From assembly GCA_002269645.1 (NCBI GenBank), contig NIVC01000434.1:248001-312000 (forward strand): a stretch of DNA of 64,000 nucleotides. The letters are read 5' to 3'. The stretch comes from Macrostomum lignano (Eukaryota). Shown here piece after piece: positions 1 to 64,000 of the stretch. The position numbers and the translations under genes were made by a program. The notes below the pieces were generated by a model, which worked only from the letters and a program-made list of their open reading frames with translations, was not told the origin of the DNA and ran no database searches. Within the stretch, counting starts at the first letter, position 1. Each line of letters starts with the position of its first letter.

Positions 1-64
1 CACTTTGTCGCTGCAGCTGATAGGGCGGCGGGCGCAAACTCGACTGCGGCTGCTGCTGCTGCTG

Positions 65-1881
65 TTGTTGTTGTTGTTGTTGTTGGGGGCAAAGGTGCTG
101 AGGGAGTCAGAGGCTTCGCCTCGCAAGCGCCACCAACCTTGCGGGGGCGACAGTCAGAATCCCGGGGTCCAGGGTGTCCTCGTCGAACAGCTCGAGGCGG
201 AGCCTCCGGAGGGCCGGGCAACCGAGCCAGTGCTCGAGGTCTTCCGGGCCCTCCTCGCAGCGTGGGCAAATGGGGTCTGCCGTCGGGTTGACGATGCGAC
301 TGTATGTGCGGAGAAGGCTGCAGTGGCCCGCACGGAGCCTCGCCAGGAGGACGGCATCCTGACGATTCTGAAGTTCGGCGCAGTCGCGTTGCTGGTTGAT
401 TTCCGCACACAGAAATCGTGCGGGCGTGGGTCAGGGGCGGGTCACCGATCTCGCGCCTGACCGCTGCCACCGCGCTGCTGTACGAGGTGCTCGCTGGCGC
501 GCCAGCGATGGATGCGGCATTCTTGGCGGCTGCGTCCACCATCTCGTTACCAGGGATGCCGCAGTGCGCTGGGATCCACTGGAGAGTGAGGGAGGCAACC
601 CAGCAGTTCAAGTCCGGGAGCGAGCATCTCGGCACAATGCTCATGAGGGCGTCGAGCAGTGCGCGACTGTTGGAGCAGATCAACACTTGGCCAGTGACTT
701 GATGGTCGTTGAGCCAGGCCATGGCCAGTCCGAGGGCGCAGCGCTCCTCGTCGAAGCTGCAGGTCGGCGAGGCGCCGCGGGCAGCGACGGTGTCGACGAC
801 CTGCGGGGAGGCAGGGTCGCCGCAGGTGACCACGCATGCTGCGCCCCCCTCAGAGCAGCCGCCTTCGGTGGAGCCGTCCATGTAAAGAACCAGGTCAGCG
901 TTCGCCGTGCGGATGGATAATATCGCCTGGTCCCTGGCTAAGTCAGCGCTGTCTTGTTGCGTTGTCGGGTGAGCAGCCTGCCTGAGTCTGACAGCGACGG
1001 TCAACAGCAAGCGCGTCACGGTCCAGCCTGCCGCCAGGTGGATCTAAGGGCAGCGGGGGAGCGGTGGGAGGGCTTCGCGGCAGCCCAGGTTTCCCGGCAT
1101 TCTTGCCAGAAGTTGCTAGGCTTTGCATTGCTTTGAAGGTAGTTAGGAGACTGTCTTTAGACCAGCCCCACGACCTGGCAGCGAGGCACGCTAGGAGACG
1201 GCAGCGGTTGCCGACTGTTCTGCAAACTTTGGATACCTGTTTGCTAAAGGAAAGCGTGCGGTCAAGATAGACGCCCAAGAAATGAGGGCTGCTGCAGAAC
1301 AGAATGGTAGTGTCGTTGAGGCAGATGCTGGGCTGGAGGGCGGCCTGATGCGGGTCGGTAGTGAACAGGGCGCATTCGCTTTTGGTCGGGTTCAGCACCA
1401 TGTGGTTGCCTCGGCTCCAGTTCGCGATGCAGTTGACCGCGTCTTGGAGGACTAGTGTAGCTGTTGCGATGTCGTTGCTCTGGCTGCGGAGGGCAATGTA
1501 GTCAGCATACATCAGGGCGTCAACTTGCGCCGGGATGGCCGACACCACAGGGTCCAGAAACAATAAAAAGCAGCAGGGTGATGACTGAGCCCTGCGGGAG
1601 CCCTTGGCAAAGCCGGCGGTAGTGTCCGTTGGTGCCGTTGACGCACACGCGGGCTTGGCGGTTGCTGAGAAAGGCGCGGACCCACCGGACGTAGATCCCT
1701 GGTACACCTTTCTCAATGAGAGTGAGGAGTAGGCGCTCAATCCAGACTTTGTCATAGGCTTTACTAAAATCGAGAAACGCCATGATGGAGCGCAGCATGG
1801 GCGAGTTCTGGAAGCCGTCGCTGATGCTCTGGACAGCTGACAGAATTTGGTCCTCGTAGCTGCGGAGTCGGCGGAAGCCAG
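65..1881 (-). mobile_element. 5'-truncated, internally deleted non-LTR retrotransposon (RNase H-bearing, I-group-like): RT + RNase H + CCHC finger, (CAA)7 tail
   Basis: Minus-strand translation gives the RT motifs AGFRRLRSYEDQI, AFLDFSKAYDKVW, GLPQGSVI, MYADY and FLGVYLDRTLSF (1881-1130). RNase H motifs LYMDGS, CSFDEERCAL and LQWIPAHCGIPGNEMVDAAAK lie at about 905-520. The C-terminus ARLRAGHC..CPRCEEGPEDLEHWLGC is followed by a stop at 107-109 and a (CAA)7 tail at 65-85. Frameshifts are present. Confidence 0.92.
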
Positions 1882-3066
1882 CTGCTGCTGCTGCTGCTGG
1901 CGACGTTGACCTCCTGCTGGCGGCGTTCTCGGCGGCGGGTTGCTGCCGTCGCGTGGTTGCTGAAGTCGATGGAACTGGTCATGTTGCACAATTCGTGTGC
2001 TGGGCGTCGTAAACTGGGCGCTTCCGTCGGCGCTGCGGCGAGGAGTCGATGGTACCAAACATCTGGAGTGTTGCCCCCACGAGTCCCGCGGCTGGTGACG
2101 AGGTTCCCATGGCTCTGGGGCGTCGTTATCGCGCGATCCCCGTGAGTAGAACTCTCGCATCTCATTGCTCAATGTCTCTAATAGGCGTCGCTGCTCTTGC
2201 AGAGTCTCGGCTTGTTGTTCCATGACCTCACGCAACTAGTTCTCCTCGGGCCGAGATGACTTGTCGTGTTGCACCACAGTGGGTGTCTGACCGTTGTCAT
2301 TCTCCAGGACCTGGACGTGTCTCGCTGCTGGTGGTGGCGCTACACGCTGAGCCAGGCTAGCTGCTGTTTCTAGGCGTAGCACAGCCCTTCTCGCTGCGGT
2401 CAGATTCGGCGGTCGCACCAGAATGAGCTGTTCTCTGGCTGACTGAGCTATCCGCACTCCCACAGTGAATTGATCCACCAGTTCAGCCTGCTTTTGAACC
2501 GGAGTAAAATGCGGGAACGCTCGATCGGCCAGAGCAATTAGCCGGTCGCTGTAGTCGTCCACACTCTCGTTCTTGCCTTGCTGGCAGCTTCGGAATTGCT
2601 CCCGGTACTCCAGCATGTCGGCGACATGCGTAAAACATTCAGACAATCGTTGTTTGAACTCACCAAACGTAAGATTCTCTGGCAGTTCCATCCTGACAAT
2701 TGCGGGGTAGGCTGTGGCGATGTCCAAATTCACGAGGACCTCCGCCTTCTTTCGTCTGTCGTCATTGATCCCGTTGAGCTTGCATCGCTCTTCGAGAGCC
2801 TTGATCCAGACGTCAAATTCCTGGTTGGGCGTGTACCGCTGAATCTTGACCCATTTTGGTGCCGGAGCTCGATCCTGCTGCTGGGGCTGCTGGTACACAT
2901 GATGATGGTGTTGCGGCTAGCCTAGGCTAGTCTGCTCCAGTCGCCGGCGCACCTCCTCGGTCACCGCCTGAATCATCTCGTCGTAGGTCGGTCGTGGTGT
3001 TGAGTTTTCGGGGCCTGCGGCGTTGGCTGTCGCGTCCGCGGCCGTTGGATCAGTAGTTGAAGCCAT
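1882..3066 (-). pseudogene. gag: LTR-retrotransposon (Ty3/Gypsy-like) gag, disrupted
   Basis: One reading frame runs from ATG 3066 (MASTTDP) through a gag/CA-like region (FDVWIKALEERCKLNG...YREQFRSCQQGKNESVDDYSDRLIALADRAFP) to a Q-tract at 1882. In-frame TAGs occur at 2917-2919 and 2236-2238. The frame resumes at 64-1, beyond the LINE. Confidence 0.85.
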
Positions 3067-3463
3067 AGTATAGCGTTTGAACAACTCGTTGAAAAGGTTT
3101 CGGCGTTTTGTAATCCCACTTAGCTGACCACCAGTGAGGTGCAGGTGGAGAAGAACTTTCTTAGGACAGTTGTTTTTTAATTTGCTGACACCAGTGAGGT
3201 GGGGCGGATTCCTCGTTTGAATTGCCGCCGGCATTGAGTTTGCACGAATAAAACCGGAAAAACACGCAGACAAATCACAATGAAATTTCTTCTCCTGTTT
3301 TACTCCGACAGCCGGGTTCTCAAGTCCGGGGGAAGGGTAGTCGTAATCGTAGCGGAGCGGTCGTTAGTGGCGCGGTTGTTCAAAGCGGTGAAACAACAGA
3401 GATTTTTGACTCCGAAAATTGATGCGTCGGTTATCTGAACTCGTTACTTTCAGTAGGGTAGTT

Positions 3464-3473
3464 GCTGCCACCA
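3464..3473 (-). promoter_or_regulatory. Primer-binding site TGGTGGCAGC (tRNA-Leu-type)
   Basis: Lies 1 nt inside the LTR end (..TTACA g TGGTGGCAGC). It is complementary to the GCUGCCACCA 3' end known for tRNA-Leu(AAG/UAG). Confidence 0.75.
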
Positions 3474-3474
3474 C

Positions 3475-3668
3475 TGTAATTTATGTATTACGGAACGAAT
3501 AAGTCTCAGAGCTTTCTTCGAGATGAGAACTTTGGTTATTTTATGCCCCACGGGCAAATGACTCAAGAGAATACTATGGCCTTGGATTAGTGAATAAATA
3601 TAGTTAATTATTGGAATTTATTAGATTGACTTATTTCAAGCAGGCTGGATAATAAAATAAATATTACA
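3475..3668 (-). mobile_element. 5' LTR (194 bp) of the Gypsy-like element
   Basis: Termini TGTAAT...ATTACA form a 6-bp inverted repeat. It is adjacent to the PBS and upstream of gag. Confidence 0.8.
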
Positions 3669-4766
3669 CGACACTACGCAGATGAGACGCGGGCCGAGGT
3701 CGAAAAATGTTTCGACTGGGCTTAAACGAGCAGAAAACAGTAGCACTAAATTTAAATGGTAGTAGAAGAAGTAGTAGAAGAAGCAGTTGAAGGAGCAGTT
3801 GAAGGAGCAGTTGAAGGAGCAGTAATATAAATCATCGCTTTAAATAGAGGGGAGTGACTGGTCACGCAGTGGAGACAGAGGCTGGGCATGCACAGTGGGA
3901 GAGAAAATCACGTAAAAGGGGCGGCTTAAACACATAGGAAAAAACAAAATTACGGCACACATCCAACTCCGTGTAAGCAGTACATGTTGCGGGTATAGAC
4001 AGAAACCAACATCAGGAGTGATGTCACTCCAATAAAGGGGGAAACGCAGCGGTTCACCATGCACATGCAAAAATTAAACATGCCAAATTCCAGTCATCGC
4101 ATCTTACGTGGCAACCCGCCTGCCACAATACTTTCGACGCATCGATGCGAAGTTATTTTCTGAGAATTAATACTAATTCTGAGAATTTCTGAGAATTATA
4201 TTTATATGCAACATATTAGCTCTGGAACTTTCAGAAAAATCCTAGCATTATAATAAATTATAATTAATAAGGCATTTACATTACACTTCCATGCGAAGCT
4301 TGATGACATAATTAGTTATTCGGATTTATATATTATATATATTGGCAGACGAAACGACTATATCGTATATTGGCAGACGAAAAGGCAGCAGACAAAATGA
4401 CCATCAAAATAGTAGGGGGCTACTTTTTAACAAGATAGGCTTAGAGTAGACTGGCAATTGTCCAATTTGTTTTGCAATATTATTCTCAGGTTTGAATTGG
4501 TGCTGCAACATAATGACACGACTTACCATTTTAAACTAAAATAAAGAAGTGAATAATATTGTAAAACAAACTGGAAGATTGCCAATAATTCATATAGAAA
4601 GAGGTAGAGGCTAGAGTTTATCAATATTTTTTGAATAGACATTATAAGCCTATCTGACATTCAACTAACAAGATCAATACTTTATTCAAATATTAATTTT
4701 TTAATGAATTCATTCCATTTTATGCTTAGGCCTATCTCTATTGTATTACAATAGTCATATTTATGC

Positions 4767-5371
4767 CATAGTCAGGATCATGTCATGGTATACGCCGGAA
4801 TAAAATCTATGCCAGAAAAATCTATGCCACTCTATACTGAAACGTACGCCAAGGTCCTAGGAACTTACGCCAGGTTTTCTAGGCTTTGCGAAAATAAATG
4901 ACCTTTTTTGTACCATGAACTTCGTGAAGATTACAAATAAATGATTTCTTTTTTTCAAATAAATTATTTAAAAATGTTTAATTTTCATTTAAAGTAAAAC
5001 AGAAAGAAAACAAAAATCAATTTTTTGTTAAAGTTTTTTTTAGAAAATTACACGATTAGTTTGTGTGGAATTTTAAATTTTTATAAATCACGAATAGTTA
5101 TGAACTTTTATCTTACAAGTTTTTACAGTTTTTATGATTTTATAATAAGATTCTGAGGTTATGGCGTTATGCCAACAATTGTTAATATTGAGTTTGGCGT
5201 GAAGGTTGGAGTTGGCATATACTGCTTGGCATAATTACACCACAGTGTCATGCCAAATGGTACGCCAAATATATTTTGTCTCATTTTTTATGCCAATTGT
5301 ATGCCAAAAAAAGTTAAATTTTCAATTGTATGCCAGAAATTTCTGGCATAATGTATATCATCCTGACTATG
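4767..5371. mobile_element. Non-autonomous DNA transposon/MITE with CATAGTCAGGAT TIRs and subterminal TATGCCA motifs
   Basis: The inverted ends catagtcaggat / atcctgactatg match perfectly. Many (T)ATGCCA/TGGCAT(A) motifs cluster near both ends. No clean TSD was found. Confidence 0.55.
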
Positions 5372-6879
5372 GTATTGTAACTATTAACAAGTTTTTGTTT
5401 GAGTATAACTTTAGATTTTAAAATATAAGCAAAAATAGTTGTGGGATTGGAATTCAATGGGTTTCAATAGCTTTTAGAAACTAAAATAGGCCTTAGTCTA
5501 GTCCTAGCTTTTATAATTTGTAATCTTCCTAGGCTTAATTAGCCTAAAATTTAGGTGAATTAATTATAGTATTACAAGGCTATTCATCTCTATTTAAAAT
5601 ATCCCACTAATGCCACCAAAGTTGTAACAGGGCTCTGTCTCTTTATGAAAATCCCTCCTCCTAATCACCAAAAGCTGTAACAAGGGTAATTGTTCTCTAT
5701 AATTACTGCTCTTACTGATTATATTATCTGTCTAATTACTGGTAGTGCATGTACTTTTACTGGTAGCGTATGTACTTTTTTTCAGTAGCATTTTTACTTC
5801 TTGGCCTGAGCAGTCTTTCTGGCACTGAGTCCCTAATTCTATATCTTTCCCAGTTCACTCCTTTAGGAGGGTTTCTCTCAGTCTGGGCATTACTAGGATC
5901 AGAGGGTCATAGTGTACTTTGCTGGGTATTCTACCCTAAGGCAGGTTTCTCAGACTCTAAGCCTGGATTCCTCTACCCTGTGGTAGGATTTCTGCCTTCT
6001 AAGGGCATGTTACTAGACTCCTAAGTCTAGGATTTCTCGTTCTCTGAGAACAGACTGAACTCCCAATTTTGGGGGCAACTCCTAAATTATTCAAAATAAG
6101 TAACACAAGCGAATACCGGCCAAAGGCTGATTTGACTTTGGAAAACTTGACCAATGTTTGAAATAATGGTGCAAGACCAAAAGGAAGGAAGCAGTTATTT
6201 ATTATGGCTCCTGGCTGACTCCCTTTTATAGTTAAATTTTTCCTATTATTTAAAACAAAGTATTAATACATAGGATATTCAGAATATAAGAAATATTTTA
6301 AATATTTGCGTAAAATAACAGCAGTAGTATGTTTTAAATGCAACTTTTTCTAAGAAACTTCTATATAAAACTGGAGGACTATTACAGTAGTGATTTTTGT
6401 ATGCTATACTTTGAATTTGTCAACTATCTTTTTTAAATTTTATATAAGCCTAAAGTCATTCAGTCTATCAATGAAGTCATTTTATCTGCTATGAAATTTG
6501 TAGACTTATTATACTTCTATAAAAATAAACTATAAAGAAAAGAAAAAATACTTTGCCATAAAAAACTTTTAAAATATTTATTTAGCTTCATTAGGAAAAT
6601 AGCAAACTATTTTACCTTTATATATTTTTAAAATTGAACAAAATAATAAGTTCTAGTATAAAAATCTATAAATTACAATGCTTATACAAGATATATATAA
6701 TTTAGCATATATATTGATTATCTATAACTGCCTAAAGGATATATTTACAATAAGTAGCAAAAAATGTAAATGAAGATACAAAATATACTAGCCCAATATT
6801 ATTAAAAATAAGTAGCAAATAATAACTATTATAAACTCAACAAAGAATGCAATAAAAATTAAGGAAACTACATGTAGCT

Positions 6880-7300
6880 TTTGACCTTTTAGCCTTGACA
6901 TATTAATAATTCTTTCTTATCAACTTTGATGTCTTAGTAATTTCTCCTATAAGCCTTGACATCTTAGCAATTCCCTTTAACAACATTAATATATCAGTAC
7001 TTCCAACATAACCCTTAACATCTTAGCTATTCCCCTTACTTTGTCAGCATTGATACTTTAGCAATGCCCTCCCCCCCTAATAAGCCTAGACATCTTAGTG
7101 ATCCTCCCTATATACTATTTAAGCAATTGCCTTGTTAGCCTTGATATCTCAGCACTTATCAGCTTATCACTTTGTAAGCCTATACATTTTAGCATTTCCT
7201 TTTGTAAGCTTATACATTTTAGCATTTCCTTTTGTAAGCCTTCATATCTCAATAATTACCATATAAACCTTGATATCTTAGCAATTCCTTCTGTAAGCAT
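6880..7300. repeat. Degenerate 'AAGCCTTGACATCTTAGCAATT' minisatellite, related to 26340-27280
   Basis: The gccttgacat/atcttagcaatt motif recurs every ~30-60 bp. Confidence 0.5.
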
Positions 7301-7679
7301 TCTATTTTTTAATGTTACTTATTAATAGGTACTTTAATTTTTGTTTCTTTATCTTTTTTGGCAAGTTAAACAGATTATACAGCTAAATTCAATATAATTA
7401 GATACCTCAATTTTTTTAAAATCCATGTATTTTTTTAAATAGTTTATATCCTGTGTGCAAAATTGATTGATATACTTATAGTATTTTTAACTAATAAGTC
7501 TTGCCATATTTAAATAACAATTACTTTAATTTTTGCATTTATAATCTTCTAAAAGAATAAACTTATTTCTTTTTGTTTTGCTTCCCAAATTCAGCCATTA
7601 AGCTTGCAGCATATCTGCACATTGGTATCTATTGTCTGCTACAGCAAAAACACAATTGGCCTAGCCCAATACTGAGTGC

Positions 7680-10600
7680 ATGGCTAGCAATGCTTCAGAA
7701 GCTGGTGCTGGGCCAGCTAAAGAGTCTACCAGCTATCTCAGTCCACTGTACATTTCTGTGCCTGAAAGTAGCTGGCCAATTGTCTATCATCCATCTTATA
7801 ATATCAGTTTTGCTGGCCTAGAAAAGCTTCATCCATTCGATTCGGGCAAATGGGGCAAAATTGTTGGCTTCCTGATTGAGGCTGGACTGCTGCAGCAGCA
7901 TCAGCTTGTGCAGCCACTTGAAGCGCAAGAGGCGGATTTGTTGAAAGTGCACACGGCTGACTATTTGAACTCGCTTAAGGTGCGGTTCGATTGGGCTTGT
8001 AATTTCTTGAATGTGCGAACTTTTCTCACTTCCTCTTTTCCACATTCTCTGGTGCTTTTCCCCTGTTTCCCCTTACCTGTCTCCCTCTTCGGCTCCATTC
8101 CCTTCCCCTGTCCCGTCTCTTCTTTGCCCTCCCCTCTCCCGTCTCTTCTTTGCCCTCCCCTCTCCCGTCTCTTCTTTGCCCTCCCCTCTCCCGTCTCTTC
8201 TTTGCCCTCCCCTCTCCCGTCTCTTCTTTGCCCTCCCCTCTCCCGTCTCTTCTTTGCCCTCCCCTCTCCCGTCTCTTCTTTGCCCTCCCCTCTCCCGTCT
8301 CTTCTTTGCTCTCCCCTCTCCCGTCTCTTCTTTGCCCTCCCCTCTCCCGTCTCTTCTACCTTCCCGTCTCTTCTTCCCCTCTCCCGTCTTTTTCTTTCCC
8401 CTCCCCTCCTCTCTCTCCCGTCTGTTCTTTTTCCTCCCCTCTTTTTCCCCCTTTACCTCTCCCTCTCTTTTCTCCCATCCTCTTTTCTTCTTTCCTTACT
8501 TTGTGTATTGTAAATGAATGGTTTTAGCCTGAACCACAGTATTTTATTGACCTTCTATCCATTCAAACAGTGGAGCGCTAATGTGGCCAGAGTCACGGAG
8601 GTGGGCCTAGTTGCTATGCTGCCAAATTTTATAGTGCAACGCAAAGTACTGAAACCGTTCCGATTTCATGTTGGCGGCACAGTGTTGGTGAGTTATTTCA
8701 AATTTTATTTACAATATGCCACCTATTTACTTATAGTAGCTCTGATATGATTTAGCATAATATTTTTACTATACTCTATCAAAGAAAATTTAGTTGGAAA
8801 AAGTAGTTACCATAAGGATTTTATATTATTTAAGCAGGGTTGGCACATGGCATTAACACGAGCATTGGCACCTCAACAATTTGACTTGAGCCTTGTGATC
8901 TGAGCAATTTCCCTTGAGTCCTGAAATCTATGGAATTCCATCTGAGCTTAAGAATCTGGGCCCTGAGACTTGAGATTCAAACAATTCCCTTTAAGCCTTG
9001 GGATCCGAGCGATTGCCCATGGGCCTGTATTTCATTAGTGATTTTATGAAGATTAACAATAAGCAAGTATCCATCGGTTTGAAATTAATAAGTCGCTGTA
9101 GCAATTAAAATATTTCGTGCGTTCATTGTATTTGTAGAGTTAAGTAGGTAGTAATTGAGTGCATATTCATAATTATTATTATGTTCATTCTGTCACCAAT
9201 AAAAGTACGCGACAAAAGAGAGGTCTGTTTTTACAATACTTTATAACCTTTCTCATTATCAAATTGTCATTACCTATTTGTTGCGCAACTTTAAGCAAAA
9301 AAATTCTACGAGTAACTTCAGTATGAGATGCTAAATATTAATCCAAGCGTATAGTCCCGTCACCAGATTTGTATTAGCAATTATAAGAATATGTATGGGT
9401 GACACTGGCTATTATAACATGCTTGGGCGCAACCTAGGAATTCACCCGGCCGTTTCTATTGGCAACACACACATGTAAGTGGCTATTGGACGGAATAGTA
9501 GTCACGTGACTGCTCTCAGCCAATAGCGACTTACATGTGTGTGTTGCCAATAGAAACGGCCGAGTGATTCCCAAGGTTGCGCATGTATGTAATATTATAA
9601 CATAGCCTTACTGCTTCAAATCACTCCAACTGTTCTGTAAAAAGTCACCCGATCTGGATATTGTTGAGTAAGATTGAACAAGTTCTCATTACTATTTGCC
9701 AAGTTTAAATTCGAATACCTGTGCACCGCCAAGGTGTCCTCGCTTAACTCTAAGAGTGTCCAATTTTTCTGGCGCAATTCGATGCAGCCTTGTCGTTTCT
9801 TTTCGAACCCCTGTTGTTCAGACGGAGTTGCATCCGATGGCAGATTGTCTGAAACGAAATTGAATTAAATTATTTACAGTTTTGTTAAGATAGTGTAGGT
9901 GGGATTCTACAACAGTGAGTATTTTTTTAATTTTTAACCTATTTGGTTAACAAGCACGCGAATGTGTACGCAGGCACACTTGGTGTACGTTTGTGCAATC
10001 AAGTGTAAAAACTCTTTTTCTCATTTCTCATAGCTGTTAGCTTGAAGATTTTGGCCAACTCAAAGCATGACGGTGAAAGAAAATGCCTGATTGTACGAAC
10101 ATTTTATTGGGCTTTTTCTTACTACTCTACTATCAGTAGGCTTTTGCGTAAATATTACGCAAATAAATATCGTTTCTCTTGCCGCAGAAATTTATCGACC
10201 GTGTATAATAACTATGCTCAGATGCAGATATAAGCGCGGGGCTGTCGTACTGAGTGCACTGGTGTTCAAAATCTTATTTGAAAAAAAACTGCGCCTTTCT
10301 GTGTTAGTCTTATTGGAAGACACTCACACTTTCCTTAAATTATTTGTATTTAGCAACTTTGGTTGGTGTTAAGCAAGCAGTCTGTGTTTGTTATATTCGC
10401 TTATCAGTTAGTAAAAAGCAGTTTTTTCACAATATTTATCGTCAGTTGGTGTCTAATGATTTCTTTAATTGATCGTTCAAAGATTTTTAGTTCTTCAGGA
10501 TTCAGAATATTCAAATCTAATTGTTTGGTGAATTTTTTCAAGCGATTGAGTTTAGATGGAGTACACGGGTGAGTGGATGGATCGAGACTTAATATTCAAA

Positions 10601-13600
10601 TAGCATGATGTTATTCCGCTATTGGTAGTCTCCGTTGGGTGAACAGTGGCTATAAAGTTGTCACCGGATTGAGGTCGCATTGGGCAACGCATGCGATGGA
10701 AATGGCTATATTTAATCAGATGCGCTGTTGTACCAGCTATGAATGGTTCTTAACGGGGTCTACGACTACTGACTGCCGCAATTCGACTACGTAAAAATGA
10801 CTAGACAAAATTTCGTGCATCCCTTCCTAACCACTGATAAAACTCACCGCGAAGCAGCTCCTTGCAAAAGTCGTTCCAAGGAAATGACCAATTAAGCGCC
10901 GGTCCAAAATAGTGATAGTCTCGCAGTGTACAGTTCACTTTGGGGTCATCACTAGATACTGATTTGCTATAGGCATCAAATGCAGTAGTTAGCAGTGAGC
11001 TCACATCAACTGGTTCGGTTGGCAGACTACTTAACTGCTCAATTAGATTACTGAACACTTTGTGACCTGGCGCGCCGGCCACTGCTGTTATGTCAGCTGA
11101 TTGATCAACATTTCGAACAATTTTTGATAGTTCAGGTCGTTCCGCTCCTACAAACAGGCTGATATTCGTTAGCAGCGATTCCATTGGTTTAAGACATTCC
11201 ATATCCGTGTCTAGGTAGATTCCTCCATAAACTTGCAGCACAAAGAAGCGAAATAGTTGATCCTGTTGCTGTCTGCTGGACAGTTTGCTGAACCAATCGG
11301 CGTGATGAGGATATCGAATTTCAAGAAAAGCGTCTCTGTCTTGGTCGCGCCACATGTAATATTGCCAGCCAGCATTCTGGGTTAGGCAGCTCTCTATCAA
11401 TGGTTGATAGACGATTGGAAGAATCTCACTTGGTGCGATTTGGTGAATTATTTTAGGTATGCTTGTTATTGAGTGCTCTTGAACGGACGGTAGAGATACC
11501 ATTGGCTCTTCTGATGTTTCAGATATTGTCACGGATGTTTCAGCTGAATTTTCTTGTTGAGGCGGTGGTGTAGCAGCAACTTTAATGCCTTCTATAGCAG
11601 AGTCTATGATAGAATCAGGTCTGACATCACTAGGGCTGTCTTTGCTGACTGACACAGGGATCTCCTCATTAGCTGAATTCTGATTAGTTATTTGTTCCTG
11701 TTGTATTAGGATTTCAGGTTGCTGAGCTGTGCTTTCTGGCTTGTTATACACAGGTGTTGGTTCCAGTACTTTCTCAGCTTCCACTGGCAGATCCAGGCTA
11801 TTCTCTTTGTTTTCACTATCACTGTTAATTAGCACCTCTTTCTTCGACGCTTTATCGCCGAAGTCTTCGTAAAATTCCACTTTGCTGTCGTTCAAGTCAT
11901 AGCTCGGGTCAATTTGGTAGATTATTAACTGAAACCGAAGATAGGGGCTGTTAAATACAGTTGTTAGCTTCGACATCGAAACTTTTGCACTTAGCTAATG
12001 TGCTTGTACTCGAACTTTTAATCTTCGAGTTAAGGTCTTATGATACTGCCTTGAATATTATTACCCACCCCTTAAAAAACACAGTAGAGATGGAGTTCAC
12101 TTACTACAGTGCAGATGAATACCAGCGCTAGCAGTACAGTTCTCTGCCAATAGATTCCAACATTGCTGAAGTGGCGCGTCATTCTGATTTTTTTATTGTG
12201 TCAAAAGTTTTGGAGCCCTTCGCTCAGTGTGAGTTTACTTTCTCTCAGGCTTTGGCCTCGACAAGCCCCCTACTTATCTTGTTTTTGTTTCAAAAAAAGA
12301 TTTTCTTTTCTTCCGTAGGCTTTCGTTATTGGGTAATTTTTTGGTCACAGACTTGCAAGATTAAAAGGTAGGGAATTGTTTAAAGCTGGATTTACATTGA
12401 GGGATTATCTCCTGCTTGAGTAGGGAGTTGCAGCTTATGTTGTTAATTTCTGAGCATATTTTGAGATAAAAAATCACGCTTCAGTTAAAAAAGCAAAGTT
12501 ATTTTTAAACATAAATTATTAGAAAATGTGTTGACAATATTGATTCAAACTACGACCCATTTGACTAGCTAGTATTCCTTACCAGTGACTTTAATTTACA
12601 TATTTTTTAAACTAAGGATCCAACGAACTAACGGTTAAATAGACCCAAGTAGTTTGTCACACATGTATATCAACAATTGATTTGAGCTTCTTGATGCCTA
12701 TTTCTGGGTCAATAAACAGCTACCTAAGGTACATGTCGGTAGGTAATTTGATCTAGTGACTCTATAAATTACCAATCATTAGTAAGCCAATCAAAAGCAA
12801 ATTAAATTTCGATAAATATCGGCAGTTGACGTATATTACTTTCCATACATATCGGCAGTTGACTTATATTACTTTCTATGCATATCGGCTGTTCACTTAT
12901 ATTACTTTCGATACATATCGGCAGTTTACTTATATTACTTTCGATACATATCGACAGTTGACTTATACTACTTTCGATACATAATACATATCGGCAGTTG
13001 ACTTATATTACTTTCGATAAATATCGGCAGTTGACTCATCAATCTTCAATCAATTAAACAGGCCGCCAAGCTCGCCCTAGATCGCGGCTGGGCCATCAAC
13101 ATTGGCGGCGGATTTCATCACTGCTGCGGCTACAGAGGCGGTGGATTTTGCGCCTACGCCGATATCACCATGGCTGTGAAGTTCCTGCAGCGCGGCTACG
13201 CCGGTCCGGAAAGCCAAATTCAACGGGCCATGATTGTTGACCTTGACGCTCACCAGGGCAACGGGCACGAGAGGGACTTTCTAGGCGATAAAACTGTCTT
13301 CATATTGGACGCCTACAATGTGCAAATTTATCCGGGGGACAATGCGGCCAAGCGTGAGTTACTCTGTTTGTTAACGACGGCGCAATGTGATAGGTTTCCA
13401 TGACTTATATAAGAGAAGCGCATCTTTATATAACTCTCTGATATAAGCTTCTGTGGCCCATCAATGACAGCTAAATGTGTAATCCATACATGGCAGACTC
13501 ACAATGTAGGACTGATACATGACACATTATCTAGGACCTATACGTGACAGGCACATCATCTAGAAGTCATACATGACTGGCACATGATCTAAGACCCATA

Positions 13601-14941
13601 CACGAAAGACGCATAATTTAGAGCCCATACGTGCAGCCCATGATAATTGATTACACCTGCCTTAATTGTGCAGCCGACACCTCAGCCGCAGCTATTGCGC
13701 GGCGCATCTGAAGGCTCCGTACGGCTGTTCAGTCCAAGGATTGGGGAGTTCCCACACCCTCAATTACCCCAGCTAATTCTGGTATCCATTTTACAGCTGG
13801 GTGAATTAAAGCACTGCAGAGTTAAGTGTCTTGCTCAAGGACACAAATTGTTCCAGTGGGATCGGGAATCGAACCCTCGACCTTCAAGTCGTGAGTCCGC
13901 CGCTCTAATCACTAGGTTACAACCCTTTCTATGGACATAATATATGCATATACATACAATATTCATTAGAATTCTGTCCGTATAATCAGAGCAGTTCCTA
14001 ATCTTCGCGCTTGTTGCTCCCTACCCAATCTCAGCCGCGATCAGCTGCAGTGTCGATCTCACTGCCGGAGTTGGTGACAGCGCCTACCTGGACGAAGTGT
14101 CGAAAGCTCTAGAGGAATCTCTGAACGGTTCCTTCCAGCCGCAACTGGTGCTGTACAATGCCGGTACCGACATTATGGACGGCGATCCTCTGGGACTGAT
14201 GCGAATCACTCCGAACGTGAGCCGCGGGGGGGTAGATAAAGCATTAGACATGCTGATTTTTAGTGTCTATATAGAGTGACAGGCGGATTCTTAGTGTCTA
14301 TATAGAGTGACAGGCGGATTCTTAGTGTCCATATAGATTGACAGGCGGATTCTTAGTGTCCATATAAAGTGACAGGCGGATTCTTAGTGTCCATATAAAG
14401 TGACAGGCGGATTCTTAGTGTCCATATAAAGTGACAGGCGGATTCTTAGTGTCCATATAAAGTGACAGGCGGATTCTTAGTGTCCATATAAAGTGACAGG
14501 CGGATTCTTAGTGTCCATATAAAGTGACAGGCGGATTCTTAGTGTCTATAGAGTGACAGGCAGATTCTTAGTGTCTATAGAGTGACAGGCGGATTCTTAG
14601 TGTCTATAGAGTGACAGGCGGATTCTTAGTCATAGTGTCTATAGAGTGACAGGTTGATTGCTAGTGTCTATAGAGTGATAGGTTGATTGCTAGTGTCTAT
14701 AGAGTAACGGACTGCTTGAACGCATTGTCTTAATGGTTGAAGACTGATTTTTGCCTTTTCTCAACAATCGCAGGGCATCATCAGACGCGACGAGCTAGTA
14801 TTCCAAGCCTGTCGAACACGCGGCATCCCAGTTGTCATGGTAACCAGCGGCGGTTATCAGCGCAGCAACGCGCGCGTTATTGCCGATTCGATTTTGAATC
14901 TGCGCGATAAAGGCTTGATTGAGGGTCCGACTGCCGACTGA
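7680..14941 (+). CDS. HDAC11: Histone deacetylase 11 (class IV), 352 aa, 5 exons
   Basis: Exons 7680-7979, 8571-8687, 13062-13353, 14035-14216 and 14774-14941. All introns are GT-AG and phases 0,0,1,0 join into an open frame of 1059 nt. Motifs match HDAC11 as I know it: WPIVYHPSYNISFAGLEKLHPFDSGKWGK, GWAINIGGGFHHC, GGGFCAYADIT, DLDAHQGNGHERDF, YNAGTDIMDGDPLG, MVTSGGYQ. Confidence 0.97.
8100..8360. repeat. 26-bp polypyrimidine minisatellite in HDAC11 intron 1
   Basis: The unit tttgccctcccctctcccgtctcttc is repeated about 9 times. Confidence 0.9.
9427..9582. mobile_element. 156-bp fold-back element (MITE-like)
   Basis: About 62-bp near-perfect inverted arms (gcgcaacc...ggccgtttctattggcaacacacacatgtaagt.gctattgg) enclose a GTCACGTGAC core. 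An 11-bp direct repeat tattataacat lies at 9410-9420 and 9593-9603. Confidence 0.7.
9616..12182 (-). CDS. Glycosyltransferase, GT32-like DXD sugar-binding family (OCH1/SUR1-like), type II membrane protein, 463 aa, 3 exons, nested in HDAC11 intron 2
   Basis: Exons 12182-12105, 11928-10848 and 9848-9616. Donors are GTAAGT and GTGAGT, acceptors are TTTCAG, and phases 0 and 1 are consistent. The N-terminal anchor reads MTRHFSNVGIYWQRTVLLALVFICTV|LIIYQ. Catalytic motifs: IPKIIHQ, WQYYMWRD, FRFFVLQVYGGIYLDTDMECLKP. Confidence 0.88.
12815..13036. repeat. ~33-bp minisatellite ending just upstream of the HDAC11 exon 3 acceptor
   Basis: The unit atatcggcagttgacttatattactttcgatac is repeated about 6 times. 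Confidence 0.85.
13645..13925 (-). mobile_element. tRNA-derived SINE family A (CORE-like centre), full length, in HDAC11 intron 3
   Basis: The head gggttgtaacctagtgattagag..ggttcgattccc carries A/B boxes. The centre gtgtccttgagcaagacacttaac..cagctgtaaaatgg resembles the MIR CORE domain. At least 5 copies occur in the window. Confidence 0.85.
14262..14706. repeat. 31-bp minisatellite in HDAC11 intron 4
   Basis: The unit gtgacaggcggattcttagtgtccatataaa is repeated about 14 times. Confidence 0.9.
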
Positions 14942-15168
14942 TACATTGACTGATTCACTCAGGTCCTGTCGAGATTTTTTATTAAACCAAACCAATACAT
15001 GAGAAGAACTCATTTGTAGTTAGGGGAACCAAAACTTTAACAAGTGTAGAGAACAGTTAAAATGGTGACTTCTTGTTGCTTTTTGATAGTATTTTTACCA
15101 ATCAAACTGATTCTCACAGGGAAACTGAATTGTCTTGTGTAGTTAGTTTTAATTAGGGTCAGATGGGC

Positions 15169-15518
15169 TGTGTGCACCCCTGGCGCACTTGAAGCCACAT
15201 TGTCACACAACCGACGAGAGGCATTGATGCCCATTCCGCCGACTCCCCTGAGCAGGCACACAAGCGCGCGGATACGTACGCAGTCATACGCACAGGCGCA
15301 CACTCACACAGGAGTGTACAGTGCTCTAACTTTATATTATCGTTAGGCATGTACACTTCACTGCGCCTTGTGAGTTGGCCCTCAGGGCCGTTAATTGCAC
15401 GAGCAGAGCCAAGCCGAGATTCCAATTTAGCCACAAATTAATGTTACTGCACTTGGAATCGAGCCTGGGCCGCTGGCACATCAGAGCGCCGCGCTGGACC
15501 CACAGTGCTACGACACCC
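15169..15518 (-). mobile_element. tRNA-derived SINE family B
   Basis: The head gggtgtcgtagc..ccaggctcgattcc carries a B box. It is homologous to 16228-16580 and 47914-48276. Confidence 0.82.
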
Positions 15519-16227
15519 ATCGCTGTCTTATGTATATTTGTGGATCAAAAACTGTGGGCTAATTGTCTGTCATAAATCAGATGTATATTTGGTTTTGTTT
15601 TTATCCTATTCAGCTGGTTTATAGCACTAACAATTTTCTATATTGTGATTCAATATGACATTATTTTGATCCTTTTCCATTACGTTTGGTTCGTAGATAA
15701 TTTGACAATACGCCAATACTCATAAACTATTGCTGTGCATACATATTAGATTTTTAAAGTATTTTTTACTAAGTTTTTTGCTTCTTTGATGCTAACATTT
15801 TTGACCTGTGTTTTTTTCATATTTATATATGTATATACATTATTAATTAATATTACACGGGAATCATAAGTATTCAGATCAAATCGAGTTTCTTTTTTCA
15901 ATAACTTGTGTTAATTTTTCTGCAAAGATTCAATTTTTACTTCAAGTTTGGGTAACGGTAATGCGAAAAAAAGAGAAATAATCACAATAATTTTTTTGGA
16001 TTGGTCATGGCTGGATGACAATGAAATCGATGAAGCTCAGTCACCCACGAGGGCATTCACTAAAACATGGTTGACAGTCCCAAATGCAGTATATGTGTGG
16101 GTTTACTGGTTAAGACACGGTTGGGTCCATGACAATTTTTTTTCACTGCCGAACCTAACCCTAAGCGAAACGTTAATTCCTAGCCAGGCCTATAATATGA
16201 TTAACAGGATAGGGAGTTATTTTTTAT

Positions 16228-16580
16228 TGTGTGCACCCTGGCGCACTAAAGCGACATTGTCACACAACCGGCGAGAGGCATTACGAGTACTGCCTCCCCC
16301 TGAGCAGGCACATAAGCACAAGGATACGTACGCAGTCATACGCACAGACAAACACACAGGAGTGTAACAGTGCCCTAACTTTATTTATTGTTAGGCATGT
16401 ACACTTCACTGTGCCTTGAAGGATGGGGGCTGGGGGTTTGGCCATCGGTCTCAAGGCCGTTAACTGCACGAGAAGAGCCAAGCCGAGATTCAAATTTAAT
16501 TAATGTGACTGCACTTGGAATCGAGCCTGGGCCGCTGGCACATCAGAGCGCCGCGCTGGACCACTGGGCTACGGCACCCC
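16228..16580 (-). mobile_element. tRNA-derived SINE family B
   Basis: Colinear with the 15169-15518 copy. Confidence 0.82.
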
Positions 16581-16748
16581 ATGCTTGAGGTTAATAATAA
16601 AGTAAAAAATCGATAACTCTCGTAATAGCATTGCTATCTTTATCTTTTATCGTATTTAACCGTATTCCAGATTTTCGCAGACTATTGAAAACAAAAATTG
16701 GCATACGGTTGGGCTAATTGAAACCAATAATTCCCATTCGGTCGCAGC

Positions 16749-17066
16749 ATGGACTCGCACACCCAGCTGGCCTGGTCAATCTACTGGTGCGGTCGCATGC
16801 CCCGCCGCTGCCAGACGGATCTGCTGTCCAAGCTTCGTCGCTGCCAGCAGTACCAGCGGTCAGTGGATCCCCAGATGCAGGCTCTAATCGATAGTCTGGC
16901 TGGCGCGAGTCTGAACGCGGATGACTCGAGCAGTTACATGTACTCATCGGAGATTATAATTAATAGCCAGACTGAGCTAATAGCGACCTGGTTTTCTAGA
17001 TGGGAGGCGCCAATTAGAGAACGGCTGCTCAGTGAGCTGGAGTGTCGAGTTGTTATGCTGGCCTAA
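16749..17066 (+). CDS. C14orf119/DUF4508-like small protein (105 aa)
   Basis: It shows the two-repeat W-x-x-x-W pattern I recall for C14orf119: TQLAWSIYW..QTDLLSKL, DPQMQALIDSL and SQTELIATWFSRWEAPIRERLLSELE. It is a GC-rich coding-like island, with an AG acceptor 1 nt before the ATG. Confidence 0.65.
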   Translation: MDSHTQLAWSIYWCGRMPRRCQTDLLSKLRRCQQYQRSVDPQMQALIDSLAGASLNADDSSSYMYSSEIIINSQTELIATWFSRWEAPIRERLLSELECRVVMLA

Positions 17067-18638
17067 GCAGTGCAGTGTTTGGGTCACTTTTTGACCAGAA
17101 CACCATCCGACTATACATTCTGCTATAAGTAGCAATGTTAGCCAATTATTGCGTTTTTCTGTTCTGTTTTCTTTATTTAAATTCCACGAGTACTCGTGGC
17201 TAAAAGTACAGCATACTACGAGTAATTGCATTTTGCATGTGCTTAGCACATTGCGACTGTCTTAATAAACGTTTTGTACGAGCAAAGTAAGTATTAAATT
17301 ATAAGTTGTTTAAATTCTTGTTTTTAGGTAACGTTACAAAAGACAATTATAACCACTGTATTTTTAACTTTTTTTAGATTATTTTCACTTCAATCAGCAG
17401 TCGCCTGTCAACTTTAGCTCATAAAGTGGAGCCCGAGTAACCCATGTACACAAATGATACGTCATTCTGCTCACATTGACACCAGGGAGCTGGGTTTAAA
17501 AAAACAACGAAAATTTGACTTGAGATAGGAGAGAACAAGCGAGGGGATAATTAGGGACTCCATTTTATGAGCAAAACCTCAAAACAATAGCTGGCATAAA
17601 TAAAAAAACATTGATTTTCTACACAAATAAATGTATACAACAATTTTCTGAATAATCATACTGAAACTAACTTAAACACTTGACACGTTGACAAGTTAGC
17701 ATAGTTTACACAGAAGAGCATATCAGCTAAATTTAGTTAAGCTCGTTTTTGTTTTAGAAGTTTCAGAAATTTAATTGTCACACTGATAAAACTACGTACA
17801 ACTTTGTAAAACCTAAAACTACGTTGGCTATAGTGTTTAAGTTGATAATATGAAATCTGTTTTAATGAACAATCGGAATAAACCACACAGAATGGAACAG
17901 ACAACATTATTTTGTCGGATCCTTTGGCCACTTGTATACACTCGTAGGTAATTCTTCAAAGAATCGGGCTTTGAGCGTAATGTAAATAGTTTTTTGCAAA
18001 TTCGCTTTGAAACATCCGTTTTCGCTAATAAACATTTTTCTGCACCTATTTTAATATCGTGTTTAATCACCTGTGCTATCCTGTCATGTCAGAGTGATAT
18101 GAACAGGTGAAACAGGTTTAGGAGGAAAAATTTTTTTAATATTAGCAATATGAGAAGATTATGGGGAAAACTGTCTGTATTGTTTCTTTTATTTCTCTTC
18201 TTTTCAGTCTTCAAATTCTGCTTTACTGAATGTTGGGCATCGCTATCTTTTTGTGAATTAGCGGTTAGTCCGCAAACACAAATTTTCAAATTTTTGTTGC
18301 AGTACGCATTAGCGGACCGGTATCTAAGTTCAAATTAGTGGAAGTCCATTTTCACTCGGTTTTTCTGCCTTTTCAAAAGGAAGAAAGAGAACAATAGCCT
18401 GATTTATGAATCCATTAGACGAATATTACTTATCTCATTTACGTCTACATTGGACCTTTTCATATTGCTTGTTCTGGTTCTAGAACCAGATCGTACTTGT
18501 ATAGTATATTTTGTCTCCTAAACTATATAGAGGGATATACGTGCTATGAAGTTATAGTTATTAAATAGGAATAGCCAAGAAGAAATTGAAAAATGATGCA
18601 GTGAGGCTGTTAAGACGTTCAACAAAGTTAAATATTTA

Positions 18639-19640
18639 CACTCAGCAACATTGAAAAGTGTCCACGTCTGCACAAAAGGCTACACTAGCTGAACGATTAG
18701 GGATTGAAAAAAATTTTCAACTATGTTTGGGCCATAGACAATCAAAATAAGGCAACAAAGAATGATCAAAGAAACAAGTCCATGCCCATTTATCCCCCCA
18801 CTTGGGCCGGGCCAAATTAATGGCTCCGCCAATAGGAAAGCAAGATTCATTTATCTGGCCCGGCCAAATAAATGGCTAAACCAATAGAAAAGAGCCATTC
18901 ATTTATTTGGCCGGGCGCGGTCTCCCTTCTCCTTTTTCTCTTTCCTTCTCGTTTTTTACCATAGACTACAGACTTTGGCGCCGTCAGCCAAGCGAGGGAT
19001 AAATAGAGTATTACCCCTTAATTCATTTAATTTGGGCCTCAAGAGTGACCTCGGGCTGCATTTCCATGGCCTCGGCTTCGCCTCGGTCACTCTATCAGCC
19101 AAATAAATAAATCCATAGGGGTAATACCATATACTTCCACGCTGTGTACGTGTCTAAAGCACAGTCAGTAACAGGTATAGATAGCAACCACGAGCGTCCA
19201 ACAGACCGCTCACTCGTCGAGGCATTCCCGAGCAAGGCGCCGCAGAAAGTCTTGTGGAAGCTGTTGCCACGCGACTGAAAGCGCATTGCGCAGCTGGACC
19301 ATGTTCTAGGGGGATAGAGATTGTTGCACCGAATAGTGCGCTTCAGGAAATCCCACACGGCTCAATCGAGTTCATATCCGGTGATCTGGACGGCCAACGC
19401 AGAGTGCGCCAATCAGTCATTTAGCGAACTATCGTTGTCACCTGCGTCCAGATGCCTCCAGTAAACCCCTGTACACTCGTTACTGTAACGCTTTTCCCTG
19501 TGACACCAGATATCGGTCTTTACACTTTCCTGCCCTTTTTGCTCATTTGTCTATGGCCCAAAACCAATTGGCGAAACCATCGATCGTGCTGCCCATGGAC
19601 CCTTGGCGCAAGGGTGGACACTTTTAAATGTTGCTGAGTG
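18639..19640 (-). mobile_element. Internally deleted Tc1/mariner transposon with a transposase C-terminal remnant
   Basis: 27-bp TIRs cactcagcaacatt(g/t)aaaagtgtccac differ by 1 mismatch. TA flanks both ends (18637-38, 19641-42). The minus strand at about 19440-19170 reads WPSRSPDMNSIE, VWDFLKRTI and QLRNALSVAWQQLPQDFLRRL..MPRRVSGLLDARG across frameshifts. Confidence 0.9.
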
Positions 19641-20067
19641 TATACTGCTTTTTTTCTTGCAAGATCCGAACCGATTCTGGTTCTGGAATTGGTCATGTGA
19701 AAAGCCTAATTTTCGCGCAATTTGACCGATTATTAATGTTTAGCCACTTAAGGAAACAGTCGCTATCAAAATGTCGAAATATAAGCTTGTAATTAGCTTC
19801 TATATATAACTCAAGGGTATACTGTAACAGTGCCAAAATGATACACTATATCATAGGCTTTAAACTCTTTTTTATTGCTATTGAAAGTTTCGTCATTTGC
19901 TTCGTAACCTATAACTACGGGAAGATCTGTGCTGTCAATTAGATTCTTTACAGTATATCAAAAGCAGATAGTATAAAACCAGACAACAGAAAATTTTAAA
20001 TGTTTAAATTTTCTCAATAATGTGAAAGCGTATTAGGTAAGGCTTTCAGAATTTGGTTTTAAGGCTG

Positions 20068-21957
20068 CTACCCTGTTTGCTGTACCAACTCGGTCGAAAT
20101 TTTGTCTACCAAGGTTCGAAGTTTCTCTTCCAGGTCAGCTTTCTCTTCACCGGCCTCGTTGATTTTCCGCTTGATAAAATGTTCAATCGTCTCCTGTTCC
20201 GGATGAAGTATCTCTAAACAGCGGTGAGCTATCACCAAGTTGTAAGCCAGTTGCTGCAGCGTCAGCTCAGCATCCTCCGACAGCTGTTGTTGAAGCCGCC
20301 TCATCCCTGCTCCGGCCCGCTCAAGTTCTATTTGGTATCTTTCGGCGACGTCGACAATTGTGATTGTTTTTTCGGTGACTACTTCTTTGAAGTTATTCTT
20401 CCTGTTTTGATGGCGTTTCCAGTGACATTCCAGTCGGCATTTTGTGCAATTTTCGTTGTGCATCGCTTCACAAAGCTCCTTTTCCTCGTCATTGCCGAAA
20501 GTGCAGCCACTATGGCATGCTTCTCCGCAATCAATGCACCAAGTAACGTTCACGTTTGTGTCGGCTTTCACAAACTCGACTATTTTTATCCGAATCGTTT
20601 TTTCTCCCTGCACCATCTGATCTTGTTGCTGCTCAGCGGAACTCTGCAGTTTGGGTATTTCGTTTTCATCAGCATTGATTGCTTGCGCCATAAGATCTTG
20701 TTGCTGTTGAATCGCAGTATGCTGCGCAAGCAGTGTAGCAGCAGTTCTAGATGATTTGTCAGCGAGTTTCTCGGTGGCCTCTGGCTTACCGTCCTCAACA
20801 CACTTTCTAAAGTGCTCTCTCTGAGCAACAATTTCGTTAGCCTGTTTGACAAAGTTATCAAAAGAAGCTATAAGCCTTTCCAATGTAAAACCACTTTCGA
20901 AACTCAACCTGTGGTGAGTTGTAATTAGGCTAGATGACTTTTCATTTCTCACATATGTCTGCCACATTCTGCTTCTATACTCCATCGTGTGTTGCTTTAG
21001 CTTATTTTGGTAGTCTTGGACGCTATCCCCAATGGAGCTTTTTAGGTTATTGACAGATATTTCATTAATAAGGCATTCAAACCTTTCCTCCGCCTCTTTA
21101 AGTTCATCCATGTAGTCACAGACCTCATCTAAATGTCTGGACGGAATGCTTGGTATTAAAGTTCTTCGCCTTCTTTGCTTGAAGTAGTCTATGGGTGTGA
21201 GGAAAATCTCGACTGGTTTGTTTGCATCTTCAGACCTTAACTTTTTTAGATACTCCAGTGCATCATCGGGGGACTTAAGAGGCTTCTTGTGAGGCTGGAA
21301 GTCAGTGTAGCATTCGCACAATTCAAAATTAGTAGAATCTGACGAATAGTCTGCTAGGCTTGAGACTTGATTCCGCAATGATTGCCCGGCATCCTCAATT
21401 AGATTTTCAATCTTTGATCTGAATGTGCTGATACTAGTGCTGGCTGAGTCCTTGAATTTCGTTTGACTTCGCCATCCCTTACATACAATGATTGCTTTAC
21501 CTCCGTATCTGATTCCAGTCACAATATGGGTTGCGGTAGTATTGTCTGGCAGGTTAATTAGATCATTTTCGTCGTCAAGGCAACAGTGAAGCTCTTCGAT
21601 GGCATTTTTAACGTCGTACTGGAACGAAAGGCTGCCTCTGCTTTGCAAGGAACTCGCTTCCGATATGTATCTTGCGGATCCTGTCCAACTCTTCTCGAAG
21701 AGCAAGCAGTTCACAGTGAATCTGAGCTCGGCACTCATTTCAAACCGTTCTACCTTTTGCTTCGCAGTCCGCTCGTAGTCAATTGAGAGTCTCACCTCTG
21801 GGGAATCGTTCCGTCGTGCGGTCATGCGCCGAATGGTTTCAGCTGGCCAAGCAGTCTTTGGTATTATTGAGTGCCGCCGGATGTCGTATAGCTGACCTAG
21901 ACGCACAGATCTGCCGAGGGTGGCCTCTCTCTCACATTTTGCCTCTGCCCACGACAT
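20068..21957 (-). CDS. Stonustoxin/verrucotoxin-like MACPF-CDC protein A (629 aa) with a C-terminal coiled coil and Cys/His-rich module; single-exon CDS
   Basis: ATG at 21957 (the ORF track's start is a GTG). SNTX-like motifs: ATLGRSVRLGQLYD, WTGSARYISE, LSFQYDVK, ATHIVTGIRYGGKAII, KPVEIFLTPI. The C-terminus has CxxCxxxCHxxC...CxxCxxxCHWxxH. AATAAA lies at about 19871-19876 (minus strand). Confidence 0.8.
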   Translation of the reverse strand: MSWAEAKCEREATLGRSVRLGQLYDIRRHSIIPKTAWPAETIRRMTARRNDSPEVRLSIDYERTAKQKVERFEMSAELRFTVNCLLFEKSWTGSARYISEASSLQSRGSLSFQYDVKNAIEELHCCLDDENDLINLPDNTTATHIVTGIRYGGKAIIVCKGWRSQTKFKDSASTSISTFRSKIENLIEDAGQSLRNQVSSLADYSSDSTNFELCECYTDFQPHKKPLKSPDDALEYLKKLRSEDANKPVEIFLTPIDYFKQRRRRTLIPSIPSRHLDEVCDYMDELKEAEERFECLINEISVNNLKSSIGDSVQDYQNKLKQHTMEYRSRMWQTYVRNEKSSSLITTHHRLSFESGFTLERLIASFDNFVKQANEIVAQREHFRKCVEDGKPEATEKLADKSSRTAATLLAQHTAIQQQQDLMAQAINADENEIPKLQSSAEQQQDQMVQGEKTIRIKIVEFVKADTNVNVTWCIDCGEACHSGCTFGNDEEKELCEAMHNENCTKCRLECHWKRHQNRKNNFKEVVTEKTITIVDVAERYQIELERAGAGMRRLQQQLSEDAELTLQQLAYNLVIAHRCLEILHPEQETIEHFIKRKINEAGEEKADLEEKLRTLVDKISTELVQQTG

Positions 21958-22464
21958 TCTCAGCTGCACTTGACGAATTCAGTAGTCACTGAAATTGAAA
22001 TTCAGGTTTTTGATGCTGTGTTGTTTTTTAGATCAATAAATAATGACATGAAATTTTTCTTGCATGCAAAACCTTCTATGATCATGTTCTGGAGAATTCA
22101 GGGACTTTAAATAATTTTAGGGTTATTTACTAGGCTAAATTCTCTCTAATTAGTAGTACTGTGAATAGCGAATGTAATTAAATAATTAAGAGCAACGCGA
22201 TGTAAAATACTCTTAGATTTTTAATTACATTTAAGTTACAAAAGGTGCTGGAACTGGAATAGCAACGTTCTAAACTACTGCCAGAGTAAATTTTGGATTA
22301 TTCCATTATGATATGGCACTATAATTCGTCACTTAATGCTATTAAACAAAAGTACATGTCCGACCTGCGTTATACATATTGTTTTAATGATATAGGAGAA
22401 GCTATAGCTACGCTCGTAGAAGTTCAGGATAAAAGTTAACCAGTCAAATCGATAGGGAAAATAC

Positions 22465-22768
22465 CATGGAGGAAAGAATAGAATGGAGTGCTAATCTGAG
22501 CCAGTTATTTTATCTCGCTCGATTTTCGCTTTTAACATCTCTTTCCCCCCGTTCCTTCCTATTGGCTGAAAGCATGATGCGAGCTCATACTATGCTGGGA
22601 CAGACCTTTCAGAGGGGAACGAAAACGAAAACGAGACGAAAAATACTTTGTCTATGGCAGTCACGAGCCAATAGGAAAGAACGGGGGGAAAGGGATGTTA
22701 AAAGTGAAGATCGAGCGAGACAAAATAACTTGCTCAGATTAGCACTCCATTCTATTCTTTCCTCCATG
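22465..22768. mobile_element. P-element-like MITE (CAT termini, 8-bp TSD)
   Basis: About 105-bp near-perfect TIRs (catggaggaaagaatagaatggagtgctaatctgagc...ttcctattggct). A perfect 8-bp TSD GAAAATAC lies at 22457-22464 and 22769-22776. Confidence 0.85.
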
Positions 22769-23088
22769 GAAAATACTTGTATGTTGCTACTATGGGTAAT
22801 AAGAAAACGACAAGCTAAAAGGAGCAGAAAAACTAAACTATAATGCGGAATATACGAGCGTACATATCTGCTGAAAAGTTGAATTGGCTATATAGCTTTG
22901 CGTGCATCCAGCAGTCTATTCGCGTATGGTCTTAGTGTCAAAATAGCAGTAATAAGTTTCATTTCTTGCTGATCCTCTAACTCCAAATTATATCAAATAG
23001 ACGAAATCTATATCTAATTACGAACGAATAGGAGTACAACATGTCACTTTATTAATGCTCAAATTAACGCTCATGAAGTCATTCGAAG

Positions 23089-24555
23089 CTAACACTCGAT
23101 TTCGAGCTCCTCCAAGGTCAGCGAGTCACCACCGCGATCGCAGTGTTCAATCGACACCCGTCTTGGCTCGTCAGGTTCCGTTTGTTCAGTCGAAGGGCCT
23201 TGCTCCGGAGTTGGGTTCTCAAAATTGTCTGCAGAAACATTTTCTTTGCTTATCCGGCGTCTCAGCTCGTGAAATTCGGAATAGAACTTCCTCTCTTCTT
23301 CTTCGTTTATCCAGAGATCAAGTTTATCCTTGAACAATTCGAAGCCAAACTTTTTAACAGGAAATGAAACCCCGTATCGTTTCTTATCGCCATTGTAGCT
23401 CAGGTTGAATCGCGTCCTCTGACTCTGGCTTGAAATGAGTTCCAGCTTTAGACGTTTAAAACTTTCAGCGATCTCCAAGAGAATCTCACTGGTAGTACAA
23501 ACTGCGATTGACCATTGCCGTCTCTTTTGGGAATAGCTTTCGGCCTTCGCGAATAGCTTGAGCAGCTGTTCCTTCTTATCACCAGCTTCGAGAAGAAAAG
23601 ACTTCACATTGTCGTCCAGGACCCTTTTTTGACGTCTGACGCTCAGGGCCTCCTCTTCCAATTTATTTGCTACTCTAAACCAAATAGTTGGTCTCAGGTC
23701 TGCGACAGCGTTATCCAGCGTTGCGATAGCTTCGTTGAGAAACTCGTAAGACTTTTGAACTTTTTCAATTATAGCTTGATGGAGTGGGGCGGGTCTCAGC
23801 TCTTTGTGAACTTCTTCGCACATCAGTGCGGAGAGTGGAGTCAGGGTGACTGTAACTGGCGATCTAGCTGCAGGACTTTTAACTTTCTGAATGCACGCCA
23901 CAGCATCGCTAAGATTTATTGGTGGACAGTCCAAGTGAAAGTCTCCTGTGTAGGTCACTCGTATCTTTTGACTGGCTTCTTTATCAGTCGTTTTCAGGTC
24001 GAGCCTGCCCGAGCCACTTAGGTTTATCAGCTTGGTTATTTTGGCTTTCAGCCCGCCCGAAGATTTTTCATCAGATATTGAGTCCGACTTGTTCAGCTCA
24101 AAGGTGAATAGGGCCGTACCGCCGTACTGGATGCCTGTGACGATATGCATTGCATCGCATATATCGCTAACGTCTCTCACACTGAGTCCGTGGGGCAGAT
24201 GAATCTCCTCGAATTCGGTTTTTGACTTGATTCGGAACGTCAGACTCTCAGTTTGGCTCGTTTGCTTGCTGTCCGTGAGGTGCCGGCCAGTGCCGCTAGC
24301 CGTGATGAAACCCGACAGAAGCGACAGAGACAGCTCACCGCTTATGTCTAGATTCTTTGCCCTGTCGGACATGGAGTTCTCTTTTACAAATTCGCACTCC
24401 ATGGAGTCGTTGCGGTGCTTACAAACCATATTCTCAAGCTCTTCGTGTGAAAAAATCTTTATTCCATGAATCAACTCATTGGTCTTTGTGTTGTACAAAG
24501 AACCCAGGGTAAACGATCGGCCTAGCCCTGGTATCCTCAGCTGAGCTGCCGACAT
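23089..24555 (-). CDS. Stonustoxin/verrucotoxin-like MACPF-CDC protein B (488 aa), no PRY-SPRY; single-exon CDS
   Basis: ATG at 24555. LRIPGLGRSFTLGSLYNTKTNELIHG parallels SNTX LVMPALGRPFTLGMLYDARREKLIPG. Further matches: LDISGELSLSLLSGFITASGTGRHL, AMHIVTGIQYGGTALFTF, VTYTGDFHLDCPP, PVTVTLTPL. A helical FAT-like region follows. AATAAA lies at 23048-23053 (minus strand). Confidence 0.9.
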   Translation of the reverse strand: MSAAQLRIPGLGRSFTLGSLYNTKTNELIHGIKIFSHEELENMVCKHRNDSMECEFVKENSMSDRAKNLDISGELSLSLLSGFITASGTGRHLTDSKQTSQTESLTFRIKSKTEFEEIHLPHGLSVRDVSDICDAMHIVTGIQYGGTALFTFELNKSDSISDEKSSGGLKAKITKLINLSGSGRLDLKTTDKEASQKIRVTYTGDFHLDCPPINLSDAVACIQKVKSPAARSPVTVTLTPLSALMCEEVHKELRPAPLHQAIIEKVQKSYEFLNEAIATLDNAVADLRPTIWFRVANKLEEEALSVRRQKRVLDDNVKSFLLEAGDKKEQLLKLFAKAESYSQKRRQWSIAVCTTSEILLEIAESFKRLKLELISSQSQRTRFNLSYNGDKKRYGVSFPVKKFGFELFKDKLDLWINEEEERKFYSEFHELRRRISKENVSADNFENPTPEQGPSTEQTEPDEPRRVSIEHCDRGGDSLTLEELEIEC

Positions 24556-24763
24556 GCTCTTGAAGCGTTTGGCTGCCTGCACTAATTTAAACTAGTAACA
24601 GGCTATTATATTAAAAGTTACATTAAGTTACATAAATTTTGCTTCCTACAAGCATAAAAATGCAATAAAAACGGTGCATGAGTTCGTATGATGAGGACGC
24701 ACTTTTTACACATGAGTTCCCATCTTATCTCTCTACTTTGAGTAGGCTAGTTCACTCTTAGTA

Positions 24764-24950
24764 GGGGTTTTAGCCTAGTAGTTAGAACGTCGGACTCATG
24801 GCTTGAAGGTTGGAGGTTCGATTCTCGATCCCCACCGGAACAATTTGTACCCTTGAGCAAGACACTTAACTCTGCATTGCTTCAGTTCACCCAGCTGTAA
24901 AATGGATACCAGCATTCGCTGGGGTAATTGAGGGTGTGTGGCGCCCCTCA
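24764..24950 (+). mobile_element. SINE family A, 3'-truncated
   Basis: It has the tRNA-like head and CORE-like centre seen at 13645-13925. Confidence 0.8.
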
Positions 24951-26089
24951 GTCATGCTTAGCAGCTTATTTTGATGGGCCGCTGGCATCAGAGCATCAGA
25001 GCGCCGCTCTAGACCACTCACTGGGTTTAAGGCAGCCCCCTCCCTGTCTGGTACTCTTGGAAACTTGGTACTCTGATTAGTTGGGTGAGAGGCCTTCTTG
25101 ACCTGCTCTTTTGAGTTTGAACACTTCTTTAGTAGATTTCCAATTTCACTTTTTGAACCGAAGCAGAAATCAAATTCGAAAGTGACGACTTACCTATTTG
25201 CTCCGGCTCGGTGTGATAAATGTGAGCTTCGGAAAAAGCCAAATTTGATCATTTAATTCTTAGTCTAGGCAAAAATCTAACCTGCTACTGAGCTGACTAA
25301 ATAATAAATAGATCAATGCTTTTTGATAAGTTGCTACTGACTGCTGCATAGCTATTGATTTAGTTCAGCGAGACCTTCGTCAACAACGCATATTCCTTGA
25401 TCGACTGGAGCCACTGCAAACATTCTGGGAAGTTAAGATCAATAAACTTTCGCTTTAAACCCAAGGACTACTACAGTCTATACGTTGCTTTAGTTGTCAT
25501 TGTTTAAACCCAGATCGCTCTTTGTATTGGTTGCATTGCAGAGATTCCCGTGCTTTCTACATGCTGGATTTATATACATGAAAGTACAAATGCACATACA
25601 ACGAGCTGAATAAAAAAAACTAATCAAGATTCAAAACATTTTATAAAAGAATTTAACTCTGTGATATAACTACATATACTCACTTTAAAAGCACCTTGAT
25701 ACCTGCCGAATAAAGAGGTCTTGTAAAGCGCTTAACGACACGCCACTGAACCGCTCTTGGAGTTTTACACTTTGTGTCGCCTTCCAACTGTCAATGTAGT
25801 CTTTTAAATAGAGCTTTATTATTTAGAAGTTCCCTTTCAAAGATGCATATGTCTTGCGGCTTTTCCACGGAAAATCCACTCATGTTGTATGAACGTTAAT
25901 TAGAAAGCAATTAATTTTCTTCGTATTCATTCTGAGCAATTCAATTGACCAGACCATTAGATCTAAATGAGAGTGCTGCGTGAAGTTGAGGACCGGCGCA
26001 CCTGGATTGAGAATAAGCAGCGTGTTGGGGCAGACGCTCTACCCCCGCACGAACCCGCGTAGCGAGTGTATATCGACGATATTTTTAGA

Positions 26090-26256
26090 AAAAAATTAAT
26101 CCCTTTAACATTGAGCAATTTCTTAGCCAAGATGCATGTACCGTCCCAGGAAAATTTCTGATCGAATGGTGCAAGTTTGAAGAAAATCGGTTGAGCCAAT
26201 TTTTCTGAAATCTATCGCATACCCACAGACAACTCATTTTTAGTATATAGGACTAG
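26090..26256 (+). mobile_element. 3' part of a probable non-autonomous Helitron-like element (second copy at about 33290-33473)
   Basis: Both copies share attgagcaatttcttagcca..gaaaatttctgatcgaa..aaaatcgg..acagac..ttttagtatatagga. This copy ends in CTAG. The Helitron assignment is inference. Confidence 0.4.
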
Positions 26257-26482
26257 CAATCTACGCCCCCCGTTGGGGAGCCAAAGAAATGCAATCGCTA
26301 CACGTTTTTTTAATAAGCTACATGTATCCTTGAAATCTTAAAAAATCTCCTGTCAAACCTTGTAAGCCTTGACATGTCAGTAATTCCCCACCACAAGCTT
26401 TAACATATCAACTCCCCCCTTGACATCTCAGCAATGCCCCCAATAAGCCTTGGAAATCTAAAAATATCTGTCAACCTTCTAA

Positions 26483-26546
26483 CCCTAACCCTAGCCTAAC
26501 CCTAACCCTAACCCTAACCCTAACCCTAACCCTAACCTAACCCTAA
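26483..26546. repeat. Interstitial (CCCTAA)n telomere-like tract, about 10 units
   Basis: ctaaccctaaccctagcctaaccctaaccctaaccc... is embedded in a ~460-bp duplicated unit. Confidence 0.8.
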
Positions 26547-27439
26547 AGCATTGACATTTCAGTAATTCTCTCTAAGAGTCATTATAGCACTGCTACAGCA
26601 TTATAGCGATTTCCTGCAAGCCTCGACATCGTAGGGATTCCCAAATGAATCTCTTAACTTCGACATGAAGCTTCTTTTATTTTTTACATTACGCTTTTTT
26701 TATCAGCGATCCCTCCCCTGAGGAGGCATCAAATAATGTAATAAAAAGTTTTCAATAAACTTTACATGATTGTTTACATGTAGCTTCTGACTTTAGCTTT
26801 GAAATCTCATTTATACCCCCGTGAGCCTTGACATCTCAGCTATTCCCCCCGTAAGCCTTGACATGTCAGCGATGGCCTCCATAAACCTTGAAATCTGAAA
26901 AATCCCCCGTTAACCTTGAAACCCGATAAAATATAACCCTCAACCCACACCTGACCTAAACCTAACTTTAACCCAACCTAAAGCCTTGAATCTCAGCAAT
27001 TCTTCTCCCCTAAGCCTTGACATTTTAGTGATTCCTTCTTTAAGAATCACAGCACTGTAACGATTCCCTCCAAGCTTTGACATCATAGCAATTCCCAAAT
27101 GAATCTTTTAACTTCGACATGACTTTTCTTTTATGTATACATAGTGCTACTTTTATTTTTTACATGACTCTTCTTCTATCAGCGACCCCCCCCCCGTGGC
27201 GAGCCAACAAAGAATGTAATAAAAAAATTGAGTAAAGTACATGAACTTTGAAGTAGCTTCTGACTTTTGCTTTGACATCTCAGCAACCCCCCTTCGTAAT
27301 CTCAGTTATTCTCTGAGAGCCTTAACGTCTCAGTTTTTCTCCCCAGCACAGCATTATAGCTGCATTTATTTTTACATGACACCCTTCATGTCTGACATGA
27401 CGCTTCTTTTATTCTACCATGATGCTTCTTAACTTTTTA

Positions 27440-30400
27440 AATGACACTTTCCTTAGTTTTTAAATGAGGCTTCTATGATTTTTTCATGACGCTTCTATGA
27501 TTTTAACATGACGCTTCTATGACTTTTTTTACATGACGCTTCTATGATTTTTTCTTGACGCTTCTATAATTTTTACATGACGCTTCTATGATTTTTTACA
27601 TGACGCTTCTATGATTGTTTACATGACGCTTCTATGATTGTTTACATGACGCTTCTATGATTCATTACATGACGCTTCTATGATTTTTTACATGACGCTT
27701 CTATGATTGTTTACATGACGCTTCTATGATTGTTTACATGACGCTTCTATGATTGTTTACATGACGCATCTATGATTTTTATATGACGCATCTATGATTT
27801 TTATATGACGCTTCTATGATTTTTACATGACGCTTCTATGATTGTTTACATGACGCTTCTATGATTTTTTACATGGCGCTTCTATGATTGTTTACATGAC
27901 GCTTCTATGATTGTTTCATGACGCTTCTATGATTGTTTACATGACGCTTCTATGATTTTTATATGACGCTTCTATGATTGTTTACATGACCCTTCTATGA
28001 TTTTTTATATGACGCTTCTATCATTTTAACATAACGCTTCTATGATTTTTATATGACGCTTCTATGATTGTTTACATGATGCTTCTATGATTTTTACATG
28101 GCGCTTCTATGATTGTTTACATGACGCTTCTATGATTGTTTACATGACGCTTCTAGGATTGTTTACATGACGCTTCTATGATTGTTTACATGACGCTTCT
28201 AGGATTGTTTACATAACGCTTCTAGGATTGTTTACATGACGCTTCTATGATTGTTTACATGACGCTTCTATGATTGTTTCATGACGCTTCTATGATTGTT
28301 TACATGACGCTTCAAGGATTTTTTACATGACGCTTCTACGATTTTGGCAGGATGATTCTATGATTTTACATGACGCTTCTATGATTTTTACATGACGCTT
28401 CTATGATTTTTTACATGACGCTTCTACGATTTTGGCAGGACGATTCTACGATTTTACATGACGCTTCTATGATTTTTACATGACGCTTCTATGATTTTAC
28501 ATGACGCTTCTATGATTTTTACATGACGCTTCTACGATTTTTACATGACGCTTTTATGATTTTTTACATGACGCTTCTATGATTGTTTCATGACGCTTCT
28601 ATGATTTTTACATGACGCTTCTATGATTGTTTACATTCTTCTATGCTTGTTTACATGACGCTTCTATGATTGTTTAAATGACGCTTGAATGATTGTTTAC
28701 ATGACGCTTTTATGATTTTTTACATGGCGCTTCTATGATTGTTTACATGACGCTTCTATGATTGTTTACATGACGCTTCTATGATTGTTTACATGACGCT
28801 TCTATGATTGTTTACATGACGCTTCTATGATTTTTACATGACGTTTCTATGATTGTTTCATGACGCTTCTATGATTGTTTACATGACGCTTCTATGATTT
28901 TTACATGACGCTTCTATGATTGTTTACATGGCGCTTCTATGATTGTTTACATGACGCTTCTATGATTGTTTCATGACGCTTCTATGATTGTTTACATGAC
29001 GCTTCTATGATTTTGACATGACGCTCTATGATTTTTATATGACGCTTCTATGATTTTTACATGACGCTTCTATGATTGTTTACATGACGCTTCTATGATT
29101 GTTTACATGACGCTTCTATGATTTTTTACATGGCGCTTCTATGATTGTTTACATGACGCTTCTATGATTGTTTCATGACGCTTCTATGATTTTTACATGA
29201 CGCTTCTATGATTGTTTACATTCTTCTATGCTTGTTTACATGACGCTTCTATGATTGTTTAAATGACGCTTGAATGATTGTTTACATGACGCTTTTATGA
29301 TTTTTACATGGCGCTTCTATGATTGTTTACATGACGCTTCTATGATTGTTTACATGACGCTTCTATGATTGTTTACATGACGCTTCTATGATTGTTTACA
29401 TGACGCTTCTATGATTTTTACATGACGTTCTATGATTGTTTCATGACGCTTCTATGATTGTTTACATGACGCTTCTATGATTTTTACATGACGCTTCTAT
29501 GATTGTTTACATGGCGCTTCTATGATTGTTTACATGACGCTTCTATGATTGTTTCATGACGCTTCTATGATTGTTTACATGACGCTTCTATGATTTTGAC
29601 ATGACGCATCTATGATTTTTATATGACGCTTCTATGATTTTTAAATGACGCTTCTATGATTGTTTACATGACGCTTCTATGATTGTTTACATGACGCTTC
29701 TATGATTTTTTACATGGCGCTTCTATGATTGTTTACATGACGCTTCTATGATTGTTTCATGACGCTTCTATGATTGTTTACATGACGCTTCTATGATTGT
29801 TTCATGACGCTTCTATGATTGTTTACATGACGCTTCTATGATTTTTATATGACGCTTCTATGATTGTTTACATGACCTTCTATGATTTTTATATGACGCT
29901 TCTATCATTTTTACATAACGCTTCTATGATTTTTATATGACGCTTCTATGATTGTTTACATGATGCTTCTATGATTTTTACATGACGCTTCTATGATTGT
30001 TTACATGACGCTTCTAGGATTGTTTACATGACGCTTCTATGATTGTTTACATGACGCTTCTAGGATTGTTTACATAACGCTTCTAGATTGTTTACATGAC
30101 GCTTCTATGATTGTTTACATGACGCTTCTATGATTGTTTCATGACGCTTCTATGATTGTTTACATGACGCTTCAAGGATTTTTTACATGACGCTTCTACG
30201 ATTTTGGCAGGATGATTCTATGATTTTACATGACGCTTCTATGATTTTTACATGACGCTTCTATGATTTTTTACATGACGCTTCTACGATTTTGGCAGGA
30301 CGATTCTACGATTTTACATGACGCTTCTATGATTTTTACATGACGCTTCTATGATTTTACATGACGCTTCTATGATTTTTACATGACGCTTCTACGATTT

Positions 30401-32885
30401 TTACATGACGCTTTATGATTTTTTACATGACGCTTCTATGATTGTTTCATGACGCTTCTATGATTTTTACATGACGCTTCTATGATTGTTTACATTCTTC
30501 TATGCTTGTTTACATGACGCTTCTATGATTGTTTAAATGACGCTTGAATGATTGTTTACATGACGCTTTTATGATTTTTACATGGCGCTTCTATGATTGT
30601 TTACATGACGCTTCTATGATTGTTTACATGACGCTTCTATGATTGTTTACATGACGCTTCTATGATTGTTTACATGACGCTTCTATGATTTTTACATGAC
30701 GTTTCTATGATTGTTTCATGACGCTTCTATGATTGTTTACATGACGCTTCTATGATTTTTACATGACGCTTCTATGATTGTTTACATGGCGCTTCTATGA
30801 TTGTTTACATGACGCTTCTATGATTGTTTCATGACGCTTCTATGATTGTTTCATGACGCTACTATGATTGTTTACATGACGCTTCTATGATTTTTACATG
30901 ACGCTTCTATGATTGTTTACATGGCGCTTCTATGATTGTTTACATGACGCTTCTATGATTGTTTCATGACGCTTCTATGATTGTTTACATGACGCTTCTA
31001 TGATTTTGACATGACGCATCTATGATTTTTATATGACGCTTCTATGATTTTTACATGACGCTTCTATGATTGTTTACATGACGCTTCTATGATTGTTTAC
31101 ATGACGCTTCTATGATTTTTTACATGGCGCTTCTATGATTGTTTACATGACGCTTCTATGATTGTTTCATGACGCTTCTATGATTGTTTACATGACGCTT
31201 CTATGATTGTTTCATGACGCTTCTATGATTGTTTACATGACGCTTCTATGATTGTTTCATGACGCTTCTATGATTGTTTACATGACGCTTCTATGATTTT
31301 TATATGACGCTTCTATGATTGTTTACATGACCTTCTATGATTTTTATATGACGCTTCTATCATTTTTACATAACGCTTCTATGATTTTTATATGACGCTT
31401 CTATGATTGTTTACATGATGCTTCTATGATTTTTACATGACGCTTCTATGATTGTTTACATGACGCTTCTAGGATTGTTTACATAACGCTTCTAGGATTG
31501 TTTACATGACGCTTCTATGATTGTTTACATGACGCTTCTATGATTGTTTCATGACGCTTCTATGATTGTTTACATGACGCTTCAAGATTTTTTACATGAC
31601 GCTTCTACGATTTTGGCAGGATGATTCTATGATTTTACATGACGCTTCTATGATTTTTACATGACGCTTCTATGATTTTTTACATGACGCTTCTACGATT
31701 TTGGCAGGACGATTCTACGATTTTACATGACGCTTCTATGATTTTTACATGACGCTTCTATGATTTTACATGACGCTTCTATGATTTTTACATGACGCTT
31801 CTACGATTTTTACATGACGCTTTATGATTTTTTACATGACGCTTCTATGATTGTTTCATGACGCTTCTATGATTTTTACATGACGCTTCTATGATTGTTT
31901 ACATGACTTCTATGATTGTTTACATGACGCTTCTATGATTGTTTACATGACGCTTGAATGATTGTTTACATGACGCTTCTATGATTTTTACATGACGCTT
32001 CTATGATTGTTTACATGACGCTTCTATGATTGTTTACATGACGCTTCTATGATTGTTTACATGACGCTTCTATGATTGTTTACATGACGCTTCTATGATT
32101 GTTTACATGACGCTTCTATGATTGTTTACATGACGCTTCTATGATTGTTTACATGACGCTTCTATGATTTTTACATGACGCTTCTATGATTGTTTACATG
32201 ACGCTTCTATGATTGTTTACATGACGCTTCTATGATTGTTTCATGACGCTTCTATGATTGTTTACATGACGCTTCTATGATTTTGACATGACGCTTCTAT
32301 GATTGTTTACATGACGCTTCTATGATTTTTACATGACGCTTCTATGATTGTTTACATGACGCTTCTATGATTGTTTAATGACGCTTCTATGATTGTTTAC
32401 ATGACGCTTCTATGATTGTTTACATGACGCTTCTATGCTTGTTTACATGACGCTTCTATGATTGTTTAAATGACGCTTGAATGATTGTTTACATGACGCT
32501 TCTATGATTGTTTAAATGACGCTTCTATGATTGTTTACATGACGCTTCTATGATTGTTTACTGACGCTTCTAGATTGTTTACATGACGCTTCTATGATTG
32601 TTTACATGACGCTTCTAGGATTGTTTACATGACGCTTCTATGATTGTTTACATGACGCTTCTATGATTGTTTACATGACGCTTCTATGATTGTTTATGAC
32701 GCTTCTATGATTGTTTACATGACGCTTCTATGATTTTTCATGACGCTTCTATGATTGTTTACATGACGCTTCTATGATTGTTTACATGACGCTTCTATGA
32801 TTTTTATACGATGCTTCTATGATTTTTTAAATGACGCATCTATGATTTTTATATGACGCTTCTATGATTTTTACATGACGCTTCT
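27440..32885. repeat. 23-bp satellite (ACATGACGCTTCTATGATTGTTT)n, about 240 copies, with higher-order repeats
   Basis: A continuous head-to-tail array. The diagnostic variant ttttggcaggatgattc recurs at about 28346, 30206 and 31615. Confidence 0.97.
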
Positions 32886-33536
32886 TTTTAAAAAGTCTTT
32901 TAGTTTTCCTGACGTTGAAAAGCTTTAATTGAAAAAATTATATTCTATGAAAATTCGAACCATCGTCGCTGCATTTATCAAATTTTGCACATATATATAT
33001 AATTCAACAGTTTAAAATCCAAGCATAGAGTAAATCACACGAAGCAGTTATGACATAATCAGTTTCTCAGTCAGTCAGTATCAGTTAACAATATGGTTAC
33101 GCAATTTAAATCAAGTCTGGTGCTAGGCTTCCACACTGCATTTTCAATTCAAGTCAGAGTTACAATTCAGTTATGATGTAATCTATTTCAGAATCAGAAT
33201 TCAACCAGTCAGTTTTTTCTCTAGCATTCTTACAATGCATTTCAAGTCAAAAAGTTTGCTTGACCTTTGCAAAAAAGCATGTTTTTCGAATATTTAATGC
33301 CTCTAGCATTGAGCAATTTCTTAGCCACGATGCATGTACCGTCACGGGAAAATTTCTGATCGAACAGTGCAAGTTCGAACAAAATCGGTCCAGCCATTTT
33401 TTCTCTAATCGATCACATAGATAGATAGATAGATAGATAGATAGACACAGACAGACCATTTTTAGTATATAGGATGAAACCCCAATAGACACAGTCTGAG
33501 ACATTTTTGCCAACGTCTCAGGTTCTGCGCTAAAAA

Positions 33537-34466
<930 letters not shown>

Positions 34467-35229
34467 ATATCTCATCTTTAAAAACAGACAATGAAGACGT
34501 AATGTTTGGCTTTTAAAGATTTTTTATATTTTTTTTGTTCGCTGATATGGATTGGGTGAAATTTTTGAACACATGGTTGAAATATACGCGGGAGGGGGAA
34601 TTTCACGTGCACGAACTACTTTTTGCGATTTACAGAAAAAAAAATAAAAAATCATAATTAATTGAAAAAGCATAATACGTCGTATTATTGGGGGTTGTTG
34701 AGCAAAAACGGAGTCTTTATGAGTACATGGTGAATCGCAGCTGATGACGGTATTTCTCAGTTTTTTGTAGTTTTTTAGACTTTTTTGTTTTTTTCGTAAT
34801 TTTTTTGATTTTTACTGTACAGAATAATTGTCAGTTACTTGAGTACGTTCAGAGCAAAGTACATGTGCAAAAGTTCAGTTTAAAAGTACAACATATAAGT
34901 AATTTCAGATCTGCGACAGCAGTAAATAGGTGAAGTACAAAAAGTTCTTTCGACGAATCGTACGTGCCAATTTGAAGCGTTTTTATGTTATCAAAACATT
35001 TTTTTAAAAATTATTCCTAGCATTAGACTCACCACTAAACTGTGTGTCGCAGATGCACATGTAAGCATGCATTTAAATGTTTTTATAATTAAAAAACCGA
35101 AAGTACACAAAATGTTTTATCGAGGGACACGATTGTACAATAAAGCACGAATTTAAAAAACTGAGTTAAACGGTTCCTTGTCATTTCGTCATCTGCATGG
35201 AGCTAGTGTCTTACTCGTATCCCACCCCA

Positions 35230-36135
35230 CTTCGCGCCACTTTGTCATCATGAGAGAGGAAAGGAGAGGGAATAAGAGCCGGTAGAAAATAAGAGATAAG
35301 AGAAGTGAGGAGAGGCGAGAGATGGGATGAGAGAAAAGGTAAGAGATAAGAAGAGAGAAGAGGGGGGAGAGAGGAGAAAAAAGAAGAGACATGCAGGAGA
35401 GAAAAGAGAGGGGAAAGAGAAGACGGGAGAGGAAGAAGAGGGACAGAGGAGAGAGAAGAGGTGAGAGAGGAGACGGGAGAGGGGGAGAGGAGACGAGAGA
35501 GAGAAGAGAAGAGGGGAGAGAGGAGAGAAAAGGGGAGAGAGGAGAGAAGAGGGGAGAGAGGAGAGAAGAGGGGAGAAACGAGAGAAGAGGGGAGAGATCG
35601 AGGAGAGAAGAGGAGAGAGAGGATAGAAGAGGGGAGAGAGGAGAGAAGAGGGGAGAGAGGATAGAAGAGGGGAGAGAGGAGAGAAGAGGGGAGAGAGGAG
35701 AGAAAAGGGGAGAGAGGAGAGAAGAGGGGAGAGAGGAGAGAAGAGGGGAGAGAGGAGAGAAGAGGGGAGAAAGGAGAGAAGAGGGGAGAGATCGAGGAGA
35801 GAAGAGGAGAGAGAGGATAGAAGAGGGGAGAGAGGAGAGAAGAGGGGAGAGAGGATAGAAGAGGGGAGAGAGGAGAGAAGAGGGGAGAGAGGAGAGAAGA
35901 GGGGAGAGAGAGAAGAGGGGAGAAAGGAGAGAAGAGGGGAGAGATCGAGGAGAGAAGAGGAGAGAGAGGATAGAAGAGGGGAGAGGGGAGAGAAGAGGGG
36001 AGAGAGGGGAGAAGAGGGGAGAGAAGAATACTAAACGGGCCGAATTGCGATTGTGAAGTTTCAAACGACCTGACTGCCGTATAGAGAGGCTTTGCGGCTG
36101 CATGTGGCCCACGGGCCGGAGTTTCCTGACCCCTG
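35230..36135 (-). mobile_element. hAT-like (CAGGGGTC-start) non-autonomous element carrying an expanded GGAGAGAAGAGG purine minisatellite
   Basis: The minus strand starts caggggtcaggaaactcc..tttgaaacttcacaat.gcaat.cggcccg, shared with 48695-49240. A CT-rich repeat follows. Confidence 0.6.
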
Positions 36136-36819
36136 TCCTATAGAATGAGATGAATAAATACGATGACGATCTGACCAGCAACCAACTAAACTTTTCTTTG
36201 CTACGATTCTTTCCTTCAAACTTTCAAAAGGATTGTAGGCTTACACGAAAAATACTTTAACAGAAAAATATGTTCTAGTTCGAAGCTGAAACCGAAAACA
36301 AGGATTTGTTAATCTGTTTTACAAAAACCGAAAAGAATCACATGATAAAAGCTAATTCATAAATATTGTATATGGCAATGTAAATAACAAATTGTTTTGG
36401 AACCGGGCGAAAAAAAAGTGTTGGGAATTTAAAAGATATATGAATGCTTTGAGACAAGACAATATTTGTTTAAATTTGGAATTAACCGGGTTGCCAAAGA
36501 AAAATAATTGTCGAGATAAAAAGTTTAATGACTGGATTGAATGAAAGCGTCTACCAGCTCGACAGTTTATAAAAAAAGTTGCAAAAGAATGTTAAATGAA
36601 AATTCTTTCCGCGGTGTTTATAGATACATTTCGTAATTTCGTAAATTAATCCAAAATTTGTTAGATTTTAGGGATATTGAAAAAACAATATTAAAATATG
36701 GACATAGCGCATCTGTTCTATAAAGCCATTGTACGATAATGACAATTAAAAACATGGGATTTTTCAGTCACGTTAAAAATAATAAGCTAGTAATTTATAA
36801 TAATAAAAATTGATTGCGC

Positions 36820-37005
36820 CCTAATGGGCAGAAACCGACAACTCAGCCGCAGCTATTTGCGCGGCGCATCTGAAGGCTGCGTACGGCTATTACGGCTGCG
36901 TACCTAAAGAATGGTAAGGTCTTTTTCTGTGTACTTTACGGCATACGTTCTAGGGGGTTGTGGCCTAGTGGTTAGAGCGTCGGATTCACGACTTGAAGGT
37001 CGGGT
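36820..37005. mobile_element. SINE family A fragments (3' part on -, 36820-36900; tRNA head on +, 36953-37005)
   Basis: ctcagccgcagcta..catctgaaggctgcgtacggct and gggggttgtggcctagtggttagagcgtcgg. Confidence 0.7.
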
Positions 37006-37084
37006 TAATGACAAATTAGTAATGAGACACTAACTGAGTGTGAGTGGCTGTTTACAAAGTCTAGACTAGACCGCAAATCTGGGG

Positions 37085-37498
37085 TAAAGACCCAGGGGTG
37101 GATTCTGGAGGGTAAAGACCCAGAGGTGGATTCTGATTCTGAATTGGATTCTGAAGGGTAAAGACCCAGAGGTGGATTCTGATTCTGAATTGGATTCTGG
37201 AGGGTAAAGACCCAGAGGTGGATTCTGATTCTGAATTGGATTCTGGAGGGTAAAGACCCAGAGGTGGATTCTGATTCTGAATTGGATTCTGGAGGGTAAG
37301 ACCCAGAGGTGGATTCTGATTCTGAATTGGATTCTGGAGGGTAAAGACCCAGAGGTGGATTCTGATTCTGAATTGGATTCTGGAGGGTAAAGACCCAGAG
37401 GTGGATTCTGATTCTGAATTGGATTCTGAAGGGTAAAGACCCAGAGGTGGATTCTGATTCTGAATTGGATTCTGGAGGGTAAAGACCCAGAGGTGGAA
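37085..37498. repeat. 46-bp minisatellite, about 9 copies
   Basis: Unit ggattctggagggtaaagacccagaggtggattctgattctgaatt. Confidence 0.95.
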
Positions 37499-37529
37499 GT
37501 GAAAAAAGTTTACCGATCCCTGATGTAGA

Positions 37530-37670
37530 TGGAGTAATTTTGGGTGTGTGTGGCGACCCCTCCAGTCTTTGGACTGAACAGCCGTACGCAGCCTTCAGAT
37601 GCGCCGCGCAATAGCAGCTGAACTGCTGAACTGCTGTCGGTTGCACATCAATTATTATCATTAGTATTGT
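37530..37670 (+). mobile_element. SINE family A 3' part
   Basis: ggactgaacagccgtacgcagccttcagatgcgccgcgcaatagc..gtcggttgcacatc followed by an ATT-rich tail. Confidence 0.7.
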
Positions 37671-37775
37671 TACTAAGCGAAAATGATGGTCAAAATAGAG
37701 TTACATGCATGTACAAGTTGAAGCAAGTCACTGAATGGAAGCAAAGCTCTCGGTTCAAAGCTATTTTACTCGCAT

Positions 37776-38060
37776 TCAGTACAAGCTGAGAACAACCGGG
37801 AGGAATTCCCTCACCTGCTGATTGCACTGCAGAGCGGGGCACGTCGGTAGAAGTTGATGCGGCGGCCGGTTCCAGATGCTCTGATAGCACGCAGTGCACA
37901 GCGAGGCGTGGCTGCATGGCATACAAACGTAAGTCACTTCTGCTTCTTTGCAGCGTGAGCAATGAAGAAGTGGGGATTCCAGACGCTCCGGATGCGAGAT
38001 TACTCTCGAAGGTAGCATCTGTGGTGGATTCGTTTGGGTCGGCCCATTGAAGGCCGCCAT
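37776..38060 (-). CDS. Small RING-HC (C3HC4) finger protein, 94 aa
   Basis: CSRC-x9-CMPCSHASLCTAC-x13-CPALQC..V fits the zf-C3HC4_3 pattern. The ATG has good context (gcctgcATGg). A strong acceptor (ttccctgcag) lies 48 nt upstream, with an in-frame TGA between it and the ATG. Confidence 0.72.
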   Translation of the reverse strand: MAAFNGPTQTNPPQMLPSRVISHPERLESPLLHCSRCKEAEVTYVCMPCSHASLCTACYQSIWNRPPHQLLPTCPALQCNQQVREFLPVVLSLY

Positions 38061-38326
38061 GCAGGCTTTGTCGAGAGTACGCCCAGTCGATCAGGTTGGA
38101 TGATGCAGCTGCAGGGAAGGTTGGAAAGAAAAAATGTAAATGCATGCACATTGGAGTTCTCGATTCAAAGTTATTAAGCTACACCAGAATAGCAGTCTTA
38201 TTTACAGTCTAGAGAATAGCAGTCTAGTACAGCTAAGCGTGCCGGACAGAGCTCGCCTACTGACAAGTAGAAAGCATAGTGTGTGGCGCGAAAGTATTGC
38301 ATGGGGTATCTATGAGATAATTCAGC

Positions 38327-38961
38327 TCATAGATACTAGATGTGTCTATGGTTCAGCTCATAGTTACTAGATGTGTCTATGGTTCAGCTCATAGTTACTA
38401 GATGTATCTATGGTTCAGCTCATAGTTACTAGATGTGTCTATGGTTCAGCTCATAGATACTAGATGTGTCTATGGTTCAGCTCATAGATACTAGATGTGT
38501 CTATGGTTCAGCTCATAGATACTAGATGTGTCTATGGTTCAGCTCATAGATACTAGATGTATCTATGGTTCAGCTCATAGTTACTAGATGTGTCTATGGT
38601 TCAGCTCATAGATACTAGATGTGTCTATGGTTCAGCTCATAGTTACTAGATGTGTCTATGGTTCAGCTCATAGATACTAGATGTGTCTATGGTTCAGCTC
38701 ATAGATACTAGATGTGTCTATGGTTCAGCTCATAGATACTAGATGTATCTATGGTTCAGCTCATAGATACTAGATGTGTCTATGGTTCAGCTCATAGTTA
38801 CTAGATGTGTCTATGGTTCAGCTCATAGATACTAGATGTGTCTATGGTTCAGCTCATAGATACTAGATGTGTCTATGGTTCAGCTCATAGATACTAGATG
38901 TGTCTATGGTTCAGCTCATAGATACTAGATGTTATCTATGGTTCAGCTCATAGATACTAGA
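38327..38961. repeat. 31-bp minisatellite, about 20 copies
   Basis: Unit atagatactagatgtgtctatggttcagctc. Confidence 0.95.
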
Positions 38962-40807
38962 AGTTATCTATTGATTTAGTTGGCACTTTGATTTGATCAC
39001 AGACACTTTCCAGGAAGGAACCGCATATTAATTATTAGCAGCAAAGATTGGTAAGAACTAGCCAAGGATTCATTGATGGTTGCGTTGAACGGTAGCTGGG
39101 TTATACGAGTATTGATTTTCCCTTTGCCTAAAGAAAAGCATAAAGACTTCAGCACTGAGCAGGAGTACACTACCGATGCTATATTGAATTTTACAGTCTA
39201 TCGCCAAAATAACACAAGCTGACTACTAAATAAAAAACCTAATTTTAGGTAGTTTTGTGAGCTTCACTTATGCCTATAGAAAATTAAAAGGGATGTTTCC
39301 GTAATGTTGCTGTAAGGGATCTAATGCAATCATGTACTTGGCAATATTCCTAGGAAAAGTTTTTTAGTTTATTGATTTGAACTTTACTAGTTCAAAAAGT
39401 CACTCGCTTCTTTCTTCTTTAAAACCCCAGATAAACACAATTTTTATGCCCTTCTGCTTGACTTCATCAAGAAATGACAATAGTGTACGAGCCTATGTTG
39501 TATAGCTAAGTTTAGTGAATGATATAGTCAAATCTATATGGCAAAGGACGTAGTTAAGTGTTATCGCATACCTGGGTTCAATTGCGTGTGTTGCCACGTT
39601 AAATTTGCACGACCGGGATCCGCTGTATACTCTGTGTTCTCAAGGGCCGTCAGAATAGGCATAACTAGTTTCCTTCTCTCTCTTAACTTGTACATGTATA
39701 GGTACATGTACGAACTTAACCACAGGTATCCAATTATTATATGCTCTCTTTTAGCATTTCTTGTGTCGTTTATAATACGAGCGTACTTTGCTGATTAAAT
39801 ATACTAAAATATGCAAAGATATCCTTATACATACATTTGTGTACGCAGAGTAATCACAGAATGCTCATTCGAGTTTCCTTGCTGAGAATATCCAACTTAA
39901 AAAATGCGATTGCCTCTTCCTAGTTAAATCACCCTACTTCTTCCAAGATAGCAGCCAATCAGGTAAGTCGGAAGACGGAAGAATCGTTTAATTTAATGAG
40001 CGTTGCAGAAATTTACGAGTTATACCCATATTTTTCTACTGCGGTTAGTAGCGCGCAATGATTTTTTCAGTAGTAGTGATCCAAATTCAAGTTTTATCAA
40101 TTCAGTAAGATTAATTAATTATTATGATTCATTATTTTGGTTATAAATAGCCTTAGAAGTACTCGTAGTGGCAATAAACAATTGAAGTATAGCTTTGTTA
40201 AAGTGCTATTTATTCAAACAGTCAGCCAGTTTAACTACAGGACACTCAATCTTTCTGTCATTCCTAGTTTAACCTAGTTACCTAGTCTAGTTAACCTTAT
40301 AGTTTAACCTTTCATTCCTAGTTTAACCAGTTGGACTAGGAGTTTAACTAGGAATAGGATTCAAATTTCCTAAGCAGGACGCAGTGGATTAAATACTTGC
40401 GTAATATAGCTTCTAGCTTCCAATTTGGTTTTTACTGCGTCCATTCTGGTGCGCTAATTGCTTAAATCCCTGCAGCAGATTTCATTTTCACCATCACTGA
40501 AATCACCAGACAATTTCGTTTATTTCACGAACATCAAACTCCAAACGCCACCAGTCAGGTATGCATTCACTGTCCTTTTTCTGTCCACCAGACTTATTTT
40601 AACGTAGTATGCATGGTCCTCTGCGCAATTCTTTACTTTAGCCATCCATGCCTTCCAGCTGTTTCCCAAACGGCTCGCACTTAAAACCAAATTGATCTCT
40701 GTTGTCTATGGCTTTCTATGACTTGTCTGTGTCAAATATCTACGCACCGATTTAAATAAAGAAAAATCCAAAGAGGACGCAGAAGGTAGCTCTATAGAAG
40801 AAGTATA

Positions 40808-41107
40808 GGGGTTGTAGCCTGGTGATTAGAGCGTCGGACTCACGACTTGAAGGTCGAGGGTTCGATTCCCGATCCCACTGGAACACTTTGTGTCCCTTGA
40901 GCAAGACACTTAACTTTGCATTGCTTCAGTGCACCCAGCTGTAAAATGGGTGCCAGCATTAGCTGGGGTAATCGACAGTGTGTGGGGACCCCCCAGTCCT
41001 TGGACTGAACAGCCGTACGCAGCCTTCAGATGCCAATAGCTGCGGCTGAGCTGTCGGTTGCACATCTGCTCATTAATAGGGCAGGTGTATAATCTATTAT
41101 TATTATT
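40808..41107 (+). mobile_element. SINE family A, full length
   Basis: tRNA head, CORE-like centre, 3' domain and (ATT)n tail. Confidence 0.88.
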
Positions 41108-42389
41108 TATATATTATTATATGTAGTACACTGTCCGTCAATTTGGAATGAAGTTAGCCCTCTTTACATGCAGCACTTGTGCATGGCTATGACTGTCTCA
41201 GCTCAGGCGCAATCGTGAGAGAGGGTGTCTCTTGCAGAGATAATGATTGTACTTCCAAGTTTGAAAGGAGAGGCAACCAGCACTAATCTTTAGCCAGTCG
41301 GTAAAACTGCTACTGGGTCTGTTCTACATGTACAACAGCATGCTTATTCTATTGAAATTTCGTTATTTGCTTGTTTTATGGTGTCCCGCTTATCTTCGTC
41401 AGTGAAAATTATTTTCATACATAATTCGCTTTCTCTTCAGGCTCTGAAATACATGTATTCTCGTATATCCCTCGAGCTTTTAATAAAATAGCATTCATCC
41501 TGAAAATAGGCTACCCTTCTTCAATCCTTGAATTATGCGCGTACGCCGCACACAATTACGTTTTGAAAATTTGCTACTTGGCTACTAGGAGTAGACTATA
41601 CCGTACATATTTAGCTGGGGATCTGCGATATTAGTAGAAGTTTGCCCGCAGGCCATTCTGCCATTATTATGCATGGTTTAGACCATGACAGACTATACTG
41701 CCCTGGATTCAAAATTTATTTTGTTGATTTTTTATTCTTGATAGTGCAAATCAACCTTGATCTTGTCTTAATTTCTATTGTGTTTAGTTCCAATGTCTCT
41801 TTAACATTGACGTTTTTTTATTTCCTTTTTTATCTATGAACTATCCTGTCAACATAGACGTCTGGGGATAAACATCTGGGGTCAACCGTCTGGGGGTAAA
41901 CGTTTGGAGGTAAACGTTTGGAGGTAAACATCTGCGGGCAAGCTTCCTGCTCGATAATGACGTACTCCCATTTAATAAACCGCGTATTTCGCACAGGGAA
42001 GCTGGAATGAGGATTATGTGGTGTTCTGTACATACGTATACCGGTGTAGCTTGTACTAACATTGGCTAGATGTCCACTTTAGCCTCGGCTAGGCAGAGAA
42101 TTGTCGCAGATCTTGGCTGTCAAAGAAACTGTCGTCAATCTGAGGAGATAAGGAGATGTTAAGATCAGATTTGGGGTGAAAGTTTAGCTACATGCTTTTG
42201 GGTGAAATAATGTTCGGTTGTACTTTTCACTTCAATCACTTTAATGCAAACTTACTGGAGTTAGCCTAGTGTAATGTAGTCTAGTGCAGGGTCGTGCGCA
42301 GTGACAGCTGAACTATTTGATTCCAGAACCTCGGTGAATCTGTGGGATTTCAGTGCAAACTGACAATGGTATTACGATAAGCTCAATGC

Positions 42390-44790
42390 TCAGCTCATAA
42401 TGTGACGCTACGAGTATTAGATAGTTGCTGCTTGATTCGGATTTGCCTCGGACTGCCCCGGGCTATTCAGCGGCTTTCCCATGGATCTGCCCACTAAAAA
42501 AGAGCATGCTTTAGGCTCTAGCTATGAGAGTCGGTAATAATCATATAGTTGAATTTCTATATTGAACCACCGGTTTGCTAGCAACATTTTTTCGATAATA
42601 TTTAAGGATTATTAAAATAAAAGTCTAAAGATTATATATAATATATTCGCTCTTGGGTTAATCAACTGGCAGGCTATGCCACATGCTTCATAAACAGCTA
42701 TGAGTAGTACGTACACGCGTCATATGCAAAAGTTACATCAAAAACGTACTCTGAAAGCAGTATACCTGGCTTGTACATGTAATGTACCAGCTAATATTAA
42801 AAAACTGAAGTTCTCTTTCTTAAGGGCTTTTTCTCTTCTCTTCAGGCCTTCCCTTATAAAGTACACTTGTAATTTCCAAATGGTCTATACCTTGGACGCA
42901 ATCTCCCCGCCTCTGCGTACAATGCTTTGCCTGCCAAGAAATAAATGTCTTCTTTTTCGCATTGGCTTGCTCCGCGGGAAAGCCATGGGACGGCCGCGGA
43001 ATTACCTTTAACACAGTTGCTTAGCTGTGTCCAATGGCTAGGAGTGCACAGCTATGGGGTACGGCTTTCAAATGCTTTGCATGGCTATCAGGCCTCAGAG
43101 CATAAAAGTTCCTTAATACTCTATCCTCCCACTCCTGACACAGATGGCCAAGCCCCAAAGGTAGCGAAGGTATGGCGAACGTCTGGTTTCTATTTCGATT
43201 ATTTCGATGATAGCTGAGAGGACAGCGAAAGACAAACAGAGAATTTGAAAAAGTAAAAATCAGCTAATCTCCGGGAGATTAAGCTAATCCACCCGAATCC
43301 ACCCGTGCAAAGTGGCTGACTAAACCAGCTCTCTCAAAATCGGGTTCCGAGACTAGAAGGGGCTCTCAACTGACAACAATCTCGAAGTCATAGTCGATTA
43401 AAGGGACACTGCTGGGACTGAATTGTACAATGCAGACCCTGGTCAAGACCCCCTATAAGTCCTTTCTGTCCCTGCATGGTCAGTACAATTAGGGGGGTCT
43501 TGGCCAGGGTCACACCCTTCACATTATTTTTATTTATTAGCTTCGAAAAAGAAATTTGGTTCTATACGCTTTCAGCCTGCAACTTGTACAGTGTGCAAGA
43601 GCGTGTAAAGCACAAGTGTACCACAAACATATTAGTTTAAGCAGGAAAAAAAAGCAATGGATTATAGATCATTTGACAACTGACAACTGTGGTATTAACA
43701 ATGCCGAGCTCACAACGTATTAGATAGCATTTGGTTTGCTCGGACTGCCCCGGGCTATTCAGCGGCTTTCCCATGGATCTGCCCACTAAAAAAGAGCATG
43801 CTTTAGGCTTTAGCTAAGGAAGTCGGTAATAATCATATAGTTGAATTTCTATATGGAACCACCGGTTTGCTTACAACAATTTTTTCGATAATATTTAAGG
43901 GTTAATAAAATAAAAGTCTTAAAGATTATGTATAATATATTCGCTTTTAGGTTAATCAACTGGCAGGCTATGCCACATGCTTCATAAACAGCTATGAGTA
44001 GTACGTACACGCGTCATATGCAAAGCTAGCTCATACATCTAAAAGTAAACGTACTCTGAAAGTAGTACACCTGGCTTGTACATGTAATGTAACCAGCTAT
44101 ATAAATAAAAAACTGAAGTTCCCTCGCCCGGGTGTACGCCCTTCTCCCCTCTCCCTTACAATGTTTTGACTGGCAAAAATGTCCATTCTTTTTCGCATTG
44201 GCTTCGCCGCGGTAAAACCGGGGGACAGCCGGGGAATTACCTTAACGTAGTGCTTAGCTGTGTCTACGGCTTTCAAATCCTTTGGCTTATCAGGCTCCAC
44301 TCTGGCCTCCCACTCCTGGAAGATTACCAGCTGACAGGTTGAACGGGAGAATTTGAAAAGGTAAAAATCAACTGATGTCGGGAGATTAAGCTAATCCGCC
44401 GCCATCAACCCATGCAAACTGGCCCACCAATCAGCTCTCTCGAAATGGAGTTCCGAGACTAAGGGGCTCTGAACTGACCTGCCAACCAGTGTATTTTTGC
44501 TGCCAACAATATCGAAGTTATAGCCGATTAAAGTGACACTGCTGGGACTGCATTTGCATTGACCATGCAGGGACGGAGAGAACTTTTTACAGGGCAGGGG
44601 GTCGTGGCCAGGCTGCTGCGGCACACCCATCAAATTGTTATAATCATACTATTCTCTCTTTGGCGTCGAAAAAGAACTCTGAAATCTGTACGCTTTCGCG
44701 TGCTTTAGAACGCACAGTTACAAGTGTACAGTTACAGTAGCTACTTGTGCATGAGCGTGAAAAGCACCAATGTATCTTACCACAAACATA
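42390..44790. repeat. Diverged tandem duplication, unit about 1.29 kb, containing minus-strand exon-like islands
   Basis: cggactgccccggg occurs at 42449 and 43741 (offset 1292). The first ~290 bp are near-identical and the remainder is colinear but diverged. Confidence 0.85.
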
Positions 44791-45089
44791 TTTGTAGATT
44801 ATTTTTATCGCATTTTTCTTATATTTCTACTGTCAGTAGAGTTCTAATAGAAGTTCAGTACAATTTATGCTTGCTACTTTTGTTGTACGCTTTATTTTAA
44901 TTTAATTTATCGATGCGTCAGTTTTTTCGGGATTTCGTGGCGGCTTAGCCATGCAAATTCATATGCAAAGTATATTGGAGCGGCTAAATATTGAGTCTAT
45001 AGCTCACTTATTTCTCTACTGCAACTACAAGTACAGCTTCAGTAACTCAACAGTTAAATCAATAGTGACGCAATTCAATTTTGTGCTAA

Positions 45090-45200
45090 AGCCTCAGGTG
45101 CTAAACCCCTGGTGCTAAACCCCTGGTGCTAAACCCCTGGTGCTAAACCCCTGATGCTAAAGCCCCTGGTGCTAAGTGCTAAAGGACCTGGTGCTAAAGC
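45090..45200. repeat. 14-bp tandem repeat (GGTGCTAAACCCCT)n
   Basis: About 7 copies. Confidence 0.85.
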
Positions 45201-45829
45201 CTCTTCAAAGTCGGGGAGAGTATTGGCGGGGGGAGGCTTCATAAGACTGAAATTTCACAACGCCGAAACATCATATAGTTGATATAATTTAGCGAAAAGA
45301 TATTGTGTATTTAGTGATTCTTAGAAAGCTCGCCAACGCAAGAACCCCGGTAGATTGCCCCCAACATCTTCCCCCAGTGATCTTCTCCCGCCAATATTCT
45401 ATTGTAGTACCCCGTGATATTTATCAGAATTTTATTTTCAAGCTACTGCGAGTAGCATAATAAAGAACTGCCTCACGAATACAGTAGTATGGATAGATGG
45501 ATGACTGCATAAGCGCGAACAGGCACAAGCGCCCCTGTGTATGTCTTGAAACACTCTTGACACGCTGTCTTGACATCTGCACTAGCGCACACGCGCGCAG
45601 CAAAAGTCAGTCAGCCGCAAAGGACACTTCTAAGTGGCTGCCAAAGGCAGCGCCGTCGTAAGAGCTGCTGCTGAACAGACGATGTCGGTGTCTGCAGAGC
45701 GACCCCACCATCAGGCAGGTGCGGCTAAACATCCAGCGCCCTCAGGAGAAACCGACGGCCTACGATCTCGTCTGGTGTTCTGTAGAGTGGCACGTTGGCA
45801 CCGTTCCAGAACGCACCCCACCCTTACCC

Positions 45830-46330
45830 CCACCCCACCCCTTGGCTGACGACGGCTTTCCGCTGCGCAGGCGTCATGAAGAGAAGCGCCTCAGGAGTGC
45901 TTGGCTACGCCGACAGCCTCGCCCTTCTGTCATCAACTGTTAAAGGCGCCCAGCGCCAGATCGACACGCTGACCAAAGTGGCTTCCAGACTCGCCTGGGC
46001 GGCCTACCGATCCATCCGGGCTGTCCTTCCGTCGGAAGCGCTGCCCGACCGCGAGACTCATGTGGCAAGCTGTGGTCGACGCCGTCCTGCTGTACAAAGC
46101 CGAGATGTGACGCTGACGGCTGGAGCGGCAGCTGGACTTGGCTCCCTGCTCCGTGCGGCCTTTTGAGCTAACGAGAGCATCGGGACAGAGGCCCTGTACC
46201 AAGAGGCTCCAGCTGGAAGGCTCGTTCATCATCCTGTGTCGGTGGGCGACTTCAACTGGCGGGCCCCGCGATCCGGGCCGATCGAGAGCTGTTGCCCCCA
46301 GCCTCTCAACAAGACGTCCTGATGCTTGCA
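45830..46330 (+). mobile_element. Degenerate RTE-type LINE RT/3' fragment
   Basis: LGYADSLALLSSTVKGAQRQIDTLTKVAS (YADD region) and WQAVVDAVLLYKAEM*TLT..LERQLD, read across frameshifts. Confidence 0.75.
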
Positions 46331-47913
46331 CCTTGCATCTGACGCACCCTGACCGCATGACCTTTCTTTTCTGGGTTGCGTCTTTTAATTGTGTATTGGT
46401 GTTGTTGTTATCGGAAAGTAAAAGTCTGCAAGTAGTGAACCTGATCCTGTGGACTCTGGTCATACTAAAATCCAATTTTGCTCTTATTTCCTTCGGACCT
46501 AATCAAAAAGGTGCACTGTTTCCCGACAATGCTGTGCCACTGTTGTGCCAGTATAGTGTGCTCTTGTGCTGGTACGCGCTTGTGAAAGAATCCCTGGACA
46601 AACGATTTTTTAGATCGGGGCTGCTTCTGAACTTTGTGAGTGGTTTAGGAGCGCAAATCGAAAATGTAACAGGATTAAACATTGATTGGTTCGGTTCTTA
46701 CAAGCATTCACTGCTCTGCTTCGCTTGTCTGGCTTCAATTGAGTCACTTTTCCGGCTCGCGGTGGCAGATTTTACGCAAGTAGTGGATGGATGGAAAAGA
46801 AAGTAAGTTTATGGAAAAATATACAAAAATTGACTGCAGGATACAATTTTATGAAAATATAAGTATATAAGTCTCTACCGATGATCATATGCATATACTC
46901 CTATTAAATGTACATACGCTTGCTATCATTATTTTTTTAGCATAACTGGCTATAGATCTCAGAAATCTAAAAAACTTTAAAAGAAGCACTGGCATTTTCA
47001 ACCTCATCAGTACCTTAGCTACAGCTAAGTTAAAGAGAATGTCAACTATATTTGTCTAAAGTCTGATTCAGCCCTAGCCTTAGTGGGTTTATAGGGAGAA
47101 ATGAGGATATTTCGTCAACGTAAGTCTCTAGAGAGCAAGTTGGAGAGTGTCTGACGTCTCAGTTTCGTGCTTGGACAGCTGGAGGACTTCTTGGGTGCTG
47201 GAGAACCCACAATGATGTGCATTGCAGAGAAATAAGCTGGCATAGGACCAACATTTTTCCTCTCTATTATCCTACTAGATAGAGGATTTTCAATGATTCT
47301 AACTCGTTGACTCATCGAACAATGTACAGTTTTTGTGCTGCTTGTGTAAAAACCATTACACAATATTAGATACACGTGAATAACACTGCCACTGCAATAA
47401 CATTATGGGGCACAATGGCAGTTGGATTCTGGTTTGTGCATATCTTTGATGAGTTTTGCTAGAACTTCTGAGAATTTCTCGATATTATTGAGTCAATGGG
47501 TAAAGTACTTTATCCTCGGCAGTAAGGCATTTAAAATTTAAAAAAAATTATTTGGTTATCTGAGATTTCCTGTTCAAAGTGATCACGGGGAGCACTATAA
47601 AAGTTCCAAGCACACTGAAACAGGAAATGAACTTCACTTTCTACTCAGTCCTGTTCTCGTAATTAGGAATCTTTGATCTCGCAGTCCTCATTGTTTCTAA
47701 ACTGTGAACGGTGTAGTATTAAGTAATAAGCATTCTGGTCCATCTCAAAATCCCTCTTATCGGCAAATTTCCTAGGGTCCACTCCACGCATTGATCCAAT
47801 ATATGAGTGGCGATTTGTGGACCGCTTAAGTAGTTAGTTCGGTTTTAGGAGTGTCCACTTCCCCTCGTGACAGTTAGCAAAAATTTAATTTATAAAAAGC
47901 ATCCTACTGCCAG

Positions 47914-48276
47914 GGGGGGGGCGTAGCCCAGCGGTAGCGCAGCTGCTCTGGTGTGCCAGCGACCCAGGCTCGATTCCAAGTGCAGACACATTAATTTGGG
48001 GCTGAATTGGAATCTCGGCTTGGCTCTGCTCGTGCAATTAACGGCCTTGAGAGCCAACCCCCCAAGGCGCAGTGAAGTGTACATGCCTAACGATAAAATA
48101 AAGTTAGGGCCGCTGTACACTCCTGTGTGAGTGTGTGCCTGCGTACGTATCCGCGCGCTTGTATGCCTGCTCAGGGGAGTCGGCGGAATGGGCAGTAATG
48201 CCTCTCGCCGGTTGTGTGCCTATGTCGCTTAAAGTGCGCCAGGGTGCACACAACCCCCCTGCCTCTAAAAAAAATA
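47914..48276 (+). mobile_element. SINE family B with a 13-bp TSD
   Basis: TSD atcctactgccag at 47901-47913 and 48277-48289. A-rich tail. Confidence 0.85.
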
Positions 48277-48286
48277 ATCCTACTGC

Positions 48287-48678
48287 CAGTGGCGTAGCCA
48301 GGAATTTCAATTGATGGGGCGGCGGGTTGGCCTGGCTGGCCATGCCTTATTCCATTGCCACTTTTGGCGCCGCAGGCACTCATTTTGGCGTCGCAGACAC
48401 TCATTTTGGCGTCGCAGGCACTCATTTTGGCGTCGCAGGCACTCATTTTGGCGCCGCAGGCACTCATTCTGGCGCCGCAGGCACTCATTCTGGCGCCGCA
48501 GGCACTCATTTTGGCGTCGCAGGCACTCATTTTGGCGTCGCAGGCACTCATTCTGGCGCCGCAGGCACTCATTTTGGCGCCGCAGGCACTCAATTGCCTC
48601 GTGGTTTTTGGTACCCGCCACGCCCAACCCTCCCCCAGGCGATTGGGGGGGCCGCCCCCCCCCCTGGCTACGCCACTG
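48287..48678. mobile_element. hAT-like MITE containing a 21-bp tandem array
   Basis: TIRs cagtggcgtagccagg / cctggctacgccactg are perfect over 16 bp. The 8-bp flanks cctactgc / gctactgc match at 7 of 8. The internal unit ggcgccgcaggcactcatttt is repeated about 11 times. Confidence 0.85.
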
Positions 48679-48694
48679 GCTACTGCTATCATTA

Positions 48695-49240
48695 CAGGGG
48701 TCGACAAACTCCAGTCACCGAGCCACATATGGCCCGCCAAGCCTCTTTTCTTTATCCCTCTCGGGTCCTTTGAAACTTCACAATAGCAATCCGGCCCGCT
48801 CAGAGTTTGTGTTTCTTCTCAGCTGTCTCATCTCTTCTCCCCTCTTCCTTCTCCCCTCTCCCTTCTCCCCTCTCCCTTCTCCCCTCTCCCTTCTCCCCTC
48901 TCCTTTCTCCTCTCTCTCTTCTCCCCTTTACTTTCTCCCCTCTCCTTTCTCCAATCTCCTTTCTCCCCTCTCCCTTCTCCTCTCTCTCTTCTCCCCTTTA
49001 CCTTCTCCCCTCTCCTTTCTCCAATCTCCATTCTCCCATCTCCCTTCTCTGCTCTCCCTTCTCCCTTCTCCCCTCTCCTTTCTCCCCTCTCCCTTCTCCG
49101 CTCTCCCTTCTTCCCTCTCCCATCTCCTCTCTACCTTTTCCCCTCTCCCTTCTCCCCTCTCCCTTCTCCCCTCCTCTAGCACGCAGTCATGCGCTAAATT
49201 CTCCATCTGGCCCTTTAGATAAAAAGTTTGCTAGCCCCCA
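48695..49240 (+). mobile_element. hAT-like (CAGGGGTC) element with a CT-rich minisatellite, related to 35230-36135
   Basis: The 5' ~110 bp are shared with the 36135 copy. The 3' end ggccctttagataaaaagtttgctagcccc is degenerate. Confidence 0.6.
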
Positions 49241-50806
49241 CTCTATTGGATTAGTACAAAGTGGTGCAGGATCAGCGACGAGACGAGATGGTGAAGACCG
49301 GATACTGTCCCGAGGGCTATAATGTCAAAGTTTGACTTGAGAAGGCAACCCTCATCATGAATATTTATTACTAAATTAAAACCGCTTTAAAACGCAGATT
49401 TGTCAAATACTACTCAAGGCATAAAGTTAGTAGGGTAACAGCAGGCTGCGCCTGTTTCTGAAACATTATTTTTAACGGAGTGAAGGAAATAAAAGCAGGC
49501 AGATGAACTCAAGACGAGACAAGAGAGAAACTAAGAAAAACAGGTTAGCACGTACGGAGTGCAGTCCACAGGCATCAATCTGCTGTGAAGTCAGCTGCTA
49601 CTGAGATGAAGCGCCCCATTACCCCTCCCCCCCTGGTCCTTCTCACTGCATTGTCTTACCATTTTCATTATGCGAGATACTGCACTGCATCGCACTGTGC
49701 AGTGTTGCAACCAGAAATTTGGCAAGAGGAGGGAGGGGTGGGGCCTGTGTCGGTCGGCGAGAGTTTGCTTGGGCCTTCGCCAATTACAGTTTTTTGGGCG
49801 GCTGCCCCCCCCCCCTCCCCGCCCTCTGGCTTCGCCTCTGTACTGTAGCGACCTCCACCCACCCACCCACCGACTCCACATTCGCGGCCCTTCAGGAAGA
49901 AAACTAAAGCGTAATTTTTACTGCCCCGTTAATTTCTGCCTATGAAAGTTCCTTTTTAAATATTGTACATTAGCAGTGTTAAAATTAACAACAAAAATGT
50001 GCAGTGGCAGCTTTAGAGGGTATGGGGGGTGAGCAGTGCATTCTGGCACTCACAAAACACTAGCAGAACTTGCTGCAACCCCTGACCCCCCTCTACCGCC
50101 CGGCCCCACCCCAACCCCAAGCACCAACACCCCTGCCCGTGTCGGCATTGCCTGCCAGACACTGAGACAACCTGTGAAGTGAATAAGATCGAAAACCATT
50201 TCAATTAAAACAAATAAAAAGTACAAATCATACATTTTGAAAAGTAATCCATTTTTCATTTTTTCACAGATGAATACCGGTTCTTGTCTAATGAAATAAA
50301 AATTATCCAGTATCCTCATAAGTCATTACATAAAAACAGCTGGGGTAGAACTGGATTTTTGCCCCGGCTTTGCCATGGCAATTCCACGGGTTCACCGAGG
50401 GCTGTCCTGCTATTGAATGCAGGCGGAGACGGCAATTCCATGCGAAAGAAAATTTAACATTAATTTTGTGAATTCTAACAATCTTCCAGCCAAAAAATCC
50501 ATCTGCATCACGGTTCAAAATTAACTATATTCGAATTTTTAATTTGTCAAAGAAGCTAATTTGCGTTATTGAAAGCTACGAGGAGCAAATTTTTCGCTCG
50601 TAAAACATGCGATCGGCAGACAACATGAGCACCCTGTACTTTGCAACAAGCCGGTGTCATCCAAGACTGCAGCAGCAGCTGCAACAGAGGCAACAGTGCT
50701 CAACATATTTCTGCGTGAACACTACGAATTCGAAAACTGTGGAAAATGCACAATGAACAGGTAATAAAAGCAGGAGCAGCGGCCGGCGGGTAAAACGGAA
50801 AGAGTG

Positions 50807-51416
50807 GAGGGTGAAACAGACAAAGTGGGTTGAAACACACGGAGTGGGAGGGTGAAACAGACAAAGTGGGTTGAAACACACGGAGTGGGAGGGTGAAACA
50901 GACAAAGTGTGTTGAAACACACGGAGTTAGAGGGTGAAACAGACAAAGTGTGTTGAAACACACGGAGTTAGAGGGTGAAACAGACAAAGTGGGGTGAAAC
51001 AGACGGAGTTAGAGGGTGAAACAGACGGAGTGGAGGGTGAAACACACGGAGTGGAGGGTGAAACAGACGGAGTGGAGGGTGAAACACACGGAGTGGAGGG
51101 TGAAACAGACAAAGTGGGTTGAAACACACGGAGTGGGAGGGTGAAACAGACAAAGTGGGGTGAAACACACGGAGTTAGAGGGTGAAACAGACAAAGTGGG
51201 GTGAAACAGACGGAGTTAGAGGGTGAAACAGACGGAGTGGAGGGTGAAACACACGGAGTGGAGGGTGAAACAGACGGAGTGGAGGGTGAAACACACGGAG
51301 TGGAGGGTGAAACAGACGGAGTGGAGGGTGAAACACACGGAGTGGAGGGTGAAACACACGGAGTGGAGGGTGAAACAGACGGAGTGGAGGGTGAAACACA
51401 CGGAGTGGAGGGTGAG
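50807..51416. repeat. 21-bp/compound minisatellite (GAGGGTGAAACAGACGGAGTG)n
   Basis: About 28 units, with variant compound units in the left half. Confidence 0.92.
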
Positions 51417-51964
51417 CAAACAAAGTGAAGTGTGAAACTGAGTGGAGGGTAAAAATGACAAGATTGTGTTGAAATAGGCAGTAAAATGCACAGAATATGT
51501 ATATTCTGTGGTAAAATGTGAGCTATTACAATATGTTTCGATTCGTTGCCTTGTCAATCAGAATAGCAAAGTTAATGTAAAATTTTCAATGCAGAGCCTC
51601 AATTAGTTAGAATAGTTCTCACTTGCAACAACATGAGCTTGTTCGCCTGCCGGGTGTAGTTTCCCTTTTAAGGCTGCTTTATTATTTTTAAATTGAGATT
51701 ATACACTTTAAAGTGTTTTAGTTCCATATTTACCGGTATTCGCGCGGCCATCTAAGCGCCAACTTAGGGAGAGAGAGGGCTATGCGGGCAAGCCCAGCAG
51801 CCAATAGGAGACCAGCAAGGTCAGAAAGGCGAGGGAATATCTTTATAATCCATAAAAACAGTTTGATTCGAAGAGGCTTTCGCTCATAGACCTGTCAAGC
51901 TCTTAGATAGCTAAACTATCCAAATATTCTCAATTCTTTAGAGTAATTTGAAGTTTTCTAGGAA

Positions 51965-54900
51965 ATGAAAAACAAAATTCTAGTGATAATCATATTTGCG
52001 GCCATTGCAATCCTCTTGAGCAGGTAAAATACTGATTTTTCTTAATCTATCCGTGTATATACCATATCAGTTCTTGTATCTGACAGCAAATTTAATAATG
52101 CTGTTGTTGGAACTATTTTTTATAGAATATAAGACTCTTCTACAGAGGGAATTCGAATATGGGAGTAGCTTTTAATGATACTCGAAATCTATCAATAAGA
52201 GCTACTTCCCTACTCGAAATCCATCAATAAAAGCTACTCCCATATTCGAAATCCATCAATAAAAGCTACTCCAATATTCGAAATCCATCAATAAGATTTA
52301 CTTCCATATTCGAAATTCATCAAAAAAAGCTACTCCCATATTCGAAATCCATCAATAAAAGCTACTTCCATATTCGAAATTATTCAAAAAAGCTACTCCC
52401 ATATTCGAAATCCATCAGTAAAAGCTACTCCCATATTCGAAATCCATCAGTAAAAGCTACTCCCATATTCGAAATCCATCAGTAAAAGCTACTCCAATAT
52501 TCGAAATCCATCAATAAGATTTACTTCCATATTCGAAATTCATCAATAAAAGCTACTCCAATATTCGAAATCCATCAGTAGAAGCTAGTCCAATATTCGA
52601 AATCCACCAGTAGAAGCTACTCCCATATTCGAAATCCATCAATAAGATTTACTTCCATATTCGAAATCCATCTATAAGATTTACTTCCATATTTTAAATT
52701 CATCAATTAAAGCTACTCCTATATTCGAAATCCATTTAATCCATATGGGAGTAGCTTTTATTGATTGATTTAGAATATTGGAGTAGCTTCTACTGATGGA
52801 TTTCGAATATTGGACTAGCTTTTTGATGGATTTCGAATATGGGAGTAGCTTTTTTGAATAATTTCGAATATGGGAAGCTTATAATGATGGATTTCGAATA
52901 TGAGAGTAGCTTCTACTGATGGATTTCGAATATGGGAGTAGCTTTTTTTGATGAATTTCGAATATGGAAGTAAACCTTATTGATGAATTTCGAATATGGG
53001 AGTAGCTTTTTGATGGATTTCGAATATGGGAGTAGCTTTTATTGATGAATTTCGAATATTGGAGTAGCTTTTACTGATGGATTTCGAATATGGGAGTAGC
53101 TTTTACTGATGGATTTCGAATATGAGAGTAGCTTCTACTGATGGATTTCGAATATGGGAGTAGCTTTTTTGAATAATTTCGAATATGGAAGTAAACCTTA
53201 TTGATGAATTTCGAATATGGGAGTAGCTTTTACTGATGGATTTCGAATATGGGAGTAGCTTTTTTGAATAATTTCGAATATGGAAGTAGCTTTTATTGAT
53301 GGATTTCGAATATGGGAGTAGCTTTTTTTGATGAATTTCGAATATGGAAGTAAATCTTATTGATGGATTTCGAATATGGGAGTAGCTTTCTGATGGATTT
53401 CGAATATGGAAGTAGCTTTTTTGGTGTATTTCGAATATGGAAGTAAATCTAATTGATGAATTTCGAATATAAGAGTAGCTTTTATTGATGAATTTCGAAT
53501 ATAAGAGTAGCTTTTATTGATGGATTTCGAATATGGGAGTAGCTTCTACTGATGGATTTCGAATATGGGAGTAGCTTCTACTGATGGATTTCGAATATGG
53601 GAGTAAATCTTATTGGCGGATTTCGAATATGGAAGTAAATCTTATTGGAGGATTTCGAATATGGAAGTAAATCTTATTGATTGATTTCGGAGATTTTAAT
53701 TCCTGGTAGAATTTATGGGAAAACAGTCGTTTATTTCCAACCAGCTCATATTTATGCATTTACAAAGCAAAAAATGCCGAATGCCAGCCCAAACACTCTT
53801 TGCCAGTTCAAGCGAGGACACGGCCGGAATCGAGTTTGAGCTTTCTGAAGACACTGTGAAAGATCTCCGCAACACTGACAGGAATGGCGACAACGCCAAT
53901 CAAAGTCGAACCTCTCGCTGGATTGTCCGGCTGAAGAAGTCACTCCATGAATTTGACTTGAGCATTCTGTTGGAGAAGCAGAGGAAAGATGCAAATGTAC
54001 GCCCAGGAGACACAATGCACAATCTCACGGTGACTTTGATGAGTAAGAGCGAATGAAAAAAATATGCTGGCTGCTAATTAAATACTTTTAAAATAGAAAG
54101 TTGCAAGCTCGCACAGCAGCTGCTTCTACAGTGCTGTAGAAGCGCTGTAGTGCTGTAGACTGTAAAGGTAGCAACTTCCATCGGCCCTGCATTACTGCCA
54201 CAGCTCTGAGCCAGGGGGGGGGGGCAAGCCCGCTGTATAGGGGGCGCCAAGTCTGCTGGAACCGGGGCGCCAAGCCTGCTGGAAAGGGGGGGGGCGCCAA
54301 GCCTGCTGGAAAGGGGGGGCGCCAAGCCTGCTGGAAAGGGGGGGGGCGCCAAGCCTGCTGGAAGGGGGGGGCGCCAAGCCTGCTGAAAAGGGGGGCGCCA
54401 AGCCTGCTGAAAAGGGGGGCGCCAAGCCTGCTGGAACCGGGGCGCCAAGCCTGCTGGAAAGGGGGGCGCCAAGCCTGCTGGAAAGGGGGGGGCGCCAAGC
54501 CTGCTGGAAGGGGGGGGCGCCAAGCCTGCTGGAAAGGGGGGCGCCAAGCCTGCTGAAAAGGGGGGCGCCAAGCCTGCTGAAAAGGGGGGCGCCAAGCCTG
54601 CTGAAAAGGGGGGCGCCAAGCCTGCTGGAACCGGGGCGCCAAGCCTGCTGGAAAGGGGGGGGGCGCCAAGCCTGCTGGAAAGGGGGGGCGCCAAGCCTGC
54701 TGGAAAGGGGGGCGCCAAGCCTGCTGGAAAGGGGGGGGGGCGCCAAGCCTGCTGGAAAGGGGGGGGCGCCAAGCCCACTGGAAAGGGGAGGGGCGCCAAG
54801 CCTGCTGGAAAGGGGGGGGGGCGCCAAGCCTGCTGGAAAGGGGGGGCGCCAAGCCTGCTGGAGAAAGAGGGGGCGTCACATGCTTTGTCAGCCGATTCGG

Positions 54901-57900
54901 AGCTGCTAGTAACTGCTACCCTGTCATGGCTGGGTGAACGCAAGAAAATTCAGTTTAGTCTGCTTTTAGTCATATTTAGTTATTATAGCTAATTTGTGTG
55001 AAGCTCAAGACGCCTACTCATATGAGTTTCAATATGCGGCCAACTCTGCTTAACTTACAAAGAAATAGTTGTTTGGAGTGATGGCGATTTTTATAAATCA
55101 ACCACAAATTCACAATTAAATGAGTCCAAAACTCTAATAGACATTACATTGCACATTGTATACATTTCAAATGGGATCTCCCTAATTGCTCCCTAATTGC
55201 AGAAAACGGCACGACTCAATGGCGTATTGTATGGAACGACAGAAACTTGACAACCTTTCGTCTGCATCGGTGAGCAAAGTTTGCATTGGGTTCAGTTTCA
55301 CAATCTACGGGAGCTCTAAAAATGAAAATATACCAATCATGGCCAACTCCTAGAAGAATCAGTCCAGCAGAGTTCCAGCAAAATTATCATTGGCTCCAGC
55401 TGTTTTGTGTATTTTTTTATTTTCTCGGACTAGTTATCTAGTGCAGAACTTCATGCATTGCTAGGCAAAAAAGCAAATATTTGCAAGATCCGTTCCGAAA
55501 ACACAGCTGTACTTTGATTGTGGCGCTCTTATTCACTGATGCTTTTTCTTTTCAAGTATTTTTCTCAATCATACTTGTTTAATTTGTAATTCAGAAGGTG
55601 CAGAGATATTGTATATTGTAGGCACATTAGGATTAGAGGAAAAAATATTCGACGGAAATGAAAGCAATACTTGAGTATTTGAGTATGACATCCAGAGTCC
55701 ACATTAGAACAAGCGTCATCAAGAAAGCTGTCAAACCCCACGACGACATGCTGCTCCATGCTGGCACATAGACGGAACATTCAGGACCGTTCGTAGAATT
55801 CCTAATCAGTTGTACGCTCGTATTCTTATACTGGATGCTGGGTCCTGATGTTGCCATGTATAAACATAATTTTACTTTACACAGAGAACTGTATCTTCTA
55901 CAGCTAGCTATTATTACCGAATTCCAGTTTGCATTACTACCTGTCTTTAAAATTAAAGCTTGCGTTACTTCCAAAATCCCATGGAAATTAAAGTGTTCCC
56001 AGCTAGTTTTTGTTTATCGTAGGTTACATTGGTTTCCCACACAGAAATCTCGTCACAAATTTTTCAGGAACGAGCACATTGTGATCGAGCAACGTATCGA
56101 AAATGCAACAGCTGTTGATATCGAACTGTACATCCGGTTGACCGCCAGAGTGCTGCCCTATCCAGATGCTCCAAGATCGACTGCTTCTCAACGCTACGTG
56201 GTTCGACGTATTGACTTTCTTTGCGCTTCGATGCCATTCAGCAATTGTTCCGTACTGGCCTCTATTGCTGCTCAGTTCAGCAGCTACCAGGAAATGAAGG
56301 AGCTTGGTGAGCCCTTTATATTTTGATGTTAATTTGTCGAGTTGTGGCTTCAAACGTGTGACAAAATCCTAACCCATGAGCATGCAGAATACACTGTGCA
56401 GTACATGTATTCTGTGTAAGAGCATTCGATCATAGAGCATCAAACTCACCAGCTACCAAACGGGTTGCACGAATGCTCTTGGGCTCATTGTATCCGAATT
56501 CGGCAGCATTCTTTAAACTATCAGTTTAAAGTACCTTCTTAAAAACGATTAGCGAGATTGCATAGATTGGAACTCGCAGTTTACAACCAAAATGGAAGCA
56601 TCTTGAAGTTAGTGATTACATTATGAATTTTTACTCCTGTTACTAAAGTTAACTAGAATCTATAATAAAAAAACTATAGGTTGTAGCCAAGTGGTCAGAG
56701 CGTCGGACTCACGACTTGAAGGTTGGGGGTTCGACACCCGATCCCACTGGAAAAAAATGTGTCCTTGACTAAGACACTTAACTCTGCATTGCTTCAGTTC
56801 ACCCTTGGACTAAACAGCCGTGGGCAGCCTTCAGATGCTCTGCGCAATAGCTGCGGCTGAGCTGTCGGTTGCATATCTTGCCCATTGGGGTGGGTGGTAC
56901 AATTATGAATTATTATTATTATTATTATTGCTATTATTATCAATAATATTATTATTATTACTACTATTATTATTCAAGCAATCAACTCCAAATATGTAAA
57001 GAAACGATTTATCTCATGATAATTTCATCCTCGTTTAAACATCTCCAGAACAAAACAGTGAGCTGAAGGCTTCGCTCTCTAAACCTGTGTTGGTGGACGC
57101 TCGGTGCTGCAACGGCAGTGTCATGTACTATTCAAGGCACTGTGACAGCAACAACTGCACCAGCCCTGGACAGTGGCTGCCTGTAGATGGAGCCCAAAAC
57201 TCAAGCGTTTGGTAAGTAATCAATTTCGTAGCCAAATTAGTGGGGAAATCAAGTAATTCTGAAGAATTTTTATAAGATTTGTCGCTTAAGTCGCTTAAGT
57301 CGATTAAGTTAGACTGATAGAATGTCTCGTGCTTGACAGACCCATGCAGCTCAATATGCAAGTAAGTAGAGTGAGTAGGCCACTTTACATCACTTTAAAT
57401 ACTGTCTCTTCAAAAGCTTTCGCTACGAAAATTTCCTAAGGAACAATGCGGCAAGTCCATATTATTTTTTAAATCAAACTGAATTCAGGTCTATCACATT
57501 TGACTGCCGACCACACTCACTCCGCCGACATGTATTTAGAGCTGCCAGTAGATGCAGTAGGTCTCTCAAGAAGGTAATAAATAGTCTTGCATTAAGGAAC
57601 ACGGTAAGCTATGGCTAAGCTAGGCAAAAAGTATATGGATTGTTTCGGGCAAGAGTATAGTGCTGCGGCTAAACGTTTCTGGCTGACAAACTGGGCAGAC
57701 CCGTAGTACATGATGTACAGCGGTACATGGGTATCGTACATACAGATTTTCCTGTATGGGGCTAGGGCTGCTTCTGCTGGGGCTGCTTGAAAAGGCATTG
57801 AAATCTTAGCTACAAGCAAATAATTAGACTTTTCTTTTCTGCAAACTGCACACAGCACTTGCCACCATGATAATACGTTTTCAACAAAAAATGTTTTCAG

Positions 57901-58888
57901 CACAAAATTGACCCTTTAAATTCACGACTGCTTTTTTAAAACATACAATTAAATGTAGAGTTACCAGTAACATGCAAAATTGCACTGTGAATTGCACTAA
58001 GTAGGGCTTTTAAGAGAAGGGCTTTTAGAGAAATTTTAAAGATAAATACTTGATACTTGTCTGCATTTGTGACATAGTTGTCACAAAATCACAGTTGATA
58101 AACTTTTAAAGCACCACTACGGGGCGAAACACACATACTGGCTTCAAATGGTGATTGAATACAAAAAAGGCAAGAAATAGTCTACGCTCGTATTCAGTGC
58201 TATGGTCGGATAGGTCAAGATTCACGAGCATTAAATGAAATTTTTTACTATTGTGGATTGATTAAGTGCCCGCCGCGCAAAAAGGTACATGTAATGGTAG
58301 CTACATAGTTTTTTTCTTTCCATTTTTTTCAAATGACACTAACTGCCCGCAAATTCGATGGTTCAATCTCTCTATATACTCATACTGTCCATTCACTTGA
58401 ATTAAGTGCCCGCCGGGCAAAAAGTCATGGTACAATGTTGGCATGGCTATTTTTGATGGAAATTTCTATATCGATTTTATAGTTTGATTTAAGAAAAACT
58501 AAAAAACGATTCTTCGATGAACAACTTCAGTTCGAGTGCCCAGACGACCGACTTCGTGACGCTACAGATTGGAGCAGACTCTGTGATTAATCTCGGCCTC
58601 AAGAACAAAGAGACTCAACTGGTTTTGCTGGACCTTTCTCGGCAAGATGATATGACTTCTATTCCGACTTCGTGTGAATTATCTAGGAGGAATTCTGATA
58701 ATATCAACAGTATCGTGCTTTGGATCGTCCTGCCGTTGGCATTTACTGTTCTGTTGGTTCTGACTATCGTCCTGTGTTTGCGTTACAAATGTAGACCCCA
58801 AGGCAGCGGTCATCGCAGAAGACAAGAAGAAAGCGACCATCACAACAGCCACAACGAACGAGATTCTTTCCGTACTAGTCCAGTTTGA
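51965..58888 (+). CDS. Orphan single-pass type-I membrane glycoprotein, about 388 aa, 6 exons
   Basis: Exons 51965-52023 (signal peptide MKNKILVIIIFAAIAILLS), 53807-54042, 55203-55269, 56023-56306, 57049-57211 and 58531-58888. GT-AG junctions in phases 2,1,2,1,2 join into a stop-free 1167-nt CDS. It has at least 9 N-x-S/T sequons, a Cys-rich juxtamembrane segment, and the TM helix IVLWIVLPLAFTVLLVLTIVLCL followed by RYKCR. Confidence 0.78.
52150..53695. repeat. Inverted (fold-back) array of a 32-bp unit, centre about 52745, in intron 1 of the membrane-protein gene
   Basis: Left-arm units read tactcccatattcgaaatccatcaataaaagc (about 18). Right-arm units are the reverse complement (about 30). 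Confidence 0.93.
54232..54875. repeat. G-rich ~21-bp minisatellite (Gn-CGCCAAGCCTGCTGGAAA)n, about 29 copies
   Basis: Each unit carries a G4-G9 run of variable length. Confidence 0.93.
56679..56975 (+). mobile_element. SINE family A (internal deletion) with (ATT)n tail
   Basis: tRNA head, CORE-like centre and 3' domain. Confidence 0.85.
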
Positions 58889-59028
58889 CTTTTGCTCAAT
58901 GCGACTGGCTAGCTTTGTATAAATTGACTAGAGGAGCAATGTATAGAAAAAGTGGAGTTTCTTGTTTTTTGTATGCTATATTCAGCTTGAAAGTTGCATC
59001 GGCAACTCTTAAAAATATATCATGTACA

Positions 59029-59090
59029 GAGGTTTTAGCCTAGTGGTTAGAGCGTCGGTCATTCGACTTGAACGTAGGGGATTCGATTCG
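59029..59090 (+). mobile_element. SINE family A head fragment
   Basis: ggttttagcctagtggttagagcgtcgg..ggattcgattc. Confidence 0.55.
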
Positions 59091-59685
59091 CTTTTATTCG
59101 CTTTAAGGCAGTGAAACAAAATTACTCCTTCGTTGTTTTTGTTGTTGATCGTCGTTGTCATGTTTAGACTCTATTCTTAGCCAAATGCATCTGTTCATTT
59201 TCTCCGGCTACAATCTAAAAACAGCCTGAGTTGTTTCCGAAAGGCTTACTGCCGAAAACAATAGACAAAAGAGTACAATAGTGATTGCTGTGACCAACGA
59301 ATCTCTCTATGCGCTTCCTTCGTGTCGTTACGACGCTACAAGACGTGTAGCTAACTGACTGAACACAGAAAATAGTTTAGGAAAATCTAAGCTGGAAATT
59401 TAGCATTAACTAAAGCACTACAGATTTTAACTTATTGAGTATGCTGGACAGGCAAGTGTAACAAATGCCGATAACCGATACAACTTAGCTTAGAATCGTT
59501 TCGAAGTCGGGAGTGATACGTATTAGTAAAGCTTTTTATATTGATCAAGGATGAGTTGGATTTCGCTGAATTATCGACAGCTTTTCTTTGCTTTTCTATT
59601 GAAAATTTTCAAGTAAACTTGTGCAGAGCGGGAAGTGCTCTAAACATGTAGTGTAGTAACTTTGTAAAAGTTACTTTCGACGCTG

Positions 59686-59830
59686 TCATGTCGCTGTGTT
59701 GCGACACTCAAGCTGCTGTGGTGACGGCGGACGATTTGTCTGACTTGTTCGATACTTCATCAGGAGTTTTGCAGGGTGACACGCTAGCGCCGTTCCTCTT
59801 CGTGCTGCTGCTGGACTGGGTGCTTCGGAC
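59686..59830 (+). mobile_element. RTE-type LINE RT fragment
   Basis: AAVVTADDLSDLFDTSSGVLQGDTLAPFLFVLLLDWVLR. Confidence 0.8.
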
Positions 59831-60678
59831 AAAACAAGAGCAAAAACACAGTATTTAGTATTTGTGGGTGGAATTAGTATGATAAAAAAGTGTCTTTTTG
59901 TGTAACAGTAGAATGGAGTAAAAATTAAAGACGCGAAAAATGGGAGGCAAACGCTGGCGCGCTGTTGGGTCGAGCCAGATTTATCTGTGCATTTCCACCC
60001 TCGGCCCGAGCCATGCAGACACCCCTCCTGTGGCCCAAGTCTTTTTTCCACTGGGTAGGTCAACTTATTCATTCATTTACATGTACACTATCTGTCAAAA
60101 CGAAACACTAAATAAACTGCCTAAATAAATCAATTCGACCCAATCAAACAGTTTTCGAATATACATAATCTTTGTCGGAAACTGTAAAAATGAATAGGAG
60201 CAGCTACTTCAAGTAGCTTCAAGTAGATTTTCTTGCTCATGCGCTCTTCCATGTATATCCCTTGAATGCAGAATTACTTGAGTAATTACCCAAAATAAAT
60301 ATATAGAATCTTCCTTTCACATTTATCATCTACGTGACGAGTTAAGCTTGGAAGATTAAACATGTTAATTCCTTCCTGTAACAATTCTATCCTAAATTAT
60401 GAATATAATCCTAACACAATTGGTGCCTTAAAGACGACGTCAAAAGCGTATTGAAGATTTGCATAAGGTAAATGACAATTAAAATTGGACTTATAAAGAC
60501 CAATTACCTTAAGGTATAGCTTAGTTCGAATAGCTCCAAGTGTGTACTTTCGCGAAAAGAGTACACTATAAAGAGAGCACTAGTTATTACTTATACCAGG
60601 GGAGTCCGAAAAGTCTTAAGACTTTTTCACATGACTCTTTTTAACAGTCAGCAAGAGTAACAGCAACTGATGTATCCA

Positions 60679-60832
60679 CCACTTGCCCCGGGCGAACGTC
60701 TATGGTCTCAGTGTAAATTTCATTTATTTGCATCGAAAGAGCAGTTGCACAGTGAAATAAACCGTTTATTTGCACCAATGCAAATAAATGAAATTTACAC
60801 TGAGACCATAGACGTTCGCCCCGGGCAAGTGG
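60679..60832. mobile_element. 154-bp palindromic MITE-like element
   Basis: Perfect 55-bp inverted arms at 60679-60733 and 60778-60832. Confidence 0.75.
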
Positions 60833-61220
60833 GGCATAAATGTAAGAGAGTAAGAATAAAAAATACGTCAGAAGAGAATTTACTTGCAACAGGTTGCTAG
60901 TCGAACTTACCTGATCTTAAGTTGCTTATTAGCTACTTGTGCCAATTGGTCACATACTAAATGACTGTACACAAATGAGGACTGTAGACAGCTTGACAAC
61001 TTAGTTTTTTATCTTCTATCGGCTTTTATCTTAAAACAAAACCTTCTGATCTTAAAGGCCTGTATTCGAGAACAGAATCCATTCTATTCAGCCCATTTTA
61101 GCGGCTTGCAGTGCACTGCCAGTCTTGAAGGAAAAGGGTTGCATTCATATTTGATTGTGCTAAAAAGAGTAGCGCCGTGCGTAAAAGCAAAAGTGGTGCC
61201 ATAGACTAAAAGTCATTAGA

Positions 61221-62410
61221 CTAGCCGCCACACAGCTCCCCCCAGCACCAAGCTACTTGCTGAAGTGTACTGGCCGACACTGCCGATGTGGCTGTCAGCG
61301 ACGCTGAACAATGGTTGGCGGCGCTGCTGGCTGTGTCATATCCGTGTGCTTGGCTGGCTGCTGAAGTGGCGAGTCTGTAGCTCTCCAACCGGTGTGAGGC
61401 GAAACGATACTGACTGGTGCCCGCCTAGGACCCTAGGTCGACCTCGAGGGCGTAGCGCCGGCTGTGGAACTGGATCAGCAGTGTTCAGCAGCGCAGGCTT
61501 TAACCTGTCCACGCTAACTCGATCTTTCCGGGTGCCTAGATCTAACAGATAGGCTTTGGCTTCCCGCTCAATGACCTTAAATGGCCCATCATACGGTCTT
61601 TGCAACGCCGCTAGGCGACCGTCTCAAATACGAACGTGCAGGTATCGAGGGCCGCGGGCCAAGCAGATGGACGGCTGGCGTGGTGCGACGTTGGCACCGG
61701 CCGAAAAGCCTGCACTGCTCTGCGCACTCAGCAGGAACTGGTCGTAGTCCAGAGTGTCGGGTGGGCTGGGCAGTAGGCACTCTCCGGGTACGCTGATAGG
61801 TGTCACGTACACCAACTCCGCTGATGATGCTGGCAGATCTTCCTTAGGAGCCGTGCGGATGCCGAGAAGCACTCTGGGCAGCTCGTTGATCCAGGCTGGA
61901 TCAACGAGGTTTGATACAAGCTTGATACAGGCTGCTGCTGAAGTATCCGTAATGGGAATTGCCTCTGGCCACCGAGTGAAGCGGTCAACGATGGTAAACA
62001 GGTGAGTGAGACCCTGTGACTGCGGCAGCGGTCCCACCAGATCCACGTGGACATAGGCAAAACGCTGTCCGGGGACCCGGATGCCTTCGATGGGTGCGGC
62101 GATGGACTTTAGCTGTCTGGCAAGCGACACAGGTCCGGGTCCACTGGGTGACGTCTCGGTTCATTTTCACACAAATTTTTTCGGCCACCAAATGGCGCAT
62201 GCTGCGAACCGATGGGTGCGCGAGGCCGTGAATTGCGTCAAAAACAGCGCGGCGAAACTCCGGAGGTACGAATGGGCGCGGTTGACCGGTAGAGGTAACG
62301 CACAGTAACACCAGCCCGGGGGCTGATCTCCACTCGCGCCAGCTGAAGGCTGCTGCTTGTGTGAGCCATTGGGACCGCCTGTTGCCCCTCGCCATCTCCT
62401 CGAAGTTCAC
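61221..62410 (-). mobile_element. Ty3/Gypsy integrase remnant with PPT and the start of the 3' LTR
   Basis: HHCC region (FDAIHGLAHP..TCVACQTAK), core FAYVHVDLVGPLP..TIVDRFTRWPEAIP, WINELPRVLLGIRTAPKED and the GPY/F region QRPYDGPFKV..VSVDRLKPA. GGGGGGAG at about 61236-61243 is followed by TGTGGCGG. Confidence 0.9.
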
Positions 62411-62895
62411 GCCAGGGAGTCACTGCAACCGAACTGCTGCCGCCATACACCGAGAAAGTTGACGCTGTCGCTCGTTTTGCACCGCCCGCCACCGTCAAGG
62501 GCCTGCAGGAGTTCGCCTGCATGGTAAACTTCTACCATCGCTTTATGCCGCGAGCCGCCCAGCTACTGCGCCCCAATCATGTGGCTACTGCTGGAAAAGG
62601 CAAACTGGTCCGTTGGAAACCCGAGCTGACGGCCGCGTTAAACAATGCTAAGCAGGCCCTGGCAGGTGCGGCAATGCTGGGGCACCCACTGCCAAAGGCG
62701 CCGATCGGCCTGACCGTGGACGCTTCTGACATCGCGATTGGTGCCGCTCTGGAGCAGCGAGTTGGCAACGGCTGGCAACAGCTGGCTTTCTTCAGTCGCC
62801 AGCTCCGTGCTCCGGAGCAGAAATACAGTGCTTTCGACCGCGAGTTGCTAGCCTTGTACCTGGCTGTCCGGCACTTTCGCTACTTTCTAGAAGGT
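62411..62895 (+). mobile_element. Ty3/Gypsy RT-connection + RNase H remnant, inverted relative to the integrase
   Basis: EKVDAVARFAPPATVKGLQEF.CMVNFYHRF, LTVDASDIAIGAALEQ, LAFFSRQL and YSAFDRELLALYLAVRHFRYFLEGR. Confidence 0.92.
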
Positions 62896-63147
62896 CGGGT
62901 CGGAGGTCGGAGGGTCGGATATAAAAAACAATTGATAGAAATATTAAACCAGCTTTAAGATTGCTTTGTGCATCTCTGTGTACATTGAATGATTCTTGCC
63001 ATAGACAAAAGCAACTTTAATGCTGTGGTTATGTATCAGATTAAACATGCCTTTTGAGGGAGTTATTTGTATATATCACGAGGGCCTGAGGCCCGAGGGA
63101 TTTATGAAAATAACTCCCGAAAAAGGCATGTGTAATCTCGTATAAAC

Positions 63148-63241
63148 CATAGACATAAAGACTTTACGGGATATTATTGAATATTACCAAATAAAATCCC
63201 GGAGAACGCAAATATTGTCACGGAAAGTCTTTATTTCTATG
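63148..63241. mobile_element. Tiny CATAG-terminated MITE next to an 87-bp hairpin (63045-63131)
   Basis: About 21-bp TIRs cataga(c/a)ataaagacttt(a/c)cg. The adjacent inverted repeat reads acatgccttttgagggagttattt / aaataactcccgaaaaaggcatgt. Confidence 0.5.
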
Positions 63242-64000
63242 GATTATAAATGGTTTCATTTATCCACAGTTGGGGCCTCTCACAAGAAAAAATGCACACG
63301 TGTGAGATTTCATACGTTCGAAACCTCGCTAGCAAAACAATTCACGTCGTCGAAATCCTGATATTTTTAGCCATCGCATGTGACGGGCAACACATATCTA
63401 GGTTGTGAATTTTTTACTTTATAAATTTTACTATCCTCGAAGAATTTACATGACTGTTTCTTTCGACGAAAACCTGAACTCAAAAAAGTTAGTTGCTATT
63501 TGAAGCAAGAAATATAGCTCGTAAGATCAGTATCTTGCAAAGCGTGCTTCGACGAGAGCAATCTTCCGTCGATACTACGAGATCCTGAGTAACAATTAAT
63601 GAGGAGACGTTTTCCGACCTACAACGAGGTGAAAAATGGATTTTTTTATTGTGCGTTTAGAGTCGCGATTACTATGAGCTAATAACCCCCACAAATTTAG
63701 GCAATGCAGATTGTACGAGTATACCCAGATGATACTGTCTTCTTGTCGATTGTTTTGCTATTGCTTCACCCAACTTTATATATATGCTGCTATTTTTAGA
63801 AACAAAATTTAACTATTGTTTTGAACAGCATGCGTCACAAAGTACAGTGTGGAGGCAAATCCAAGGATTTGCCGCCGTGACTTAATTTAATATACCAATA
63901 GTGAAGTTACATTTTAGAAATTTTTGTAGCTTACTATGGTGCGTTGCTTTTGCAAAGCTTTGTGGCCTTAATCGGCTTAGAGCTCTACTCACCCAAAGAC

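Follow-up and report, generated by a model that had tools for sequence, protein, structure and literature searches.

Stonustoxin and (neo)verrucotoxin of scorpaeniform fish (PDB 4WVM) consist of alpha and beta proteins in which an N-terminal MACPF/CDC domain is followed by a helical, focal-adhesion-targeting-like domain. They have no signal peptide, and their paralogous genes adjoin as a pair. In fish, the SNTX-like family usually grows by tandem duplication (PMC10566576). Leaderless SNTX-like proteins that lack B30.2/SPRY are already known from invertebrates, as transcripts from Glycera venom glands, nemerteans and cerianthids. The transcripts of the annelid Glycera form two clades, which have been proposed to represent subunits (PMC4202326), and SNTX-like transcripts were present in all nine of the nemerteans examined (PMC4986456). 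These reports are at the transcript level, without genomic linkage, and those consulted describe no flatworm case, no duplication of a paired locus and no Cys-rich C-terminal module.

The two genes described here, A and B, add to this set. They lie in a 64,000-nucleotide stretch of contig NIVC01000434.1 (the window) from the flatworm Macrostomum lignano, an invertebrate, as the sequence-only reading had stated. As described there, the genes are arranged head to tail with intact open reading frames of 488 and 629 aa; both are on the minus strand, with 1131 nt from the A stop to the B ATG. The chance probability of an open frame of either length is ~1e-10 or less by simple arithmetic. An in-frame stop precedes the ATG by 39 nt in A and by 24 nt in B, and each gene has its own AATAAA, 35 nt (A) and 191 nt (B) past the stop. 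The designation “intronless” holds for the coding sequences, each a single exon, but probably not upstream, where good splice acceptors just 5' of both ATGs (26-37 nt for A, 31 nt for B) make a non-coding exon or a trans-spliced leader likely. Neither protein was found in the protein collections searched, and both genes are unannotated. The pair has as neighbour a GT32 gene whose product matches a protein of M. lignano at 100% identity, and the window has dispersed repeats in common with M. lignano contigs.

Stonustoxin was the top match for both proteins in sequence as well as in fold. In phmmer searches against the PDB, A matched the beta chain with E 6.1e-31 and the alpha chain with E 5.5e-29, while B matched beta with E 6.8e-15. 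The expected MACPF/CDC fold was recovered in the AlphaFold models (mean pLDDT 75 and pTM 0.69 for A; mean pLDDT 72.5 for B): chains 4wvm_B and 4wvm_A led the Foldseek lists for both, with 4wvm_B first at E 3e-18 and a query-normalised TM of 0.59 for A, and at E 8e-15 for B; TgPLP1, MPEG-1, perfringolysin, C8/C9 and perforin came next. All three N-terminal SNTX signatures reported earlier (LGRxxxLGxLY, HIVTGIxYGG and PVxxxLTP) are present in both proteins and agree with invariant alignment columns: LGRSFTLGSLY (aa 11-21), HIVTGIQYGG (aa 137-146) and PVTVTLTP (aa 233-240) in A, and LGRSVRLGQLY (aa 14-24), HIVTGIRYGG (aa 144-153) and PVEIFLTP (aa 248-255) in B. The MACPF signature H-x7-GG is likewise kept, H137/G145 (A) and H144/G152 (B) being invariant columns. 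The Pfam MACPF_SNTX scores of A and B are below the gathering threshold, but so are those of bona fide multi-domain family members (P0022: 20.7 bits). As judged from these sequence matches and models, A and B are paralogous, leaderless members of the SNTX branch of the MACPF/CDC (perforin-like) superfamily.

The differences from stonustoxin are considerable. A and B are strongly diverged, as had been noted, with 27% identity over 250 aa (E 1e-16), compared to ~50% between stonustoxin alpha and beta (PMC10566576), and they are unlike each other in architecture. The thioredoxin-like and PRY-SPRY domains of stonustoxin are missing from both. The absence of PRY-SPRY, already claimed for the two proteins, extends to the rest of the window, where no PRY-SPRY, thioredoxin-like, FN3 or GTPase sequence, nor remnants thereof, was detected. 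Neither protein has a hydrophobic leader or transmembrane segment (maximum 19-residue Kyte-Doolittle mean 1.06 for A and 0.86 for B), consistent with the proposed lack of a signal peptide. The features of gene A are as follows:

23089-24555, minus strand: coding sequence of A, 488 aa plus TAG, a short SNTX-like protein (MACPF/CDC, helical domain, acidic tail); the ATG-started protein begins MSAAQLRIPGLGRSF
23782-24555, minus strand: MACPF/CDC pore-forming domain, ~aa 1-258 (AlphaFold secondary structure, alignment to SNTX)
24253-24384, minus strand: TMH1, aa 58-101 (AlphaFold secondary structure)
24118-24153, minus strand: MACPF signature AMHIVTGIQYGG
23962-24090, minus strand: TMH2, aa 156-198 (AlphaFold secondary structure)
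23401-23781, minus strand: helical (focal-adhesion-targeting-like) domain, ~aa 259-385 (SNTX-alpha alignment to residue 394)
23092-23400, minus strand: acidic C-terminal tail, aa 386-488, predicted disordered, pI 4.8
23048-23053, minus strand: AATAAA, 35 nt past the stop
24582-24594, minus strand: candidate splice acceptors ttactAG and aaattAG, 26 and 37 nt 5' of the ATG, inferred from sequence

In A, TMH1 and TMH2 both alternate in the way usual for beta-hairpins of this family and are inside the family range. The long helices of the helical domain (260-287, 293-323 and 328-368) are predicted with pLDDT 85-94, and pLDDT falls below 50 in the tail at aa 400-421 and 438-488. No homologue of this tail was found among 160 family proteins. 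The MACPF domain is closest to those of two ~1200-aa M. lignano members, PAA80612.1 and PAA60539.1 (E 6e-49). A is a minimal form in which the pore-forming domain, both of its amphipathic hairpin regions being normal, is followed by a helical domain and an acidic tail predicted to be disordered. Gene B encodes a longer protein:

20068-21957, minus strand: coding sequence of B, 629 aa plus TAG, a long SNTX-like protein (MACPF/CDC, helical domain, coiled coil, Cys/His-rich module, helical end); the ATG-started protein begins MSWAEAKCEREATLGRSV
21148-21957, minus strand: MACPF/CDC domain, ~aa 1-270 (SNTX alignment, AlphaFold, Foldseek)
21499-21534, minus strand: MACPF signature ATHIVTGIRYGG
21322-21471, minus strand: atypical TMH2 region, aa 163-212 (pLDDT <50)
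20788-21147, minus strand: helical (focal-adhesion-targeting-like) domain, ~aa 271-390 (SNTX-beta alignment to residue 356; helices 273-302, 308-336 and 359-388)
20608-20787, minus strand: long single helix or coiled coil, aa 391-450 (AlphaFold helix 393-446)
20323-20607, minus strand: Cys/His-rich, beta-rich module, probably zinc-binding, aa 451-545 (pLDDT 76-87)
20071-20322, minus strand: C-terminal helical region, aa 546-629 (AlphaFold helices 550-584, 591-602 and 604-628)
19871-19876, minus strand: AATAAA, 191 nt past the stop
21989-21990, minus strand: candidate splice or trans-splice acceptor ttcaatttcAG, 31 nt 5' of the ATG, inferred from sequence

In the databases, B has its best relative in M. 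lignano PAA47042.1 (38% identity, E 3.6e-110). By a crude measure of amphipathicity, TMH2 windows favouring a beta pattern amounted to 0.17 in B and 0.29 in B', its counterpart at a second locus (see below), against a family median of 0.61. The second membrane-hairpin region thus appears to have been remodelled in the B lineage (B and B'). The suggested heterodimer on the model of the obligate alpha/beta one is hypothetical, and the atypical TMH2 of B speaks for an asymmetric pair more than for a symmetric one like SNTX. The proposal that A and B carry different targeting domains stands in part: B has an extra conserved module, common to GTPase-containing SNTX-like proteins, whereas A ends in the disordered tail.

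Ten residues of the module (C474, C477, C481, H482, C485, C496, C504, C507, C511 and H516) form invariant columns in alignments of 37 and 28 sequences; it gave no significant Pfam family and no PDB sequence match. In 49 of 160 retrieved proteins also bearing an SNTX-MACPF N-terminus, it follows an AIG1/septin-like GTPase, and it is also found behind trypsin-like or SAM N-termini. Its hosts include flatworm, shrimp, bichir and bowfin, together with the GTPase-less turtle protein XP_043394780.1. An uncharacterised ~1200-aa architecture consists of SNTX-MACPF, helical, thioredoxin-like, FN3, AIG1/septin-like GTPase and Cys-rich parts (the M. lignano proteins nearest to the A MACPF domain; Palaemon XP_068232724.1; bichir XP_051781755.1; bowfin XP_066566466.1). 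Its C-terminal part is homologous to the coiled coil, Cys-rich module and terminal helices of B: the B coiled coil corresponds to the helix ahead of the module, matches to many relatives start at B aa 401-436, and the helical end is conserved jointly with the module, sharing a “...RL..IAL...PL....YI..LI” block. Elsewhere among animals, the module forms the C-terminal part of SNTX-like or other effector proteins built round an AIG1/septin-like GTPase. In B, by contrast, the helical domain is joined straight to the post-GTPase part, without thioredoxin-like, FN3 or GTPase domains, and A ends after its helical domain.

The second M. lignano locus has the same A-type then B-type order: on three contigs, an A-like ORF (A') is followed 1.1 kb downstream by the B-like gene Mlig004669 (B'). 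The layout of acceptor and ATG in B' matches that of B, and the annotated B' model begins 1 nt past the acceptor, as fits a transcript-derived model. A and A' are 37% identical (E 7e-87), and B and B' 36% (E 3e-117). Neighbour-joining grouped A with A' and B with B' in 300/300 bootstraps each, and A with B in 0/300, indicating that the pair was duplicated as a unit and that the A/B split is older than the locus duplication. The A-then-B unit was block-duplicated long ago, both members persisting at the second locus, and the recurrence of a short/long pair at so deeply diverged a locus hints that A and B may act together.

Persistence of a tandem arrangement after segmental duplication does not, however, require functional coupling. 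A and B could be independent tandem paralogues of an expanded SNTX-like family, each acting alone, as a homo-oligomer or with other partners, and A'-B' a chance segmental co-copy. We consider such independence only a little less likely than cooperation. Tandem duplication is, as noted, how the family usually grows in fish, the A-B and A'-B' spacers gave no sign of a common regulatory sequence, and pairing is not a family rule, since the M. lignano genome has two solitary full-length members and a turtle relative has no neighbour within 10 kb. Furthermore, an in-frame ATG is missing from all three contig copies of A', which is unannotated, while B' is annotated; the members can thus differ in fate, and the second pair may now be non-functional, which weakens the case that both members are needed. 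Against independence, both members have kept long frames at both loci through ~63% protein divergence. A is nearly as distant from A' (1.09) as B is from B' (1.04), the genes have the same order and orientation at each locus, and their spacing has been retained (1131 and 1118 nt). The A and B types also complement each other, A lacking the C-terminal module and B having it together with an atypical TMH2.

A and B might instead be parts of a toxin released in defence or against prey or competitors, stored in glands or epidermis and leaving by cell rupture or a non-classical exit, as stonustoxin does from stonefish venom glands. This we consider unlikely. M. lignano, a small diatom-grazing flatworm, has no known venom apparatus. 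The module of B comes from an intracellular-looking, GTPase-associated architecture rather than being a lectin or other extracellular binding domain, and the absence of A and B from annotated protein sets argues against very high expression. In favour of a released toxin, fish stonustoxins and their Glycera homologues also lack a signal peptide and yet are present in venom (PMC4202326). A non-lytic role for A, B or both (regulatory, scaffolding or developmental, as with astrotactins and BRINPs), or their being silent, decaying genes, is equally improbable. The helical-amphipathic pattern of the remodelled B TMH2, the broken A' start, the missing annotation and the low Pfam scores might suggest it, but the A and B frames are fully intact with family-invariant residues and MACPF signature kept, both A hairpin regions look canonical and bona fide members score equally below threshold.

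The best overall explanation, which we put forward tentatively, is that A and B are a block-duplicated pair of SNTX-like paralogues that would cooperate as an asymmetric two-component membrane-attack module, likely in endogenous defence. B, via its Cys-rich module and coiled coil, would serve in targeting, regulation or nucleation, and A would contribute the canonical hairpins and form the pore by oligomerisation. This logic would be nearer to complement C5b-8/C9 or the long and short CDC-like proteins of Bacteroidota (PMC11169675), in which nucleation falls to a component that has an accessory or targeting part and most hairpins come from a simpler one, than to the symmetric stonustoxin alpha/beta dimer. 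The likeness is one of proposed logic, as these proteins have no homology to A and B beyond the common fold (Foldseek E 1e-4 to 1e-2). A classically secreted venom would be a less likely role. Given the lack of a leader and the effector-NTPase-sensor architecture of the wider family, the pair would most likely serve endogenous defence, whether directed at intracellular or ingested microbes or executing cell death, or else be released on cell rupture.

Both stonustoxin (SNTX)-like genes of the window lie on the minus strand, with A and B arranged head to tail in that order and separated by a spacer of 1131 nt:

23089-24555, minus strand: A, an open reading frame (ORF) of 488 aa from its ATG
20068-21957, minus strand: B, an ORF of 629 aa

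The strand is the one point on which the sequence-only reading needs correcting. Both frames are intact, as that reading had it, with an in-frame stop 39 nt (A) and 24 nt (B) upstream of the ATG. Each gene also has the AATAAA ascribed to it, 35 nt past the stop codon of A and 191 nt past that of B. The three SNTX N-terminal motifs were found in both proteins, and the strong divergence between the two was confirmed, the identity being 27% over the first 250 residues (E = 1e-16). No third stonustoxin-like copy was present in the window. The description of the genes as intronless holds for the coding sequence, but not for the region upstream of it: good splice acceptors lie just 5' of both ATGs, so that a non-coding exon further upstream or trans-splicing of a leader is likely. 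When A, B and the protein of a GT32 glycosyltransferase ORF in the same window were looked up as exact sequences, no annotated gene was found. A and B have no identical database entry, and B shares just 38% identity with its top match in an exhaustive search; the two genes are apparently unannotated. The spacer between them contains a 306-bp element (22464-22769) with 104-nt terminal inverted repeats that are 94% complementary and have 98 nt between the arms. It resembles a MITE or a long hairpin and is the sole copy in the window.

A aligned with stonustoxin over both the MACPF and helical domains (beta subunit, E = 6.1e-31; alpha subunit, E = 5.5e-29), and B matched the same subunits with E = 6.8e-15 and 6.7e-9, respectively. 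The top Pfam match for both was PF24674 (MACPF_SNTX), at 18.1 bits for A and 21.4 bits for B, under the gathering score of 27. Undoubted multi-domain members of the family also fell under this cut-off (20.7 for P0022 and 20.3 for P0003, two of the retrieved proteins), showing that the model is insensitive for this SNTX-like clade. AlphaFold models built on family alignments had a mean pLDDT of 75 for A and 72.5 for B. In both models the MACPF/CDC fold was recovered, consisting of a bent central β-sheet and two flanking helical clusters, TMH1 and TMH2, the segments from which the membrane hairpins of MACPF/CDC proteins form. The best Foldseek match in the PDB was stonustoxin (4wvm_B) for A (E = 3e-18, TM 0.59) as well as for B (E = 8e-15), followed by TgPLP1, MPEG-1, perfringolysin O, pneumolysin, C8, C9 and perforin.

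The MACPF signature, [YW]-G-[TS]-H-[FY]-x6-G-G, takes the form A-T-H-V-V-x4-Y-G-A/G in stonustoxin. The corresponding sequence is AMHIVTGIQYGG in A and ATHIVTGIRYGG in B, and the histidine and first glycine did not vary across alignments of 34 and 28 sequences. On this comparison, the motif HIVTGIxYGG picked out in the sequence-only reading corresponds to the MACPF signature as it appears in stonustoxin. The MACPF domain is followed by a helical, focal-adhesion-targeting-like domain, for which AlphaFold predicted long helices in both proteins. The alignment with SNTX extends to chain residue 394 in the case of A and 356 in that of B; Pfam PF21109 was not reported for either. Taken together, the alignments and the predicted structures place A and B in a wider SNTX-like branch of the MACPF/CDC superfamily. 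The stonustoxin-like reading of the pair is thus correct, and the observation behind it is real.

The two proteins differ in their hairpin regions, which were scored by amphipathic periodicity. TMH1 and TMH2 of A and TMH1 of B fell within the family range. By this measure, which is crude, TMH2 windows favoring β amounted to 0.17 in B and 0.29 in B', the paralogue of B at a second M. lignano locus, against a family median of 0.61 (interquartile range, 0.48-0.72), and the β moment of TMH2 in B was at the 7th percentile. The pLDDT of TMH2 in the AlphaFold model of B was <50. A helix-like segment near the sequence I(E/R)DAGQS is conserved between B and B'. These data suggest that the second hairpin was remodeled in the B lineage, within the limits of so crude an amphipathicity measure.

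A and B also differ in what follows the helical domain. A ends in an acidic tail that is predicted to be disordered and for which no relatives were detected. B continues with aa 391-629, comprising a long helix, a β-rich module and a helical end. An exhaustive HMMER search with B retrieved 759 relatives, many of which are proteins of 1100-1300 aa that align to B twice, once through the N-terminal MACPF domain and once near the C-terminus. The Pfam domains in these proteins occur in the order MACPF_SNTX, Stonustoxin_helical, Thioredoxin_11, fn3 and AIG1/septin-like GTPase, followed by a C-terminal part with no Pfam match. This last part is the counterpart of aa 391-629 of B, so that B corresponds to the N-terminal half of stonustoxin fused directly to the post-GTPase tail. 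The β-rich module of B follows the pattern T-x-C-x2-C-x3-C-H-x2-C...C-x-A-M...C-x2-C-x3-C-x-W-x2-H-x-N, and all ten conserved Cys and His residues are present (C474, C477, C481, H482, C485, C496, C504, C507, C511 and H516). This Cys-rich module is absent from A. It had no match above noise in a sequence comparison with the PDB and no significant family in Pfam, where weak C1_1 matches were found in 3 of 37 members. A word-indexed protein search returned two matches with A and none with the alignment of the module.

The region of the Cys-rich module was matched by 92 of the 160 retrieved proteins. The GTPase of this family is a P-loop domain (Walker A G-x4-GK[ST], and DTPGFGD) between the N-terminal effector and the module. 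MACPF, P-loop and module were combined in 49 of the 160 proteins; named hosts of GTPase-containing members include a flatworm, a shrimp, the bichir and the bowfin. A further 11 had MACPF and module with no Walker A motif by pattern search, and some of these truly lack the GTPase, for example a turtle "stonustoxin subunit alpha". Another 11 had the P-loop and module without MACPF. Some of the module-bearing proteins that lack MACPF start instead with a trypsin-like protease or a SAM domain. Judged from these arrangements, the Cys-rich module is the tail of a widespread family in which a GTPase stands between a variable N-terminal effector and the module, and by its domain content the family is modular. 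One protein of 2668 aa matches the MACPF, helical and thioredoxin-like domains of stonustoxin three times each and also contains galectin and FN3 domains. Neither A nor B had a Pfam match to a GTPase, and no trace of a thioredoxin-like, FN3, GTPase or SPRY domain, whether as a further exon or as a remnant, was detected in the window by tblastn with full-length relatives.

The top relative of B was B' (Mlig004669; P0003, P0153 and P0154), at 36% identity (E = 3e-117). On the same strand, ≈1.1 kb upstream of Mlig004669, we found an unannotated A-like ORF, A', which is 37% identical to A over aa 6-425 of the latter (E = 7e-87). The three contigs carrying Mlig004669 (L001-L003) are mutually 99.8-99.9% identical and are therefore copies of one paralogous locus. 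We considered the possibility that these loci were orthologues from another species. This was rejected because a neighboring gene in the window is 100% identical to M. lignano; the loci are paralogous. In a neighbor-joining analysis of 97 MACPF-plus-helical regions, the pairs A + A' and B + B' each appeared in all 300 bootstraps, and A and B never grouped together. The tree distances were 1.09 (A/A') and 1.04 (B/B'). Because A pairs with A' and B with B', the split between A and B is older than the duplication, which took in the two-gene block as a whole. The closest kin of the MACPF domain of A are two solitary full-length genes in the same genome, P0005 and P0006; no neighbors were found within 10 kb of these genes or of a turtle gene.

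The block duplication, together with the asymmetric TMH2, indirectly makes a requirement for both A and B in pore assembly a candidate. The A:B heterodimer proposed from the sequence alone remains plausible and is slightly strengthened. In a rival explanation, A and B are independent paralogues and their pairing is only a by-product of segmental duplication. We regard this as just slightly less probable than joint action of the two; if the pair is not two-component, the locus amounts to a further case of tandem duplication in a family already known.

The annotated "partial" model of B' starts one base past a tttcAG acceptor, 25 nt 5' of the ATG (L001 9990-10025), and B is laid out in the same way, with an acceptor 31 nt 5' of its ATG (window 21958-21990). 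This suggests that the acceptors near the B and B' ATGs are splice or trans-splice sites that set short 5' untranslated regions. The frame of A' is intact over 477 codons, but in all three contig copies the sole ATG close by is shifted by one base relative to this frame, and an in-frame TGA lies between the ATG and the ORF (L001 7440-7520; also in L002 and L003). A' may have become a pseudogene recently; an assembly error common to the three copies, or an atypical start, could also account for this. Rescue by an ATG donated by a spliced leader was rejected, as no AG follows the in-frame stop. That A and B are themselves non-lytic or decaying genes we consider improbable, their own frames being intact.

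The remaining features of the window are as follows:

943-2898, minus strand: retroelement fragments (a gag-like and a reverse-transcriptase-like ORF), in a left-end block of 51-62% GC
7680-≈7976, plus strand: probably the opening coding exon of a histone deacetylase, interpreted as HDAC11-like; on this fragment Pfam Hist_deacetyl stays under its gathering score, and the open frame continues into a proline/serine/leucine-rich repeat tract
10801-11976, minus strand: GT32/DXD glycosyltransferase ORF with a long low-complexity N-terminal half
13644-13860, 24838-24951, 36778-36891, 37526-37649, 40874-41067 and 56743-56966: dispersed tRNA-SINE-like repeat, copies 80-89% identical
≈8000-8520, 35190-36180, 37000-37660, 48170-49320 and 54070-54950: long, satellite-like tracts of low complexity, open in several frames
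61624-62958, both strands, right end: retroelement fragments (integrase zinc-binding, integrase core and RNase H pieces)

The glycosyltransferase ORF matches, at 100% identity, a UniRef protein of M. lignano whose annotation is alpha-1,4-N-acetylglucosaminyltransferase. One copy of the SINE-like repeat lies just upstream of A and another in the A'-B' spacer (L001 ≈9268-9486); the repeat is shared with other M. lignano contigs. ARAGORN detected no intact tRNA in the window. The low-complexity tracts, which include SPL-rich, ER-rich, MSACGAK-repeat and PPFQQAWR-repeat types, are probably tandem repeats rather than genes.

Stonustoxin is an alpha/beta dimer of four-domain subunits (PMC8704401, PMC10566576). 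Compared with fish stonustoxin and verrucotoxin, A and B lack two of the four domains, the thioredoxin-like and the C-terminal PRY-SPRY (B30.2) domains, neither of which had a Pfam match in A or B or a tblastn match in the window; the absence of PRY-SPRY had been correctly read from the sequence. A and B are thus not stonustoxin-type cytolysins in the strict sense. The SNTX-like transcripts described from Glycera in 2014 are leaderless and SPRY-less, as are A and B, and form two clades "which might correspond to different subunits" (PMC4202326). In the literature searched, no paper joined Macrostomum with stonustoxin or MACPF, mentioned Mlig004669 or described SNTX-like genes from a flatworm. 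Nor did we find there a description of the A/B unit in the genome, of its ancient duplication as a block or of the architecture of B, or any recognition that the tail of B is the conserved C-terminal part shared by a large family with GTPase domains. Stonustoxin-like perforin relatives are present in many non-venomous animals. A 2015 paper on the stonustoxin structure reportedly put forward, even then, a broad distribution and a potential function in immunity.

No hydrophobic leader or membrane span was found in A or B, in agreement with the lack of a signal peptide reported from the sequence alone. A toxin of this kind might be freed by cell rupture, but we doubt that this is the role of A and B. 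We tentatively favor a reading in which A and B act jointly as an asymmetric two-component membrane-attack module. A would be the source of canonical hairpins and B would serve in targeting, regulation or nucleation, with a role in endogenous defense or cell death rather than as a classical venom.

Macrostomum lignano is a free-living flatworm, tractable in the laboratory, for which transgenesis, RNAi and transcriptome resources exist. It has minimal versions of the family, A being a bare pore domain and B a pore domain plus the Cys-rich module, and the pair thus offers a simple system in which to ask whether leaderless MACPF proteins are active inside cells and what role the Cys-rich module has. 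If the pair is two-component, complement-like asymmetric assembly would be extended to the stonustoxin branch. In a stronger and quite improbable version, A and B, with A' and B', would form an obligate asymmetric cytosolic pore system, in which a perforin-like pore, aimed at pathogen membranes or serving cell suicide, is directed or licensed by a zinc-binding module taken over from an immune-type family of AIG1/septin-like GTPases. If true, the system would be the flatworm equivalent, built on MACPF, of intracellular defense of the gasdermin or GBP type, and a function would for the first time be assigned to the large SNTX-GTPase-Cys-rich family that occurs across Metazoa.
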